A stretch of DNA of 64,000 nucleotides. It comes from Picochlorum sp. SENEW3 (lineage: Eukaryota). The notes under the pieces are model-generated. The model searched no databases. It saw only the letters and a program-made list of their open reading frames with translations, and had not been told where the DNA came from. The stretch is from contig CP120458.1 of the NCBI GenBank assembly GCA_034226945.1, forward strand, positions 806,001-870,000, read 5' to 3'. Positions 1-64,000 of the stretch are shown one piece after another. Both the position numbers and the translations under genes were made by a program. How positions within the stretch are numbered: position 1 is the first letter of the stretch; each line of letters opens with the position of its first letter.

Positions 1-243
1 AATCTGCACAAATACATACACACACAGAGGGGTGAGCAACGTCAGGGTGTCACGGTCAGACTCGACAAAGACATCAGTCACATACATTTTTACGCTGGAA
101 TGTTTGCCTCTGGTTCACAATAGATCTAGATCGCACATGTTGCCCACGGAATGCGTGAACCGAAGATAGCCCTGCACAGCAAGAGGATAAGAACTAGGTA
201 CGTTGGACCAACCGATGGAACTTTGAGGACTCGAATGGCCCAT
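1..243 (-). CDS. 5' part of a probable plastid-targeted gene running off the left edge
   Basis: Minus-strand exon GLSSVHAFRGQHVRSRSIVNQRQTFQRKN is flanked by tgtgcag and gtatgt splice sites and has transit-peptide-like composition; start codon uncertain. Confidence 0.35.
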
Positions 244-519
244 AAAGCAATAAAAATACTATATTAATGCATTAAAACAGATTCCAATGCCCAGCAGAGT
301 GCAGTACAGTGAAATATATTTTCGAGGAAGCGACAGATTGACTCGTACCTGAAGACGTGTTTCTTTCGAGTGAAAACTGCATTATGACCGAAATGAACCC
401 TCTCAAATCGATTATAGTATTTAAATATATATTTGGAAGGAAAGGATGGCCGGATTAATGGCCATCGCGTTGATTGATGATATTGATGCAAACCTGCCAT
501 GATGATCTTACATCCTGCC

Positions 520-1872
520 TTACTTGGTTCTTTTGTAAATACGATTCAATAATGGCATGAAAACATCCTTTGGAAGCACATCTTGTCCTTCTATCTTGGC
601 AATCATATCATTATAGCTGCTTGTTTCGTATTCTTTGAACAACTTTTCCAGTTCAAGGTCATTGTACAGGCTCTTGATGGCTGAGACTGATGCAGCGTCT
701 GACTTGCCATAGTTCTTCTCTATCACAGATTTCTGTTCATCGGTAGCCCGTTTCAATGCTTGAACAACAAGCCATGAGCATTTGTTGTCCTCAATGTCGG
801 TACCGATTTTCCCAATGGTCTCTGGATCTCCAAAGCAGTCCAGATAGTCATCCTGGATTTGAAAGTACTGCCCCATTGTCTTGCAAATGTCTTCTGCAAT
901 GGCATATGCCTTTGGGTCCGAGGTCCCTTGTAAACGGAGTCCACACGCGATTGGCAAATAAAATGTATAGAAAGCAGTCTTGTACGTCACGATACGCATG
1001 TATCTTTCCTCTGTATACCGAGAAAGGTCGACAGATCCAATTGGGGCAGTGGTGGTATCAAGCAATTGCCCATGGGCAGTCTGATGCGTGACTTCATGGA
1101 ACAAGTCCAACAAATCAACGTACACCTCAGACGTCGAAAAATGCTTTTTCAAAATACGATAGATACAAGATTCCAGAATAATTCCGTCATTGATGGCAAT
1201 GAGACCAATATCTGGTTGCTTGTACCAACATGGCTGCCCTCTTCTGGTGATGGAATGGTCCATAATGTCGTCGGCTACCAAAAAGTACGCTTGTAACTGC
1301 ATTGGTGAGAAGAGTGAGAACAATGTGTGTGCGGGTGAATACAAACAAACAATCATATATGATGATGGTGCCATGACAACGTACAAATTCAATGCACCAT
1401 CCCAAGATGCGTGCCTTGTGAATCTGCTCCTCACTCATCTCTCCCTCACCAACTGACGCTTTGAATGCATCTAAAACCGCCATTCCTCGATTTAATTTAC
1501 CATGCGGTACATTATAATCGATCATCTGCAGTTGAACATGCAACCATGTGTTTAGGAACATAAATTCAGAATTCACATTGGGAATCACCACGCACCCTCT
1601 TCATCCATTCTTTCGTCTGTTCAGGCTGACCATCTCCCAACAGATCGTCATGAACAAGCTCATCACGCAATTGATCAAAGACTTTTAAAAATTCCTGCAG
1701 ATACATGTGCTCATATCATGTGGTGAACTGACTGCTAGCAACTTCCCTTGTAGGACACATCATAGGCATCAAGAGAAGATAGATGTACAATCTATAGAAT
1801 CGAATCATCATAACAACATACCTGCTTCTCCTGATGCGCATCAGTCTTCTGTTTAGTATTATTGCCGGACAT
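520..1872 (-). CDS. FPS: Farnesyl diphosphate synthase (multi-exon)
   Basis: FARM motif DDIMD..TRRGQPCW, KTAFYTFYLP, SARM motif FQIQDDYLD, YNVPHGKLNRG; exons linked by GT-AG introns; ATG at 1872. Confidence 0.95.
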
Positions 1873-2425
1873 TTTTGTTGTGAGAAGACACAAATTGGAT
1901 CAGTCAAGAAGCTAATAATATCTGTATCTCTGGACAAAATACTACTCCCAGCACTGCAAGGGCATGTTTTTCTATTAAATAACGCCACGATCAGTTCAAT
2001 CCATGCAACAGAGTTGTCCCATCTCCCGATTTGGACATGCGTCAGTCCATCTGATGGAGCAGAATATCAACGCATTCAGCATCCACACCCCATCATCGCA
2101 CCTTTTATTACCCAAAATCGATTAAAATACCTGCGATGGGTCCAATGCATCACCAGCACGATCACACCACTGCCAATGTCTGTGCTTCCCCATCAAATCA
2201 GCATCTGACCGATCGATCGCGCCTCGCAATCACAAGTACGTGTGTGTGAGAATTGTGTCCTCACACTGCTGTATTCTTTCGTCCATCCTTCACGTTCTCA
2301 AGACTAGAAAATACATGTATACAGGGCAATTATAGGAGAACAGATACACCATTAAGTACGTACTCATACGTGGACTCCTCGGAGCAATAGTAGCAAGTGT
2401 GCTGGCGTTGGGATTGATCAAAACC

Positions 2426-2953
2426 ATGGGAGCTGCAGCAAGCAAAACCACGCCAATGGCACCGGTAACAGATAGGCCAAAAGTGAGCTCTTCAGGCTAT
2501 GACATTACGAGAATGCCAGCGGCAGTCATTCAGGAAAGGGCAAAGGCATTGACTCCTCTCCAAAGAAATGTGGCACTCAACTCTGGAACAGAGGTTGCAT
2601 TCACAGGCGTCACGGTCGATGGATCTCCACATGACAATAAACGTCGAGGCGTGTATGTTGGATCAATTTCCGACCTGCCACTGTTCTCTTCAGACCACAA
2701 GTTTGATTCAGGAACTGGATGGCCTTCCTTTTACCAACCAATCGATCCATTGCATGTGATCGAGGAGAGAGACACATCCATCCCATTCATGCCTCGCGTG
2801 GAAGTCCTCGATGCACGATCCGGGGCGCATCTAGGACACGTCTTCAACGACGGCCCTCCACCCACACGGAAGAGATATTGTATGAATGCAGCAGCGCTCA
2901 GGTTTATACCAGAAGGTGAACCTTTGCCAGACAAACAACCAACATACGAATGA
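2426..2953 (+). CDS. msrB: Peptide methionine sulfoxide reductase B
   Basis: KFDSGTGWPSF, HLGHVFNDGP, RYCMN; ATG at 2426 (MGAAAS). Confidence 0.95.
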   Translation: MGAAASKTTPMAPVTDRPKVSSSGYDITRMPAAVIQERAKALTPLQRNVALNSGTEVAFTGVTVDGSPHDNKRRGVYVGSISDLPLFSSDHKFDSGTGWPSFYQPIDPLHVIEERDTSIPFMPRVEVLDARSGAHLGHVFNDGPPPTRKRYCMNAAALRFIPEGEPLPDKQPTYE

Positions 2954-3070
2954 ATATAAATGCACATGTAACATTTTTGTCTACTTTATATTTACATCAT
3001 GATGTAATGTTTATGTTTCTCTACAATCTCATCCATTCTTCTTTCCTTGTGCAGCAGTTCTACCACTGCA

Positions 3071-3274
3071 TCACTCCTCTGCCTTCCCCGAGCTCCCTGA
3101 GGTATAGAAACTCTCCCATCGCTCATTTTCCTTCCAATGATATGTCTGCCATACCAAACCGAGACTTACGCCGAGGAAACTCCCAATGACAATGTCCTTC
3201 ACAACAGACACCTTGGACCCCATCCCCTCCTTTGAGAACACCTGAACAGCCCGAATCACTTCCTTACCAGCCAT
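3071..3274 (-). CDS. COX5C: Cytochrome c oxidase subunit 5c (plant/algal type)
   Basis: SVVKDIVIG...GLVWQTYHWKE...FY resembles plant COX5C; single TM, 67 aa. Confidence 0.8.
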   Translation of the reverse strand: MAGKEVIRAVQVFSKEGMGSKVSVVKDIVIGSFLGVSLGLVWQTYHWKENERWESFYTSGSSGKAEE

Positions 3275-4271
3275 ATTTTGTATCTATCTACCCAGAGTAC
3301 GATGATTGTCGTCCACCGGGGTGTTGCTGCCTCGTGGAATAGGAATGGATGCTTGATATCTGTTCCCTCAAAAGGACCTCAGATCTCAGTCTATGTTGCG
3401 TGCACTACTAAAAATATTGTATAGTAATACAACCCCACGAGTCATGAGAAGAAAACCTTGTGGCGTTGTGGTCTGTGACATTCCTCATCGGCCTGTGTTT
3501 TCGCAGTACCAAACTAGGTACTGTGAAATAGGGCAACAAAACGGTCACGTGACGTTATGCATCTGATCATCAATCCCAGATTCTCCCAGGATGAGCAACA
3601 TCCACGGATCTAGGGCTGGTGGTACAACGATTGGTACATTTTATCTATTGATATTTTTTAGTACGCGTACAAAACAATTATACCATTTATTGGTGGGTAC
3701 AGTATTCTGATACGCAAGAAACTCCTACCTACTGGTGCTGCGGTTCTCAGCGACAAGCAGCCAAACGGAAAAAGCAAGAAGAAGAAGGCCCTCGTGTGCA
3801 TATATACTTGCTTAGAAAGCGAATATATCAGTGCATAGACAAGAAGAGGTGTTGTATCGGTTTAACGAACTCATAAGGAAAAGGAAAAGCGGACGGAATC
3901 ATGTGTCGAGTAGCAGTCAGACAAGCGTCGGCGCGTGCGCATCGTCAAGCAGAGCAAGAGAATGCTATTCGTAGCAGTAATGAGTCTGTCCAAGGGAATG
4001 GAGGACACGAATATTTTGATGTGGACGCCTTGTTGGGGGAATTGGACCAGTCGTCTGCGGATGCCGGTGCGTGAGACTTGTGTTGGTATATTGCGTTGGT
4101 TTTGGAATGATTGGCCACAATGGTGGGAAATCATGGGGGACTGTGGTGGGAACGTGTTGGTTGGCGGTGGTCAGAAAAGGTCACGTGTCCTTTTTTTTTG
4201 GTGGGCGCCTTTTTTAATTCCGTACAGGAAATTGAGAATGGTACTTTTTTTGTGTTGCAGATTTTGCTTTT

Positions 4272-4973
4272 ATGCAATATCTTAACAGTGGAATAGTTCC
4301 ACAGGCAACTGTTCCACAGGAGCAGCAGTTGAATGTGGTGCAAGGACAGCCAGTGGGGTATACATCACAGCAGACTGGGAGCTATGTGCAGCCAATGATG
4401 ATGATGCCGACGCAGCCAAGTGCCGACTATGTTGATCATCACTCGATGAACAATAACTACTTGGGTGGCTATCAGATGCATCAACAGCAGATTATGAGTC
4501 CAGGGATGCAGCAAGACTCTGTGAATGGAGCTTCTGATGATGGTGCCAAGGACATGAAGGAAAAGCCTGCAAAGAGAGCTCGTGGGAAGAAGACAAAGAA
4601 AACCCCAGAAGAGATTGCAGAGCAGGTTGAGCGTGTGAAGCGCAGAAGAAGGGAGTCTGCTCATCGTTCAAGACAGAAGAGGTTTGCATACATTCAAAAC
4701 TTGGAGACGGAGAATCAGGCTCTGAAGATGGAGAATGAGCGCTTGCGACAAATGCTGTCGTCATCAAAGACGACCGCTGCACCAAAGGATGACGGATCAG
4801 TGGATTCTTTGGAATCTATGGAGAACAAAAAGGAAGACATGTATGTCAAATCTGAAGCTGCTGGATCTAGCAGTGCCCTCATTGACTCTACGTTCAATGA
4901 TATCATGTGCAAGGCAACCTCACAAGAGATTGCGATGGCAGCTGATCTTTTGGGAATTAAAGCAGAAGATTAA
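4272..4973 (+). CDS. bZIP transcription factor
   Basis: Basic region RVKRRRRESAHRSRQKR, then leucine zipper LETENQALKMENERL; Gln-rich N-terminus. Confidence 0.88.
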   Translation: MQYLNSGIVPQATVPQEQQLNVVQGQPVGYTSQQTGSYVQPMMMMPTQPSADYVDHHSMNNNYLGGYQMHQQQIMSPGMQQDSVNGASDDGAKDMKEKPAKRARGKKTKKTPEEIAEQVERVKRRRRESAHRSRQKRFAYIQNLETENQALKMENERLRQMLSSSKTTAAPKDDGSVDSLESMENKKEDMYVKSEAAGSSSALIDSTFNDIMCKATSQEIAMAADLLGIKAED

Positions 4974-5106
4974 TGAGGATGATTGATGAGTACCATTTCT
5001 AGCGCTTCCCAGAATGTTGAGAGTCCTGAAGAACTACCTGTCTGTACTACTGTTTCATGCTGCGACAATACTACAATGTAATGAAAAAAATTTTTTTTTT
5101 TTTGAG

Positions 5107-6715
5107 TCATCTTGTTGGTTTGAAAGACAGGCCAACAGGTGGGGGGCACGCCCCAAGACTAGAGTCTGGGGGGCCTTGCTGCTCTGAGGCATCTGATCCC
5201 TTCATTTCCTGATTGGATGTCTCCTCAAGACTCTTGTCGCTATCCTGCGTCGAGACATCTTCCGAGCAATGTGTGTTTGGGCACCATGTCATGTTGCTCT
5301 CCAATGGCATTGCCAATGTGTCATGCAGAGTGACGTCAAGCTGCTGCATATCTGGCAATCTGCCATTCATACAAAACTCTGGGGATGGCATCATCCCTAT
5401 GGCACATGGAGTCCATGCATCGACTCGCGTCCAACTTTCTGCGTCGTGGTGCATATTATGTATCATACCATCGTCATCATCATCATTGATGCGTTTCATG
5501 GTGTCCAACGCCTCTGATGTTGTTGGCATGGTGAAGAATACAGCAGCAAATTCTTCTACTCGTCGCCTGCAAGCTGGAGTCAATGATCCTTTCACCCGTA
5601 TTGTATCAAATGTTTCTCGTAATCTATTCAGCGTCTGATTCAAGTTCTCATCCTCACGGCCTTCAACAAAAGCTTCAATGTGGCGCTGGCGAAGAAGGGG
5701 TCCTTGAACAATCATAACATCCAACATGACAGCATCAATATTCCCAGGTGACATGGTATCAAGCGACTCTTCCATCCAAATTCTACTCATTACTGTGTCA
5801 GAAGATTCAAATCGTTGATCTAAAAACATGCGGACAATCATACAGTGCACATCTGGCCATTCTCCGAGGAGATGGGTCAAGACCCTGGAGCATGCCCTAC
5901 GCAGGGCATGCTCGGGAAACTCTACAGACACGCATTTCAGCATCATCGTCTGAACTAATATCTTCTCTTCACCTTTTGGAACGCTTGTGCGAAGCTCTGT
6001 AAACAGACTCTGCCGATGCTTCTTCTCCTTTCGAACATCATACTCTTCGTTGTCACTAGTATTTGGCCTCTTCTCTCCATTCCCATCACTATCATCATCA
6101 TGTCCGCTAAATATTCCCCTCGATGCCACCGCAATGTGTGAATCAATGAATGTGTTCATCACATCCCGCACACTGGCCTCAGAATCCGCAAGACACGTCC
6201 TCTGAGCCTGCCAGTATTTGGTACGCAACCATTCCAAAGCTTGCTTGGCTGCTACTCTCAACACAGACAACGACGGCAACTCATTATGCGTTGATTCATG
6301 TCTAATATCTACTAAAATTCTAGGTATACCAGCTTGCTGGGCGAGGTGAGCAACAGATGATGCCACTCGACCCTTTTGTGCAGAGTCAGCAACCCCATTC
6401 ACAAAACGCACCAAGGCCAACGAATACTGCAAGCGAATCAGAGCATCCGATACGCTCCCTAGCCGATCTCTGCATAGATAATAGACAACTATATGAGTTA
6501 CATATCCTCCAGATCATGGTGCATAAAATATCGTACGCTTGTTGAGTCTCTCGAAGCAATGCAGTAGCATCCACCCCAACTGGCACTCTTCCACGAATCC
6601 GCCACACAGATACAATATCCAACCCTTGGCTTAGAGCCGTGTCGTCATATAAACATTTTCCTACCGTCTCCCACTCATCCCAGCCCATCCATGGAACAAG
6701 TCTGCCCAGAGACAT
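5107..6715 (-). CDS. LAS1: Las1-like pre-rRNA processing endoribonuclease (HEPN), intron-containing
   Basis: VPWMGWDEW, WRIRGRVPVGVDATA, YSLALVRFVNG, catalytic RHESTH, LEWLRTKYWQAQ. Confidence 0.9.
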
Positions 6716-6832
6716 GTCACCACCTTGACTTCCATGCAACCATGTTGCTCCGTTTCTTCTAGAATGTACCAGAAAAAAAAATGATTGTAAAATACATATT
6801 AGTATTAAAAAAGTGCAGTATATGGATGAATG

Positions 6833-7893
6833 TCAGCTACCGGTATTCTTCTCGTATGTGGCAAGCATTGCCAACAACTCCTCATCTGCTGCAATCATCC
6901 TGGTTCTAAAACTGTCCACAGGAATCATATCTCCTTCTGGCAATGTGCCACCGATACACGCATCAAGTATGTTCAAATCAAAGTACTTTTTCATGTCAGC
7001 CGAATTCTCAGAATCGTCCTTCAAAAAGACAAGCTTTTCTCTAGTCACTGGGTCAACAAAGGGTCGGATCGCCTTCCAAAAGAGTTCAAACAACCATGGC
7101 GGCTTGAAATTTACTGCTCGGCCCAATCTTTCTGGGTAATGGTTCTGTACGATGGACAGTGTGGAGAGGGACACTTTCCACGGTGGCTGGTTCTGTCTAT
7201 TGTACCCAACATAATCAAGCAACCAGGTCATCTTACCATCAGGAGCTGCATGTATATGCATATGTATATATATTGAGAAGAAGAAGGATGATATGTATGT
7301 ATTTGTGTAATAATGCTCGATAAATAAATGTATATAAATAAATCCTTGTGATACACACCTGATTCATCAGCAATCTTGCTGGCATGTTCCATGATGTACA
7401 CCACATACTTGAGTTTTAGCTCATTATCACTCGATTGCTTCTCATTTCGTGGTCTCATAAACACAATAGGTCTTCCTTCGTTATCAAATTCATCCAATAT
7501 TGTCACCTTATTTAATGCAGCTTCACTCTGAATGATATCCCATGTTATAGCCTCTGGCTTGTACTGTTCCCTCCATTTCAAAGTTTCCTTGAGCATTTTG
7601 CTTGCTTTGTGCACATTAAACTGCCGAGCCCTCAGATAACGAACATAGGTACCTTGGGTACAGAATACCTTGTGAGGAGGGTGTGCCTGCACATACATGT
7701 GGCATGCATCAGGGTCATTCGTGTACGATTGATCCATCGAATATAGCATTCACAAGTAGATCGCCGTCACTTGACATACCTCGACGATTGAAGAAACCTC
7801 CTTTTCCAACTGGAGAACAAGTTCCTTTTCCTTGTCAGTGATCGAGCGAGCAAAAGGCTCGATGGAACGTTCAGTGGTGTCTGATGCGCACAT
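6833..7893 (-). CDS. SEC14/CRAL-TRIO lipid transfer protein (multi-exon)
   Basis: RYLRARQFNV..A.KMLKETLKWR, DNEGRPIVFMRP, QNHYPERLG, PFVDPVTREK. Confidence 0.92.
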
Positions 7894-8361
7894 TATATGC
7901 AATAGTATCTATTATTAGTATTGGGGCACGCAAAGACATGTGCCACGGTGTTTCTGTCATGTAGACGCAAAGATCCATGCCCTTTTTGATTTCAGGATCT
8001 CTAGAGATCTAGAGATCTAATATATTAGAGATCCAAACGTTCGGAATACCGCGTTTCTTACAGGTAAGGAGCGACCGCACAGCGATGTGCATACTGAAAT
8101 TGTTAATCTTTTTATGTATCTATGACACGCGTGTTGCAGTAGTAGGGAAAGGACGTCATTTGGAGAGTAACAATAACGACCTTGGGGCTGTCCAGTTTTC
8201 TCTGGCTGTGGGTCTTTTTTTATTTGGAGCAGAGAGGGAAACGTTCTGCTGTGGATCTTCATATTAATTGCAATTAAAAAAAACAGTAAGCGCGTCTACA
8301 GTGATTGAGACATTGCCTCGCCTTGTTTGGCAGTCGTGATACGGTTGCAGAGACGAGAAGA

Positions 8362-9805
8362 ATGCAAAGAGAGCCAATGGAGGGTCGCCACGCCAATGAT
8401 GCGTCACAAGAGCATGCATACACGGAGGAGGAGACCAACGCACGAGTGTATGATGGTTTTAGGCCAGATGATAAGGCGTCGGTGGTTTTGGAAAATGTCA
8501 AAGTGTTTGATGGAGATCAGGAAGTGTCATTCCAGCCATCATGCTGGAGTAGGTTTAAAGTGCTGATTTGGGGGACAGCGGCGGTTCTTGTGGTTGCTGC
8601 TATTATTGGGTTGTCTGTAGCAATGGTGGAAACGAATAAAAATACGACGACGAATGGTCAGTCTGAAGCAGAGATATTTCCGCCACCCGGAGCTCCACCC
8701 TATTCACCTGGGATGGAGCCAGAGGAATCCAGTAGTGGTGGTGGTGTAACGCCTGAAGGCGTTCCTATCGTTGTGGACGAGTCATCTGATGAAGATGGAA
8801 CTTTAGAAATAATGAAGAATCCCCCTTTCAATGTTCCAAATGGATGGACTGCGTTGTGGTGGGAAGAATTTAATGGCAACAACCTTGATCCACGTTGGTG
8901 GAATTATCAATATGGATATGGTGAGGCGGAAGGCCTGTGGGCATGGGGTAACGAAGAAGAACAGTTTTACACAGATAGTGAATCTAATGTTCAGGTATCA
9001 GATGGGACGTTGAAAATTACAGCCCGGCGGGAGGATACTGTCCTGCCGGATGGGTATGTTTTTGAGTACACATCTGGGCGCATCAACACAAAAGGAAAGG
9101 CTGCGTTTTATGGTGGTATGACAACTGCCGATGGAACTCAATGGAATACTGTTAGAATCGAAGCTTCTCTGAAAGCACCGAGGCCAAGTATGTTGTGAAA
9201 ATAATGCATGTTGAAAGACATGATTAGTCATAATATTCATCCGTGTCTGTTTTTGTGCAGCTGTTGGATTATGGGCAGCGTACTGGATGCTGCCGATTGA
9301 CATGAGGTATGGTGTCTGGGCATCTTCTGGAGAGATTGATATATACGAAATGAAGAACCAGTTTATCAAAAATAATATGGCTTTGCATTACGGAGGCCCA
9401 TGGCCAAAGTACAGTGAACGGTTTAATGCATATGAAAATAGACCAGGGGGTGGGTCTTTTAGCGAAGATTTTACTGTCGTCACCATGGATTGGTCGCCGA
9501 CAGAAATTCAAAGTACGTGTTTGATGCTATTGCATGTCTGCTTAGTTGTTCATTGTTTCACCGCATGGTCTGCAGTGTCCATGGATGGTGAATTGGCATT
9601 CACATTGAAAAGCCAGAGTGTCGACTCGAAGAATGGATGGTACAGTAAAAGTCTGAATGGTGGACCAAACTCTCCATTCGATATGCCGTTTTACATTATT
9701 CTAAATTTAGCAGTAGGGGGTAAATATCCTGGAGATGCAACCCCTGACACATTGACACCAAATACATTTGAGATTGATTACATTAGGGTATTTGGAAAGA
9801 ATTAA
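8362..9805 (+). CDS. Membrane-anchored glycoside hydrolase family 16 (laminarinase-like), introns near 9188-9260 and ~9513-9575
   Basis: WWEEFNG, WGNEEEQFY, YTSGRINT, catalytic SGEIDIYE, PFDMPFYIILNLAVGG, IDYIRVF; N-terminal TM. Confidence 0.9.
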
Positions 9806-9831
9806 TATTCTCATTCGTTTGTATATTGTGT

Positions 9832-11079
9832 CTATTCCAAATATGTTTTATACGTGCCTCCGAGCATCAATGTGTTGGGCAAGGGCCCTGCTTTTGGTGC
9901 TAAGTACGTGACAATTCCCTTGTCCACATCCACATCCTGAACATAGATGAATCCCGCGACATTAGACGACACAAGCAGGTCAGGAGACGTTGCATGTGAC
10001 ACTGCTACCATAGTAAACATTGTTGCTCTCAAATCAGACACTTTGGTAATCTTCAGAGGGTCAGACACTGATGTTGCGCCAATTGGCAATGCAGTGGATG
10101 GAGCCTTGGGACCTCCTCCTACTTTATACACCTGCAAGTCTTCAATTTTTGCATTCTGAGAGGCGGGATGCAGTTCTTTTTGAATACCATAAAAATATTC
10201 TTCAACCCGTCGTCGCCGAGCGTCGCTTCTGTATTCTTTTGACCGCAGAACTACTCCATCAGACTTTGGTGCCTTGACTACAGTGATACCCTTTGAACTC
10301 AGCGACCTGTTCATCTGACTATGCAACCTATCCTGACCAATCACTAGAACTGTATTTATTTTCAAAGTCTCAATTGAATGCAATAACAAGTCATACCCAA
10401 GTCCTTCCACCCATCCCATTGAATTGACAATCATCCCAGCAGCTGCAGCTGCTGGGTCCTTTTTGCATCGATCTTCCAGCACAGCAGCAAGCCTTTCCAC
10501 GCAGTGCTTATACAACGACGCATTATCACTTGGAGACACTCCTCCATAATAAAACACCACAGGAGGCTCCCCAGGAAACCCTCCCTCCTCCACATCGACT
10601 GGGTTTTCCACGGCACATGCAGCCAGGCACCCAGGCACTGTGAGAGACCCTTGTCCTATATCTACATCCGCAAATACCGGCCCTTTCCCTGCTCTAACCG
10701 CATAGTTTAGCAAAATTTTACACAATGTACTCTTCCCCGAATCAGAAGGCCCCACAAGCATCACCCGTGGTGCTGTACCACCACCAGACAGAGCAGCCTC
10801 ACGCTGTGCATGCAACACGTCATGAATATTCACATACTGCGCCATTGGAGTTTCCTCAGCCACATAAATTACTTCTGGTGTACCTTCCACCTCCAACACA
10901 CAGCCTTGCCACGAAAATATGGCAATCTTCTGCCCACAAATTTTAGTCTTCTGCCCCAACAACAGTGACGTCCCAAAAATCTCAGCCTCCCCGTCCTTGA
11001 GGGTGACAAAAATATGCTTTGACCATTCCACTTCTACACGAAGCTCATGTCCAGCTAATAATGTATACGTCTCTGCCAT
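9832..11079 (-). CDS. CLP1: Polyribonucleotide 5'-hydroxyl kinase Clp1
   Basis: ELRVEVE, GEAEIFG, P-loop GPSDSGKST, DVDIGQG, INSMGW-like motif. Confidence 0.93.
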   Translation of the reverse strand: MAETYTLLAGHELRVEVEWSKHIFVTLKDGEAEIFGTSLLLGQKTKICGQKIAIFSWQGCVLEVEGTPEVIYVAEETPMAQYVNIHDVLHAQREAALSGGGTAPRVMLVGPSDSGKSTLCKILLNYAVRAGKGPVFADVDIGQGSLTVPGCLAACAVENPVDVEEGGFPGEPPVVFYYGGVSPSDNASLYKHCVERLAAVLEDRCKKDPAAAAAGMIVNSMGWVEGLGYDLLLHSIETLKINTVLVIGQDRLHSQMNRSLSSKGITVVKAPKSDGVVLRSKEYRSDARRRRVEEYFYGIQKELHPASQNAKIEDLQVYKVGGGPKAPSTALPIGATSVSDPLKITKVSDLRATMFTMVAVSHATSPDLLVSSNVAGFIYVQDVDVDKGIVTYLAPKAGPLPNTLMLGGTYKTYLE

Positions 11080-11466
11080 TGAATCAAGTTTTCTGCTGCT
11101 CGCCAATCAATTCTGATTCCGTCAGAATTAAAAAAAAAATACCACCGAATGTACTATTCGTTGCTCTAGAATCCTGATGGCTCCTCAATCAACCCCCCTT
11201 TTTCCTGTGAATATTGATTCAACAATTGTTGAATCAATATGGGACATGCATGCAGTTTTCCATGGCGAGGCGAGAAGAGCAACTCCGTATTTCAGGAATA
11301 AAAAAATGATGTGGCAAATCTCCTGACCCGACATGATCCATGCAGACTGCCGCTGTAATCTTTTCCAAGAAACGAAATGAATATGTCGAATCAAATTAGT
11401 TGCACCGATCGTGTACGATTGGTCAATGCGACCCGCAGTCGCAGGGTTCTCGTCGCGACGAAAGCC

Positions 11467-12552
11467 ATGTCGGAGAATGGCACACCTCAGAGACCAAAGA
11501 CGACCATTCACAAGCTTGTTGATTATTTTGGAGCCATTACTGTACCTGGTATGTGATTTGAGCGTTATGGTAGCATATTGATGCATCGAGAACGAATTGG
11601 AAGGAAGACGTCCAACGAGTGACGAGAGTGACGCCGACTGATTGTGGATGATTGCGCTGTAGGATGCTACGATGCTCTCTCTGTGAAAATATTGCAGCAG
11701 TCTGGACATCAAGCTGCACTCGTCTCGGGCGCCGCAGTGTCAGCGACGCAGCTTGGTGAGCCTGATCTTGGTCTCTTGACACCACCTGAAATGGTTCGGC
11801 GTACTTCTCAGATTTGTAATTCTGTACCGACGTTCCCTGTCATTGCTGACATCGAGTCTGGTGGGGGAGGTGTTTTGAATGTGCAGCGAACGATTAAATC
11901 ATTGATGGCAGCTGGTGCAAGTGGGTGCATCTTAGAGGACCAGGCCTGGCCAAAGAGGATGGGGACTATCCGCTCTGTTGTTCCACAGGAAGAATTCCTA
12001 TCAAAAATAGCTGCAGCTAGGCAGGTTATTGGCGATGCAGACTTCTTTTTGGTGGCAAGGACGGACGCCAGGAATACATCTGCAAAGAGAGGGTTGGAGG
12101 AGGCCATGATCAGGGCCAATCTCTTTACCGAGGCTGGGGCAGATGCTCATTTGGTAGGAGGATTGAGATCTATTGATGAGTTGCGTATGGTAGGTGAGCA
12201 TACAGGAGGATTGAGGGTTGCGAACATGGTTGAGGGTGGTGTCACTCCAATTTGCAGTACAGCCCAGCTCCAGGATATGGGCTTCCACCTGGTATGCTAT
12301 CCTCTCTCGTCGCTCTACGCTGCCACCCGTACCTTGGTGGATGTGTATGGTGGTCTTGCAGCCACGGGAACAAGTCAAGATAGTTGGGAAAACATGGTGA
12401 GTTGGAGGGCGTTCCAAGACATTCTTGGACTGGAGGATAAGTATGCCACAGAAGAACATTTCAATTCTGTTCAAGGACCAGCATCAAACATTGAGCACAA
12501 ACTGAGAAAGGTTAAGGGATTGGTGAAGCCTCATACACGCAGTGATAATTGA
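11467..12552 (+). CDS. PEP mutase/isocitrate lyase superfamily protein (methylisocitrate lyase/PSR132-like), 1 intron
   Basis: PGCYDALS, GEPDLGL, VIADIESGGG, LEDQAWPK, VARTDAR, ANMVEGG.TP. Confidence 0.88.
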
Positions 12553-12726
12553 TACAATGATGTAGACTGTTTTTTTTCTTCCTTCTCAACATTGTAGCAC
12601 CATGATGTTGATGTAAATGAGATGAGATCTTGAGATTTTGGAATCGTCTGCCACAGGCCTGATGTCGCACTGGCCGTTCCGTATCGATCAAAATTAGATT
12701 TTCTATCCGTTATATATCCGATAAAG

Positions 12727-13638
12727 ATGGAACGAGTCGCCTCCAGAGCAGTCTCCGTCAGAAACGGAACATGTGTGTCTCGGTCGTTTCGGTCTTTGAT
12801 TTCTCCGCGAATTGTTCGTTGTATGGCGACCAATGATAGAATCAACCATACTATGAACGATTGTGAAGGATTCGGTATGGATCGTAGGATGCTGATGGCA
12901 GCCATCATGTCGGTGGTGGTAGGAGCAGAGGTGGTGCCAGGTGCTCGTGCAGAGGAGCAATACGAGGCATTCTTTGGTACAGCAGCGCCTCCAACAAGCT
13001 ATGGTGGTTATGGGGGCAATGCAGAGGAAGATGCCAAGTATACATTTGAGTACCCAGCAGGATGGAAGCCATCGGTTCCAAACAAGACTGAAAAGGGCAC
13101 TCAGGGCATTGATTGCAGGATTACAAATGTGCGTGTGTGGTGACGGATCATCGTCTTTGTGAGTTTTCATCTCATATTGAAATCTATATGTTTTCTTGTG
13201 TAGCCGCGTAACAAGGGGCAGACAATTACTGTGATCACCTTTGGTCGTGCCGGAGAGGACAATAAATCTTTCAGGGTGACAGACATAGACGTGACGATTC
13301 AAGGGTTTGCAGGAGCTGACTATGATTTGTACGTGCTTTTTTGGTCTACGAGGAGTATATATATGTCGTGCTTCTTTCATCCCTCATCACGTGTATGCGT
13401 GCATATCTGTAGGCAAGATGCATTGTCCATGGAGTCTAACCGTGTGAACACAGAGCGGGAAATCGAAGGATCAATGTATTACGATGTTGAAATCGACAGC
13501 CCAGACGTGACGTACTTGGTATCTGTCACAGTCAAGTACGGAAAAGTGTTTGCTCTGTTTGTAAAGAGTCCAACAAAGTCATTCACAGCTGATCAGGAGA
13601 AATTGAGGCATGTGGTGGAAACCTTCAAGACATTGTAA
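12727..13638 (+). CDS. Thylakoid lumen PsbP-domain protein (multi-exon)
   Basis: Twin-arginine signal DRRMLM...ARA, TSYGGYGG, YTFEYPAGW, C-terminal VETFKTL. Confidence 0.85.
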
Positions 13639-13690
13639 TGAATAAATTACATATAAATAGAATGTGGTTTAATATATACACGATACCGTA

Positions 13691-14348
13691 TCAATCTAGT
13701 TCTGGCTCGACACATGCCTTCTTCTGTGCATGCTGTCCTTGTGCTTTCTCCACATGCTCAGGCGTCGTGTTTGGATTCTCCACTCCTGCTTCCTTCTTTT
13801 TCTTTTGCTTCTTCTTCTCCTGCGCACAGCATGATACATACCCTCAGCCACCACCAAAACAATGCTATATCAGCATGCAGACTCACCTTTTGTTTTAACC
13901 GTTTCGCCCTTCTAGCCGCAGTCTTGGACTCTTCCTCTGCATTCTTCGTCTCCATGGATTCTTTAAATGCAGCATTCCGCTCCTCTGCGAGAGCTTCCTC
14001 CTCCATGGCTCGTAACCTCTTCATCTCTCTACTCTTTGAATGCCTATACAGATCAAACGTACTCGAATTCGCCCCAGCATTACTTCCCATCAGAAAATAT
14101 TCTCTGTCAGGAACATTCTCCATAATATCCCGTATCTTTGCATCCAATTCTTCTGCCTACACAGGTTCAAATCAACACAAACACTGGTAGTTCAAAAGCT
14201 CCACAGACACACAACCAACTTTATTATTATAGGAAACACATACATCTCTCGCTCGTTTCTCAGCTTCTTCTGGTGTAATAGTATTCTGATACAGGATCAT
14301 ATCCTGCTCTTCCGCTCCCTTGGAGCTCTCGTATGGTTGAATTGACAT
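13691..14348 (-). CDS. PRKRIP1: PRKR-interacting protein 1-like spliceosomal factor (DUF1168), multi-exon
   Basis: MGSNAGANSSTFDLYRH..SREMKRL, KTAARRAKRLKQK, Lys-rich tail. Confidence 0.8.
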
Positions 14349-14624
14349 TTTCTTTGAATATATTCCTCCACAATGGTCTACGAATGACCTGAATGTGTCA
14401 CCATCGCAATTTCATATATAAATTGAAGAAAAATATAGCCCTTTTCGGCGCGCAGGGGACTTTTTGAATGGGTTGGGTATCGTTGATATGTCGTAAATAG
14501 ATTCATTAGAAAACACTAGCGTCTGCATGGTATTGGACAATGCAGCGCTGATTTCTGGATAGATCCATTCCGTATAACGCATGTATTTTTATGATCCATA
14601 ATTGAATCTGATACGCCCCCAAGC

Positions 14625-15452
14625 ATGCTCAAACCCGTGACGGCGACCCTCTGGGGCATGGAGTATTCAATTCATGGTGAGTTTGAGGACATGCTTATGC
14701 AGCATCCATCTCATCTGATTCGAACACGTGTATTGCAGAATGTCCCAAGACCCATCGAGATGACGTAGCTTCGATATTTCCCCAAGAGGACATGCAAGGT
14801 ACGGCATTCTCCTTCTTCTTCTGTGGTTTGTTTGTATATAGCAGCACCATGCTGCTCTGACTACACTTCCATCGAAAAGTTCACGACTACCATACAAAAT
14901 ATGCAGGTATGTTGATCGTACCGACATGCCAAAAATCTGATGTCAATCTTGTGGCATGGGGAGAACAGGCAGATGTTGAGAAGGACCGTTTACTAGAGCG
15001 GGTATGTTGTATGTTTCTTGCTCTTCTTTCGGATGATGAATGCATCAGCACATGCATAAAATGTTTTTATATATAATATCATCACAACTGTCGCCTCTAG
15101 ATATAAGGAAACCGCCTCATTCTGATCCTATTGTCAATGATTGAATTGAATGCAGTTTGTACAGTTTGCCTCGTGTGTCTGTGAGTGGTTGATGGACAAG
15201 GGATATTGGGCAGATTACATCGATCCATGCTCCGGTCTACCGATGATCCATAAGAATAGTAATAACGTATATGGTGAAGTCCAAGGACTGGTCACGTTGC
15301 TGGGATATCAGACCCAGAATGCTGGATGCTGTAAAATCATTCTGCATCCAAAGTGGGGATCCTCCGTGTACCCAGCATCATTCTTTACAAAGGCGCCTTT
15401 GCATGAGCTTGAAAATGCAATTCGGCATGCTGAGACTATTTTAGCACCGTAA
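14625..15452 (+). CDS. MMADHC: Cobalamin trafficking protein CblD-like (multi-exon; start approximate)
   Basis: EYSIHECP, EKDRLLER, GYWADYIDPCSGLP, GCCKIILHPKWGS.VYPASFFTKAP. Confidence 0.85.
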
Positions 15453-15494
15453 TTATATATATTAAATTATTTATGTACGCGAGTGAGTGTCTGT

Positions 15495-17813
15495 ATGGCA
15501 GCATTTGAAGAGGTGGGCATTTGCCCTGAATTGGTGAATGCTGCATCTGATCTTGGATGGAGGTGCGTCGCCCTATCACAGGTTCATTTATATATGTAAA
15601 AATGTAATATAAATGCATGCATGCGTAGTTTGCCCACTGATATTCAAGCAGAAGTTGTTCCACTGATTTTGGGTGGAGGAGATGTCATGGCCGCTGCGGA
15701 GACAGGATCCGGTAAGACTGGTGCATTTTGCCTACCTGTTGTTCAGATTGTTCACGAAAGGTTGAGATCGAGGTGCTTGACTGAGGCAGAGGACACGGAT
15801 GAGGTGCCGACTGCCTGTGTTTTGAGTGCCCAAGATCGGAGTTCTATTGTGGCCATCTCTGAGGATGGTTTGCAATGTCAGGCTCGATCTGATAGGGAGT
15901 GGGGTGGCTGTAGAGGAACAGGATGTATATATAAAGAGGGGAAGGCGTATTTTGAGATCACCGTGGAGGATGAAGGGCTTTGTCGTGTTGGGTGGGCAAC
16001 ACGGCATGGATCATTGGATATTGGGACGGATACGCAAAGTTTTGGATACGGTGGCACTGGGAAGAAGAGTCATGGGAAAAAGTTTGAGGATTATGGGGAA
16101 TCGTTTGGACTGCATGATGTTATAGGATGCTGGGTTGATTTGAGTGCCAAGACATTGGGCTTTACCAAGAATGGTAGAAATCTTGGTGCAGCGTATACAA
16201 TTCCAAATGCCCTTGTTAAAATGCCGCTGTATCCTGCAGTATGCCTTAAAAATGCACAAGTGTCATTTAATTTTGAGACGAGCAAGTTTCCAAAAGGGTA
16301 TCCGGATGGATGTAGACCTATATGTGATGTTTGTCTGTTGACAAACCCATTAGAGACATCCAACACCAAAGCAACAACAGATGCTGTTTCGCAGAAATTG
16401 CCTGTGGCTCTCATCTTGGAGCCAGTGCGAGATTTAGCTCAGCAGACAAAAGATGTCATGGAAAATTTCGCCAGACATCTCACGGACCCTGCCGTCCCTG
16501 TATCTCTCTTGATTGGAGGAGAGTCGGCAGCAGCTCAGATCAAGAGCATCCAGGCTGGCGCAGCAATCATTGTTGGGACACCTGGTCGTGTCGCTGATTT
16601 GGTTCAGCAAGGTAAACTCGACATATCAGGGGTCAAGTTTTTTGTGTTGGATGAGGCTGATGCTCTCCTTGAAGCTGGGCACAGGGATGTTATTCTGTCT
16701 CTGTTTAGAAAGGTTGGCACCTCTGGCACTGGAATGAACAGGCTGCAGACGCTCTTGTTCTCTGCAACTCTTCATTCTCCCCACGTCATGCGACTCGCAA
16801 ACGAATTGTGTCAAAATGCGGCGTTCATTGATCTCAAAGGGATGAATGCATTGCCAGATGCTGTTGATCATGCCTTGGTTATGGCAGACCCAGAAGAGGA
16901 TAGGACATGGTTGCAGTCAACCCCAAGGGTATGGACAGATCGAATGCATGATGTCGATCCACCATTAGCTCCAAATTCATCAGGTGCTGAGGCCTGGTCG
17001 TGTGCAGTCAAATGCTTGAAACCAAGGCTTTTGCAGCGTCTTATTCATGGTCTGGACATTCAACAGGCATTGATATTTTGTCGAACAAATTTCGACTGCG
17101 AGAATTTGGAAGCGTTTATGAATGAAATTGATAAAGGAGTAGAAGAGTCGCCTGATAAATCGTCAGTAGGCGATAAACGAAAAAGGTCCTCACGATACAG
17201 CTGTGCTGTTTTGGCAGGTGCGAGGTCCATGGATGATAGGCGGGCAGCATTGGATGCCTTTAAAGCGGGTACAATCCGATACCTCATAGCCACTGACGTC
17301 GCCGCACGAGGTATCGATGTATCAGGTCTTCCTTTTGTGATCAATATGACCCTTCCAGACAAGTGTGAGGATTATGTCCACAGGTCTGGAAGGGTTGGCA
17401 GGGCAGATACTCCTGGCCTATGCATCTCCATCGTGTCATCTGTCCCGGAAAAGGTGTGGTTCTGTAGGAAAAAAGGCTTAAAACCTTGGTTGAATCCGAC
17501 TAAAGAAAATACGTCCACGAAAAAGGGAGGCCACGCCATTTGGTTGCAAGAAAAGCTACTCCTGAGAGATATCGAGGAGAGGCTTGGAACAGGCATTGTC
17601 CCACTTCAGAGTGACATGTCTCTCCCCCCTAGTCTACTCGGATCTCGATATGGAAAAGGAGGTCAGCCAAAAACTGAAGCCGATGCTATCGCGCTCGAGG
17701 TGGCAGCCAGGGTGGAAGCATCCAGAGATTCTGTCAAAAAGCTTGCTCAACTTGAACACGAAGCACAGCAGACATTTTTCAAACTCCAATCTCTTGGATG
17801 GTCACGTTCATGA
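15495..17813 (+). CDS. DDX1: DEAD-box RNA helicase with SPRY insertion, 1 intron
   Basis: MAAFEE, AETGSGKTGAF, SPRY domain between motifs I and Ia, LDEAD, SAT, HRSGRVGR, KVWF. Confidence 0.95.
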
Positions 17814-17851
17814 TGGTAGTAGATACATTTAAAACAGTATATTATGATACA

Positions 17852-18610
17852 TCACGCAGCGGGCTTGACCCCTCGCATCAAACAGACATAAAAATCATCA
17901 TCAAACAGCACCTCGACATTTTCAAACCCTGCCTGGGCCATCACATCCCGCAGGTCGTCCAAAGTTTCGGGAATGTCATTCTCCGATACATGCTTCCATA
18001 GATCTCGTATTTCTTCTTCATTTAAACCCTTAAATACGAGCATACGCTGGTGCCAGTGCTTCTGAACAACGTCTCTGCTATCAGTTCCTGGGAAACGGTT
18101 GTACACATCACCATAGTAAAAGAGTCCACCTGGAGAAGTCCGCTCATATATCTGCTTCACCAATCTTTTCTTTCCGTCCAAAGGAAAGTGATGCAGAATG
18201 AATGTGGCAAAAACAATGTCAAATCTGTCTGCATTCCCGTCTTCATGAGAGAGAAACTCCACAAGCTCAGACTCCACCAACTCGACCTCATCAGCCCCGA
18301 GTAACGAGCGTTTTGCAATGTTCAAAGCATCTCTTGATGCATCTACTCCAGTAAAATGTTTCATCGTCAAACCATCCATCCCAGCAAAAACTGAGCTTGG
18401 AACATGAGCGTCTCCACACCCTACATCTGCCACATTGCACGCTCCCTGCTTTTTTGACGATCGCAAATCACATTGGACGGCTTCGATGATATTTTGATGA
18501 CATAATTCATTATTATCAACCACTGTTCGATACACATGCCACTGCTTTTGAAACAACGAAGCCGTTTCGACACTCGCCAACCTCGCGTCCTCCACGGCCG
18601 TGTTTGTCAT
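17852..18610 (-). CDS. Class I SAM-dependent methyltransferase, intronless
   Basis: VADVGCGDA, FTGVDAS, FDIVFATFILHHF, PGGLFYYGD. Confidence 0.88.
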   Translation of the reverse strand: MTNTAVEDARLASVETASLFQKQWHVYRTVVDNNELCHQNIIEAVQCDLRSSKKQGACNVADVGCGDAHVPSSVFAGMDGLTMKHFTGVDASRDALNIAKRSLLGADEVELVESELVEFLSHEDGNADRFDIVFATFILHHFPLDGKKRLVKQIYERTSPGGLFYYGDVYNRFPGTDSRDVVQKHWHQRMLVFKGLNEEEIRDLWKHVSENDIPETLDDLRDVMAQAGFENVEVLFDDDFYVCLMRGVKPAA

Positions 18611-18734
18611 TTTCTTCTTCTGCTTTCTCTCCTCTTCAGTTTTTATATCTGCAACTCTGTGGTCTGGACCAATCAATTCTTCTGATATTACAGTAGTATG
18701 CCCTACCTCGATGATGATGATGAAATCATGTCAA

Positions 18735-20100
18735 TTAATTCAGTTTCCAGTATGTGACAGTCCCATCATATCCACCAGCAAGAATCATTGTGCCCATACA
18801 GCAGACATGTGATAGAGGGTGATTATCAACCACCAGACTGCCCACTGGGCTAATCATGTTCATCTCATCCTGACGAACATCAACGGCATGCGTGCCATCA
18901 TCACACACATGCATTGAGGATGATTCTTCATCTTCCAAGGCAATATCCCACATGCATAGCCTGCAATCCTGTCCCACAGACACCAACAGCAGCGATGAAC
19001 ACGACTCATCATTGACAAACGCAACAGAACTAACCCAACTGGTGTGTCCCTCGCAGTGCGCTTGCACCCTATCAGAGCCCACCTTCCATATAGATATTAA
19101 ATCATCCTCTCCTCCCGCAGCAATCACGGTACCATCTCCACTCCACGCACAGCACGTGATTGCCCCAAAGAAGGAGTGAAATCCACCTACAGTTTTACCC
19201 GAGGCCTGCAGATCGACAATAATTAATGCCCCAGTGCGGGTGCCCACTGCCATGTACCGTCCATCTGGTGACATCTCTGCAGTGGTAATGCTACACCCCT
19301 CCAGATGTATGATGCTTTCTGTCGTATCATGCCCACCTCCAGATGATGATTGATTGAGCAGGTCAGAGTCAGAACTGTTGCCAATGATTTTATGGTGTCG
19401 GATAATATCTCCATCTTCATACACGGCAATGAAGCATGTACCTGATGCATCATCTGGTGCCCACATAGCTCGTACACAAGCAGAAGAATTGACGCTTTTC
19501 TGAGAATTAAACCGCATAATACGGCTATAAAAATCGGTCGAGGATGATTGAATCGGCAATGGCATTGCTTGCACTGCATCATCATCAAGAATAAACATTG
19601 TCAGACATGTGCCATGCATGGTTTGCATTATGAATGCCTTCGTACCTTCCCCCGAAGAAAACGCCACAAGCATGGCTCGATCATCCAAGCATGCTGATGT
19701 AAAGTCCATACTCGTGATACTGGATGTGTCGGATGGACCAGTATCGTTGCCGTGCTTGCTCAGGTCAACCCTGCTCACAAGACCTCTTGAGGTCATCTCA
19801 TCCTCCTTCCCATGGCCTTCCTCATCACCCTGCATATATTTGATCCTTCTTTGATTTCATGATGGAAGTTTATCTATACTCATGAAGAAGCCCACGCACC
19901 CATTGCTCTGGATTTTCGTTCAAAAGAAGAAATCGAACGACATTGAACGCAATCAGGTTTCGTCCACCATACGTTACAGGAATGCATTTCGTAGATTGTT
20001 TAAAGTTACATTGGGCTTTGAGAGGCCGTGTGGAGCCAAGATATTCCCAGCGCTGGTTGTTTGCAGTTTTCAAGTCGGAGCAAGAACATTCCTCCTCCAT
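18735..20100 (-). CDS. WD40-repeat protein (WDR20/DMWD/CreC-like), intron-containing
   Basis: SPDGRYMA, HSFFGAITCCAWSGDG, GGEDDLISIW, GHTSWVS, SVGQDCRLCMWD. Confidence 0.85.
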
Positions 20101-20191
20101 GATGTCACGTTTTCTTCTTCTTCTTCTTCCCGTTGTCTTCACAGATAAATTGCATATACAGAAAAGAAAAAACAAAACAAAGAATGAATAG

Positions 20192-21376
20192 TTACTGAGG
20201 CTTTTGCTTCTTTCTGGCAGATTGCCTTGTCACCCGCATTGAATTTTCCTCTTCTTGCTGGGCTGTGGCTCTGCTTTCGGTATACTCATCCTGCTTTCCA
20301 GTGTCGCCGCTATCCCCACTTGCTTTACTGACAGCATCGCATACAACTTCTCCTTGTAGCTCGAATGGTTGCTGTACTGTCGATACCGCATCCTCTGCTG
20401 TGTGGGCAAACTGGTCCAGGTGGATCTGGATGCCCCCTGCAGCACTGCTTCCTGTTGGAAGTGCAACATTCACCCCTCGCGTTTGCGCTGGCGGGGGAAG
20501 CATGGGCGGACGATTGCTGGAATTCTTCCTCTTGAGCCCTCCCTCTCTCTCCTTCTGGCGATTTCCACTGTTACTGCTGTTCCCAGGGACAGGGGCAGTC
20601 GCCTGGACTACTTTGGCAGATTTCCATGCTGCTGCTGCAGCAACTGCTGCAGAAGACTTGCCATGCGATGATGGGTGACCATTCTGTAGGACATGAAGCG
20701 CTTCATTCGTGTCAATTGGCATGTCACTTGAAAGCGTCTTGATCAGCAAGCTGTCAGGCCTATCTTCCCTCATCATTCTGCCAGTGGTCTGGGAGACTAA
20801 TGATGCAGCTGTGGCAATAGCAGCGGCATACGTGCCTGGCAGCGCCCCAGCAGCAGCAGAGGACAATGACTCTGTCGGCCTCTCTGTATGTGCATTTCTG
20901 TCTTGCTGCTCCATCTCAAACGACGACACGCGTCGCTTCAACCCATCTGGGAGTTCAATCTTGCTTGGATTCTCCATTGCGTTTGACACGGCGGACAAGG
21001 AGTCCTGACAGTCTCCCACAAGCTGAGCAACATTTTTTGTAGCATCCTGTGCCTCGGCACTGCTCACGGCTTGTGTCTGATTCTGCTGTCCACTCGGCTT
21101 TGCCGTATTTGCCAAAACTACTTGAACAGTCCCTTCTGATGACGATCGCTGTTGTCTCAAACGTGGATTGCCACTTGCTCCACTCCTCCCACCAATATGC
21201 ACAGTGGCATACTGCGATGGGGCACTCCTCCCAACTGACCCTCTCTCCCTAGTATTCTGAGCCACCCCGGGGGTAGTGTTGTTCACCTCTGGAGAGAACC
21301 CAATAGACATGCCAGACTGCACGCCCGCGCTTCCACGAGTCCACTCGGCCACGAGTGGCACTTCCTGGGGAATCAT
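20192..21376 (-). CDS. Low-complexity, probably disordered protein of unknown function
   Basis: 394-aa open frame rich in Ser/Ala/Gln with NLS-like KRK clusters; no recognised domain. Confidence 0.6.
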   Translation of the reverse strand: MIPQEVPLVAEWTRGSAGVQSGMSIGFSPEVNNTTPGVAQNTRERGSVGRSAPSQYATVHIGGRSGASGNPRLRQQRSSSEGTVQVVLANTAKPSGQQNQTQAVSSAEAQDATKNVAQLVGDCQDSLSAVSNAMENPSKIELPDGLKRRVSSFEMEQQDRNAHTERPTESLSSAAAGALPGTYAAAIATAASLVSQTTGRMMREDRPDSLLIKTLSSDMPIDTNEALHVLQNGHPSSHGKSSAAVAAAAAWKSAKVVQATAPVPGNSSNSGNRQKEREGGLKRKNSSNRPPMLPPPAQTRGVNVALPTGSSAAGGIQIHLDQFAHTAEDAVSTVQQPFELQGEVVCDAVSKASGDSGDTGKQDEYTESRATAQQEEENSMRVTRQSARKKQKPQ

Positions 21377-21872
21377 ATCTAGTCTCTATTACCTTTTTTT
21401 GCACTAATGCTTCTTGCTCCAGGTCATCTTCTTTTTTTCTCCCAGAAATATGTGGCGCTTTTTTACCTTTTTTTCTCGTTGTCTTGGAGGACAACAACCG
21501 TCTCGACCAAGGTTGGTATCGTTCCTACCAATGCTACTACTATTGCTACTGCTGATGTAACTATATATACATATATATTCTCAAAACAGAGAGACGCTGT
21601 GATTGTCAGCGTCGGATAAGAACAATTGTCCCGCACGTGAACAATGCCCACGACAGTTTCCGAGATACCAGTCTCTTGTCTGAGACACCTCTTCAGATGA
21701 ATGTATCTAATAAACTGTAATACAATATAAACACGAGTCACGAGACTGTAGAATCATACGCATGGCAGCACATGTACATTCCGAGATTAAAAAGGCGCCC
21801 TTTTCCATCGAGTCGACGTTGTGCTCTCGATGCAACGCAGGGATGTTTTATTATTTCATCATGTAATTAGAA

Positions 21873-22163
21873 ATGGGTAAAGGAATAGCCATTGCAAGGC
21901 CGTATTCAAGTGTGAATTTCACACGAGAGACCGAAGAGGGTGGGGATGGAGATGTCTATAGTTTCCTCGCCATGTTTGCTGGGATCTTTGGGATTATATC
22001 GAAAATGAGAGCAGCGGCGCTGGCATGTGCAGCTTTCTGTGTGTTGCTGGGGGTTAATGTCAACTTTAGTTCTCCCACGCAGGTTCGGCAACTCTTGAGT
22101 TGTATTGGGGTTGCTGTTTTTTGTGGATTTGGTGTATACATTCAGCCTCAAGGTCAGCGATAA
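21873..22163 (+). CDS. PAT complex subunit Asterix (WDR83OS/UPF0139)-like small membrane protein
   Basis: ARPY, DVYSFLAMFAGIFG..KMR, QLLSCI; 96 aa with 3 hydrophobic segments. Confidence 0.7.
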   Translation: MGKGIAIARPYSSVNFTRETEEGGDGDVYSFLAMFAGIFGIISKMRAAALACAAFCVLLGVNVNFSSPTQVRQLLSCIGVAVFCGFGVYIQPQGQR

Positions 22164-22187
22164 TGTAATAGAAATGAATGAAATCAG

Positions 22188-24098
22188 TCACCATTGGTAT
22201 TTTGCTTCGACCAAAACCTCTTCGTAAAGTTCGGCAGCATGCTGCCAGCTCAAGTCCTGTTCCATGCCTCGTGTCTGGAGGCCTCGGAATGATTCTCTGT
22301 GCTCTCTGTATGTATATAGAGCATCTCCCATGGTTCTCTGGAACGCTGATGCATCTGCCCATTCAAAGGTCCACCCTGTCCCTGTATTTTCGAATGGGTT
22401 GAATGGCTGCACAGTGTCTCTCAGCCCACCAACGGCATGGACAATGGGGACTGTTCCATAGGCCATGGCATACAACTGATTCAGACCGCATGGCTCAAAT
22501 CTAGATGGCATGAGTAAAATGTCTGCTGCTGCTGTGATTCTGTGTGCTGTGCGGACGGAGAATCCTACCCAGGCTCTACACTTGTCATTATTTCTGTTTT
22601 CCATGTCTCTGAGCATGCCTTCCAAATCATCCCTCCCTGATCCCAACAGGACCAACTGCACGCCTTCCGACATGAGCCATTCGTAGTTTTCGCATATCAA
22701 GTCGACGCCTTTTTGGTAGTCCAGGCGACCAATGAATCCCAACAGGGGCACGTCTGGGTTTTCAGGGAGCCCAAGCTCTCTCTGCAAGGCAGCCTTGCAT
22801 GCTGCTTTGCCCTTGACGAATGTTTCAATATCATAATTTTGGTATCCATCAGATTGTAAATCTGTATCAAGAGAAGGATTCCATTCCTTTGTATCAATGC
22901 CATTCACAACCCCTCGAAGTTTCCAATTATTCTCCCGAATGACGCCATCGAGACCCCATCCTCCCTCTTGGGTCTGACATTCCCATGCATACCCATTGCT
23001 TACAGCCACAACTCTATGCGACGTGATGAGGGCGGCTTTCATGATGTTCATGTGTTCTCCACCGACAGGATCATCGAGTCTGAACAAGTCGACATAATGA
23101 TCTGGCACCTCGAATGGACCCAATTCATCCATCGGAGCCCGACCTTGATGCGCAATATTGTGAATGACAAAAATAGAACGTGCATATTCCATCTGACCAT
23201 GGTCTCGATAGTGTGCCTGCAAATACACCGGCAGCAGAGCTGTGTGCCAATCATTTGCAATAAACACCAGGGAATCATCGCCATAGACAGTGCCACCGCA
23301 GGGCACCACCCATGGAGCTTCCAACGCTGCTTTGCTCAGTAAAGCACATCTAAATTGTAAATCCGCTCTGCCACCACCATAAATATCGTCTCCGAAGGAT
23401 AAATACGTTGGATGGTCGACAAACACAAAATCCACCCCGTCCACATATGCATGGAAATAGCCAAATTCGTGCTCTTGTCCCATGACTCGTACTCGATGTC
23501 GGACACCAGTCTCCCATGCATCTTCGTAGCACTTATACCGTGGCACGACAACCATGACCCGATGCCCTCGCTGTGCCAGAAATTTGGGCAGAGCCCCTAC
23601 AACATCCCCAAGTCCTCCAGTCTTTGACCATGGTGCGCATTCTGCCGCCACCATGACAACATTCATCGCATTTGGATTGCTTTCCTTCTTGTCATCGTCT
23701 TGCGGTGGAAACACGAGCTCGGTGATACCACCATCATGCTGTGTCTCTGCATGATATTCTGGAGGAGGAGGATGCTCTTCCTTCTCTTCCTCCACCTCGA
23801 TTTTTTTGACTGTCGGATTTCCAAGTAAATTAGAGAGTTCAGCTTGTGCCTTTTTCCTCTCTTCAATCTGCTTCATCAACTCTTCGTGGAGCTTTTTCAA
23901 ATCCCCAGACTGCATTGTCTCGTTAGATGAGGTGGAATTCTTTCCGGCGCTGCTGGCCTGCTTCCGAGGCCTTCCACGTTTTCTCTTTGGACCATCAGAC
24001 ATTGTGATGTCACAATACAATTGGCGGCCAGTCTTCCTAGTATTCACATTCTCGCCTCGTGCACATGTGTCCAGACATGGGCTGAACCTTGTCAACAT
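22188..24098 (-). CDS. SS2: Soluble starch synthase II, plastid
   Basis: [44 protein letters not shown]-type C-terminus EAKYQW. Confidence 0.95.
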
Positions 24099-24506
24099 GA
24101 TGCTTTGATTATTTCTGGCACTGCCCTCGTACGATATCAAATTTGGATCGACTCTACGAATTCCTACACGCACGACTCCCTGGAATGAGCCAAGGCGGGT
24201 CTCGGAGTTTTGATAGAGGCTGGATAAGATTTGTTTCGATCAATCAATTGCCGATTACACCGTGCTGTGTGTGTACATATAGCTATTAAATAAAAAAAAA
24301 CTCGAATATGAAATTCTCGAATCCGCATTGTCACGTCGCAATATAGAGATGCATGAATAATAAAGAAAACCAAACCTTCCCATCAAAGGCTATATTTGAT
24401 AGTGTGTGAGAACTTCCTACTCAGCACAGGAAGTTCTCGAGATTCCTGCTGCTGTAGCATTATTATTATTCGGTAATTCATTAAAAACTTGTTGTAGAGC
24501 AGGAAA

Positions 24507-25922
24507 ATGCAAGTGCTTCATTGCAAGCCACCCGCCTTGTTGGCGGGTATCACCACGACTGTCTTGTCCAGAAAGGCAACATGGACACCACAGTGCGGCA
24601 GGTTTCGCAGCAGTAGAGTACCAGAAAGATTAGAGAAGAAGAAACCAATCATCTTGAATAGGGCAATGCAAAGCGTGGCCGCGTCGGCAGAGACTGTTGA
24701 TGATCCAAGTTTGTACGATCGATTGGAAGCGCTCGCGACCGCAGCGACGAATTTTTTCCCATTGTTTGTCATTTCTTTCGCGATATTGGGTACCATCAAG
24801 CCATCGTCAATGACGTGGCTGCCCCCGTCCCTTCTCTCCTGGACGAGTGGCTTGTCCATGCTGGGCATGGGGTTGACTCTGACATTCAAGGATTTTCAGC
24901 GAGCCTTGTCCAATCCAAAGCAGATTTTGACAGGAGTGACATTGCAGTATACAGTCATGCCAACTTTGGCCTTTATCATCTCACGCATCGCACAGCTTCC
25001 CATCGACATGACGATTGGTCTCTGTGTGATTGGAGCCTGCCCTGGTGGAACGGCATCCAACATTGTCACCTATCTGGCAAAGGCGGATGTGCCGCTGTCG
25101 GTGACCATGACAACCGCCAGTACTCTTGGCGCCGTCATCATGACTCCATTTCTGACCAGCATACTCTTGGGGACCTTGGTGCCGGTGAATGCAGCAGGCC
25201 TGCTCATGTCTACCCTGCAAATTGTTTTGATTCCAGTGCTGGTGGGATGTGCACTGAATCAGTCCTTTCCCAGGACAATGGCCAAAATGGCCCCATTCAG
25301 TGCCTTTGGAGCCGTTATATTGATTGCTGTGCTGTGTGGAAGGATTATGGCGGACAATAGCGCGTCCCTCCTGTCTGCAGGATGGTCTCTGCTCTGCAGC
25401 GTGTTTGCCCTCCATGGTGGAGGATTTCTGTTGGGCTACCTGGTGAGCAAGGCTGTCGGTGTTAAAGAGAGCGCGGCTCGCACGAATTCAATTGAAGTTG
25501 GAATGCAAAACTCTGCTCTCGGAGCTCTCCTCGCGACGCAACACTTTCCGATGAATCCCTGTGCTGCAGTGCCCTGTGCCATCTCTGCCTGCACGCACAG
25601 CATGCTGGGATCCATGCTTGCAGCCATCTGGAGCCGACGAGAACCAGAGGATGTGATCCAAGAGGAAAAAGAACGCCGTGAAAACAACTTGGCCCGTAGA
25701 AAACTGGAAGTGCGATCCTGGATCTCTCGGTGGAGAACAAGGACTGGAGTCTCTCGTGATGTACTTTTTTTGGACGGGGCGAGTGGCCCCATACGAGAGT
25801 GGGTCACGCCGGAGGAGAGGGACATGTACTCGTCCGAGCAGATTGAATTCTTGACCCGCAAACGACAAGCCCAAGTCAACATATTTAATGCCAGCAGTAG
25901 TAGTAATAGTGGCAAGTTATAA
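24507..25922 (+). CDS. Plastid bile acid:sodium symporter family transporter (BASS)
   Basis: MLGMGLTL, QYTVMP, CPGGTASNIVTY, SIEVGMQNS; transit peptide. Confidence 0.92.
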   Translation: MQVLHCKPPALLAGITTTVLSRKATWTPQCGRFRSSRVPERLEKKKPIILNRAMQSVAASAETVDDPSLYDRLEALATAATNFFPLFVISFAILGTIKPSSMTWLPPSLLSWTSGLSMLGMGLTLTFKDFQRALSNPKQILTGVTLQYTVMPTLAFIISRIAQLPIDMTIGLCVIGACPGGTASNIVTYLAKADVPLSVTMTTASTLGAVIMTPFLTSILLGTLVPVNAAGLLMSTLQIVLIPVLVGCALNQSFPRTMAKMAPFSAFGAVILIAVLCGRIMADNSASLLSAGWSLLCSVFALHGGGFLLGYLVSKAVGVKESAARTNSIEVGMQNSALGALLATQHFPMNPCAAVPCAISACTHSMLGSMLAAIWSRREPEDVIQEEKERRENNLARRKLEVRSWISRWRTRTGVSRDVLFLDGASGPIREWVTPEERDMYSSEQIEFLTRKRQAQVNIFNASSSSNSGKL

Positions 25923-26028
25923 TTTATTTTTCCTTTTTTTTGTGTAGTTTATATTTCGTTTCGTCTGCTACTGCTGCTGTTGTGAAGCGATATTCAATAA
26001 ACAACAATTCAATTCAACAACAAGAGGA

Positions 26029-27234
26029 ATGATCTCAACAACAACAAAAGAGCATGTGCTGAAAGATTCGGCAGTAGATAACACTAGAAGTAATACAAAG
26101 AAAAAAAAGCGAACATTTGCAGACGTGGCGACGTGCACAACAACGTCAAGGCAAAAACATGTTTTTCCCTCAGCAGCACTGGGAAGCGACTGGTTGCCTC
26201 AGTTTGCCAAGGCTCGAGTGAGTGAAAAAGAAAAGGCGTGTTCATCATCACGGCTTCCTCCTCCATCGAACGAGCCCTTTGAAGATTGGACGCCGTGCAC
26301 CACAGTGCGCATCTCGTGTGAGACTCTCTCGGAGAAGAAGAAGAAGAATACCAATAATATGAGAATCCGGGATGTGGTCGAGGCGGATCTGCGACACGTG
26401 TCATCTGGCATATATGATCGGGTATCGAATCGTGATGATGAGAATCTTCGGCTGGCCATGACGGCTGCGACGTCGACGTGGACGTTTCCCCAGAGGTGCA
26501 TGTCGCCAGGCGTCTTTCGATCCCTGCCAGATGATGTGAAGAAGGAACGGCGTCACGATTGGAAAGAAGCGCTGTGCTCTGTGTATGACTTGTATAAAAG
26601 CGCAACAGAGCCCTTTGTATTCTATGTGTCGTCTCCAGAGTATCAATCAAGTAGATCAAGCCACCCAAAGTACACAGTCATGTTTGCCGCCTCCAAGACC
26701 TCGAGTCATAAACAACGAATGCACGCCGTTCTGTCCCAATCGACAAAAGGGCTTCGGAGTTTGTTACACTCGTGTGGCATTGGGTTTGAAGCTCCACTGC
26801 TGAAAGATCCCTTGAAGAGTAAAGACCAAGGAGCGAGGAGCATTCTTGTGTTTGAAGGGGCATTGAGGGTCCATGGCATGTTTGACATCCTCTTGAACAA
26901 GGCGATTGGAGGCATGTCCCACGACGATTGTGATGTACCATGCGTGCATGCACCAGGGCCCTTTCGAAACGCCACCATGGTGAAGATTCCATGCCAAATC
27001 CAATCGAGTACCGTGACGATTGGGGGCAGCCATAGCTCGTGGATTCCACCATGGACGATTCGTCGAATTCTGCAATGCTTGGTGTCAACAGAAGACTACA
27101 CGATATGGTTAACGCCGGTTCCAGACGTGTCTCGTGGATGCATGAATTCGTATGGAGAATGTCTCTTGAGTATTGAATACAATAGTGGCATGTTTACAGC
27201 AGTCAAGGCCAGTGCACCCCTCGCACCCGTGTAA
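26029..27234 (+). CDS. DONSON: DONSON (downstream neighbour of SON)-like replication factor
   Basis: DWTPCTTVRI, WKEALCSVY, FYV..YTVMF, SQSTKGLRSLL, VHGMFDILLN, PGPFRNAT match the DONSON block order. Confidence 0.75.
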   Translation: MISTTTKEHVLKDSAVDNTRSNTKKKKRTFADVATCTTTSRQKHVFPSAALGSDWLPQFAKARVSEKEKACSSSRLPPPSNEPFEDWTPCTTVRISCETLSEKKKKNTNNMRIRDVVEADLRHVSSGIYDRVSNRDDENLRLAMTAATSTWTFPQRCMSPGVFRSLPDDVKKERRHDWKEALCSVYDLYKSATEPFVFYVSSPEYQSSRSSHPKYTVMFAASKTSSHKQRMHAVLSQSTKGLRSLLHSCGIGFEAPLLKDPLKSKDQGARSILVFEGALRVHGMFDILLNKAIGGMSHDDCDVPCVHAPGPFRNATMVKIPCQIQSSTVTIGGSHSSWIPPWTIRRILQCLVSTEDYTIWLTPVPDVSRGCMNSYGECLLSIEYNSGMFTAVKASAPLAPV

Positions 27235-27236
27235 TA

Positions 27237-28157
27237 TTATAACAAATGATGCATGCCCCGAATCAGCATTTCGCGCAGCTGCCATCGAGGCGGATGGTGC
27301 TTTCCATCCTGCCCAATGTACCCGGCCTCTTCCTGCTGAAGCGCCCAATAATAATACACTCTGTGAACCTCTTCCGGCCCACCCTCTACCACATTCCCAT
27401 GCGTATCCCTCGTACAATTAATCTGCTGACATGTAAACTGCGCTACAATAATCGGCGAGTCGTCCAGCATTTTCAAATCCACCAACTCGACCTCGGACGT
27501 GTCCAGCAGCGTCGGATCTGGCACCAGCCCAGCCTCCTTTTGCGCTTTAATAATCCCCGTCAGCCGCTCAATCATCTCGGGAGAACAATACTCTTTAATC
27601 ACGTCCTCTTTCCCTTGGAGATATGCCTTGATGACGACTGGAACATCTGATTTCACCCGCTGCAGAAACTCAACCATGTCAAACCCAACATCCCTCGACC
27701 GAATCTCTCGAAGCGCCTGCGCAGCCTCTGATTCCTGAAAGAATGAATCAGAAGCATCCTGAATTCGATGCACCAATGGCGAATCTGACATTTCCCATCG
27801 CTCCTTCATGGCGTCAGCCACATCCTTGCCCTTGCTCCGCAGCCTCTGAAAAAACGGATGATCGTAAATCGTCTTTTTATCACTATTACTATCTGCTATC
27901 GGTGCTATGTCTGTTCTATCAGATGTCTGAATATTGTCTGCCTTTTCAGAAGCTCCTCGAATGGCTGATGCTCGAGGAGGCTCTGGGAGCACTGCCTTGT
28001 ACATTTCCCTCAGAAATGACGACGACGTGGCTTCTTTTGTTTTGTTGCTTTCCGATTCCGATGATGATGCTGTGTATTCGCGCAGGAAGAGAGGAAGAGC
28101 ACGACTATTACTACTAATAATGCGTCTTCGTGACGCAGCAACAAACAACAATGACAT
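27237..28157 (-). CDS. TIM44: Mitochondrial import inner membrane translocase subunit Tim44
   Basis: WEMSDSPLV, ESEAAQALREI..RD..F, PIIVAQFTCQQINC, WQLREM; presequence. Confidence 0.92.
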   Translation of the reverse strand: MSLLFVAASRRRIISSNSRALPLFLREYTASSSESESNKTKEATSSSFLREMYKAVLPEPPRASAIRGASEKADNIQTSDRTDIAPIADSNSDKKTIYDHPFFQRLRSKGKDVADAMKERWEMSDSPLVHRIQDASDSFFQESEAAQALREIRSRDVGFDMVEFLQRVKSDVPVVIKAYLQGKEDVIKEYCSPEMIERLTGIIKAQKEAGLVPDPTLLDTSEVELVDLKMLDDSPIIVAQFTCQQINCTRDTHGNVVEGGPEEVHRVYYYWALQQEEAGYIGQDGKHHPPRWQLREMLIRGMHHLL

Positions 28158-28199
28158 GTTGTTGTTTATATTTTACACAAAAATAAACATTTGATTGAT

Positions 28200-28846
28200 T
28201 TACAACTTTGGCACGAGGACTCTGTCAATCACCTGGACAATGGCGCGATCGGCCCTGATGTTTCTCAGCCCTGGAATAATCTTGGCGCTTCCTGGGTACT
28301 TGAGAGACCTTCTTCCTGGCTGAACACCACCGTAGTAGATGCGCACGGTTCCCTTGGGGCTCTTGAAAATGTCCAAGACTTGGTCGTCATCGAGGTCGGT
28401 ACCCCAGCTCTGGAGCTGCTCCAAGCTCTGGGTGGTCAACCTGTCATCTGGAATAACATGGTATCTCAACACGGTTTGGAGCAACTCGGTGTTGCCCAAC
28501 AATTCCTCAGCAGTGACGCCCAAATTATCCAACAAGATGCCAAAGGCCTCGTTGGTTGGAGCAAAGACGGTTCCCCTGAAGTTTGGGTTGTTCAACAGGT
28601 TTTTAAACCCGGCAGCATCGATTGCCGCCACCAGAGTAGACAGCGCGTCAGAGTCCTTGGCAGTCTGGTACACGGTCTTTGCCGAGCATGTTGTTGCTGC
28701 TGAGATGAACAGCAGTGAGCACGCAAACAATGCGACGATCCTTTTGTTGTTGTTGTTGTTGGTAGAGAATCCTGTCCACAATTATGTTGTAGTAGTATTT
28801 TGGTCTTTTTTTGCCATGAACAACCACACTATTGATACGTACCCAT
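28200..28846 (-). CDS. Secreted fasciclin (FAS1) domain protein, 1 intron after ATG-G
   Basis: Signal peptide, LSTLVAAIDAAG, TVFAPTNEAF, VLRYHVIP, VQVIDRVLVP. Confidence 0.9.
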
Positions 28847-29115
28847 TTTGTATGAAATTGAGCAAAGATTCAACCTTTTTTTGTTTTTATTTATTTATTG
28901 TGAATGATTGTGAATAATAATATTGGAGAAGAAGAAGAAGAAGAAGAATCTTCTTATGCCGCGTCATCAGCATCATGATTCAAATGTGTGGCCAGGATTG
29001 ATTGCAGATTCTGCCTCTTCTCTCTTCTTAAGAAGAAGAAGCTTCAGGCAGGAAAGAAAAAAAGAAGAAGAGGCAAAGTAAAGTGCATTACATCTTGCTA
29101 TAATATATGAAATCA

Positions 29116-30304
29116 TCAGGCCCAGATGCCAATGACCAGCATGATGGCTGCTCCAGCAAAGTAAGATGCAAAGCAAAGCACCTGGATTACTACAGGTTGG
29201 ATTCGGAGCCACAATGCCTGTGATTTGACGGCATTCATGTGATCCGCAAGCGATAGGTATATCAGGGCCCCAGCAGCAATGGCATCGAGTATTCCAGTGA
29301 CCAGGAGGTATGCAGAGCTGTTGACATTGAGAGATTCTCTAATGCCGATGCCGACAGCAACACCAATGGGAGTCATGACCGAGTAGATCAATGCAAACAA
29401 GAGTATCAATTTGCCACCAATTCCAAACTCTGATGCACTGGAGCCAAGCGCAATTCCCTCAAAAAACTGCATTTTTTGGCATGGTTTGTTCATCTGAAAC
29501 AACAACAAGAGTATAAAACATACATACCTGATGGAATATAATTGCGATGAAAAGCGATACAAATGAAGAGGAGGATGTGACGCCAAGGGCAATACCAATC
29601 AGAACCGAATGAATCCCAATAGACACTTCAGAAACAATCAACTTTGTCAATAGTGCCCGGTAACGTTTTTCTGGACTCATGGATTTAATTACATCTCCAT
29701 TGTATTTTGGCTGTGAGAAGGTTCCAGAAAATTGTCTGCTGTGAATCACCTCTAGTGTGAATGTTCTTTCGATCGGAATCTCTTCATCATCATCATCATT
29801 GTTGTTGCCTTCTGAATGCTTATCAATTTCTTGCATTACAATAAACAGCAAGTAGTCCAGAGTCTGCAGAATCACAATGGTAATGACAACAAAAAGCAGA
29901 GCCCACGAGTCATACGCATCGTTCCAGGATTCTGGTAGACACGGACTCGATAAATTTTCGCTTGCATCACCGAGCATGTGTACAAACCCTACGGCGAGCA
30001 TCACGCCGCTACCCGCAAAGGCTCCGAGCTTGACAGCGAGACGCAACGTGGCCGATCTTCTCCACAAAAGTAAAAGAGGAAAAGCGGCACCCAAAAATGA
30101 CACAACCCAAAGAACAAACACGCTCGCAATCGCGAGGTCAAGGTTGTATGATTCTGGAGTAGAGTCGCCGCAGTCCTCATTGTCGTCACCGAGGACAACG
30201 GGTGAGCAAAATAAGAGCAAAACTATTATTTTAAAATACATTGGGATATCCTTTTGTCGCAATACGCCTGTCCTTTCACTTTTCCGTTTTTTGGGGATTG
30301 GCAT
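29116..30304 (-). CDS. ZIP family Zn/Fe transporter, 1 intron (likely start Met at 30241)
   Basis: GSGVMLAVGFVHML, HSVLIGIALG, FHQ|FFEGIALG, TPIGVAVG, GIWA. Confidence 0.93.
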
Positions 30305-31542
30305 TATTGTTATTCTGTCACGTCTTCTTATTAAGAACGTCTACTACTACTACTACTGTGGAGTAGTTGCAGGAATCCCTCCAAAGTGATGGTTACGTCA
30401 AGACGCTCGGCCACTTGGCCCCATTCCTGGCACACTCCTCCAGACTTCTGGAGCCATCAGCACCCACATCGTTCACGAGGAACTAGACATAGCAAACATC
30501 AGCGCTATTGCTACGCATCAAATAGCGTCACCTCCATACTTGGATTGCAGATTTCGTCAGAGACCGCAGCTTATCTCGGCTCAGCTGGACCCTGCAGACC
30601 TACAGCCAAAGACGGTGGCTAAGCAAGTGAAAGAGGCCGGTCCACCAGCACGGCAGCGGCTGGGGGAAACTACTTTGCCAACAACATTCTTAGGACCAGA
30701 CTGAACGCGTGAAGGCACGAAACATGCCTCTTGCCAGGCTTTGAATGGTGTGTCCAGCCTTTCAGGAACAGCGCGAAGATGCCATCCATCAGTTCTTCGA
30801 CGACCACCAGCTGGAACACGCTATAGCGTATGTCCCATTGCGTGCGGTTCGACGGGGCCTAGTTTAAGGCCTCTTCCATACCTCTATTCCATAGTAGTAT
30901 TTAGTGCAGTATGGAATCTTTAGCTGGTTGGTTGCTGGTACACGGGAGTTTCGGTGCTCCAGGGTAGACTGTGAGAATGTCTATTTAGTGTCAGACAGGA
31001 GGAAGAAAGAAGACATGTCCCCACAGCCATGTCTAGGAAGAGGTTGGAGAAGACACAGCCTTGATTGACGAGGCCAGCAGCAGCCAGCCACAGATCCCGT
31101 TGTGGCAACGTGTGGGCAGATTTTTACATCGAGTGCTCGGCAAGCACTTTCAGAACATTCGTGATTAGGTGACCCTTGGTCCGTCCCAGAGCCAACAACC
31201 AGTCCACGCCAAGGGTTTGGGTGATCCCATCCCGAGGTGTGGGAGTGAGTTTTTAGTGAGTGCTACTGCTCTGTCTCCTGACAGGCACGGGCCACCAGGA
31301 AGGAACCACTTGCAACGTGGGCGCTTCTCATTGACACCCCAAGCTTCCTCAGTCGCACAGACAGCCGGGTTCCCTCACGAGAAGGCCGCCCACGCAAGCA
31401 GCAACTTTGTGTCACTCTCTTGCTTCTTCAGCACACCGCCAAGGGAGAGAACACGGCTGAATTAAAAAAATATATATTCGCCGCGAAAGATTTTGGTGTT
31501 TCTATTCACCAGATATTCCGGCATATCATATATCCTGTATCA

Positions 31543-31658
31543 TCCATATTCGAAAGAGCGCAGGTTCGAACCCTGTCACGATCACTGTCGGAATTTCGAA
31601 ATTGACAGAAATATCCGATCAGATCGTGTGGCCGAGCGGTTAAGGCGTATGGGTAAGG
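31543..31658 (+). tRNA. trnL-AAG: Circularly permuted tRNA-Leu(AAG): 3' half 31543-31584, 37-nt linker, 5' half 31622-31658
   Basis: Acceptor stem GATCGTG/CACGATC plus discriminator A; D arm GCC/GGC with A box TGGCCGAGCGG; anticodon stem TATGG/CCATA, loop GT-AAG-G|T; type II variable arm TTCGAAAGAGC; T arm GCAGG-TTCGAAC-CCTGT. Confidence 0.9.
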
Positions 31659-34150
31659 TCCTTAATTAGAACATTAAATATGTTCCGATTATCGTTTTGC
31701 AACATCTCCGTTTGAAGCAAGTGCACCACTTGGTGCAGCTTCCAGCACTTGCTTCTAGGTTTTTTTTACATTCCTTTTACAACACGATACAGACATGCCT
31801 TCTATTTGTATTTAGAACATCAAAAAACGTTCTAAGATTCATTTTGAATCAACAAGGAACTTGTTGTGATGGACCCCTCGGATCTCCTATAGGAGATATA
31901 GCCATGGTTCCATCTTAGAGATCCATAGTATCTCTTATCATCTGAACGTATCCATGAAGATCACCATATATAATATTCTACTTAAATCTATAATCAGGTC
32001 TTAATTAGATATATTAAGTAGGAGATCTTCCTTCCTACTTACACTTGTTGAATTGACCAGCAATTCAAACTGTGGACAGTTACCAGAAAAGATGTGTGGA
32101 TAGCCTGCGTGGTGGATTTCGATACTTTTCTACGGCAATTACATCCAATTGATGATGAGATTTGGATTTATTTGTACTGCCTAGGAAATCCTTGTGCTTA
32201 GACCCATTTTCAGCACGGACACCAATATAGCTCATCCAATCAAGTCATCTCCCGATCATTGGGACGAAATATTGTACTATGCAGAGCGATTTTCATCAGA
32301 ATGGACTGCGTATGGCACCAACTAAATTTTTGACTTGAAAAAGACAGTCCCCAGGGATACTGTCATGGCGAGTTGCCGATTAGTGCAGATAGGCCTCTGC
32401 ACTCCTATATGTGATGACCTTTTAAACAACGTGAGATATAAAAGTGTGCTCGTCATCTGCATCGAAATGATCTCTTCCTACTACATTGGCAGAAATGACA
32501 TTTGGAGCAAGCATATTATGTTTGGAAATTTCTTGAAAGGTTGTCACAATTGGCTTTACAGGAAAAGCCAAACATGTGGGCATGAACGAAACGATTCACT
32601 GTCAATCCGATGGAAGAGAAATTTATAAGTCTAGTGCGATTGGAATGTGATGAGATGAGTCCACCAGGAGCACAATTGTCAGCTTCAACAAATACGAAAG
32701 TCTTCCTCTTTGTTCAATGCTGACAGAAGAAAAGACATGGATCTTGCGTTTCGGAATGCGCATTTCAATATTCTGGATCTATTGTCGGACTTTTATGGCT
32801 GATGTATCATATAAACACTAGATCAAGGTTTTGATTGTGGGAGTATGGGTATCATCATATCTCACAAGAAGTTTGGATGATGACAATCTTCTCACACATT
32901 TGTTCCTCTTGTCCCGTCAATTCACCGATGCTTTGCGATTCATTCTGGAATTAGATCTAATCTGTTATCACTGAAATGCAAACTTAAAGCTTCATGGGAG
33001 CTTTCTGTGACGAGAGGGAAACGACGCCTCTGCGGTCAACAAAGGGTATCAGGAAGCCCCACGCGCGTATAATGTAATGTTGTTCTTTGAGCATCTTTAA
33101 TTCAAGATGTGAGGTATCGCATAGGATTGCCACGGTCTTTTCGTGGCCAAGAGGCTGCGGCGACCATGTCGCTGGCATGGTTAGTCACGTGGCAATGTTT
33201 CATATAGACCACATGGATACACTTGAAGAAATTCTTTACGCCGGAAATATGCGTAACATGGACTCGGAAAGGCTTTCCGCGTCTCTCAGTGGTGGCTGGT
33301 TACGTTGTGCACAACGATAACGACCCTATAAGATGAAAGTTGGTGCCTTTGGCATCGTATACACAGAAGAATTGAACATGTATTTTAGTATCAATAAAGA
33401 AAAACTGAACAGTCATGGGCCATTAACGGGCTTCAGGATGTGAAGAAACGATGAAAGACGCTCTTCTTCTTTTCATCGCTTCGGATCTGCTCCCCTGGAT
33501 CCAGATGACGAGCACGGTATGTTTCTGTATCCTGTGGTGTTCCTCTTTCTTCTGACTATCATTTCTAGTACGATTCTGCGCAGATGGGCCATTTGCAGCA
33601 CTAGCAGCAAGGCCTTGCATTGCTACACCAGGAGTATGGTTTTGGTATCCACAAGTTCTTCCTGCCTTGCTGACTACTTTGAAAAGCCTTTCGTCAGATC
33701 ATCCTCCTCATCATTACAGGACAACAGGTATTTTTCCTACTCGAGAGACCTCTGAGAGGTACTCATGAATGGTGTTATCATGTGTCATCTGAATGAGAGG
33801 AAGACATGTACTTTTTTTAAAAACCTACATACAGAAAGAGAGTCCGAATTGAACGCATGGATGCCATATAAATAATTCGAGTATATAGATAATCAGAGGT
33901 ATTTTGGGTGAAGGAAGGGGTGGAAGATGGATGTCCCATCCATGATTGTTCATGTGCTGCATGAAAGGGTGATCAAGGAATGGGCGCCCTTCATGCACTG
34001 TCCGATGTCGCATCACGGTATGGCATCTGTGTTGTTTTTTTTTTTTCAATCTTGGTCATTTATTTATACTTTTATGAGTATTATTATAATATTACAGAGT
34101 GTTATCGGTCTATACAGCGGAGAGTCGGGTACGCAGCAGGTTTTTGGCCG

Positions 34151-34176
34151 TTTCGCGCGCGGAACTCCCCGCGCGA
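34151..34176. promoter_or_regulatory. E2F-like sites and GC hairpin upstream of the HNH gene
   Basis: TTTCGCGC (+) overlaps TTCCGCGC (-); inverted repeat TCGCGCG...CGCGCGA lies ~100 bp before ATG 34257. Confidence 0.4.
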
Positions 34177-34256
34177 CATCTGCAGCGTGTTCTGGTTTGA
34201 TTTAATCGTATATATGATATTTATATTATGTAGGGTAGATTTCAGCTTTTGAGGAG

Positions 34257-37200
34257 ATGGAGAGGCCCAACAAGAAGAAGAAGAAGGAGGCAGCTTCTGC
34301 CAAGGTGCGTCCACCGTCATATCAAAACTTGCTCTCTTTGTGCCCATCCACCTATTGATTTTTTGTTGTTTTTATAATTCAGAAACCTCGAGAACGCAAG
34401 GTGATGAAGGAACTCAGAAAGTCAGCAGAGGCACCTGGCCAACAAACTCTCAACAGCTTCCTGCAGCGGACAGGGCGCAGTAGCAATGATGGTGATGATA
34501 GTACTATCCCTAGTGGCACAGAAAATGTGCAAAGAAATGAGCAACAACCACCATCGGTTGCCGCCCAAGCGGTGGTAGAAGAAGAGACTAGATCTCGAAA
34601 TGATCCAGGTATGTTGGTGTTGTGTTGGAGTGGTTTTGGGGTGTTTTTATCACATTTTTTGCTGTTGCAGATGCTGCTGTTCAGGATAATAATAGCAAGC
34701 AAGAAGAGGAGGTGGTGGATCTTACCACTGTTCCAGAGGATCTTCATGATGATGGTATTCCTGAATCTCAGGATGCAGCATCGCATGCTGAGCAAGTGAA
34801 GGAGGACTATGGTGAGAGTGGCATATCACTAATGCAGCAATTGAGGCCACTCCATGCCCCTGTGTCTCAATCTCGAGACGAAAGAGAATCAAGAAGGCCG
34901 GCAATTCAGGGCTGCATGGCACTTGTTTCTCCGGAGCAATTTGAGTCCTTGTGTGCGATCGGGAGGCAGGCAGTGCCAATCACAGTGGACGATGGCTCGA
35001 GTCATCCATATGTAGTGGACGCTCCTCGTCTGATGCGGGGCATGGGGATCCTTGAGAAGACTGCCCTTGCCCATGCAATTTATTCTGATACGACTTGCCA
35101 AGGAACCTTGTTTAGAAAGGAAGAATATCCCTCCCTGGTGTCTTCTTCGTTAGGAATGTTCGTGTGTGTGGAGGACGTCATAGAGTGGATGATGGAGAAC
35201 CTTGATGGTTTCATTCTCGAGGAAGTGAAAGAAGCCTTTCAACAGCAGCAGTTTGGTGCCTTTGTGAGAATGTTACAGAATCAAAACATGCTACATATGA
35301 TGAAGGACATCTACTCTGGGTATATGCGCCCGACTGTCAAAATAGTCGAGCTAAAGATCTCCATCAGTCTGTTTGATCTCATCCTCCACATCAAGGAACC
35401 TGGAGTCTGCAGAATGTACTTGCTGGAGGATGACCATACTGCTGCTCCTAGTCATGTTCCGGGACTTTTTTGTGATTCGCAAGATAATATCCATCTGTAT
35501 TGGTCGCAGCCATGGCCTCTTGGCGTTGTCGATACTGGGTCAAAGGGAGAGCGTCGAGAACCTTTCTCATGCAGTGATGTTCTGGTCATGTCCAATGGTG
35601 TGATATTCTCGCCAGTCTCTGGACGCGTGAGGTATTTTAATATACAGGGACGTATGATGAGCACATTCAACGAATCTGGCAACCAAAATGTCATTGCAGC
35701 AGCTGATGTCGTGCATGCTGCTTTATATGGTATATCAGTGGAGGAGGTGCGAAGGCTTCGCCAAGATAATGAGTGGGAAACCGATCACTGCCCCATCTTT
35801 CACATGAATCACTCGGTTCATTGTGTACGACTCGCGACTCGGAGTCAAAATATGCAGAATCGAATTTTCGGGAGAGCATCAAAGGGGCGTACCACATATT
35901 TCACGGAGAGGGAGGCAGAAAAGAAGTATGGCGAAGGAATCACAACGCCAGGGAACGATCCAGGGCAATGGATTCCAGCGTATCTTGCTCATCACTCATA
36001 TACTTTGAGAGATCTGGCAGAATTTTGTGCAGAGAATCAGGAAATCAGCATCTCTTTGCAGCGCGTGGAGGGTCTCTGGGTTCAAAAAGACACATCCATG
36101 TTGTGTCGGGTACGCAAGGACGACTACTATTTCATCATGCCGGAAGACTGTCCATTATGTGAAAGGGCCGCGTATCCAAGAATAGATACGACTATTGATG
36201 GAGTCTCGCATCCAGTCCGTGTGCACTCGATATTGCACGACTCTATCATGAGGCATACAGATCCAGAGTACAAACGTCCCCTGGTCCAACGCCTCGAGGA
36301 TGGTCAATGTCACATCATGGTGGTGGATCACGTCAATCGGGATAGAAATAATCAGCAATCTACCACCCGTGAAGAGAATCATAGACGAAAGCTGGCGCCA
36401 CGGATTGGGCATCTTGAACTCATATCCATGAGTGAGAATACCAGACGTGCAATTGGAACCTGTGTATCCATTGAGATTGTAGACAAGTCTAGAGACCTGC
36501 AATCTGACGCAGAATGCACTGGTATGGTGGAGATTTTCGGATTCCTGCAAGAGAATATTGCCAATGTTTCAGTAGAGGCTCTCAGGTATTGGTGGGAGAA
36601 TAATTTCGTACATGGCAACGTGGCAGACATCATCAGGCAAAAAGAGATTTCTATAGCAATGAATAATATCCAAGTGGTCCATCATGGGCGTGTCGATGCA
36701 TGCAAGGTGGTGACATTGAAATGTCAGGTGGTTCAGCAGCTCATGTCAGACCATCATGGACCCTCGGCAACCTGGGTGTTTGTATATTTTGGGAATGAGT
36801 ATCAGCAGACAGTTAGATTCACATGCGGTATGAGTGCGTGCAAGGATCTAATGTATCAGCATCAGCCTCTAGGAAAGGACAAGGTAGACGTCACGGATTC
36901 TGCAATGCAGCAGCTGAGGCCAACAGGCGACTGCATTCGTTTCTACAAATGCATCGCTCGTCCACTGAACAAAACGCCCGACAACGAGCGTACATGGCTC
37001 GTGAATGGACATGTTCCCCTGTCAATGATACTTCAAGAAAAGTACGAGGAGATTGCCAATCATTATAAGCGCCCCTGTGGACATCTCCAGACCTACTGCG
37101 ATGCTGCCAAGGAGAAGATAAAAGAGTGTACTGGTGAGATAAACAGGGTTGGTGGAATCTCTTTGAGCAGATGCCGCGAGGGGATTCGCTCTCAACTGCT

Positions 37201-37513
37201 CAGAATGTACAATGAAAAAGTTCGAATCGATCAAGAACAAGCTGGAGGAAGCAACGAGCATACGTCCAAGTGTCGCTCTTGTTTGATGCATGCCATTCAG
37301 CTCATGCCGGCAGAGAATGCACACAAGACCTTTTTGTGGTCCTTGGATGGCTATGAGGGCAAAACGTCTAACAGCAATGGTGCCATTCTAGAATCTATGA
37401 TTCAGAACATCATCAATTACCGAGAAGAGATCTTGGCAATCTGGAATGAAGGCCAGGAGGGCCTGGAAGATGATGTGTGGGACATGGTGACAACCTTGAT
37501 CGTTTCTGGTTAA
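34257..37513 (+). CDS. Large (~1040 aa) protein with two HNH endonuclease-like domains; 2 predicted N-terminal introns (~34305-34382, ~34609-34670)
   Basis: ETDHCPIFHMNHSVHCVRLATRSQNMQNR (~35770-35860) and VRVHSILH...VVDHVNRDRNNQQSTTREEN (~36215-36380); NLS KKKKK; PIP-box-like QQTLNSFL; GT-AG sites keep the frame. Confidence 0.7.
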
Positions 37514-37912
37514 ACAAGATCAAGAGGGCATGGGTAGGACTTTTTTTTTAAATCATACTACAATCAGTACTATTCATACAGAATTTTGTAATCATTATAT
37601 CCAAAAGAGTAGTAGGATGAGTAAGAAGGATGAATCCTTTTTCAGTATTGTCCTACCACCGAAAAATAAAAAAGATCCGGATGTGTTCTTTCATTAACAT
37701 CGATTAGAGATGCTTTGTCCTGATTTCTGACAAAATATTAGCCGCCTCGATTTCAGATATGGGGGACATCACCTCTTGGGGATGACCAGGAAACTGTTCA
37801 GACACGGTGGCATCGGATGATGAGCAATCAGGATCTCGCGTGCCTCCTGCCGTAGGCTCAACCAGCTTTTGTCTCTTGTTGTTCGGTAAAACAGAGTCGG
37901 GTGAACCATGAA
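36852..37912 (+). repeat. Direct repeat R1 copy 1 (HNH gene 3' end, intergenic spacer, tail of convergent gene)
   Basis: Near-identical to 39828-40929 apart from a few SNPs and one ~40-bp indel. Confidence 0.95.
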
Positions 37913-39029
37913 CGTGATTGTTGCCTTGTCCTGCTGCTGATGTGTCACCATCACCATCTCCTCCACCTATTGATCGCACCAGACACGATGCATGGCGTGG
38001 CTCCTTCTTGCCATCCACAAGATCCAATGGCCTCTGTCTCTTACTACTCCTTTTCACAAAATCCCAAAAGTCCTGGTCTGGACGAGGGTGGCTAGGCTCT
38101 ACGCCATGTCCTAGGGACGAGACCATCCCCATCAAATCTATGGTTTGATTCTCCTGCCATGGCTGTGGCAAAACCGAATTGGGGGATCCATCAGAGGTAT
38201 CTCCCTGTTCTGTTACGTCACCACCAGCTGCCTCTCTTCTTGGCCGTACCGAACGCACAGCATGCTGTAGTGTGTCGCCATCAAGACCTGATGCTGTCTG
38301 TCTCTTTTCATTACGACTGGATGGGCCTGCATCTCCTCGTGGATTGGTAGCCGTTTCCCTGCGTTTATTTGAGATGGGGATCACTTTAGCTGCTGCCATC
38401 AATGAGATCTGTGCATCCCTAAGGGTTTTGTCTCCAACCGCTCTACTAAAGCTCTTATGTAAATCTCGCTTCAGCAGCTTCCAGTTCTCATTATCTGCGA
38501 GATCCTCATCGCTAGCCCTACACTGGATGTAGGCACACACCTGGACACGTACGCATACCCGTGCTCTAGGTGTTATTTCTTGCGTGGTTGCCCCCACCTG
38601 TTTCGACGCCTCATACACCACCGAAACATCCTGAATGATTTTCTCGTCCTCGGAAAAGAACTGCTGCAGTAACATGTTGAGACACTTGGGCGACACAATA
38701 AAAAAAGAGTGGATTGTTGTGCTCTGCTTCCCCACTCTGTCTGGACAGACGACATGTTCGATACCATCAAAGTGCCTCTTCACTATTGCTGTGACCCTCT
38801 GGTTGATAATATTCCGTTTCATTTCCTTTGGAGTGACGAGTGTATAATGGACAAGCGGCAGTCGTTCATCTTCTAGAAGACTATATTCTATAATGGTCTT
38901 TTGAAATCCACCATCAATCTCACCGTCCTCACATGCCGCCGATATTTTCTGAATCAGTTCGATTCCGCCATCCTCGGATTTTTTTTCACATATGTGCCAG
39001 AAACGTTCAAGTTCTCCGTGATCGGCCAT
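37704..39029 (-). CDS. Orphan protein B (paralog of 40721-41623)
   Basis: ~440-aa open frame from MADHGEL; shares RLP..H, H.VCP, HSFF and an identical ~68-aa C-terminus with B'. Confidence 0.65.
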   Translation of the reverse strand: MADHGELERFWHICEKKSEDGGIELIQKISAACEDGEIDGGFQKTIIEYSLLEDERLPLVHYTLVTPKEMKRNIINQRVTAIVKRHFDGIEHVVCPDRVGKQSTTIHSFFIVSPKCLNMLLQQFFSEDEKIIQDVSVVYEASKQVGATTQEITPRARVCVRVQVCAYIQCRASDEDLADNENWKLLKRDLHKSFSRAVGDKTLRDAQISLMAAAKVIPISNKRRETATNPRGDAGPSSRNEKRQTASGLDGDTLQHAVRSVRPRREAAGGDVTEQGDTSDGSPNSVLPQPWQENQTIDLMGMVSSLGHGVEPSHPRPDQDFWDFVKRSSKRQRPLDLVDGKKEPRHASCLVRSIGGGDGDGDTSAAGQGNNHVHGSPDSVLPNNKRQKLVEPTAGGTRDPDCSSSDATVSEQFPGHPQEVMSPISEIEAANILSEIRTKHL

Positions 39030-39188
39030 GGCTTGTTCGTTGTTCTTTCTCGGTTTTGGTTTGGCAAGTTTCAAAACAAAAACTAAAAGCACCCGCGACT
39101 GTTACGCGACCTTGAGATTATTCTCTGCATATCAATAATAGATATAACACCTATAAATCATGATAGAACGATGGAACAAGAGCCGAAT

Positions 39189-39706
39189 TGACAGAATTGT
39201 CGATTCAAGCTAATCAACGACAACAAGATGTCTCCGGCACCTCGATACAGTCAAAACCGTTCGTGGTAACACTTTCTAGCGAATTATATACAGAAATAAA
39301 GTATATGCGCATGGCAACAATGACATATAACAGCACGTACAAGAGTTTCGAATCCAGGTTGACGACTTGCTACGGTTGACTACTCTTCTCGATATTCTCC
39401 TCTCTGATGAAAAGAAGATATGATAGTCAGTACCTATATTTATAGAGAATTGGAATTCTATTCTTATTACGTCCAAGGTCGAATTCATTTCAAAGAAATG
39501 CTGCGTTTTCTCCATTTTTGAAAATGTTCTTAATGTTCCATACCGTATGTAGTACATGTATGGACATTTGGCAACAGCACTCATACCACGATAGTATCCT
39601 GGTATTAAATTCTATATATATTATTCATTTGACATACTGCTCAGTAAAATGGTAAAGAAGAGAAACGGTAAAAGAGGACCCCGCCGAAAAAGGAAACACG
39701 TCCTTC
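39189..39706 (+). repeat. Direct repeat R2 copy 1 (divergent promoter region plus start of a basic ORF)
   Basis: Highly similar to 41782-42380, with indels. Confidence 0.93.
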
Positions 39707-39827
39707 CGAAGGAGGGACTCTGAGTCAGAGTACCTCGGCAGTACCTCGGCACTCGCGCAACCGAGAGGCTTGAAGATATCGCCGCAACGAAAGATTTCTG
39801 GAGTCTTGTACTAGCAGGCTATACTAC

Positions 39828-40489
39828 TGTATCAGCATCAGCCTCTAGGAAAAGACAAGGTAGACGTCACAGATTCTGCAATGGAGCAGCTGAGGCCAAC
39901 AGGCAACTGCATTCGTTTCTACAAATGCATCGCTCGTCCACTGAACAAAACGCCCAACAACGAGCGTACATGGCTCGTGAATGGACATGTTCCCCTGTCA
40001 ATGATACTTCAAGAAAAGTACGAGGAGATTGCCAATCATTATAAGCGCCCCTGTGGACATCTCCAGACCTACTGCGATGCTGCCAAGGAGAAGATAAAAG
40101 AGTGTACTGGTGAGATAAACAGGGTTGGTGGAATCTCTTTGAGCAGATGCCGCGAGGGGATTCGCTCTCAACTGCTCAGAATGTACAATGAAAAAGTTCG
40201 AATCGATCAAGAACAAGCTGGAGGAAGCAACGAGCATATGTCCAAGTGTCGCTCTTGTTTGATGCATGCCATTCAGCTCATGCCGGCAGAGAATGCACAC
40301 AAGACCTTTTTGTGGTCCTTGGATGGCTATGAGGGCAAAACGTCTAACAGCAATGGTGCCATTCTAGAATCTATGATTCAGAACATCATCAATTACCGAG
40401 AAGAGATCTTGGCAATCTGGAATGAAGGCCAGGAGGGCCTGGAAGATGATGTGTGGGACATGGTGACAACCTTGATCGTTTCTGGTTAA
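39828..40489 (+). pseudogene. 5'-truncated duplicate of the HNH gene C-terminus
   Basis: The 202-aa ORF nearly matches the last ~200 aa of the 34257-37513 product; it lacks both HNH domains and any upstream exons. Confidence 0.85.
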
Positions 40490-40929
40490 ACAAGATCAAG
40501 AGGGCATGGGTAGGACTTTTTTTTTAAATCATACTACAATCAGTACTATTCATACAGAATTTTGTAATCATTATATCCAAAAGAGTAGTAGGATGAGTAA
40601 GAAGGATGAATCCTTTTTTAGTGCCACAGTTTGCCTTTTAAAAGGGTGACAATAAGAAATCTTGTTGTTTACCACCGAAAAATAAAAAAAGATCCGGATG
40701 TGTTCTTTCATTAACATCGATTAGAGATGCTTTGTCCTGATTTCTGACAAAATATTAGCCGCCTCGATTTCAGATATGGGGGACATCACCTCTTGGGGAT
40801 GACCAGGAAACTGTTCAGACACGGTGGCATCGGATGATGAGCAATCAGGATCTCGCGTGCCTCCTGCCGTAGGCTCAACCAGCTTTTGTCTCTTGTTGTT
40901 CGGTAAAACAGAGTCGGGTGAACCATGAA
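39828..40929 (+). repeat. Direct repeat R1 copy 2
   Basis: Copy of 36852-37912 (offset 2976-3017). Confidence 0.95.
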
Positions 40930-41623
40930 AGTCACCACTGCGTTTGCATTGGGTAACCATGCCATGCTCTTCTGGATTGGCAAGGTTTGCTGTTAAATCT
41001 CGTGGTTGCCTCAAGTTTGACCGGTATTTTGCAATGGCTTTTTCCATAATACATCTCTGCGCATGGCCCAGACCATTCCTCTTTCCCTTATAGTCACCTA
41101 AACTGTCGCGTAGGGCATCCACCACGGCAAGAAAGTCATCGCCAAGTGCCCGAGCATCTGCGTTGAATAGGATGAAAGAATACAGCAGAACACGTGCGCA
41201 TTTTCGCTGGGTAGCTGTCATCTTCGTACAGGTACTTTTCGATAGCTCCGAATACACCTGAGAAATGTGCTGCGTATCGTTGGGCAAGGATTGCGTCAGC
41301 GAAGATTCGAGATCCGTATGCACAAACACAAAAAATGAGTGCTCATGGCTGGCTCCTTTCGATGCTTCCGGACACACGAGATGGCTCCACAGATCCTCAC
41401 TGAGTGCGCTTTTGTAACCTGAAGTGACCGTTTTCACATCAACGCCCTCTGGAAAGATGATTTTCTGGTGGAGAAATGGCAGTCGTGCTCTTTGGGGAAG
41501 GCCAAACATGCGTCTGGTATAATGATCAGATCCACCTTGGATCTCGCCCCGCAGCCTGATCCCCTCCAGAGATAATATCTCGTGGAATGTTTCGCTGCAG
41601 ATGATGGTGTTGGTGTTGGCCAT
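40721..41623 (-). CDS. Orphan protein B' (divergent paralog of B)
   Basis: ~300-aa open frame from MANTNT; homologous blocks GEI.GG, RLPFLH, HLVCP, HEHSFF, R.CARV. Confidence 0.65.
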   Translation of the reverse strand: MANTNTIICSETFHEILSLEGIRLRGEIQGGSDHYTRRMFGLPQRARLPFLHQKIIFPEGVDVKTVTSGYKSALSEDLWSHLVCPEASKGASHEHSFFVFVHTDLESSLTQSLPNDTQHISQVYSELSKSTCTKMTATQRKCARVLLYSFILFNADARALGDDFLAVVDALRDSLGDYKGKRNGLGHAQRCIMEKAIAKYRSNLRQPRDLTANLANPEEHGMVTQCKRSGDFHGSPDSVLPNNKRQKLVEPTAGGTRDPDCSSSDATVSEQFPGHPQEVMSPISEIEAANILSEIRTKHL

Positions 41624-41781
41624 GGTTTGTTCGTTCGTTTGCCACCCAAAAAGTAAAAAAGAAAGCAAGAAAATCCAGAAAGAAAAGCACCCTGTACCCT
41701 GCCTCTATATCCTCTGCATATCGCGAGCAACAACATATATATAAGCCATATCATCTAAATACGGGATCACAGGCGTGGTTG

Positions 41782-42380
41782 TGACAGAATTGTCGATTCA
41801 AGCTAATCAACTCCTTCAAGATGTCTCCGGCACCTCGATACAGTCAAAACCGTTCGTGGTAACACTCTCTAGCGAATTATATACAGAAATAAAGTATATG
41901 AGCATGGCAACAATGACATATAACAGCACGTACAAGAGTTTCGAATCCAGGTTGACGACTTGCTACGGTTGACTACTACGATATTCTCCTCTCTGATGAA
42001 AAGAAGATATGATAGTCAGTACCTATATTTATAGAGAATTGGAATTCTATTCTTATTACGTCCAAGGTCTTGAAATTCATTTCAAGGAAAAGCTGCGTTT
42101 TCTGAAAATGTTCTTAATGTTTCATCTACGGACTTGCTTCGAAGCATTTGAATTCAAATACGCCAAACTTTGAGGATTGCCGTTGTTAACTACCTCATCG
42201 TCTGAACATTTGGCAACAGCACTCATACCACGATAGTATCCTCGCATTAAATTCTATATATATTATTCATTTGACATACTGCTCCCAAGAACAGTATATA
42301 TACCGTACTGCTCAGTAAAATGGTAAGAAAGAAGAGAAACGGTAAAAGAGGACCCCGCCGAAAAAGGAAACACGTCCTTC
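41782..42380 (+). repeat. Direct repeat R2 copy 2
   Basis: Copy of 39189-39706. Confidence 0.93.
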
Positions 42381-42453
42381 AGAGGGGCAAAATTGAGATG
42401 AAGATGAATTTTAAAAGGGTATTGGTAAGAAATAACAGTGTTGTCGCCGACAA

Positions 42454-43689
42454 TTGCGACCGAAAACATTCATCAAACACATGGACAGTGCATGTTGCCC
42501 GAAAGAAAACCAACCGCTACGGGAGAATCTAGCTACTGACACAGAAAATTATAATGAAGAATCCGGAGCGAATGCCATTGGCGAGGACGCTGTGGATGGA
42601 TCAGTCTCAGACACTCCTCTTGAAGAAGAGGACGTTCGAGATATCCAAAATCCCAATGCATGCTGGAAGAAGCACAGAATCAGACACATTGTGAAAGAGT
42701 ACTGCCCGAGAGTGGTTGTTCAGGGGGAACATTATGGGATATTTGTGACACCCGAGTCAAAAAAGGATTTCGATAGTTCATGTGATTTTGCATATGAGAG
42801 AATGGCGATTGCTTTGATTGAGGACGCAAGAGCTCACAAGTACGATTCGACATGGTCCCAGGAACAAGCAAGATTGTACGTCGATCTGGGTACACATGTT
42901 GCACCATTTGATTGTATTTTTTTCATGTGTAGGACCATCCATGGCTGGAATTATGCCATCAGACAAGCGGACAGCAGGGAGAGGAGGAGTCATCTCATGA
43001 AGGAGTTGATGTCAAGTGCAGAGAAATGGCGGCAAAAGTGGGATTCACGCGATGAAGACGGACGTAGTACGTCACGTATATGGGCAGAAGAAGTTCTGAC
43101 GTACCCACACAAGGATCTGATTCTGTCTCGAAGAGGAAAGACAAAAGCCACCCAAAGATCCAAACGCATGCATACTGGTGGTAATCATGATCTGATAAGG
43201 AACATGCACTCCTTGCTTACTGATCAGCAGTCAAGAACAGAACGTGAAATACAGACACATTCCAGAATACTCTGGACCCCTGAGCAGGACAATTTGCTTG
43301 CTAATACGTTCCTTGAGCTGTCGGAAAAATATTCAGAGGACAGAATATTTATCGAAGTCGCGAAACGAACGTTTCAGTACGTGCCCTTGGTTCGGGAAGG
43401 GGAGAAGGGAGATTTAAGAAAGGCAGCAGACAGAGTTCGATCACGTTGGTGTGTGATTACCTATCATGTCATGGGCTTGAACAAGAGAGAAAAGATGACA
43501 TTCAGTGAAGATATGAAATCAAGAATAGTGGACAATATGAGGAATTATAAAGTTTTCGCAAAGGACAAACAAAAGAAGGAAAAGGTTGAACAAAAGCTGC
43601 ATGAGTTGATGGATTCAAACATTCCCCAGCTGCATGAGTTGAGGAGGTCAACTGATGCAATTTCCGAGAGAAATGATCAAGCTCGATGA
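42454..43689 (+). CDS. Orphan protein with a Myb/SANT-like domain (start uncertain; possible ATG|GTAAGA exon at 42320)
   Basis: WTPEQDNLL...FIEVAK...RKAADRVRSRW fits the Myb W-x-E-D..L / IA / R.RW pattern; 411-aa open frame. Confidence 0.6.
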   Translation: MRPKTFIKHMDSACCPKENQPLRENLATDTENYNEESGANAIGEDAVDGSVSDTPLEEEDVRDIQNPNACWKKHRIRHIVKEYCPRVVVQGEHYGIFVTPESKKDFDSSCDFAYERMAIALIEDARAHKYDSTWSQEQARLYVDLGTHVAPFDCIFFMCRTIHGWNYAIRQADSRERRSHLMKELMSSAEKWRQKWDSRDEDGRSTSRIWAEEVLTYPHKDLILSRRGKTKATQRSKRMHTGGNHDLIRNMHSLLTDQQSRTEREIQTHSRILWTPEQDNLLANTFLELSEKYSEDRIFIEVAKRTFQYVPLVREGEKGDLRKAADRVRSRWCVITYHVMGLNKREKMTFSEDMKSRIVDNMRNYKVFAKDKQKKEKVEQKLHELMDSNIPQLHELRRSTDAISERNDQAR

Positions 43690-43743
43690 ATAACTATTAC
43701 AGTTATTCATTCAATCAGGAGGTCTGTCGTATATACGAGAGAG

Positions 43744-45068
43744 ATGGAGTCCACGTTGCCGGTGGTATTCAAAACCTATCTTCGCAATCTGATTGAGAAG
43801 CGCGATAACCGGGTGGACGATATCAAAGGGACAATAATGCAAAATTTTGCTCTAGGTAACGCCATTCGATTCTTAGATGAGGCGTCAAGATCGCCTAGTT
43901 TGGATATCACCCTGCAGACCAAATACACACAGGTTCTTGAGTCTTTGAGAAGCCAGATGCCGACAGAGCGGGCTGGATTTATTTCCAACATGAATATAAA
44001 TAACACGCATATACAAAACATGGTCGTGAATGGGCATCTGACGCCTGCGGCTGCGGAAATACACACACCCAGCCTTGCAGAGTATGGGGAAAGGCCAAAC
44101 GAAGTACGATACTACATCATCACCTGATCTATTCCAGAGTTATTTGGTATCATGCCCTATGCAGGATACCAGCCGACTCACTCGATTTGTGCTTGAATAC
44201 CTTGGTAAGCACGGGAAATACAAGGAGCCAGCAGAGCCACTCCGCGATGGCAATTTGAATGGAAAGGTGAAAGCCATTCTGCCAGGACACCAGCGCCTCC
44301 CTTTAGCCACGGTGTATTGTGATAGGCATGGCCTAGATGGAAGAGAGAATGCAGTGGTTGCTCAAATTGTCAAGTGCGTACCAAGAAATGTGTTAGATAA
44401 CTGCCTACCCCCCTAGCACTGACATGGCTTTTCCCTACAGGATACTCGATGGACTTGAGAATCAAATTGAGAACAAATCGATGGAGCAAAAGAAGTTCAT
44501 CACGGTTTATAAGGAGTGGTTCCCATTCGAGAATTGGGATCCTGCAGAGATTGTATCAAATTGGGATGGTGTTGGAGGGCAAGTGACAACGAGCAACGTC
44601 TCAGACCAGCATCCAATAGTGCCACTCCGAGAAGACTCATTACGAGTACGGTATCACATTCTTCGGCAGAATGATGACTCCAGATACAACAGAGTAGCAG
44701 AGTGTGAGATGGCCTGTTACAGTAGGGAGGAATGTGTGTGCCCTGAGGGATGTGTTCTTGTATCTGTGACAAGGGTCATTCCAGATGGAGACGATAATGT
44801 CGTAGAAGACCATTCAGTGATTGATTTTGAGCCAAGTGATGAGCACAAGGCGTTCATGGACAGCGAACTGACACTACATGCCACAGTACAGTATGTACAT
44901 GTTGTCACTGTTATTATTATTTTCTCTGTCTGGTCGCAAGATAAGTCATACAATGTGCTATGCAGGTGGCCATATAAACTTGTGATACCAATCCCTGAAA
45001 CAGTTGGGGAGATACGGGAAAGGATGCGGCTCGAGAAGGTAAAAAGAAAAAAAACTTCAGAAATCTGA
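43744..45068 (+). CDS. Orphan multi-exon gene, possibly the spliced continuation of the Myb-like ORF
   Basis: Three consecutive ORFs joined by GT-AG introns (~44104-44164, ~44374-44440, ~44891-44965). Confidence 0.5.
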
Positions 45069-45210
45069 TTGAGCCAACCGTGGCCAGGGAGGACATCACC
45101 CCGAGAAGAGCAAGAAGAAGAATGCGGCGAGATCAAGATCTCGTTTATTTAGGAGAATTCGAAATTCACCATATTATACTCCAAAACAAACAAAATACAT
45201 AAATAATACC

Positions 45211-47379
45211 ATGCTCCTCCACCTCTGTAGACATTTGATACGAGAAAGAAAAGCTTTTATATCCACACGATGCAATCACAGCAGGTGGTGGTGGTCGTCG
45301 TCATCGAGTAGACATTTCCATGAAACATGTCTGCCTGTATTCCGGCGTTGCTTTTCCTCAAAGGACACGGGGCTGTTTACGACGGAAGATGTGCAACAAA
45401 ATCCTGACGATGTCTGTGCTGCAGGAGCATTTCCGTATACGAGAGGCCCATATAAAGACATGTACGTCAAACGACCATGGACTATTCGGCAATATGCAGG
45501 GTTTTCCTCGGCAGAGGAGTCGAATGCGTTCTACAAGAGAAATTTAGAGAAAGGACAGCATGGTTTGAGTGTCGCATTCGATTTGCCGACGCATCGAGGT
45601 TACGATAGTGACAATCCCATTGCGACTGGGGATGTGGGGCTTGCTGGTGTCCCTGTTGATACGGTGGAGGATGTCAAAATACTGTTTGATGGGATCCCTT
45701 TGGATACCATGAGTGTGAGTATGACCATGAATGGGGCCGTGTTGCCCATTATGGCGTATTACATTGTGGCTGCAGAGGAGCAAGGTGTGAAGGACTTGAG
45801 TTGTTTACAGGGGACGATTCAGAACGACATATTGAAGGAGTTTATGGTTCGGAATACGTATATTTATCCTCCAAAAGAATCATTGGAAGTGACGTCGCAT
45901 GTGATTGAGTATTGTGCAGAGCATATGCCAAAGTTTCACCCAATATCGATATCAGGGTACCACATGCAAGAAGCTGGTGCGACACCAGCGTTGGAGCTGG
46001 CGTATACGCTGGCGAATGGACTCGAATATCTGAATTTAATGCCAGAGAGGGTGGATGATGTGGCTCCGAAAGTGTCGTTTTTCTTTGGGTTGGGGATGAA
46101 CTTTTTCAGCGAGGTGGCCAAACTGAGGGCTGCTCGTCGGATGTGGGCAAAGCTCGTCAAGGAGCGGTTTTCTCCCAAGAATCCCAAGTCTATGGTGATG
46201 CGAATGCACTGTCAAACGTCTGGGTACTCTTTGACGGCGCAGCAGCCATATAATAACATTATCCGGACGACAATAGAGGCGATGAGTGGGATTTTTGGGG
46301 GTACACAATCACTGCATACGAATTCTTTTGATGAAGCGGTGGCTCTGCCGACAGAGTTTTCGGCCGATCTTGCTCGTGCGACGCAGCTTATTTTAATGGA
46401 GGAAACAGGGTTTACGGATGTGATTGATCCGCTAGGCGGGTCGTACTATGTTGAGCACTTGACTGATGCACTCGAGCATGAAGCCATGGAAATCATCAAG
46501 CACGTCACAGAGATGGGCGGGATGACGGAAGCGATTCTCGCAGGGATTCCCCAGAGGCGAATAGAGGAGAGCGCGATTGTGAAACAGGCTCGTATTGATA
46601 GTGGAAAGGATGTGATTGTTGGTCTCAACACGTTTTCGACAGGACATGATGACCATCATCACGCGGTTGAAGCGAGACGAATTGATAATGAAAAGGCTTT
46701 GAAAACACAACTTGAACGATTGAAAAAGGTCAAGAGCTCTAGAAATGATGTGCGCGTGAAAGAGTGCCTCAAAGATTTGGAAGAGAAGAAGGGCAACCTG
46801 TTGGAACTTTCTATTCGTGCTGCACGAGAACGAGCAACGGTTGAAGAAATAACAAATGCATTAGAGAAATCATGGGGTAGGTATGAGGCCAAATCATCCA
46901 TTGCGACAGGAATGTATAGCAAGATCAACGCTGGTGAGATGACCACGCAGATTGAAGACTTTGAGCGAGAACATGGCAGACGTCCGAGGATTTTGATTGC
47001 GAAAATGGGTCTCGATGGCCACGATCGTGGAGCCAAAGTGATGGCTTCGGGACTTGCTGATATTGGGTTTGATGTTGACATTGGGCCTCTGTTCATGTCT
47101 CCCAAGGATGTGGCACAACATGCTATTGATGCCGATGTGCACATTATTGGCATTTCTACACAAGCTGCTGCCCACCGGACAATGATTCCTGAACTCATGG
47201 AAGAATTACGTCGCCTCGTCCCAGACGATGAGGATGTACCAATTGTTGTATGCGGCGGCATTATTCCCGAGGAAGACCACCACGACTTGTTCAAGCATGG
47301 GGTCAAGGCCATGTTTGGTCCAGGAACAACAGTCCCACAGGCTGCTTCAGATCTCGTTCATCTGTTGCAATCCCAATAA
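45211..47379 (+). CDS. MUT: Methylmalonyl-CoA mutase, mitochondrial, adenosylcobalamin-dependent
   Basis: RPWTIRQYAGF, GTIQNDILKEF, SISGYH, QSLHTNSFDEA, B12-binding DGHDRG; presequence. Confidence 0.97.
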   Translation: MLLHLCRHLIRERKAFISTRCNHSRWWWSSSSSRHFHETCLPVFRRCFSSKDTGLFTTEDVQQNPDDVCAAGAFPYTRGPYKDMYVKRPWTIRQYAGFSSAEESNAFYKRNLEKGQHGLSVAFDLPTHRGYDSDNPIATGDVGLAGVPVDTVEDVKILFDGIPLDTMSVSMTMNGAVLPIMAYYIVAAEEQGVKDLSCLQGTIQNDILKEFMVRNTYIYPPKESLEVTSHVIEYCAEHMPKFHPISISGYHMQEAGATPALELAYTLANGLEYLNLMPERVDDVAPKVSFFFGLGMNFFSEVAKLRAARRMWAKLVKERFSPKNPKSMVMRMHCQTSGYSLTAQQPYNNIIRTTIEAMSGIFGGTQSLHTNSFDEAVALPTEFSADLARATQLILMEETGFTDVIDPLGGSYYVEHLTDALEHEAMEIIKHVTEMGGMTEAILAGIPQRRIEESAIVKQARIDSGKDVIVGLNTFSTGHDDHHHAVEARRIDNEKALKTQLERLKKVKSSRNDVRVKECLKDLEEKKGNLLELSIRAARERATVEEITNALEKSWGRYEAKSSIATGMYSKINAGEMTTQIEDFEREHGRRPRILIAKMGLDGHDRGAKVMASGLADIGFDVDIGPLFMSPKDVAQHAIDADVHIIGISTQAAAHRTMIPELMEELRRLVPDDEDVPIVVCGGIIPEEDHHDLFKHGVKAMFGPGTTVPQAASDLVHLLQSQ

Positions 47380-47402
47380 AAATATTTATCATTATTTGAA
47401 AA

Positions 47403-48164
47403 ATGAATATACCACCATACTTTCCTGATTATAGATTAATAGCTCCGGTGACGTTGCCAACGAATGCAAACAATGTGCATCACTTTGCCAACCTGACTAA
47501 TGGACTCGAAGCACTGCCACTTTTGAAATCTATAGACGTGCCAATCCATTTTTGCAGACTTCAAAGTACGCAATGTGAGGCGAGTCGACCAGATTTGCTC
47601 ATCTCGGCGGTGGAGTCGGGAATGCTCCTCTACCTGGCCCTGGGTGAGTGCTGTCTGGTGTACGACTTTGGCAGTCGAAATAAAGAGACGGGGGCCTCGA
47701 GGGCCATTTGGTATGGCCTTGAATTCTTACGCTTTACATTACGGAGAGTATGGTATCCAGAGGCATCTAAAGGTGATGTCGCGTATCTCCGCGGTAGAAA
47801 CGTCAGCAGGATGTTTAACGAGATTATAGATTCGTTCAGCAAGGCCACCATGAGGCAGATTAAATATTATAGACAGTTCACCTCTCCTGAAAAGACGACG
47901 GATGTTCAACTTTATGGAGTATACAATGCGACATCAAACGATTCTGACCATGAATATTATCAGAAGATTGCATGGGGATTCAAGGACTTGCCAATTGGCG
48001 AGCATCGCGAACAGTTTCGGCAAGCTCTTGCCCTAGGCATCCCATTCGATGAAACATATACTCGTGATGCATGCCATCCAGTAGAACGTGTTTTAGGCAT
48101 GCGCCTCTTTCTAGGAGGTCTATCGCAGGAGAAGTATTTACAATTCAATGGAATGATCAACTAA
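47403..48164 (+). CDS. Hypothetical protein
   Basis: 253-aa intronless ORF with motif-like blocks NLTNGLE, RLQSTQCE, YDFGSR, RAIWYG; family not recognised. Confidence 0.6.
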   Translation: MNIPPYFPDYRLIAPVTLPTNANNVHHFANLTNGLEALPLLKSIDVPIHFCRLQSTQCEASRPDLLISAVESGMLLYLALGECCLVYDFGSRNKETGASRAIWYGLEFLRFTLRRVWYPEASKGDVAYLRGRNVSRMFNEIIDSFSKATMRQIKYYRQFTSPEKTTDVQLYGVYNATSNDSDHEYYQKIAWGFKDLPIGEHREQFRQALALGIPFDETYTRDACHPVERVLGMRLFLGGLSQEKYLQFNGMIN

Positions 48165-49064
48165 ATTTGCACCATCATACTCGTGTGTAAACACATTGCG
48201 TTGCCTTCCTCCATATAATACAATAAACACCACCTTTCGCAGCACAAATACTACGACAATAGCTACAATACACGCTATGAGGAAACTTGACACCGAGTCG
48301 GCAGGCGCGTGGGCAACACTCAAATTCGTGCCATTGGTGGAGGGAGGCACTGCCGTTGGATTGCTTGTGTCTTGTTGAGCTTCTTCTTCGACTTCTTCTT
48401 TATTTTCTTCGTCTAATGCTGTGGATGTCTGAGATGCATATAATGCTCTCGACGCCTCTTCATTCGACACCATCTTTTGGTGAATCTGGTCTATAATCTC
48501 CTGCCGATCAGAACACCCAGCCTGCATGCGAGGTGGTCCCTGCAACCGAGATTCCAACGCCATCTCCCGCCTATCCTCAGCACTCGAATCCATAGACCCA
48601 ATAGCACCATTCCCAGGAGTCTGCATAAAAGCTATCAGTGCCAACAAGGCACTCTCTACATTCCACGATGGCTGCCAGGACTCTGGGTGGTGAGAAGAAA
48701 TCGACAAGCAAATCTTCTTCCCCGTCTCAAACCGACCACTCGGTGTCATCATAACAAACGCTGGTGGATTGAAAGGATAATCTGCTGGCATCAGTATCCT
48801 TCCATGATAAATACCCCGCTCAAATTCGGTACCCCAGGCTCCACGAATCGCAAAAAACCATTCGAAAATGTTCGACTCTAACGCTGACGCCTCAATATCA
48901 GGATTTTCACTCTCGTGAATCTCTTTCAACTCTCTCATAATTCTTTTCACTGCAGCATTCCTTCCATTCCACTTGCCTGGACCATTCGTAGAAGGAACGT
49001 GTTCACCACTCGTCTGTGTCGAATCCCTGCCGCTCGTACTGCTACTACCACCACTTGGCTCCAT
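48138..49064 (-). CDS. ER ubiquitin-conjugating enzyme E2 J1/UBC6-type
   Basis: KRIMRE, YPFNPP, TPSGRF, catalytic ICLSISSHHPESWQPSW, C-terminal TM. Confidence 0.93.
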   Translation of the reverse strand: MEPSGGSSSTSGRDSTQTSGEHVPSTNGPGKWNGRNAAVKRIMRELKEIHESENPDIEASALESNIFEWFFAIRGAWGTEFERGIYHGRILMPADYPFNPPAFVMMTPSGRFETGKKICLSISSHHPESWQPSWNVESALLALIAFMQTPGNGAIGSMDSSAEDRREMALESRLQGPPRMQAGCSDRQEIIDQIHQKMVSNEEASRALYASQTSTALDEENKEEVEEEAQQDTSNPTAVPPSTNGTNLSVAHAPADSVSSFLIACIVAIVVVFVLRKVVFIVLYGGRQRNVFTHEYDGANLVDHSIEL

Positions 49065-49108
49065 TCTTTTTGTATCTATTCAGCAAAAGATTCAAGAATA
49101 TCAAATTT

Positions 49109-50011
49109 TTACTGGTGAGTATCAAATTCAAGAGGATATAGAAGGTGAAATGCCCATGTGTCCAGCACGTGTGTGCTTCCATACCAAGGTCGCTTGGGCC
49201 GAGTTCCATGCCACACCCCTGGCAGAATTATATTGTCATGGGCTTTTTCCAACAATGCGATGCACACCGGGGTCACAGAATCACCAGTCACGGATCCATC
49301 ACCACACACAGCCTTGTAGGCCTGGTATGCGAGGACATTGTCGAGATTCCTGAGGTTGGGAGACAGCGTCTTTTCACCTTGAATAGCATCTCCGGCAACA
49401 CACACAATTCTAACGCCCTCAAATTCGTCCCCCCGGGGATAGAAATAATTACAAAACTGCAAACTAGACTGCTTTTCTAATCTTATGGACGGCGGAAGGT
49501 CCAGCTTTTCGTCAAACCTGCCGAAAGGGTAGCCCTCTATGCTCTTGTGAGGTGTCCCAAGGGTGATGAGACTGCAGACTTTGCCACAGTTTTTCACACC
49601 ATAGTCCTTCTGCTGGTATGGAGCACTGCCCAGAAACAGTCGACCAATCCATCCACCAGCTGAATGTCCTACTAATCGTACTGGTACGTCACCTCCATGC
49701 GTCTCGAACACGTCCGTGACCACCTCCTCCAACCTGTCCAGGTAGACGGTCATGTCTCCCCCCAAAATCACCTTGATCCAGTCCCTCAACGAAAACTTGA
49801 CGATTCGAATATCGCTCGTGCACGCATCATCCGTATACTGATGAATCCATGTATTTAGATTAGTCGCCAAGGACGCATACGATGCATCTGTGTTCAAAAA
49901 CCCTGGCAAGATGACAATTGGCACTACCCCCCTTGGCATGCTGCTCCTCGTCCTCGACTGTTGCCGAGGAAGAGAAGAGCTGCAGCACCGCAGACTGCAT
50001 CTCAATATCAT
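49109..50011 (-). CDS. Alpha/beta hydrolase (PGAP1/lipase-like), probably plastid
   Basis: ILPGF, nucleophile elbow GHSAGG, LITLGTPH, GDSVTP, WYGS. Confidence 0.85.
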   Translation of the reverse strand: MILRCSLRCCSSSLPRQQSRTRSSMPRGVVPIVILPGFLNTDASYASLATNLNTWIHQYTDDACTSDIRIVKFSLRDWIKVILGGDMTVYLDRLEEVVTDVFETHGGDVPVRLVGHSAGGWIGRLFLGSAPYQQKDYGVKNCGKVCSLITLGTPHKSIEGYPFGRFDEKLDLPPSIRLEKQSSLQFCNYFYPRGDEFEGVRIVCVAGDAIQGEKTLSPNLRNLDNVLAYQAYKAVCGDGSVTGDSVTPVCIALLEKAHDNIILPGVWHGTRPKRPWYGSTHVLDTWAFHLLYPLEFDTHQ

Positions 50012-50219
50012 TAGTACTTCACTACTACTACTGCTGCTGCTGATGATATCATGTATGCTTTTGTTTTCTATCCACCATCACCTGTACGATGATGCCACGT
50101 TTGAACAACAGCATTTTTTCTTCTTACTTTTTAAGGAAATTCTCGACAAGATCGTTTGCTCAGAGAAAGAAAACCCCAATCTGTAGAAAGAAGAAAACAT
50201 TGATTGAAAAAAAAACAGG

Positions 50220-50991
50220 ATGGCTGCACCAAGCAGCAGTGACCCGTTCTACGTTGTCAAAGAGGAGGTGAATGACACGGTATGTCAAAGTCGTTAGTAG
50301 TATTGCTATGCAGTCCCTTCTGATTCCAACGAATCACAACGAGACAAATGAGTGTAACTCATGTATTTATATTGTGTTGTAGTTGAAGACAGCGGAGCGA
50401 AAGTATCGACAATGTAAAGTGTCCGGTTCAGCCACTGTCCTGGAGGAGTTGAAGGATGATGTGGAAGGGTTGCGATATATGCTGCAGGAAATTAAGCGAT
50501 CAGTTGATACTGCGTCCAAGAATCCGAATCGCTTTCGGTTGACGAATGCAGAGATTCATGATAGAAAGGCATGGATGGATCATGTTGGTCAACGGGTGGA
50601 GCAGTTGTCTTCCAATATCTGGACAATCTCACAGCGCAGTCGTGTCTCACCGTACGGAGAAACGCGTGATGTAGAGAATGATAGATTTATAGAGACTGAG
50701 ATGAGCCATCAGGAGCAGATAGTTGCGCGGCAGGACCAAGATTTGGATGTGCTGGGGGATCATGTGCTTCGAATAGGTGAATTAGGGAGGGAAATGGGGC
50801 AAGAATTGGATGTCCAAGGGCAGTTGCTTGATGATTTCGGGTATGAGATGCAGGGCACGCAGACCAGATTGGCTGCTGCGCAGCGAAAGGTTCAGTATGT
50901 GTTGGATCGAGCGGGAGTCAAGGGCCAGCTTGCCATCATTGCCATCCTGGTCGTCGTGCTTGTTGTATTGATGGTACTGATCATCTCATAA
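50220..50991 (+). CDS. SYP61: Syntaxin-6/SYP61 Qc-SNARE, 1 intron
   Basis: DPFYVVKEEV, NPNRFRLT..EI..RK, SNARE motif QDQDLD...ELDVQGQLLD, C-terminal TM. Confidence 0.9.
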
Positions 50992-51047
50992 GGATGATAA
51001 ATATATTATTATAGATATATAATTATTGTGAAGACAGATTGACAAGA

Positions 51048-51753
51048 ATGAACGCGTGCAGGTACGGATATATGTGAACGTGTGGCCATCGCTGCTGGTT
51101 TGATCCGCAGCATCTCGTGACCCTCGTATAACGCGCATTTTGATTGATTTTGCAATTACAGGGCCTTGAATAAAACATCTTTTGTCGCCGCCGCCCCAGT
51201 GCGTGCCAAGGCATCGACCGTCACAAGCACCAACAGGCGCTCCTTGCGTTTGACAGTGGTTGCTGCCAAGGGAAAGCAGAGAATGAGACGTGGTCAGGGA
51301 AATTCCGGCATGGCGATGCCTTCTGTTCCAACACCACCAGTAGACCCAGACAATGTGGAGTTTGTGATTTTCGTACGATCGAAAAAATTGCTGCAGTGGA
51401 TGCCTCTCTCTGTGATGAAGGGGGGAGGGCCAGCAAATATGTTGGTCAAGGCCATGGAGAATGACTTGGGGAAGAAAATGTACGGAAATACATTGGTAGA
51501 GAATGTTGGAAATGCAATTTACAAGGATAAGGACGCGATTGAGCGTAGCATTAGAGCCCAGTTCCCAATGTTCAAAGCCACGCAGGAGTTTGAGTATGGC
51601 TTCAAAATCAGAGATAAGGAAGACCCCAAGTCGTGGTATTTGGCAAAGGATATTCAGGTGATTCCACCTGCCTCTGAGCTCGGAAATACTCCAATTGACA
51701 AAGTGAATAGCTTCTTCCAAGATATGGGAAAGAACCTGGGTCTTGGAAACTAA
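51048..51753 (+). CDS. HHL1: HHL1 (hypersensitive to high light 1)-like plastid protein, 1 intron
   Basis: FVIFVR, WMPLSVMKGG..A.MLV, N...AIYKD, EFEYGFK; transit peptide. Confidence 0.8.
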
Positions 51754-52092
51754 CAAACATGTAACTCAACATTCTTTTGATGTGTCAATGGATACAAGTA
51801 CAATCATTCAAACTATTTTCGCATTGATCCATGGCAGGGTGCCCGACACGGTGGTCATCACCAGGTGAGGAGCATCCCAGTCTGCAAGATTGCATGCAGG
51901 CCTGCATGAGACGAGGTCATGCGAGTCGTTTTGGTGCAGAAATAAAACTTTATTTTGATATAACATCACATAGTACATAGTAAAATATGGGATTAAGAAA
52001 ATACGGATTTATTATTCGGTACGTTGCGATGTTTATTTCAACCCGACTTTTGCGTGATTCTCTGACACGGTGTCGATTTTTGTCTTCCTGCA

Positions 52093-52638
52093 GCACGGCG
52101 GAGGATGCCGAGTATCTGGTATGTGAATTGGTATATTTGATTTAATGTATTGCTGGTTTTCCGTTCGTCGACGACCAAGGGTTGAAAGAAATACTATCTC
52201 TTTCCCGCGTTGACTTGCTGACTCCCTCTCGATGTTTCTTACCCACTATCAGTGTCCACTCTCATCCACAATACCAATATTTTGCAGCTTCAAATGTTAT
52301 TAGATCTCAACGAGTCCGAGAACAAGTTCTGGAAGACAAAGGACCGGATCTACGATACCGGATCGGAGCCGGTACACTATAACACTTTCTTGAACTTCAA
52401 AGAGTATACATACGTATCTATCGGTGCAGGCGGTGGTAATGCAACTGATTGGATCGAAAACTATTACAAGACGCATGGAAAGGCGTTGGAGACGTACTAC
52501 CCGTGGGAAAACCCAGCGTGGTGTGTCGAGCCAGAGGGTCGTGGCTTGGACGGGCTTGCATGCGACGAGGAGGTGAAGAAGTCACTCTGCTCGATCAAAA
52601 ATATGTTAGACTATCGAAAAGTCTGGCAGCTTCATTAG
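52093..52638 (+). pseudogene. Orphan 3' gene fragment (two exons, no start) of unknown family
   Basis: cag|...|gtatgt micro-exon and tttgcag acceptor before a ~115-codon open frame; no upstream exons seen. Confidence 0.4.
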
Positions 52639-53060
52639 AGTGGTAGTCTCATGCCTATAGCAGTGCGTTACTCCTCTTGTAACTACATTGGATTATAGTG
52701 CAATGGAGTGATAACGCTATCTATAGATCTGTGTTCCTTGTTCAGGTGGAACTTCTTCATCTAAAATTCGTGTTTTGCTCATGCCGATGGCATGATTATG
52801 TTTAGCAGTGATACATCCAGGTTTGGATCGAGTACCGTCTTCTTTCGGAAAGAATCTTTCAAGGTGGATTTTCGAAATCTCGAGCAGTTTTGAACCTGAA
52901 TTCAGTTTTAGCCTGTCTTTCGCTTTTTGTCTTTTGTGTCCTTGTCTTTTCTTTCAATAATAATATACAAGCGCGATGTAATTTTGGAAAACATGTTCGG
53001 TTTTCGAGATACGATCAGAGGTTTTTAAACCCTCTTTGGGCTTGTTTAGTCCTTGTCAAC

Positions 53061-53132
53061 ACTCCAGTGGACAACGTGAATAGCTTCTTCCAAGATAAGG
53101 GAAAGTGTCTGGGCCATGAAAACTAACATGTA
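53061..53132 (+). repeat. Diverged copy of the HHL1 3' end
   Basis: actccagtggacaacgtgaatagcttcttccaagataagggaaag...aactaacatgta versus 51688-51762. Confidence 0.8.
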
Positions 53133-53151
53133 TACATCGTACTTATTACTA

Positions 53152-54106
53152 CTATACTTTGGTGAGCTCATCAGATTTGGCCTTCATCAACGCATCAATC
53201 TGCTTGACGTAATCATCCGTGAGTTTCTGCACAACATCTTCCAAATTCTTCCTGCCATCCTCACCGATATCACCATCCTTTTCCAGTTTCTCAATTGACT
53301 TCATGGCATCGCGTCTAATATTCCTCACGGCCACCTTTCCCTCCTCTCCCATCCTACTTGTCACTTTTGTCATCTCTTTACGGCGTTCAGCAGTGAGTGG
53401 AGGCACCTGGAGGCGAATGACCTTTCCATCATTGTTGGGGGTGAGATCCAGATCAGACCCCTGGATTGCCCTCTCGATGTCTGGAATGGCACTAATATCG
53501 TATGGTTGAATGACAAGCAAAGAGGCCTCTGGTGTTGTCACATTGGCAATCTGCTGCAATGGGGTTGGTGCCCCATAGTACTCAACAACAATACGAGTCC
53601 AGCATGGAAGGACTTGCCCTTCCGGTCCTCACCGTCCCGAAATTCCTCTTGACGCTATCAAGAGACTTTTCCATCTTTTCCATCTGCACAGCAGTACATG
53701 GCATGGGGCGGGAGTGAGCATGCAGATTTGATGAATACACAGCGAGAGTTGAGGTGTGAAGACACACGTACCGTTTCCTCCTCCACAGTAAACGCAGCGT
53801 CGTCATCACCTGCTCGGACGATCCATCGCTCGTAATATAACCTACACAGCATCGACATGCATGTTGCTCGCGAATGATCTCGTCGGTACCGTATTCCGTG
53901 GCTACCCAGACCCTGCGGAGGTACCAAGGCACGTACCCTCTTTTTCCAGGCACATATGCCATTTTCCCAGATGTTTTACACAATGTGCTAGTATAGGATT
54001 GCAATCGAGCGCCTAAACACACGGTTCGGCGTGCCTGGCGAGGCATCCCACACGTGGAGGAAGCACAAGTAAAAATGGAACGATGGCTTATTGTACTCTG
54101 CATCAT
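53152..54106 (-). CDS. RRF: Plastid ribosome recycling factor (multi-exon)
   Basis: RTGRASPSMLD, IQPYD, LTPNNDG, PPLTAERRKE, VRNIRRD. Confidence 0.95.
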
Positions 54107-54638
54107 GGCAATCAAAACGACTGTGATTGCATAAATGTGGCCTCTCGGTGGCGTCATCCGACTCCATTGCACGAATACCACAGATGACCAGTGGTCAGGA
54201 GAGTGATATCATATCTCCGGTCGGCTGAATCCAAGGATCGATATGATATATATGTTATCCAACGGAGGGCCTCGTCCCCGCATCAGCAATGCTGTCCAAG
54301 ATGTCGGACATGCGACCGACCGAGACAGTATTTTATGCGAGCACGAACTCCGCTGGATCTATTGCGACGTCAACACTGGCTGGCACCAGGACTCATAGAA
54401 ACTGGATGTCGCCCTAATCACTCTCCCGCGTCCCGGCACGCGTAGATCTAGATCTCTAATTGTGTGACGCGAAACCGGGCACAATTATTTATTTGTCTTC
54501 TTTCGCTTCTCATTTCAAACTCGATTCACATTTCATTATTTGGAGGATTATGTATCCATAGTTGTATGTATAAATGTACATGATTGTGGTATATAAAACT
54601 GCCCGACTCGGGTCAAGACAGCGCTGGAGTTAGGGACA

Positions 54639-56561
54639 ATGTGCGGAATATTGGCCGCCCTAGGGGTCTCTGGAGACGCAGAAGTCAATAGAAGGGACAT
54701 TTTGAGGCTCAGTAAGCTTCTCCGCCACAGAGGGCCGGATGCAAGCGGTGTTTACCAGTCTCCGGATGGCACGGCATTGATTGCTTTTGAGCGTCTTAGC
54801 ATTATCGATCCAAGCGATTATGGAAAGTACGTCGATAAGACGATTATGTGGGTGTTCTCAATAGATCATCCATGCTGTGTCGATGACACGTATTCCAACA
54901 CCTTGTGATCTACTTGTCTTGTGCAGCCAGCCCTTCGAAATCAGGACTCCAAAAGGGGACATTGTCTGGGCCTTGTACGCGTTGTATACTCTCCTTGGGT
55001 GGTAGGATGGATGGATTGATGGGTTTAATTTCTTGTTTTTCTTCGCAGGAATTGCGAGGTATATAATCACGAGGAAATTAGATCAGCAAAGCTTGCCAGC
55101 ATCGACAATCCATCCAAATCTGATTCATCCATTGTGGGATACTTGTATGAGAAATACGGAGAATCGAATGAATTTTGGAATAGTTTAGATGGCATTTTTG
55201 CAGGTGTGATATGGGATGGGCGTGATGGAACCTTTGTTGCTGCCAGGGATGCGATTGGTATTAGCAGTTTCTACTGGGGCAAGGGATCGGACGGATCTAC
55301 ATGGTTCGCCAGTGAGATGAAGTCCTTACAGACACGGTGCGAATGGGTGGATACGTTTCCTCCTGGATATGTGTACCGGAGCAAAAGCGAGACACTTGAG
55401 AGGTGGCACAACCCAGTTTGGATGGATGAATCTTACATCGGAGATCAACCTGCCAATTTTGATGTCATTCGCCAAACATTCATCGATGCAGTGAAGAAGA
55501 GGTTAATGTCTGATGCCCCCTTGGGAGTTCTGCTGTCTGGTGGACTGGACTCTTCCCTCGTAGCATCTGTGGCAGTAAGACATATCAAAGAAACGACTAA
55601 CGCTTTTGATCCTCATCACAAGATGCACACATTCTCGATTGGAGTCGCTGGTTCCCCTGATTTGAAAGCGGCACGTAAAGTTGCTGACTTTTTGGGGACA
55701 GACCATCATGAGTTCACATTCACTGTGGAAGAGGGAATCGATGCGTTGCATGACTTGATCTGGCACATTGAGTCATACGAGAGGGTTCGATCTGGCGTGC
55801 CGATGTATCTACTTGCGAGAAAGATTAAGGCGCTTGGCATCAAGGTTGTGTTGTCCGGAGAAGGATCAGACGAGGAGCTGGGAGGGTATTTATACTTCCA
55901 CAAGGCTCCAAACGCTGTAGAATATCACAAAGAATGTGTCAGACTTGTGAAGAGGTTGTACAAATTTGATGCCATGAGGGCAAGCAAAGTGCCTTTTGCA
56001 TTCGGTGTGGAAAATCGTGTTCCATATCTTGACAAGACTTTTCTTGATCTTACGATGACGATGGATTCAAAGGAGAAGATGCCAGATCTCAGCCTAAAGC
56101 CAGATGGTGTTCATCCAAAGATGGAAAAGTATGTGCTCAGAAAGGCGTTCGACGTTCAGGAAAATCCATACCTGCCAGAAGAAGTATTGTGGCGTCAAAA
56201 GGAACAATTCAGTGATGGAGTTGGATATGATTGGGTCGATGGGTTGAAAGAGTACGCGGATAAAGTTGTCAGTGACGAGGTTTGGGAGAATAGAAAGATG
56301 CGATTCCCTGAGCACACCCCTCTGTCCAAGGAGTACTACCTGCTTAGAACAATTTTCGAAGGGCACTTCCCCCATCCAGATTCATTAAAAACTGTTCCAA
56401 AAGGTTTATCAATAGCCTGTTCGACAGAAGAAGCTACCAAGTGGGACCCCGAGTGGCAGAGCACGCATGAAATCAGTGGAAGAGCTATTTCCTCAGTGCA
56501 TGAATCATCAGCTGCAAAAAGGACCGCGGGGATTTTCACCTCGTCACCCCCAACATCCTAA
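54639..56561 (+). CDS. ASN: Glutamine-hydrolysing asparagine synthetase (multi-exon)
   Basis: MCGI, HRGPD, ERLSIID, SGGLDSS, SGEGSDE, WRQKEQFSDGVG. Confidence 0.95.
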
Positions 56562-57115
56562 GGCCTATCCATATGCTGACCGAGCAAATGAACGCAGAAA
56601 ACCTCAGACATGGAGGCATTTGCCGTGCAGATGGGCTTCTGTGTTTCCTCTCCATTCCTGCAGCTGCGACGCTTTGAAAGAAGAATCGATCCAGCCTATC
56701 CATCGATCACATCTAATGTCCACGACTCTCAAGAGAATAAGTCATTTAAGAGCAATTGCAATCAGCATGACCCGTCTTCATCGCAAGCACCACACACTTT
56801 TCGCTTCCCTGTGCGACATACACAACCGTTGCTGCTGCAGCATGGGCTCCACCCGGCGCCATCATCGTCACAACGATCGTGAACTGCCATTCGCCTGCCC
56901 GATACAGGGCTTGTTTGAAGGATATGCAACCGTCCAAATGTATAATTCGGTGGCATTCTGTTCACTCGTGGTACTCCTTGGGTATGAATGATTACAGGAC
57001 ATAGTGGTAAAAAGACGTATTATTTGAAATATGTATGTCAGTGTGCAGCAGGCTATCACACATATTCTGGGAGACCTATTTGCAGACACGAGTGCAGCAC
57101 TTGATACATCTTACT

Positions 57116-57874
57116 TCATGCAAAGAAGATCAAGGCAATGAGCAATGCCCAGTAGAAGCCAAGACATATGAAACCATTGGAAGCACCCTCACTCCCCACA
57201 TCTAGCTGCTCTTGTGCAGAATCTTCCGCAGAAGACATGGTTGTAAAGTGGGAAAGAGTACATCCACAATACAGAATTTTGGTCTCGTTGTCTTTTGACT
57301 GGTATTCCTCTGAAAAAGCAATGTATTCCTTTCTGGGTGCGCCGAGAGGGCTATATTTCCAAGACTCGTCATCGAGCAGAGCTTCACTTGTGTTGAAATG
57401 ATAGTGGAATGTGTAGTATCCTCCATTCACATGGTCATTGGCTTCTCTGACCATCCTCGACATGGCAACTATAGTGCCTTGTTCAGGATCGTTGAGCTCT
57501 TCTTCAGTATTATCCGCCTTGAGTTCCCCTTGAGTGGTCCCCGTCTCTACTTTAGGGTGCACAAGAACTGTCATCTGACGCCAGTCGTCTTCATTACCTG
57601 TGATGTTGGACAGACAAAGCGGATACGGGTCACCATCTGTAGCTGCAACCTCCACACTATCGAGGATTATTTTTGACTCGTTGATGAGTCCCTCTACGCC
57701 GCCGCGATTGAAAGCCGACTCCAGGTCATCCAGCCACATCAAGCATTTGTCCAGTACGTCCAGGGAGATCACGTCCTGGGCGCCCACCATGCGAAATTCG
57801 AATGAAATGAGAAGTGTTAGGAACCACGCGAGCACCAATGCCGCGTGACTCCCACGCGAGCTCCTCGTCTCCAT
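57116..57874 (-). CDS. Secreted or surface-anchored protein with a possible single Cache sensory domain
   Basis: Signal peptide; TVLVHP...GGYYTFHY...KEYIAF...YCGC pattern; hydrophobic C-terminus. Confidence 0.6.
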   Translation of the reverse strand: METRSSRGSHAALVLAWFLTLLISFEFRMVGAQDVISLDVLDKCLMWLDDLESAFNRGGVEGLINESKIILDSVEVAATDGDPYPLCLSNITGNEDDWRQMTVLVHPKVETGTTQGELKADNTEEELNDPEQGTIVAMSRMVREANDHVNGGYYTFHYHFNTSEALLDDESWKYSPLGAPRKEYIAFSEEYQSKDNETKILYCGCTLSHFTTMSSAEDSAQEQLDVGSEGASNGFICLGFYWALLIALIFFA

Positions 57875-58198
57875 TTCTTTGTGATCGTGCAGGTGGTCCA
57901 GTCTCGAAACCTTGAAACTCAGCGGACAGTCACCCTTTCTCTCTGGCTACCGTATATAGTATTCACTTGTGCTTTTATTATGTAGTACAGTGCTAAAAGG
58001 ATCAATATATCCCAGTTCTATACATATGATTTCACATCAATGCCCCTTTGACCAGGTCGCCTCTTGATCAAGCGGGGTACCCACACTAATTAATTATATG
58101 CTTTGCACGCACCTACATGGAGATCAAAGCCCCGAGCGCTAATATTGATTAATTTGATATGTTTGGGCTTGCATGCTTGCGTTCGAATCATTACAACA

Positions 58199-59980
58199 AT
58201 GTCAACGCGAGCGCTGAGCGGCGAGCTCAGCGGGTCGGAAAGGAGTGTTGCAAGCCTCCTGTCACAGCAGGGCTCTCGTGGCAGGGAGATACCTGTCGAA
58301 GAGGCTGGACTATTATCAAGATTGACATCCGAAAATCACGATCTCGAGGACTATCAGGACCATGCATCCCATAATGTATTGGTCAGGTGCCTTCTATGGT
58401 GGTTGAGCTGGGCAATGCCAGGCTTGGGGATGTTCACCAATGCGTATGTTTTGGTCTCAGTCGGCAACCTCATGCCACTTCTCGGCATCATGTATCCAAA
58501 CTGCTATGGAGGACAGCTGCCTCCTGATTGCAATACAGTTGCGGCAGACAGCACACAGACGATAGAGACAGCAGGGGTGATTGGTGGGATGCTCGTGATT
58601 GGTTTCATGGCTGATTGGATGGGGAGGAAATGGGGGAGTCGGTTATGCACCAGTATCATGCTCGTTGGATTGACCCTGGTTTTGTCGGCCAGCGGCACAG
58701 CCTCTCAGTTCCTGATTGTTTACCTCACCGGCTTGTGTGTTTTTGGGGTTGGGGTTGGTGGGGAGTACCCGATGGCATCCTCTTCGGCAGCAGAACGTGC
58801 CGAGGGAACAGCGGAAATACGTCATAAGAGAGGAAGGACTGTTTTACTCGTTTTTTCGCAACAAGGGTGGGGAAACTTTAGTAACGTATTGGTCATCATT
58901 ATTGTCATGGCCATGACTGGAGCCACAGGCTCCACGATATCAAAGCATCAAGCCAATATTGTGTACAGGGTTCAATTTTCAGTCGGAGGCTTCATTTTAT
59001 TGCTGCTGATGGCATACAGAATCAAATACCTGAAGGAGAGCAAGGTATGGCAGCAAGAGCGGAAAGGAGTTGATCGAGAGCTGAATCTGGAAGGTGACGC
59101 CAACAATGCCAGCAAACTGTACTTTGTCATCTTTAGAAAGTTTTGGCCCCGTCTGATCGCAACCTGCTTGAGCTGGACAATGAGTGATCTGATATTCTAT
59201 GGGAATAAGCTCTTCCAGAGCCAATTTATTGAGCTGATCTCTGGGTCAAACTCTACGCTGTTCAAACAAATGCAATGGAACCTCCTCAATGCATTCGTCG
59301 CCTTGATTGGGTACTTCTGCGCAGCGCTTCTGATTGATAACCCATATTATGGGAGGCGAAGAATGCAGTTTGTCGGATTTTTAATGACATTTCTGCTCTT
59401 TCTCATGCAAGCAATATTCTACTCGGATCTAATCAAGGATGGCAACATTTCTGCCTTTCAGGCTCTTTACTTTCTCAGCTCATTCTTCATGCAATTTGGG
59501 GCAAACTGCACAACATTTTTAGTGGCTGCTGAAGTATTCCCAACGGATGTCAGAGCATTTTTTCATGGCGTCAGTGCAGCTTCGGGCAGGACGGGTACAT
59601 TGATTGCCACACAAGTGTTTCCAAGGATCTCATCACAGGGCACATTTTACGTTGCAGCAGGCGCTGGATTCACAGGGGCGGTATTATCCCTTTTATTTTT
59701 GCCAGATACAACGGCGTTGAACATATCGGAAATTGACAGACTGAACCGGTATCTTGTAGCAGGCCGAGTTGAAAAGTATCATGGCGAGGCAGTCAACCCC
59801 AAGTTCCTGTCGCTGTACGAAATTCTGATGGGCTGGCATAGGGCATATGATGCCATCGAGGATTCTGCTCAGAAGAATTTACAGGAGGCGTCCAAACGGC
59901 TGGCAGAACTTGACATGGCACATTCTGATGAGTGCCTGGGGCAGAATTCAGGAGTGCTGAATTCACCCAATAAAAAGTGA
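58199..59980 (+). CDS. Proton/phosphate symporter (MFS, PHO84/PHT1/PTA family)
   Basis: GFMADWMGRK, signature GVGVGGEYP, FYGNKLFQ, QFGANCTTF, EVFPT. Confidence 0.92.
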   Translation: MSTRALSGELSGSERSVASLLSQQGSRGREIPVEEAGLLSRLTSENHDLEDYQDHASHNVLVRCLLWWLSWAMPGLGMFTNAYVLVSVGNLMPLLGIMYPNCYGGQLPPDCNTVAADSTQTIETAGVIGGMLVIGFMADWMGRKWGSRLCTSIMLVGLTLVLSASGTASQFLIVYLTGLCVFGVGVGGEYPMASSSAAERAEGTAEIRHKRGRTVLLVFSQQGWGNFSNVLVIIIVMAMTGATGSTISKHQANIVYRVQFSVGGFILLLLMAYRIKYLKESKVWQQERKGVDRELNLEGDANNASKLYFVIFRKFWPRLIATCLSWTMSDLIFYGNKLFQSQFIELISGSNSTLFKQMQWNLLNAFVALIGYFCAALLIDNPYYGRRRMQFVGFLMTFLLFLMQAIFYSDLIKDGNISAFQALYFLSSFFMQFGANCTTFLVAAEVFPTDVRAFFHGVSAASGRTGTLIATQVFPRISSQGTFYVAAGAGFTGAVLSLLFLPDTTALNISEIDRLNRYLVAGRVEKYHGEAVNPKFLSLYEILMGWHRAYDAIEDSAQKNLQEASKRLAELDMAHSDECLGQNSGVLNSPNKK

Positions 59981-60518
59981 CCCATCGATTATCTTGATCA
60001 CGGAATTCGATGATTTCTTCTGCACCCACTATATGAGAATGGTATAGTGATTTGCCCTGAAAATACTGAATTGCGGTCCGCAGCAGAGCTTTGGCCAGTC
60101 GGGAGGCGGTTGTCAAATCTACCTTGACCCAGCAAAAAATTCGTCGGGGAACCATCAATGCCAGGAAACCACCAGCTATCAGTTGGTGCAGGACACAGCT
60201 TTTTTCCTTCATGTGGTGGCTGGAGACAGCGCTGCTTGTGTTTTGACCAGTTTTTCCTGCCGTCTTGTAATGTCAGAGCAAAGTTGGATCTGCACTGTCC
60301 TGGATCAAGTATTTGGTTCCGAGGATTCCAATAAAAACATGAATCAATGGGTATTTTTATCGTGCAGTACTAGGAATCATTGCTTTAACCATTCTGCCCG
60401 GCACCGGAGACAAAAATTAGGACAACCTCAAGGAATATGGAGTACTTGGGGGCTCTGAGATTGGGAAGCATAGGGCATGTTTGATTGAGAGAGGTAGATT
60501 ATCTGATGGGTTCGGGAT

Positions 60519-61045
60519 TTGACTCATGAAAGCATGAAACAGTCACAGGGCGACGAAAGACGCACATACATAAAGGCGGAGAGCAGGCAACCTCTCAATG
60601 CTCTTTGCCATACAAGTAAAATTTAAATGGAAGGCAAATCGGTGCACGAATGCACTGTGATGGCACGACATATTTGTTTCTTATTTCTTCTTGAGCATGT
60701 TCTAGGACGATCCCCATACAGTGTCTTCCAGAGAAGCGAATTGAACATGTTGATTCCAGCATCCGTGTCCCTGTTCCAGGTTGTTCGAACACATGGGTTG
60801 TTTCTGCAGCCCTTCAACCTGAAAACACATCCATCCTTCATCCCTTCCATGCAGCCCGAACAATTCATTGGTGAAAATGCTTCCTTCAAACCTCCACCTG
60901 ATTCAGCATCTATGCCATTCTCCCACTGATTGTTCATGAATCGATAAGACTCAATTATAGTTTCGGAGTTAGCTCTCTTTGTGGTTGGACGGCCATCCAG
61001 ATTTGGTACGAATTTTCTGTTCCTATGACAATAACACAATACCAT
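60519..61045 (-). mobile_element. Truncated Fanzor/TnpB-like RNA-guided nuclease remnant with a structured 3' tail
   Basis: ORF 60623-61045 has KEAFSPMNCSGC (RuvC-II E + CxxC), CRNNPC, WNRDTDAGINM (RuvC-III D), GDRP; hairpins downstream. Confidence 0.7.
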
Positions 61046-61172
61046 GGTATGTAATATTTAAATTGTGTACGAGACTATGTAGTATAATTTAGAATGCTTT
61101 AAAACCGACAACGACGTTCCCTATACGCATTCCCAACAGCGGCATTGCTCATCTGGATGGGGGTTTTTGAGA

Positions 61173-62105
61173 TCACCTTCCAATAGCCCCAGGAACAGCT
61201 GGCCGACAAACGCTACCCTTATCGAAATCACAAAATGCAAATATCTCACCCCAACAGGAGCATTGCTCATCACTGGAACAGGCATCATCTTGATTGAGAC
61301 ACACATCCTGACATTTGCTATTCTGGCACTTTGTCAGTGTGCCACCACACTCACAGTCTTTATCAGTAGAGCACGAATCGGGGACTACGACACCAGAGGG
61401 GCAAGAAATTTCGGCAGGATTATCCGGGGTAATGACAATCGACAAAAGACTGCTTGTCAGAGCACTCACCAAGCTCATACCCGATTCCTGCATGAGCTTG
61501 CGTCTGCTGCCACCTGCATCAGCAGAGGTGCTATTGACCCACCGAAATCCTTCACTGTTAGACTCAAATTGATCTCCTGTTGTTGTCGTCAGTAGAGCGC
61601 TCTGACCTGGCGTTACAATAGCAGAAGCCACCTGGAACACTGCTGTTTCACCCAGACCATCCCCAGCACCTTGCAATTGCACCTGGACGCTTTTCACTTT
61701 TGATAAATCGCCAAGATTGTTGATTTCATACAAATTCGCTGCATTGGATACTCCCACCACGGATCCAACCGCCAATGGCTGCCCAGTCGACCTGCTCACC
61801 ATGATCCCATTGTCGTTGCCAACCACGCTGTCCAATTTGACCACCATGTAGATGGACCCAGCAAATGCAGCCAGCAGAACTATGAACGCCACGCACAATT
61901 GAATTATGATGGATCGAGTGAGCTTCCGGTCGTCTGCTGCCCTCTTTTCGTCCACTACCATTCCCACCAGGGCTTCAACGGACACGTGTCCATTCGGTCC
62001 ACCTGCAGAGGCTTCCAGCGTCCTGGCAACCTGACGCGGCAGCGTCCTGCATCCCAGCACCTCTGACAAGGCAAGTGTGTGGTCTTGCCCGGCGATATTC
62101 TTCAT
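61173..62105 (-). CDS. Type II membrane/secreted proprotein with RRKL cleavage motif and Cys-rich C-terminus
   Basis: One TM, SRRKLMQ, repeated C-x-x-D-x-x-C modules; another module (DEQCRCW) lies out of frame at 61121-61160. Confidence 0.65.
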   Translation of the reverse strand: MKNIAGQDHTLALSEVLGCRTLPRQVARTLEASAGGPNGHVSVEALVGMVVDEKRAADDRKLTRSIIIQLCVAFIVLLAAFAGSIYMVVKLDSVVGNDNGIMVSRSTGQPLAVGSVVGVSNAANLYEINNLGDLSKVKSVQVQLQGAGDGLGETAVFQVASAIVTPGQSALLTTTTGDQFESNSEGFRWVNSTSADAGGSRRKLMQESGMSLVSALTSSLLSIVITPDNPAEISCPSGVVVPDSCSTDKDCECGGTLTKCQNSKCQDVCLNQDDACSSDEQCSCWGEIFAFCDFDKGSVCRPAVPGAIGR

Positions 62106-62539
62106 ACCTGATAAATTCTATGAAATCGTACACAATGTTTTCAAGATGAACAATAAAATACGGTTCTTGCTTGAACCACTGAAGCTCCAGACACAACGAA
62201 CGCTTTCTCCACCGCTTCCGAGTAGATCGGAACAAGACAATGCAAAAAAATACACTCGTATAAAAGTAAATAATTTTTTTATTTTCCAGTCTTACATGCC
62301 CGGTGGTGACGCATAGTGAAAGATGAGCACAATCCTCAAATTCGGATTGAGGGGCTCGATTCTCTTGAACGAGCCTTTACTCATCCCCACTACCATCACC
62401 TCGTTTAGGCCAAGGTGTTATAATTGATTGATTGCAAACAATTGACTCAAGCCATTCGTTCTCAGTGATGAAAGGGAAGAAGTGGAATCCACACACGACG
62501 AGGCAAGCCTGGAAGTGTGCTTTGGAGGCACTGGGAAGA

Positions 62540-62725
62540 TTTTGCCACCTCCTGTATCACAGCAGCCGCCAACCTCCCATCATCCCATTCAGAGACACTA
62601 TACTGCAGCATTTCAGCCACCATGGCCGGCGTATGCTCATACTGATTCAACAAGTCAACCATGGCTGCCGACACTGCATCCAGCTGCTGGTATCGCAGCC
62701 CAGTCAGCCCCAAAATCTGCCCAGC
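62540..62725 (-). pseudogene. Internal fragment of condensin subunit CAP-D2/Cnd1
   Basis: GQILGLTGLRYQQLDAVSAAMVDLLNQYEHTPAMVAEML...DDGRLAAAVIQEVAK resembles the CAP-D2 N-terminal HEAT region; stop immediately upstream. Confidence 0.6.
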
Positions 62726-63111
62726 TCAGATCGCTAGAGGCCATTGGAAAGACACTTCCTCTCGCAGGGCTACGTGGGTACACGACAGAACAGGTTGTCC
62801 GCTTGTGTGAAACATTAGCCGACTGTGATGCCGAAGTTCGTGATGTACCTGTTTGGGTCCTGAAAGCAGCCCGCAACTTTTTGAGATCCTTCCAATGGCC
62901 AGGAGATGCTGCTGATAGACTGGCCTTTGCTGACTTGCTTTCCGCTGGCGAGGACTTTACTGCAGATATGACAGAAACCTACAGAGTCCTCGGAATGGAT
63001 GAGAGTTCTGTCTCATCGTTAGAGGACTACTTGCAGGAATACTTCACCAGAATTTTGAAAAAGCTCAAGGAGGTGGGAGCCTCATCAAAACAGACAAACT
63101 TTTATGTATAA
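62724..63111 (+). pseudogene. HCF244: C-terminal fragment of HCF244/Ycf39
   Basis: GKTLPLAG..YTT..V..LCE, FQW..AADRLAF, LEDYLQEYF..ILKKLK; N-terminal Rossmann fold absent. Confidence 0.8.
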
Positions 63112-63192
63112 CATGTGGATTGATTGATTGATTAATTAACAAACTAGTTCGTATGCGATTCGCAATCGAAAATTAGAGACCTCCATTCCATT

Positions 63193-63660
63193 TCACAGCA
63201 GATGGTAGTCTGCATCACGAGGCATGTTGACATCAGGAATGGGAACAGTACTGTCAGTCTTTGGAACATGCCAACCCTCCTTCTCGAGTTTTTGCCGAAA
63301 CAGAGTTGGATACTTCCTCTCTTCTTCTGTCCTAGTATCTTCTATTCGCACAGGAGTGCCTGTCAACAACAGCGGCTCTCTGAAATTCTCATTCAACCAT
63401 GGTGTCGGTTCAAGCCTGTAATCAATAATCCTGCGCAATGCATCAGCCCCCATACTCGACGTGATCTCATACCGAATATCCTGGCACATACGAGCACATT
63501 TGTAACCCTTCACGGTACTCAAATCAATGTATTTTGTTTCCTGTCCAGATGCAATATGACGGAGCCAGAGATTGACGTCTGCAACACCAACAACATCTGC
63601 AACTCTCTCCTCAATCGCTCGAGACAATCTGAGCAACGTCGCTTGAGCATCTGGGGCTCT
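63193..63660 (-). pseudogene. 5'-truncated gene fragment of unknown family
   Basis: ~150 open codons with no ATG start; in-frame stop just before the 63683 duplication junction. Confidence 0.45.
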
Positions 63661-63682
63661 TTAACACTCCTGCTACCATGGC

Positions 63683-64000
63683 TGAATAGCTTCTTCCAAG
63701 ATAAGGGAAAGTGCCTGGGCCATGAAAACTAACATGTATACATCGTACTTATTATTACTATACTTTGGTCAGCTCATCAGATTTAGCCTTCGTCAACGCA
63801 TCAATCTGCTTGACGTAATCATCCGTGAGTTTCTGCACAATATCTTCCAAATTCTTCCTGCCATCCTCACCGATATCACCATCCTTTTCCAGTTTCTCAA
63901 TTGACTTCATGGCATCGCGTCTAATATTCCTCACGGCCACCTTTCCCTCCTCTCCCATCCTACTTGTCACTTTTGTCATCTCTTTACGGCGTTCAGCAGT
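63683..64000 (+). repeat. Recent duplicate of 53077-53394 (HHL1 tail plus RRF 3' end)
   Basis: About 5 mismatches in 318 bp; offset 10606. Confidence 0.95.
63758..64000 (-). CDS. RRF: Second copy of the RRF 3' end (runs off the window)
   Basis: Same peptide as 53152-53394 except V>I and M>T. Confidence 0.75.
   Translation of the reverse strand, partial: TAERRKEMTKVTSRMGEEGKVAVRNIRRDAMKSIEKLEKDGDIGEDGRKNLEDIVQKLTDDYVKQIDALTKAKSDELTKV

Follow-up and report, generated by a model that had tools for sequence, protein, structure and literature searches.

The stretch of DNA analysed here (64,000 nucleotides in all, referred to below as the window) contains the two halves of a tRNA gene in swapped order. 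Reading of the window placed both strings of letters quoted in the initial annotation exactly where they had been reported, with the 3' half (31543-31584, 42 nt) followed by a spacer (31585-31621, 37 nt) and then by the 5' half (31622-31658, 37 nt). Such an order, with the 3' half first, the 5' half second and a short spacer between them on the same strand, is the arrangement of a type II permuted tRNA gene. The features of the locus, including candidate expression signals on both sides of it, are the following:

31460..31478, plus strand: AT tract consisting of A and T only, 65-83 nt upstream of the 3' half; candidate TATA-like promoter element
31533..31542, plus strand: end of the leader (last 10 nt), with a predicted hBH-like pairing with the anticodon loop; no listed difference over 31533-31584 in the four runs compared
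31543..31584, plus strand: 3' half, tRNA positions 38-73 (ARAGORN; partial Rfam tRNA match over 31531-31584); no listed differences in relatives
31585..31621, plus strand: spacer of 37 nt, the predicted acceptor loop of the precursor, with a hairpin fold of its own and no run of four or more T
31622..31658, plus strand: 5' half, tRNA positions 1-37, ending at G37 (ARAGORN); no listed differences in relatives
31663..31691, plus strand: trailer hairpin predicted by RNA folding (-7.6 kcal/mol for the trailer alone)
31695..31698, plus strand: T-run TTTT, the first run of at least four T, 37 nt after G37; candidate RNA polymerase III terminator

The upstream half carries the 3' strand of the anticodon stem, an 11-nt variable arm, the T arm (with the B box), the 3' acceptor strand and the discriminator A, while the downstream half carries the 5' acceptor strand, the D arm (with the A box), the 5' strand of the anticodon stem and the anticodon AAG. 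The B box thus lies upstream of the A box, as originally described. No CCA is encoded, the spacer opening with CTG directly after the discriminator. When the two halves were joined by a script with the 5' half first (31622-31658 joined to 31543-31584, the check that the initial annotation had suggested), ARAGORN called the product as tRNA-Leu(aag) over its full length [1,79]. The program drew the proposed type II cloverleaf of 79 nt, with an all-Watson-Crick acceptor stem of 7 bp, a D stem of 3 bp, an anticodon stem of 5 bp, the 11-nt variable arm, a T stem of 5 bp (including one G-U pair) and the discriminator A. The rejoined molecule is a canonical cloverleaf in which the nucleotides of the eukaryotic consensus are present (U8, G18G19, U33, T54-T55-C56 and discriminator A), the exception being G32. 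A G at tRNA position 32 is very rare.

In its native order the gene escapes conventional annotation. The prediction that standard tRNA scans would miss it proved correct, because ARAGORN (with or without introns) reported no tRNA genes in the native 64-kb window and Rfam gave no match there at the gathering score; at permissive thresholds the only Rfam result was a tRNA match on the 3' half (15.3 bits as compared with a gathering score of 29). We scanned the window as overlapping 160-nt tiles, each duplicated in tandem so that a permuted gene would look intron-containing, using ARAGORN with introns allowed. Four of the 3193 tiles matched, all of them overlapping this locus, and the same scan of five block-shuffled windows yielded no match among 15965 tiles (5 x 3193). 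The permuted tRNA at this locus is not a chance match. The position of the artificial 'intron' assigned by ARAGORN varied, with Leu(aag) named in one of ten tile matches and Val, Asp, Gly or Lys in the others; the tile scan shows the place of the permuted tRNA rather than its identity, and the clean Leu(AAG) call is that obtained with the exact rejoined halves.

A search of sequencing runs returned 24 matching runs, comprising four of organism A (shares of 0.78-0.86), metagenomes (from a salt lake, the sea, a lake, a microbialite and an animal gut), and runs of organisms B, C and D. Six RNA runs among the matches had small shares (0.07-0.19) and were represented by contigs; those of run X18 (flagged as 'RNA?' and judged to be probably DNA) contained no joints. 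For a comparison over 31300-31900 we used the contigs of four runs, namely those of organisms B (X12), C (X14) and D and of one salt-lake metagenome. One salt-lake contig from the Logan set bridges 31438-31706 with three differences, two of which were located (31585 and 31608, both in the spacer); because of these differences it does not come from the same strain. A contig of organism D, also in this order, reaches from 31542 to 31645 and has 17 differences; all nine located ones fall in the spacer. The permuted order is thus present in independent assemblies that continue across the spacer, and the chance that it was made by a mis-join in the assembly, the artefact that the initial annotation had named as a possible refutation, is next to nil.

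In organisms B and C, contigs cover the leader together with the 3' half, as well as the 5' half together with the trailer. Past 31584, and likewise ahead of 31622, these contigs do not resemble the window, the spacer being unalignable and replaced outright; organism B's two loose ends have five letters in common, and a spacer of ∼48 nt would follow from this overlap. Over all relatives, the listed differences affect none of the 79 positions of the exons and 10 of the 37 in the spacer (Fisher p = 4.3e-6), to be read with the differences that have no location and may fall within exons towards the ends of contigs (8 of 17 for organism D, 5 of 12 for organism C and 1 of 5 for organism B). Parts without cover, e.g. 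31447-31467 and 31594-31614 in X12 and X14, were not counted as evidence. Apart from the differences of this kind, the orthologues keep both halves while the spacer drifts.

The edges of the conserved block were provided by organism C, which has seven listed differences within 31508-31532, none within 31533-31584, and then again differences at 31659 (one nucleotide missing) and 31662. Since the differences stop and resume at these points, the block under selective constraint consists of the exons and the last 10 nucleotides of the leader, with G37 as the end of the 5' exon. Its edges at 31533 and 31658 match those expected of an exon ending at G37 and of a leader predicted to pair with the anticodon loop. 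The same observation bears on the exact junction. From the window sequence alone, it could be placed anywhere from 37/38 to 40/41, because TCC is both the triplet after G37 in the trailer and the start of the 3' half. The indel at 31659 in organism C, directly after G37, favours 37/38 and so supports the break that had been put forward initially.

The predicted fold of the precursor is in keeping with this layout. In the RNAfold prediction for 31520-31700, the acceptor helix encloses the spacer hairpin, the T arm is formed, the anticodon stem closes the molecule and the trailer makes a separate hairpin. The stability of this native 181-nt fold is unremarkable (z = -1.15; an equal or better fold in 24 of 200 shuffles). 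At the junction, leader positions -3 to -5 can pair with loop positions 32-34 (G-U, U-A and A-U), position 35 faces G-6 in an A x G mismatch, and positions 36-37 can pair with leader positions -7/-8. This would leave a 3-nt bulge of C-2, A-1 and U38 and an overall hBH-like shape. The pairing is weak (three pairs including the G-U, a mismatch and two further pairs), and RNAcofold prefers another, equally weak one (-6.4 kcal/mol). According to a 2014 review by Soma (PMC3978253), the permuted genes of green algae are of type II (37/38) and have a relaxed hBH motif. As for the spacer hairpin, nine of its 11 pairs are kept in organism D (including one double compensatory change) and two are broken, which is too little to claim a function for it from conservation.

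The weak junction motif, the unremarkable fold energy and the unusual G32 would each suit a non-functional relic, i.e. two conventional tRNA-Leu genes in tandem without their outer halves or a rearranged pseudogene, with a working Leu(AAG) gene elsewhere. We consider this, the chief rival reading, unlikely in view of the contrast between exons (0 of 79 positions) and spacer (10 of 37, with outright replacement in organisms B and C), of an acceptor stem that still has seven of its seven pairs, and of the constraint that extends to the last 10 nucleotides of the leader. In addition, no back-jump joint of the kind expected from a conventional-order copy, or from a mature tRNA, was seen in the contigs of the four runs; this is a weak sign because contigs cannot prove absence.

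The start of the conservation at 31533 could also be taken to mean that the gene is permuted but that its 3' exon begins at 31534, the product being a tRNA of 88 nt whose anticodon stem is rich in G-U (partner strand 31535-31539) and whose variable region has 20 nt. ARAGORN accepts this version, when rejoined, as Leu(aag). We rank it as quite improbable because its anticodon stem is poorer, with two G-U pairs in place of five Watson-Crick pairs, and because the Leu(AAG) of the virus BpV1, as given in the published gene table (PMC3673656), has a short 11-nt arm directly after the anticodon stem. The longer form also has nine extra unpaired nucleotides before the variable stem, and the predicted hBH pairing explains the conservation of the leader equally well. 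We thus retain the 79-nt tRNA with its junction at 37/38.

In the account given by the 2014 review, permuted genes depend on a TATA-like or AT-rich sequence upstream, for which 50 bp is quoted in C. merolae (PMC3978253). The AT tract at 31460-31478 is a candidate for such a promoter element by analogy with that account. It lies at -83 to -65, i.e. further upstream than in C. merolae, and three of the four runs of relatives have no cover over 31447-31467. Likewise, the TTTT at 31695-31698 is a candidate terminator of only four T.

A gene expressed in pieces, with the halves transcribed separately and joined in trans without a circular intermediate, would fit the swapped order formally, but is highly improbable at this locus. 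Both halves are on one strand, the 37 nt that separate them contain neither a run of at least four T nor an A/T tract, and the studied algal cases covered in the 2014 review all use one transcript and a circle (PMC3978253). This is not the layout of the Nanoarchaeota-type split genes, which is defined by separate loci with promoters of their own.

Overall, the locus is very probably a functional, circularly permuted nuclear tRNA-Leu(AAG) gene of type II, with its junction at 37/38, in a green picoalga of the order Chlorellales. Maturation through a circular intermediate has been demonstrated experimentally in C. merolae and Mamiellales (as summarized in PMC3978253), and by analogy with these cases the following route can be proposed. 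A single RNA polymerase III transcript would start downstream of the AT tract and cover the 3' half, spacer and 5' half before ending at the T-run behind the trailer hairpin. Its body would fold as a cloverleaf in which the spacer hairpin closes the acceptor stem and the two ends of the transcript form the anticodon stem, with the last leader nucleotides pairing with the anticodon loop in the hBH-like motif. The tRNA splicing endonuclease would then cut after G37 and before U38, and tRNA ligase would join the two exon ends to yield the circular intermediate. From this, RNase P and tRNase Z would excise the spacer, followed by the addition of CCA. Editing of A34 to inosine lets tRNA-Leu(AAG) read CUU and CUC, and A34 of the present tRNA is presumably deaminated in this way. 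In 12 long ORFs of the window, these two codons account for 187 out of 592 for leucine, so the locus would supply the reader of about one third of the window's leucine codons.

We compared the locus with the permuted genes already on record. Table 1 of the 2014 review lists 34 of them, with spacers of 1-74 nt and no Leu(AAG) among the entries (PMC3978253). The 37-nt spacer of the window falls within this range, and type II is the green-algal norm in the same table. The type II genes of Mamiellales (Ostreococcus as well as Micromonas; Maruyama et al. 2010, as cited in PMC3978253) include Leu(TAA) and Ser(CGA). As far as that compilation goes, they resemble the window gene in the order of the halves, the 37/38 junction, a class II tRNA and a spacer length that lies within their 11-64 nt.

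As a direct yardstick we used metagenome contigs retrieved with a pattern requiring the B box before the D arm. This gave six loci, of which three (L061-L063) are permuted Ser(CGA) genes of Mamiellales and three (L058-L060) turned out to be ordinary tandem tRNA genes. In all three Ser(CGA) loci, positions 32-34 are paired with -3 to -5, followed by mismatches, and a 3-nt bulge is left. Their leader is conserved over its last 9 nt, the trailer diverges from +3, and a T-run stands at +25/+26, preceded in two of the three by a stable trailer hairpin (-7.5 and -10.9 kcal/mol; the third is weak, -1.0). In its predicted, weak pairing, the window gene would have the same register of 32-34 with -3 to -5, the same 3-nt bulge and the same strength. 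Judged on sequence and predicted pairing, it matches the Mamiellales Ser(CGA) members as well as they match each other. It differs from them in belonging to Trebouxiophyceae, in being a Leu(AAG) gene, in having G32 and thus a G-U as the first loop-leader pair, and in its T-run, which is shorter and further downstream (+37 vs. +25/26).

A published precedent is Auxenochlorella UTEX 250-A, a member of the same class and order (Chlorellales). There, the tRNAscan-SE set was incomplete and permuted genes were then found, the one illustrated in Fig. S1 being Pro(UGG) (PMC12636532; Plant Cell 2025). The statement of the initial annotation that no such gene was known from a trebouxiophyte has therefore been overtaken (PMC12633428 / PMC12636532), and this type of gene is already on record for the class. 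On the other hand, Auxenochlorella is another genus with another type of genome, the window belonging to a picoalga of 46% GC, and the gene illustrated is Pro(UGG). A text search of the accessible part of its supplement found no mention of tRNA-Leu (PMC12636532).

In the red alga Cyanidioschyzon merolae, type II genes include, e.g., Leu(CAG) (Soma et al. 2007), and both the circular intermediate and an aminoacylated product have been shown, according to the summary in PMC3978253. The architecture is the same as in the window and the pathway is presumed to be so. Unlike the window gene, the C. merolae set as summarized there also has junctions at 20/21, 50/51 and 59/60, strict BHB motifs and, in some cases, extra introns. 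The permuted genes of the two algae are likely to be of independent origin.

The list of known holders in the initial annotation named Cyanidioschyzon and the prasinophytes Ostreococcus and Micromonas, as do the sources above, but lacked Bathycoccus, with seven permuted genes, and its virus BpV1, with one, Thr(TGT) (Michely et al. 2013, PMC3673656, Table S5). The T arm of this viral Thr(TGT) gene is common to the window gene. The same table gives BpV1 a Leu(AAG) gene with the same 11-nt type of variable arm and a nearly identical T arm; unlike the window gene it is conventional in order, has different acceptor and anticodon stems and carries U at position 32 (PMC3673656). A 2026 review still names only O. 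tauri, C. merolae and B. natans for permuted tRNA genes, and PlantRNA 2.0 mentions such genes only for red algae. In the literature outside subscription journals we found no report of a permuted tRNA gene in Picochlorum or for Leu(AAG).

Wider searches with parts of the gene returned unrelated loci. A 24-letter stretch of the 3' half had no match in JGI metagenome contigs. Viral contigs with a 20-letter core (three loci) proved to be ordinary phage or giant-virus tRNA arrays, one of which (L003) holds native tRNA genes together with one duplicated-tile match. Prokaryotic contigs (54 loci) have only the T arm in common with the window gene; judged by their titles, they come mostly from DPANN and other archaea, with several from bacteria (Patescibacteria and actinomycetes).

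The assignment of the host follows from the surrounding genes. The window has a GC content of 46.2% and densely packed long ORFs, including those for starch synthase, Clp1, Las1, a DDX1-like helicase and methylmalonyl-CoA mutase. Among the best 120 matches of Clp1, the nearest named relatives are Chlorellales (Chlorella vulgaris and Micractinium conductrix, 59%; Parachlorella, 56%; Auxenochlorella, 55%), followed by Coccomyxa and Chlorophyceae, and no Mamiellales appear; the 'apparent trebouxiophyte' of the initial annotation is thereby supported. Picochlorum genomes are given as 13.3 Mb with 46.0-46.5% GC (PMC6141220, Table 1), and methylmalonyl-CoA mutase is described as present in most Picochlorum (PMC12458973). 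We take the host to be a trebouxiophyte of the Chlorellales that is probably Picochlorum-like. An observation on the minus-strand segments 9832-11106 and 5107-6432 of the window is probably a coincidence.

Around the tRNA gene, ∼4.2 kb (30400-34600) contain no ORF of at least 150 aa, and none of the 11 small ORFs around the locus has a Pfam match. This stretch is long relative to the mean intergenic distance of 220-364 bp given for Picochlorum (PMC6141220). Within it, the segment 31300-31425 stands out in X12, where its summed contig depth is 5-60x that of the tRNA locus and variant contigs are numerous (22 with A>G at 31361); a 15-nt insertion after 31411 is common to three runs. The segment may represent an element that is multicopy or under strong conservation; the small ORF that overlaps it (31169-31465) is among those with no Pfam match.

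Some contigs of the relatives point beyond a single gene. In one contig of organism B (X12), the D arm and anticodon stem are those of the window gene and lead into a CAG loop and an unrelated T-rich trailer (loose end at 31652). Its sequence suggests a permuted Leu(CAG) paralogue that would have arisen by duplication of the permuted Leu(AAG) gene and a change of anticodon. Organism C (X14) has extra contigs with the same 3' half in which both the leader and the continuation differ (loose ends at 31542 and 31584); these may represent further permuted loci or a tRNA cluster. In this continuation, what appears to be the T arm of another tRNA follows within ∼16 nt of the discriminator. That the permuted genes of this Picochlorum-like lineage form a small family multiplying as permuted units is a tentative proposal, for which we would put the chances somewhat short of even. 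The tRNAscan-SE counts tabulated for three Picochlorum genomes are 24, 42 and 75 (PMC6141220, Table 1), and in two Picochlorum genome papers (that one included) tRNAscan-SE is the only tRNA search described. If such a family exists, hidden permuted genes would explain the short tRNA sets (24 and 42) of two of the three genomes. Together with Auxenochlorella, it would also make the architecture widespread in core Chlorophyta and not a prasinophyte peculiarity.

The practical side of the finding is that tRNAscan-SE, ARAGORN and Rfam are blind to permuted tRNA genes, and because of this the genomes that contain them appear unable to read some codons. Picochlorum algae are under development as production strains, and as a transformable host the alga would open the circular-intermediate pathway to genetic testing. 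With respect to evolution, the gene extends the catalogue of permuted genes to a new isoacceptor and to a second lineage of trebouxiophytes, and bears on the question of whether this architecture is ancestral in green algae or has arisen repeatedly.

Two minor features of the locus may be added. No repeats of the tRNA halves themselves were found near it. The last six letters of the spacer (31615-31621) repeat the last six of the tRNA (31579-31584, the 3' acceptor strand and discriminator), so that the end of the spacer could compete for the 5' acceptor strand; this repeat is kept in organism D and not in organism B. The 5' arm of the trailer hairpin (31663-31678) recurs 146 nt downstream (31809-31824) with 88% identity, and the copy also lies in a small hairpin.

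Follow-up and report, generated by a model that had tools for sequence, protein, structure and literature searches.

A spliced nuclear gene of Picochlorum for a putative PCNA-tethered protein with candidate tandem I-HmuI-type nickase modules

The window analyzed here, a 64,000-nucleotide stretch of the Picochlorum sp. SENEW3 genome, carries a real, expressed and spliced nuclear gene. In our preferred reading, whose chance of being right we judge to be about even, it is a resident Picochlorum gene for a putative PCNA-tethered protein with two tandem modules derived from I-HmuI-type nickases. The predicted protein would begin with a basic, disordered N-terminus, in which an NLS-like run is followed by a conserved PIP-like box, continue with a fold-unassigned domain and two tandem I-HmuI-type (NUMOD4/HNH_3) modules, and end in a C-terminal region that carries the motif HxxxCxxC. 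Like I-HmuI, each module would cut a single strand of DNA, so the two together could leave either a nick or a break in a duplex. By analogy with ZRANB3, the N-terminal motif would tether the enzyme to PCNA at sites of replication or repair.

I-HmuI and its relatives are HNH homing nickases encoded in phage introns and represented in Pfam by NUMOD4 (PF07463), HNH_3 (PF13392) and PF22083. HNH homing nucleases of the phage type are familiar as selfish genes, and to our knowledge there are few examples of such nucleases captured as spliced, positionally conserved nuclear genes. ZRANB3, an SNF2 translocase of vertebrates, includes an HNH nuclease domain.

Results

An expressed gene with four spliceosomal introns

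The list of open reading frames of the window contains a 969-codon frame on the plus strand (34604-37513). The main ORF starts at the ATG at position 34257 and its product has 1038 aa. Model P0020, a Picochlorum sp. SENEW3 protein, is 100% identical to it over the region searched, and the N-terminus encoded by coding exon 1 is also used by models P0020, P0002 and P0023. Splicing was read from RNA-like contigs in a sequencing run, X5, of a relative about 97% identical to the window (66 differences in 2007 nt). These contigs join 34304 to 34383 and 34608 to 34671, which removes exactly both predicted coding introns, and they also skip two introns in the 5'-UTR, giving four spliceosomal introns in total. 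The introns are retained in record 10 of X14, a contig from a DNA run. The first-pass annotation had proposed an intron-bearing gene in which two short 5' exons are spliced to a large one, and the X5 joints bear this out. The transcript is organized as follows.

33884 to 34017, plus strand: first 5'-UTR exon seen; X5 record 25 begins at 33884, and the transcript start lies at or upstream of 33884
34018 to 34097, plus strand: 5'-UTR intron 1, 80 nt, GT..AG (X5 joint 34016>34097, cut +1, depth 210)
34129 to 34233, plus strand: 5'-UTR intron 2, 105 nt, holding TTTCGCGC (X5 joint 34126>34232, skipping 105 nt)
34257 to 34304, plus strand: coding exon 1, 16 codons, MERPNKKKKKEAASAK, read from the sequence, with the KKKKK NLS-like run at 34272-34286
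34305 to 34382, plus strand: coding intron 1, 78 nt, GT..AG (X5 joint 34302>34381, cut +2, side 71)
34383 to 34608, plus strand: coding exon 2, 226 nt, ending in phase 1 (from the sequence and the joints)
34609 to 34670, plus strand: coding intron 2, 62 nt, GT..AG (X5 joint 34605>34668, cut +3, side 51)
34671 to 37513, plus strand: last exon, 2843 nt including the TAA stop (from the sequence)

The joint across 5'-UTR intron 2 is reported as GG..GT with no ambiguity, and its ends read GT..AG (GT at 34129, AG at 34232-34233) only after a shift of 2 nt. Eight upstream ATGs lie across the exons of the spliced 5'-UTR leader. The motifs named in the first-pass annotation (KKKKK, QQTLNSFL, VMSNG..SGRVR and both DH...N motifs) are all present in the translation.

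An E2F-like promoter had also been proposed from TTTCGCGC, which occupies 34151-34158 and precedes the ATG by 99 nt. Since an RNA-like contig skips 34129-34233, this motif belongs to the 105-nt 5'-UTR intron and does not precede the start of the transcript, whose earliest observed position lies 267 nt or more upstream of the motif. In the window, TTTSSCGC has 6 matches where 5.5 are expected, a count attained in 49 of 100 shuffles. With the motif in an intron and at chance frequency, we rejected the reading of an E2F-like promoter.

A conserved module homologous to I-HmuI relatives

Downstream of the N-terminus, alignment of the family (A1) and profile comparisons delimit four regions, whose residues are numbered as in P0001 (adding 69 gives the position in the full 1038-aa product).

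34901 to 35560, plus strand: conserved N-terminal domain (alignment A1; P0001 residues about 100-319), with the motif SHVPxLF...HLYWSxPWPLG and no Pfam match at E<=10
35561 to 35923, plus strand: module 1, probable I-HmuI-like (NUMOD4-like hairpin, DH...N...N), from hhalign; D394-H395 codons at 35783-35788
36056 to 36493, plus strand: module 2, predicted I-HmuI/HNH_3-type His-Me finger, from hhalign; D575-H576 at 36326-36331 and N612 at 36437-36439
36494 to 37510, plus strand: conserved C-terminal region (alignment A1), with H-x3-C-x2-C at 37259-37282 (H886, C890 and C893, all conserved) and no Pfam family

The assignment of module 2 comes from its comparison with a profile of 104 I-HmuI relatives (NUMOD4 + HNH_3). 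In hhalign the two match with P=1.9e-7 and 1.5e-7 and a probability of 94% over 75 columns, and the match is recovered when the clades of the family are taken separately (4.4e-6 for clade I, 2.1e-5 for clade II). The best of 30 column shuffles reaches P=0.035; shuffled, reversed and other-segment controls all have P>=0.035, with P>=0.35 for four other family segments. The aligned region corresponds to I-HmuI residues 31-106 and takes in the GYxxV...VHRLV strand-helix, the DH dyad and the T..EN helix, with DH and EN kept in 11/11 alignment rows. The Asp-His dyad and the Asn of module 2 align with I-HmuI D74, H75 and N96, which we take to be the Asp-His dyad and a metal ligand of that enzyme. 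Homology of module 2 to the I-HmuI relatives is thus well supported at the level of sequence profiles.

With curated models this likeness stays below threshold, and a skeptical reader could hold that it is a coincidence of short motifs in an orphan protein of unrelated fold. All profile-to-sequence searches fail: the whole protein matches 0 Pfam families, PDB returned nothing useful by sequence and nothing at E<=10 by profile, NCBIfam and PADLOC had nothing relevant to the protein, and the best PHROGs matches had E=0.28-0.35. An HMM of the I-HmuI relatives scored family members at 6.1 bits or less, no better than ORFs of the window or reversed decoys. The Pfam family HNH_3 (PF13392) does align to 12 residues of module 2 at 18.1 bits (E=0.0021), below its cut-off of 24.8 and in the window-copy fragment only; in homologs it matched 0/5 fragments and 1/19 whole members, the latter at E=0.73. 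The ESM Atlas gave nothing useful with the whole protein and, with residues 485-630, returned HNH_3 and His-Me clusters at the top (0.91-0.89), where 4-10% of shuffled proteins reach 0.9. Against coincidence, the 75-column match includes GYxxV...VHRLV as well as DH..N, recurs in two clades analyzed separately and lies well beyond every control. We therefore consider an unrelated fold very improbable.

Module 1 and the state of the catalytic residues

For module 1, comparison with the I-HmuI profile gives P=0.01 and 0.007 with a probability of 4-5%, in an alignment collinear with I-HmuI residues 6-108 that takes in the NUMOD4 hairpin, weakly. The same register is found in clades I and II separately (0.075 and 0.098), and 0/30 shuffles reach the match, the best being 0.056. 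The PHROGs family phrog_4578 (HNH) aligns to module 1 at E=0.35, and Pfam has no match to it. DH is kept in 13/14 rows and the last Asn in 11/11; the position of the first Asn is occupied by Asn in 8/11 rows and by Gln in 3/11, clade II having Gln at the module-1 position aligned with the metal-binding Asn. The lineage of P0008 and P0016 lacks the module-1 helix. Compared with each other, the profiles of modules 1 and 2 give P=0.23 and 0.08, so that an internal duplication is not supported. From the profile alignment, module 1 is probably I-HmuI-like and of the same origin as module 2. Of the two phage-type HNH motifs originally proposed, the one in module 2 holds up well above chance (P=1.5e-7), and the one in module 1 is only suggestive (P=0.007).

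In an alternative reading, the protein would be an exapted and catalytically dead DNA-binding or scaffold protein, whose modules do no more than bind particular DNA sequences in chromatin or transcription. This would fit the loss of the middle structural Asn of HNH, conserved in neither module, and the long variable insertion (up to about 27 residues) that splits the hairpin of module 2. Members P0021 and P0144 carry a TAZ zinc finger (E=6e-7 and 4.8e-7), a protein-interaction domain that would suit such a role. Constraint also looks relaxed: among 35 listed exon-3 differences from X5, a subset of more than 66, 19 are non-synonymous and 16 synonymous. But the DH and metal-ligand-aligned Asn of module 2 (all rows) and the DH of module 1 (all rows but one) are retained across long-branch clades, which is not expected were catalysis dispensable. 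We rate a dead scaffold as rather unlikely and favor a protein whose modules may still act as nickases.

A PIP-like box at the N-terminus

The feature that would connect these modules to replication or repair is encoded in coding exon 2.

34440 to 34463, plus strand: QQTLNSFL, the PIP-like box (residues 36-43 in the numbering of the full 1038-aa product)

Counterparts of this box are found as KGTPDIRGFF in P0015 and as KGTKPLEAYF in exon 1 of the ortholog on metagenome contig L001. The pattern [QT]xx[LI]xx[FY][FL], placed after a G and within the first 45 residues, is thus shared by Picochlorum, P0015 and L001, three lineages that are otherwise about 40% identical; its background is 3 matches in 22,160 residues (1.3e-4 per residue). 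Measured against Qxx[ILM]xx[FY][FY], QQTLNSFL departs only by the L at position 8, and TPDIRGFF of P0015 and TKPLEAYF of L001 lack the consensus Q. By eye, no PIP-like box was seen in the N-termini of clade II, and the APIM motif was found in 0/8 proteins. The suggestion that QQTLNSFL fits the PCNA-binding consensus gains from its N-terminal recurrence in three lineages, but the box ends in L and not in an aromatic residue. By analogy with ZRANB3, such a tag may dock the predicted nuclease on PCNA.

A probably resident gene in a small family

On contig L001, an ortholog with 37-38% identity adjoins the same SBF-unknown-Tim44 trio as the Picochlorum gene, the members of the trio being 69%, 29% and 61% identical to those of the window, respectively. 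No counterpart of the last ~150 residues is detectable in this ortholog. In a collection of viral contigs, 14 stretches matched the search pattern and 0 encode a relative, and tblastn against phage records returned 8 records, all at E>=4. We found no terminal repeats: a scan of 30300-44400 returned no inverted repeats of at least 24 nt. Neither Rfam families (including group I and II introns) nor tRNAs were detected in the window, and the introns of the gene are spliceosomal GT..AG introns, not the self-splicing intron of a homing-gene setting.

Because of the synteny with the Tim44 trio, the lack of viral relatives and the lack of terminal repeats, the evidence favors a domesticated gene that resides at a conserved chromosomal position. 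Of the origins that had been suggested at first, domestication fits this conserved position. A giant-virus (NCLDV) source is not supported, with 0/14 viral-contig candidates confirmed, and the idea of a mobility enzyme from an undescribed element is countered by the syntenic locus and the lack of inverted repeats. The family itself is small and limited to Picochlorum and a few other eukaryotes, with 13 representative clusters among 1.84 billion proteins, and a search for relatives of clade II that bear a name turned up unnamed proteins only. Full-text searches of the literature found no description of it.

The gene also exists in further copies. One is a fragment in the window itself.

39815 to 40489, plus strand: duplicated fragment corresponding to the last 224 codons, 98% identical, without the upstream part of the gene

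Others are the paralogs P0002 and P0022/P0146 of Picochlorum sp. BPE23, and their identity to the window gene is uneven along the protein. P0002 is 90-94% identical in the disordered N-terminus and 48-78% elsewhere; P0146 is 82-100% identical over residues 151-450 and 601-850 and 52-56% at 501-600. Judging by this mosaic identity, the paralogs look recombined.

Several paralogs per genome, mosaic identity among them and a partial tandem duplication with the 3' third of the gene are what one would look for in a free-standing homing-endonuclease gene that is selfish and continues to move; such a gene would cut related loci, be copied in during repair and so spread or homogenize its copies. Yet four spliceosomal introns interrupt the gene studied here, its N-terminal motif is conserved, and its place beside Tim44 has been kept in a relative that shares no more than 61-69% identity in housekeeping proteins. 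It also lacks terminal repeats and viral relatives, and a family of so few clusters in so large a protein set is not like an expanding element. On balance, continued mobility appears unlikely to us, and we retain the reading of a resident gene.

A more ambitious version of that reading would explain the mosaics by the activity of the protein itself. A putative PCNA-tethered, domesticated tandem nickase might produce breaks at replication forks, and these would drive patchwork conversion of the paralogs and of a neighboring cassette-like gene pair. We regard this as a long shot. Were it true, it would describe a host-controlled, nuclease-driven system of recombination and diversification in a eukaryotic nucleus.

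Discussion

The Picochlorum protein can be set against two known systems. I-HmuI-type enzymes are nickases (PMC3428280). Likeness to I-HmuI is strong for module 2 and weak for module 1, and the setting differs in several respects. Unlike that of I-HmuI, the Picochlorum gene belongs to a eukaryotic nucleus, contains spliceosomal introns and is not housed in a self-splicing intron. Its product, at ~1038 aa, combines two modules with large extra domains, and these modules fall below Pfam thresholds. The insertion in the hairpin of module 2 and the conserved chromosomal position are further departures from I-HmuI.

According to PMC5481773, ZRANB3 is an HNH nuclease recruited by PCNA through PIP and APIM motifs. 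What the Picochlorum protein would share with it is a design idea, namely an HNH-type nuclease joined to a PCNA-interaction motif, here a putative one, and directed at nuclear DNA. It differs from ZRANB3 by lacking SNF2 and APIM, and its HNH modules are in tandem and of the I-HmuI/HNH_3 type. We see ZRANB3 as an analog of the Picochlorum protein and not as a relative.

Picochlorum species are transformable, and the family is therefore open to direct genetic tests. If the protein is active and bound to the clamp, it would give a second and independent example, after ZRANB3, of a PCNA-linked HNH nuclease, and the first to be built of tandem I-HmuI-type nickase modules.

Gene structure and splicing

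In this nuclear DNA of the green alga Picochlorum sp. SENEW3, the gene sits among open reading frames (ORFs) for ordinary eukaryotic genes, Clp1, Las1, Tim44, starch synthase and methylmalonyl-CoA mutase among them. Most of it is an uninterrupted frame of 969 codons (34604-37513; P0001); upstream, the DNA reads as two short exons, giving a predicted product of 1038 residues. Residues are numbered here by the open frame (full-product residue minus 69) where P0001 or the open frame is named.

Features of the nuclease-like gene
34257, + strand: start codon ATG (DNA reading)
from 34257, 48 nt, + strand: coding exon 1 (DNA reading)
34305-34382, + strand: coding intron 1, GT..AG (DNA reading and X5 joints)
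34383-34608, 226 nt, + strand: coding exon 2 (DNA reading)
34609-34670, + strand: coding intron 2, GT..AG (DNA reading and X5 joints)
2843 nt, stop TAA at 37511-37513, + strand: last exon (DNA reading)

Contigs from four public sequencing runs were placed on 33800-38000. Those of run X5, whose source is a relative (66 differences in 2007 nt), leave out 34305-34382 and 34609-34670, both at GT..AG, as well as 80 nt at 34018-34097, again GT..AG. A 105-nt gap in the leader was reported, without ambiguity, as 34127-34231 with ends GG..GT; we read it as an intron at 34129-34233 with GT..AG, after a shift of the reported joint by 2. All four skipped intervals are present in contigs of DNA runs (e.g., X14 record 10, 33915-36959, 0 differences). 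The RNA label on X5 is only a guess, and we read the run as RNA because of its splice-type joints and the adapter sequence at a loose contig end near 37582. Splicing therefore joins the two short coding exons to the large one, in line with the prediction of the first-pass annotation.

The deposited SENEW3 model (P0020, LOW QUALITY PROTEIN, 1398 aa) is 100% identical to the window over the region searched and is wrong at both ends, with extra upstream sequence and a bridge into the duplicated part of the gene (39815-40489). The leader (33884-34256) is long, with a transcript start at or before 33884, two further introns and 8 upstream ATGs. Deposited Picochlorum models begin at one of these (33980), via an acceptor other than that of the RNA-like contig. 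Further upstream, the ∼3.5 kb at 30341-33880 holds no ORF of at least 200 aa and yielded neither a tRNA nor an Rfam family; GC falls to 0.42 in the 32001-34000 bin.

An E2F-like promoter had also been proposed. TTTCGCGC is indeed present where it was described, but it falls inside the 105-nt leader intron, and the earliest observed transcript position is at least 267 nt upstream of it. The window has 6 matches to TTTSSCGC, with 5.5 expected. Given this chance frequency and intronic position, we do not count the site as evidence for S-phase control, and the promoter reading was rejected.

Comparison with I-HmuI

The protein escapes recognition by curated libraries. The whole protein matched no Pfam family, and nothing was found in NCBIfam, in PADLOC, or in the PDB, the last queried with the sequence as well as with a profile of the family. 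When a 140-residue fragment containing the second HNH motif was searched, HNH_3 scored 18.1 bits across 12 residues, under the 24.8 cut-off, and HNH_3 was found in 0/5 homolog fragments; the sole match of the first motif was phrog_4578 (HNH endonuclease, E=0.35). We therefore built a dedicated reference profile from I-HmuI, taken from the phage SPO1 record. It has 1470 relatives at E≤1e-5, and nearly all of the best 120 carry NUMOD4 and HNH_3; the 104 of these 120 that are ≤200 aa long formed the profile, and hhalign served to compare it with sections of the family alignment.

The second motif region (module 2, P0001 ∼485-630) matched I-HmuI over residues 31-106, at P=1.9e-7 in a first alignment and P=1.5e-7 (probability 94%) in an 18-sequence realignment, and did so with each of the two deep family clades alone (clade I, 4.4e-6; clade II, 2.1e-5). 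The match extends beyond DH...N to the upstream GYxxV...VHRLV, which the family has as YPRI...VRVHxIL. Module 1 (∼320-440) gave P=0.01 and 0.007, collinear with I-HmuI residues 6-108: VMSNG..SGRVR falls on the NUMOD4 hairpin and DH on D74-H75, and the clades taken apart align in an identical register (P 0.075 and 0.098). Among controls, the best P was 0.056 (module 1) and 0.035 (module 2) in 30 column shuffles each, reversed columns gave 0.42 and 0.41, and four other family segments P≥0.35. Comparing the two modules with each other was not significant (P 0.23 and 0.08), and an HMM of the I-HmuI relatives scored ≤6.1 bits on single family proteins, where decoys score as well. The top clusters of ESM Atlas features for residues 485-630 were HNH_3 and His-Me-finger (0.91-0.89), a lead rather than proof because 4-10% of shuffled proteins reach that score.

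The conserved residues are compatible with a functional active site: DH and EN are found in 11/11 rows of module 2; in module 1, DH is kept in 13/14 rows and the last Asn in 11/11. However, the middle structural Asn is conserved in neither, the first Asn of module 1 is Gln in clade II, and one lineage is without the module-1 helix. We conclude that module 2 is a genuine I-HmuI-type module and module 1 probably one too, so that the claim of two phage-type HNH motifs holds for the second and probably for the first, even though Pfam stays below its cut-off.

PIP-like box

The first-pass annotation had also proposed a PIP box. QQTLNSFL is present at 34440-34463, after a strongly basic stretch, and 12 of the 25 N-terminal residues of the product are K or R. 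Picochlorum paralogs have the box as QQTLNIFL and QQTLNSFL, and two distant lineages have a positional counterpart near the N-terminus, KGTPDIRGFF in the family member P0015 and KGTKPLEAYF on the metagenome contig L001, there in a short first exon (ATG at 1637) followed by a phase-1 GT..AG intron. The common pattern, G-[QT]xx[LI]xx[FY][FL], has 3 matches among the other ORFs of the window (22,160 residues), a background rate that overstates significance because the pattern was defined after the data were seen. A short hydrophobic motif kept inside an otherwise unalignable region argues for function. The fit to the PIP consensus is partial: the Picochlorum box ends in L, the P0015 and L001 boxes are without Q, and no such motif was seen in clade II.

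Family, locus and origin

Thirteen relatives were found in 1.84 billion representative proteins, and further look-ups added extra paralogs and split models. Members with a species name come from Picochlorum only (SENEW3, BPE23, renovo). A tree of 13 sequences has two deep clades, and its Picochlorum part comprises an A group, to which the window copy belongs, and a B paralog. Full-text literature searches found no earlier description; the family is uncharacterised.

A virus or mobile element had been proposed as the source. None of 14 candidate stretches on viral contigs was confirmed as a relative, which leaves the viral source without support. The relative on L001 (37-38% identity) lies a few kilobases from genes for Tim44, an unknown protein and an SBF transporter, whose order and relative orientation on L001 (6693-10385) match window 24498-28172 (protein identity 61%, 29% and 69%, respectively); with respect to this trio, the orientation of the nuclease-like gene is reversed between the two. 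Chance placement beside the same trio is very unlikely, and the gene has therefore been at the locus since the two organisms diverged. An active element carrying its own mobility enzyme was the other option offered, and no inverted repeats of ≥24 nt were found in 30300-44400. Synteny and the missing inverted repeats favour a resident, domesticated gene over an active element.

Paralog mosaicism and duplication

Against P0002, the B paralog of Picochlorum sp. BPE23, the window copy has 90-94% identity across the first 150 residues, which are disordered, and 48-78% elsewhere; against P0146, an A-type ortholog from the same strain, its identity is 82-100% for residues 151-450 and 601-850 and 52-56% at 501-600. 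This mosaic suggests patchy gene conversion, and the family is thus not static. In the C-terminal region, family members P0021 (residues ∼821-914) and P0144 (369-447, above the Pfam threshold) carry an inserted TAZ zinc finger that is cleanly missing from both window copies (37130-37150 and the duplicate fragment). An H-x3-C-x2-C near the C-terminus (37259-37282; conserved H886, C890 and C893, open-frame numbering) may belong to a zinc knuckle, for which a fourth conserved ligand is missing.

The last third of the gene and a convergent minus-strand gene form the unit of a tandem segmental duplication (36848-39706 and 39824-42380). In runs X1 and X14, loose contig ends at 36848 reveal another sequence context at the junction, as a real duplication would produce.

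Minus-strand genes of the duplicated unit
37704-39101, - strand: minus-strand gene, 465 aa, no Pfam family
40721-41704, - strand: second copy, 327 aa, no Pfam family

The 3' ends of these two genes are 99% identical and their upstream DNA 95-97%, with cores at only 27%, a pair that resembles exchangeable cassettes between conserved flanks. Another direct-repeat pair, 98% identical, lies 10.6 kb apart (53077-53376 and 63683-63982).

Proposed mechanism

I-HmuI-type enzymes are two-domain monomers on DNA that nick one strand (PMC3428280). Two such modules in one chain could make two nicks or, alternatively, a single nick, with the other module only binding and guiding it. The NLS-like run and the PIP-like box would direct the enzyme to PCNA on nuclear DNA, by analogy with ZRANB3, an HNH protein that PIP and APIM motifs recruit to PCNA (PMC5481773). 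The likeness lies in a PCNA-directing motif on an HNH protein, putative here, whereas the HNH domain of ZRANB3 is unrelated. The established links of this mechanism are confined to module 2 homology, splicing and positional conservation; nicking by the modules and PCNA recruitment we infer by analogy. The first-pass observation largely stands and its interpretation was partly right: the gene is best classed as an HNH nuclease gene of phage type, domesticated in a eukaryotic nucleus.

Follow-up and report, generated by a model that had tools for sequence, protein, structure and literature searches.

A probable relic of a Fanzor1-encoding mobile element, deleted twice, in the genome of Picochlorum sp. 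SENEW3

In the stretch of 64,000 nucleotides from Picochlorum sp. SENEW3 analysed here (contig CP120458.1; hereafter the window), which is gene-dense and has a GC content of ~46%, the segment 61127-60611 of the minus strand most probably represents, with a probability of about 0.9, a dead and twice-deleted copy of a ~3.7-kb mobile element encoding Fanzor1. Fanzor1 is the eukaryotic homologue of TnpB, an RuvC nuclease guided by an omega-RNA. The element-derived DNA spans ~517 bp and lies between two convergent host genes, namely a gene for an MFS transporter, which ends at 59980, and an ORF of 310 aa (61173-62105, ending at 61173), which is on the same strand as the relic and has no Pfam match.

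In the scenario that we favour, a first deletion, here named deletion 2, would predate this insertion, and the resulting derivative devoid of RuvC-II would have multiplied. A further truncation, deletion 1 (~2.9 kb), would then have stripped REC, WED and RuvC-I, so as to retain 93 nt of 5' non-coding sequence, codons ~812-860, and codons ~947 to the end together with the 3' terminus. Such a relic would be unable to make a nuclease, would now be in neutral drift, and may be transcribed, probably in a passive way, downstream of the neighbouring gene. As to the element itself, which would carry no transposase gene of its own, it would have been moved by something acting in trans.

Family and architecture of the copy

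The ORF at the heart of the relic is 140 aa long (60623..61045, minus strand; ORF listing and three-frame translation), within a stop-to-stop open frame of only 144 codons, and it contains all the strings on which the initial annotation had relied, i.e., LKEAFSPMNCSGC, FRLKGCRNNPCVRTTWNRDTDAGINM and LYGDRP. On its own, this ORF gives no Pfam or NCBIfam match even at E 10 and a mere chance match in PDB (hydrogenase small subunit, E 0.5), so that the family assignment rests on its homologues. A word-indexed search of 5.8 billion proteins, confined to the longer ones, retrieved four proteins of 913-1014 aa (P0001-P0004) at E 1.2e-46 to 1.3e-37, about half of the query being aligned at 69-77% identity, which provides the full-length family whose existence had been predicted. 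Besides, when 1.84 billion cluster representatives were searched exhaustively with the ORF by phmmer, 22 matches were obtained at E <= 1e-3, among which P0005 (104 aa), P0008 (985 aa) and seven more distant long proteins (591-851 aa). The P0001 cluster has 25 members, at least six of the 15 listed being 1012 aa long, and sequence of the full-length type also occurs among the contigs of runs that come from close relatives. In viral contigs, 52 pattern matches were obtained, none of them a relative.

The Cas12f1-like TNB domain PF07282 (cut-off of 26.3 bits) scores above its cut-off in 11 of the 22 phmmer matches, below it in six, and is absent from five; in the ~1000-aa group, comprising P0001-P0004 and P0008, the scores range from 14.7 to 23.4 bits (19.5 bits for P0008) and are all under the cut-off. 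Searched against PDB, the profile of P0001-P0004 matches the Guillardia theta Fanzor1 (GtFz1, 9CER) at E 5.1e-5, and that of 11 long relatives (alignment A3) at E 4.1e-14. More precisely, the alignment between the A3 profile and GtFz1 runs from RuvC-I ('kvigiDpGkrn' facing 'KLLGCDPGKRD') through the WNRDxNAAIN helix of RuvC-III, its best stretch joining positions 483-726 of the profile to residues 822-1080 of the 9CER chain, with only weak extra stretches in the REC/WED part (i-Evalue 0.047 and 110). In all 11 long relatives of A3, D753, E944 and D982, which form a canonical D-E-D triad, are invariant, as are the cysteines C951, C954, C969 and C974. In the light of these profile matches, of the triad and of the cysteines, the family of the window ORF is, judged by sequence, Fanzor1, in line with the Fanzor1/TnpB-type remnant that had been proposed.

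When P0001-P0004 are compared with the whole 64 kb by tblastn, two significant segments only are found, both at the relic: P0001 811-860 corresponds to 61024..60875 (80% identity over 50 aa, E 1.7e-19) and P0001 942-1012 to 60889..60677 (75% identity over 71 aa, E 2e-27). None of the four full-length relatives finds any counterpart of residues 1-~810 in the window, which agrees with the stated loss of RuvC-I and of the N-terminal REC/WED part. With no other piece in the 64 kb, a full-length Fanzor frame cannot be rebuilt through introns at this locus. A blast of 60500-61250 against the window itself revealed no further copy within it. The features of the copy, in which L003 refers to a 1.9-kb contig and L001 and L002 to two metagenome contigs that are all described below, are the following:

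60623..61045, minus strand: the 140-aa ORF, an accidental frame whose ATG lies in block A
61035..61127, minus strand: block A, a 5' non-coding piece of the element (blastn to L003 297-389, 83% over 93 nt, E 1.3e-23)
61019..61034, minus strand: deletion 1 junction, with ~2.9 kb lost, i.e., codons 1-~811 (REC, WED, RuvC-I) and the remainder of the 5' region
60875..61024, minus strand: block B, homologous to P0001 811-860, between RuvC-I and RuvC-II (tblastn 80%, E 1.7e-19)
60870..60877, minus strand: deletion 2 junction, with ~85 codons (P0001 ~861/863-946) lost in frame at a T-run
60677..60874, minus strand: coding part of block C, P0001 947-1012, with the TNB zinc finger, RuvC-III and the C-terminal tail (tblastn, and blastn 89-91% to L001/L002)
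60791..60862, minus strand: TNB zinc finger CxxC...CxxxxC, ORF C62, C65, C80 and C85 (columns C951/C954/C969/C974, invariant in alignments A1 and A3)
60746..60778, minus strand: RuvC-III motif WNRDTDAGINM, with ORF D93 as the catalytic Asp (aligned to D982)
60611..60676, minus strand: 3'-terminal part of the element beyond the full-length stop codon (comparison with L001/L002 and loose contig ends)

The two tblastn segments overlap on 'LKEAF', which is identical to P0001 856-860 ('GGLKEAFF') and hence belongs to the first segment, thereby implying an in-frame deletion of ~85 codons. This deletion 2 takes out 'IIVAYGD' as well as the glutamate of the RuvC-II stretch 'VLVDEHRSS'. The RuvC-II end had been annotated as retained; the Glu of 'LKEAFS' is however part of the homologue of P0001 856-860 and not of 942-946, and E944 is deleted. 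Undeleted sequence exists elsewhere, since in one contig of X14 the positions 60870 and 60874 are separated by 262 additional letters; in X9 and X18, loose ends at the junction read ...TCVLVDEHRS. X9, X14, X17 and X18 designate four runs, all of which consist of contigs, stretches uncovered in X17/X18 not being taken as absence, nor summed depth as copy number.

Regarding deletion 1, homology to L003 fades past 61035 (alignment A6), and contigs of other copies depart from the window at 61016/61019 to continue with AYTFLMKKRI or AYPFLIKKWI. Its size of ~2.9 kb would follow from L003, in which the ATG is at position 888, combined with the numbering of P0001. The counterpart of block A in L003 is situated ~500-590 nt upstream of the Fanzor ATG, and loose contig ends are found at 61127 and 61048 in X17/X18. 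The ATG of the 140-aa ORF, at 61045, lies inside this non-coding block, within a perfect 12-nt palindrome (ATACCATGGTAT, 61039-61050) of which 8 nt are absent from L003, so that the start codon is accidental; the palindrome itself may be a footprint of repair or excision. The 140-aa ORF is therefore an accidental open frame across the two deletion junctions of a Fanzor1 pseudogene. P0005, a predicted protein listed in public protein sets, equals the window ORF from M37 (window 60623-60935), and this gene model is probably spurious.

The extent first given to the remnant needs revision on two points. The alignable part of the ORF comprises ~118 aa (P0001 811-860 and 942/947-1012) instead of the ~95 aa held to be recognisable, and the bounds 60519..61045 become 61127-60611, given that 60519-60610 is flank, outside the element-derived DNA, and that the 93-nt 5' block (61035-61127) had been missed. 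The loss amounts to ~85% of the Fanzor gene, including two of the three catalytic residues: the column of D753, the RuvC-I aspartate of the GxDxG strand, is missing from the ORF, and E944 is gone with deletion 2. The RuvC-III end is on the contrary retained, as had been noticed, with ORF D93 aligned to the invariant D982. The only survivors among the features tested are this Asp and the four zinc-finger Cys, whose columns are kept in an ORF for which hmmscan against Pfam reports nothing at E 10. Two columns invariant in 11/11 relatives are altered in the window, N984 being replaced by D and F1006 by C.

Ends of the element and the shared deletion

L001 and L002 carry residues 925/944 to 1012 together with the downstream flank, and are 89-91% identical (blastn) to the window from 60875 to ~60611. 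The three sequences are alike up to ...TTTAAATTTTACTTGTA(T) and unlike beyond, and position 60611 is also where contigs of X14 and X17 diverge from the window, which places the 3' end of the element at ~60611 +/- 2 nt, i.e., ~65-75 nt beyond the stop codon of L002. At the Fanzor stop, an (AAGAAAT)-like repeat of varying copy number is observed (~60680-60700 in the window, ~250-270 in L001 and ~200-225 in L002). Variation of this repeat shifts or removes the stop, the frame remaining open to position 466 in L001 and for 17 more codons in the window.

On the other side, L003 (1909 nt) encodes residues 1-340 of P0001 at 100% identity and includes 887 nt upstream. Although it codes for residues of the algal Fanzor P0001, this contig has been assigned to a Gammaproteobacteria MAG, and is probably a mis-binned eukaryotic contig. 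Adding up L003, the ORF of 3039 nt and the 3' tail gives a full-length element of at least ~3.7 kb, in agreement with several contigs of 3731, 3755 and 3799 nt bearing full-length members. Left of position 297, L003 is identical to a loose end of X18, meaning that both could stem from one locus or that the element reaches further left. A near-palindrome, GTCATCAGCTGATGAGAC, is present at ~275-293 of L003, directly 5' of the start of homology with the window, and this flank is also found in an X18 contig. The full-length element may thus extend further left and include a hairpin.

No transposase ORF was detected in L003 over the 887 nt that precede the ATG, where the largest ORF (112 aa, opposite strand) has no Pfam match, nor downstream in L001/L002, where host-like genes start within ~50-360 nt. 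Local alignment of the left block with the reverse complement of the right end disclosed no terminal inverted repeats, the score being equalled by 261 of 500 shuffles for the window and by 476 of 500 for L003/L002. A direct terminal similarity of 16 nt was discarded, as it was matched in 6/500 shuffles in the window but in 233/500 in the full-length pieces. The idea of a Helitron, raised by an ORF fragment at 3-167 of L003, found no Pfam support.

Deletion 2 is common to at least three loci. In P0006, from a metagenome contig, and in P0054, a 201-aa ORF from a Picochlorum transcriptome, residues from 747 on are present, the RuvC-I motif GIDMGKSN is kept, and the join of 862 to 947 is the deletion 2 junction. 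In P0009/P0043, from Picochlorum sp. BPE23, residues from 661 on are followed by the same junction in a shifted frame. In addition, variants in the length of the T-run at 60873 span the junction in three X14 contigs (+1, +3) and in one of X17. The occurrence of one deletion in copies with different 5' extents suggests that a derivative lacking RuvC-II multiplied and that its copies then decayed separately. As to P0054, this 201-aa form has kept its frame and is transcribed in another strain, contrary to what pure decay of that copy would predict. Starting from deletion 2 at these three loci or more, and from an in-frame, transcribed P0054 with RuvC-I, TNB and RuvC-III, one might speculate that the RuvC-II-less 'mini-Fanzor' is a successful non-autonomous lineage, maintained through an RNA-coding 3' end or as a catalytically dead RNA/DNA-binding stub competing with or regulating the full-length nuclease, the window copy being a further-decayed member. 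This idea is tentative, and we deem it rather unlikely.

Decay, expression and alternative readings

The decay of the locus can be followed in related algae. P0007, a gene model of Picochlorum renovo, has MSNAAVGNAYRE as its first residues, a string also obtained by translating the left flank of the relic in the window (61150-61115), and thereby indicates the same insertion in a related alga. Its frame shifts after CMEG, and block A is absent. Two direct repeats, ATAGGGAAC and ATAGGAAC (61116-61124 and 61019-61026), flank block A in the window. The structure of P0007 would be consistent with a deletion between these 8-9-nt repeats, ATAGG(G)AAC at 61124-61116 and 61026-61019, the protein model reading ...AYRE|QKIRTK, as expected from the loss of the DNA between them. 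In P0053, the frame shifts after DRPR, and in P0041/P0042 after ICRAIT, while contig 25 of X9 (1649 nt, spanning 60134-61791) is short of 4 nt at 60982 and of 5 nt at 60651. Each version of the locus seen in related Picochlorum-like algae therefore has its own frame-breaking indel. The dN/dS between the window and either L001 or L002 reaches 0.72 (10.5 non-synonymous and 3.5 synonymous changes, 55 codons), against 0.07 between L001 and L002 (1 non-synonymous and 3 synonymous changes, 55 codons), these values being based on 14 and 4 substitutions, i.e., small samples that point in the same direction. Taken together, the differing frameshifts, the dN/dS of 0.72 and the changed invariant columns identify the window copy, as far as can be read from its letters, as a pseudogene; with two deletions and a decayed frame, the description as a deleted copy unable to code for the protein holds.

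Regarding expression, P0042, an ORF from an MMETSP transcript, shares at least 90% identity with the ORF of the window. In the oligo-dT RNA-seq run X18, contigs are identical to the window at 60573-60837, 61117-61267 and 61373-61523, bearing in mind that contigs cannot demonstrate a single transcript and that such libraries may contain DNA. This signal could fit read-through of the neighbouring 310-aa gene, located on the same strand and ending at 61173. P0042 and the X18 contigs indicate that RNA libraries contain the relic or a copy nearly identical to it, and some use may be made of the RNA. In known OMEGA systems, as described in PMC11423790, it is the 3' end of the element that encodes the guide RNA. 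In the present case, the last 265 nt of the element fold no better than shuffles (z +1.59), the consensus fold of three copies contains one compensatory pair out of 60, and a search of Rfam up to E 1 found no match in the element, the only one being a chance match to a mycobacterial sRNA outside of it.

These data bear on a first alternative, according to which the relic belongs to a non-autonomous 'mini' OMEGA family that can still be mobilised, its 3' end being copied or supplying omega-RNA in trans to the full-length Fanzor. The presence of deletion 2 at three or more loci, the several contig variants over the element part in X9, X14 and X17, the conservation of both the 5' block and the exact 3' terminus, the seemingly constrained full-length copies (dN/dS of 0.07), the six or more members of 1012 aa among the 15 listed of the 25-member P0001 cluster and the detection of the element part in RNA libraries all go in this direction. 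Nevertheless, the locus is common to a named relative and to a further organism (organism B), which argues for long fixation, and the 3' 265 nt show neither a better fold than shuffles, nor more than 1/60 covarying pairs, nor an Rfam match. Furthermore, terminal inverted repeats are lacking, the window copy may be devoid of a true left end and, to our knowledge, no transposase is known for the ~1000-aa Fanzor family. This alternative consequently appears unlikely, slightly more so than the derivative lineage considered above, and the dead, twice-deleted copy remains the preferred reading.

It could also be proposed that the ORF is a small zinc-finger protein, reduced to TNB, which has been domesticated to serve the host. 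The maintenance of the four Cys and of the RuvC-III helix would be compatible with such a role, as would the recorded 104-aa gene model and the transcript in a relative; however, a different frameshift in each version of the locus, a dN/dS of 0.72 and the alteration of invariant residues make it very improbable. Even less credit can be given to a processed copy, reverse-transcribed from a spliced Fanzor mRNA, in which both deletions would be introns. Such an origin would account for copies that vary in their 5' extent and have a common 3' end, but this end lacks poly(A), block A comes from ~500 nt upstream of the ATG, and no GT..AG was seen, by eye, at the one visible boundary. Moreover, the codons lost through deletion 2 are conserved and catalytic, and the deletion is located at a T-run with length slippage (+1, +3). 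Finally, an unrelated zinc-finger family mimicking the TnpB motif layout, which the initial annotation had named as its refuting case and which the absence of any Pfam, NCBIfam or PDB family for the ORF alone (best PDB chance match at E 0.5) might have favoured, is ruled out for practical purposes by the homology chain that leads from the ORF to the ~1000-aa relatives and from these to both GtFz1 and PF07282, each step of which has a significant E-value.

Relation to known systems and other observations

In bacteria, TnpB-only elements and PATE-like deletion derivatives of the IS200/IS605 type have no transposase of their own, and their nuclease gene decays while the ends of the element are kept. 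The window copy resembles them in the decay of the nuclease gene, in the apparently preserved ends and in the apparent lack of a transposase proper to the element, but differs from them by its eukaryotic host and in that no inverted repeats were found. The relic is an ordinary fossil of a transposon, of a type already known, rather than a working gene. Of little importance when taken alone, it is of modest use in drawing attention to a Fanzor1 subfamily that seems intact and to a deletion derivative that has spread. More precisely, it marks the past activity, in Picochlorum-like green algae, of a ~1000-aa Fanzor1 subfamily with an intact triad and of internally deleted derivatives, and its 5' block, deletion junction and 3' terminus offer anchors for finding full copies.

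Compared to GtFz1, the full-length relatives align at the RuvC-I GxDPGK, the 'IVAYGD'-type strand, the RuvC-II E-x-x-[ST]S, the CxxC...CxxxxC finger and the WNRDxNAAxN helix, of which the window remnant keeps only the last two. Lacking RuvC-I, RuvC-II, REC and WED, it is a piece of a Fanzor and not a Fanzor protein. At the third catalytic position, in RuvC-III, GtFz1 is described as having an Asn (PMC11423790), whereas the ~1000-aa relatives possess the canonical Asp.

Picochlorum is already a recorded Fanzor host, since the Picochlorum rows of Table S2 of Yoon 2023 in NAR (PMC10711439) report Fanzor HMM matches of 731-803 aa in Picochlorum sp. BPE23, namely the four proteins KAI8106033.1, KAI8102625.1, KAI8107949.1 and KAI8112075.1. 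These proteins come from the same genus as the named relatives of the remnant, and their N-terminal motifs (KCTLxPFC..., HVHHVM...) resemble, by eye, those of the 591-851-aa members of A3. As compared outside their C-termini, they form a shorter subfamily than the ~1000-aa P0001 one, which is, along with its deletion derivatives, absent from these four rows. The term 'Picochlorum' does not occur in nine supplementary table files of Saito 2023 (PMC10432273), one scanned PDF being left out, nor in the two of Jiang 2023 (PMC10530073), and a full-text search for Fanzor and Picochlorum gave, among the matches listed, no title or abstract with both terms. In another alga, Auxenochlorella, an uncharacterised Fanzor-encoding element is described as the most abundant repeat, and Fanzors as sporadic in green algae (PMC12633428). 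By that description, on which the kinship stands, it is likewise a Fanzor carrier without a recognised transposase in a small trebouxiophyte genome.

Two further observations concern the rest of the window. Upstream of the relic, the summed contig depth rises several-fold at 61722-61923 and 62227-62500 in X9, X14 and X17, and contigs of these three sets depart from the window at 61755 and 61874 with identical loose-end sequences. A ~120-nt segment within the 310-aa ORF, like the region lying upstream of that ORF, thus seems to occur in repeated form or to have counterparts at other loci. Lastly, identical weak chance matches (tblastn/blastn) were obtained at 37451-37567 and 40427-40543, ~3 kb apart, which reveals a duplicated segment in the window.
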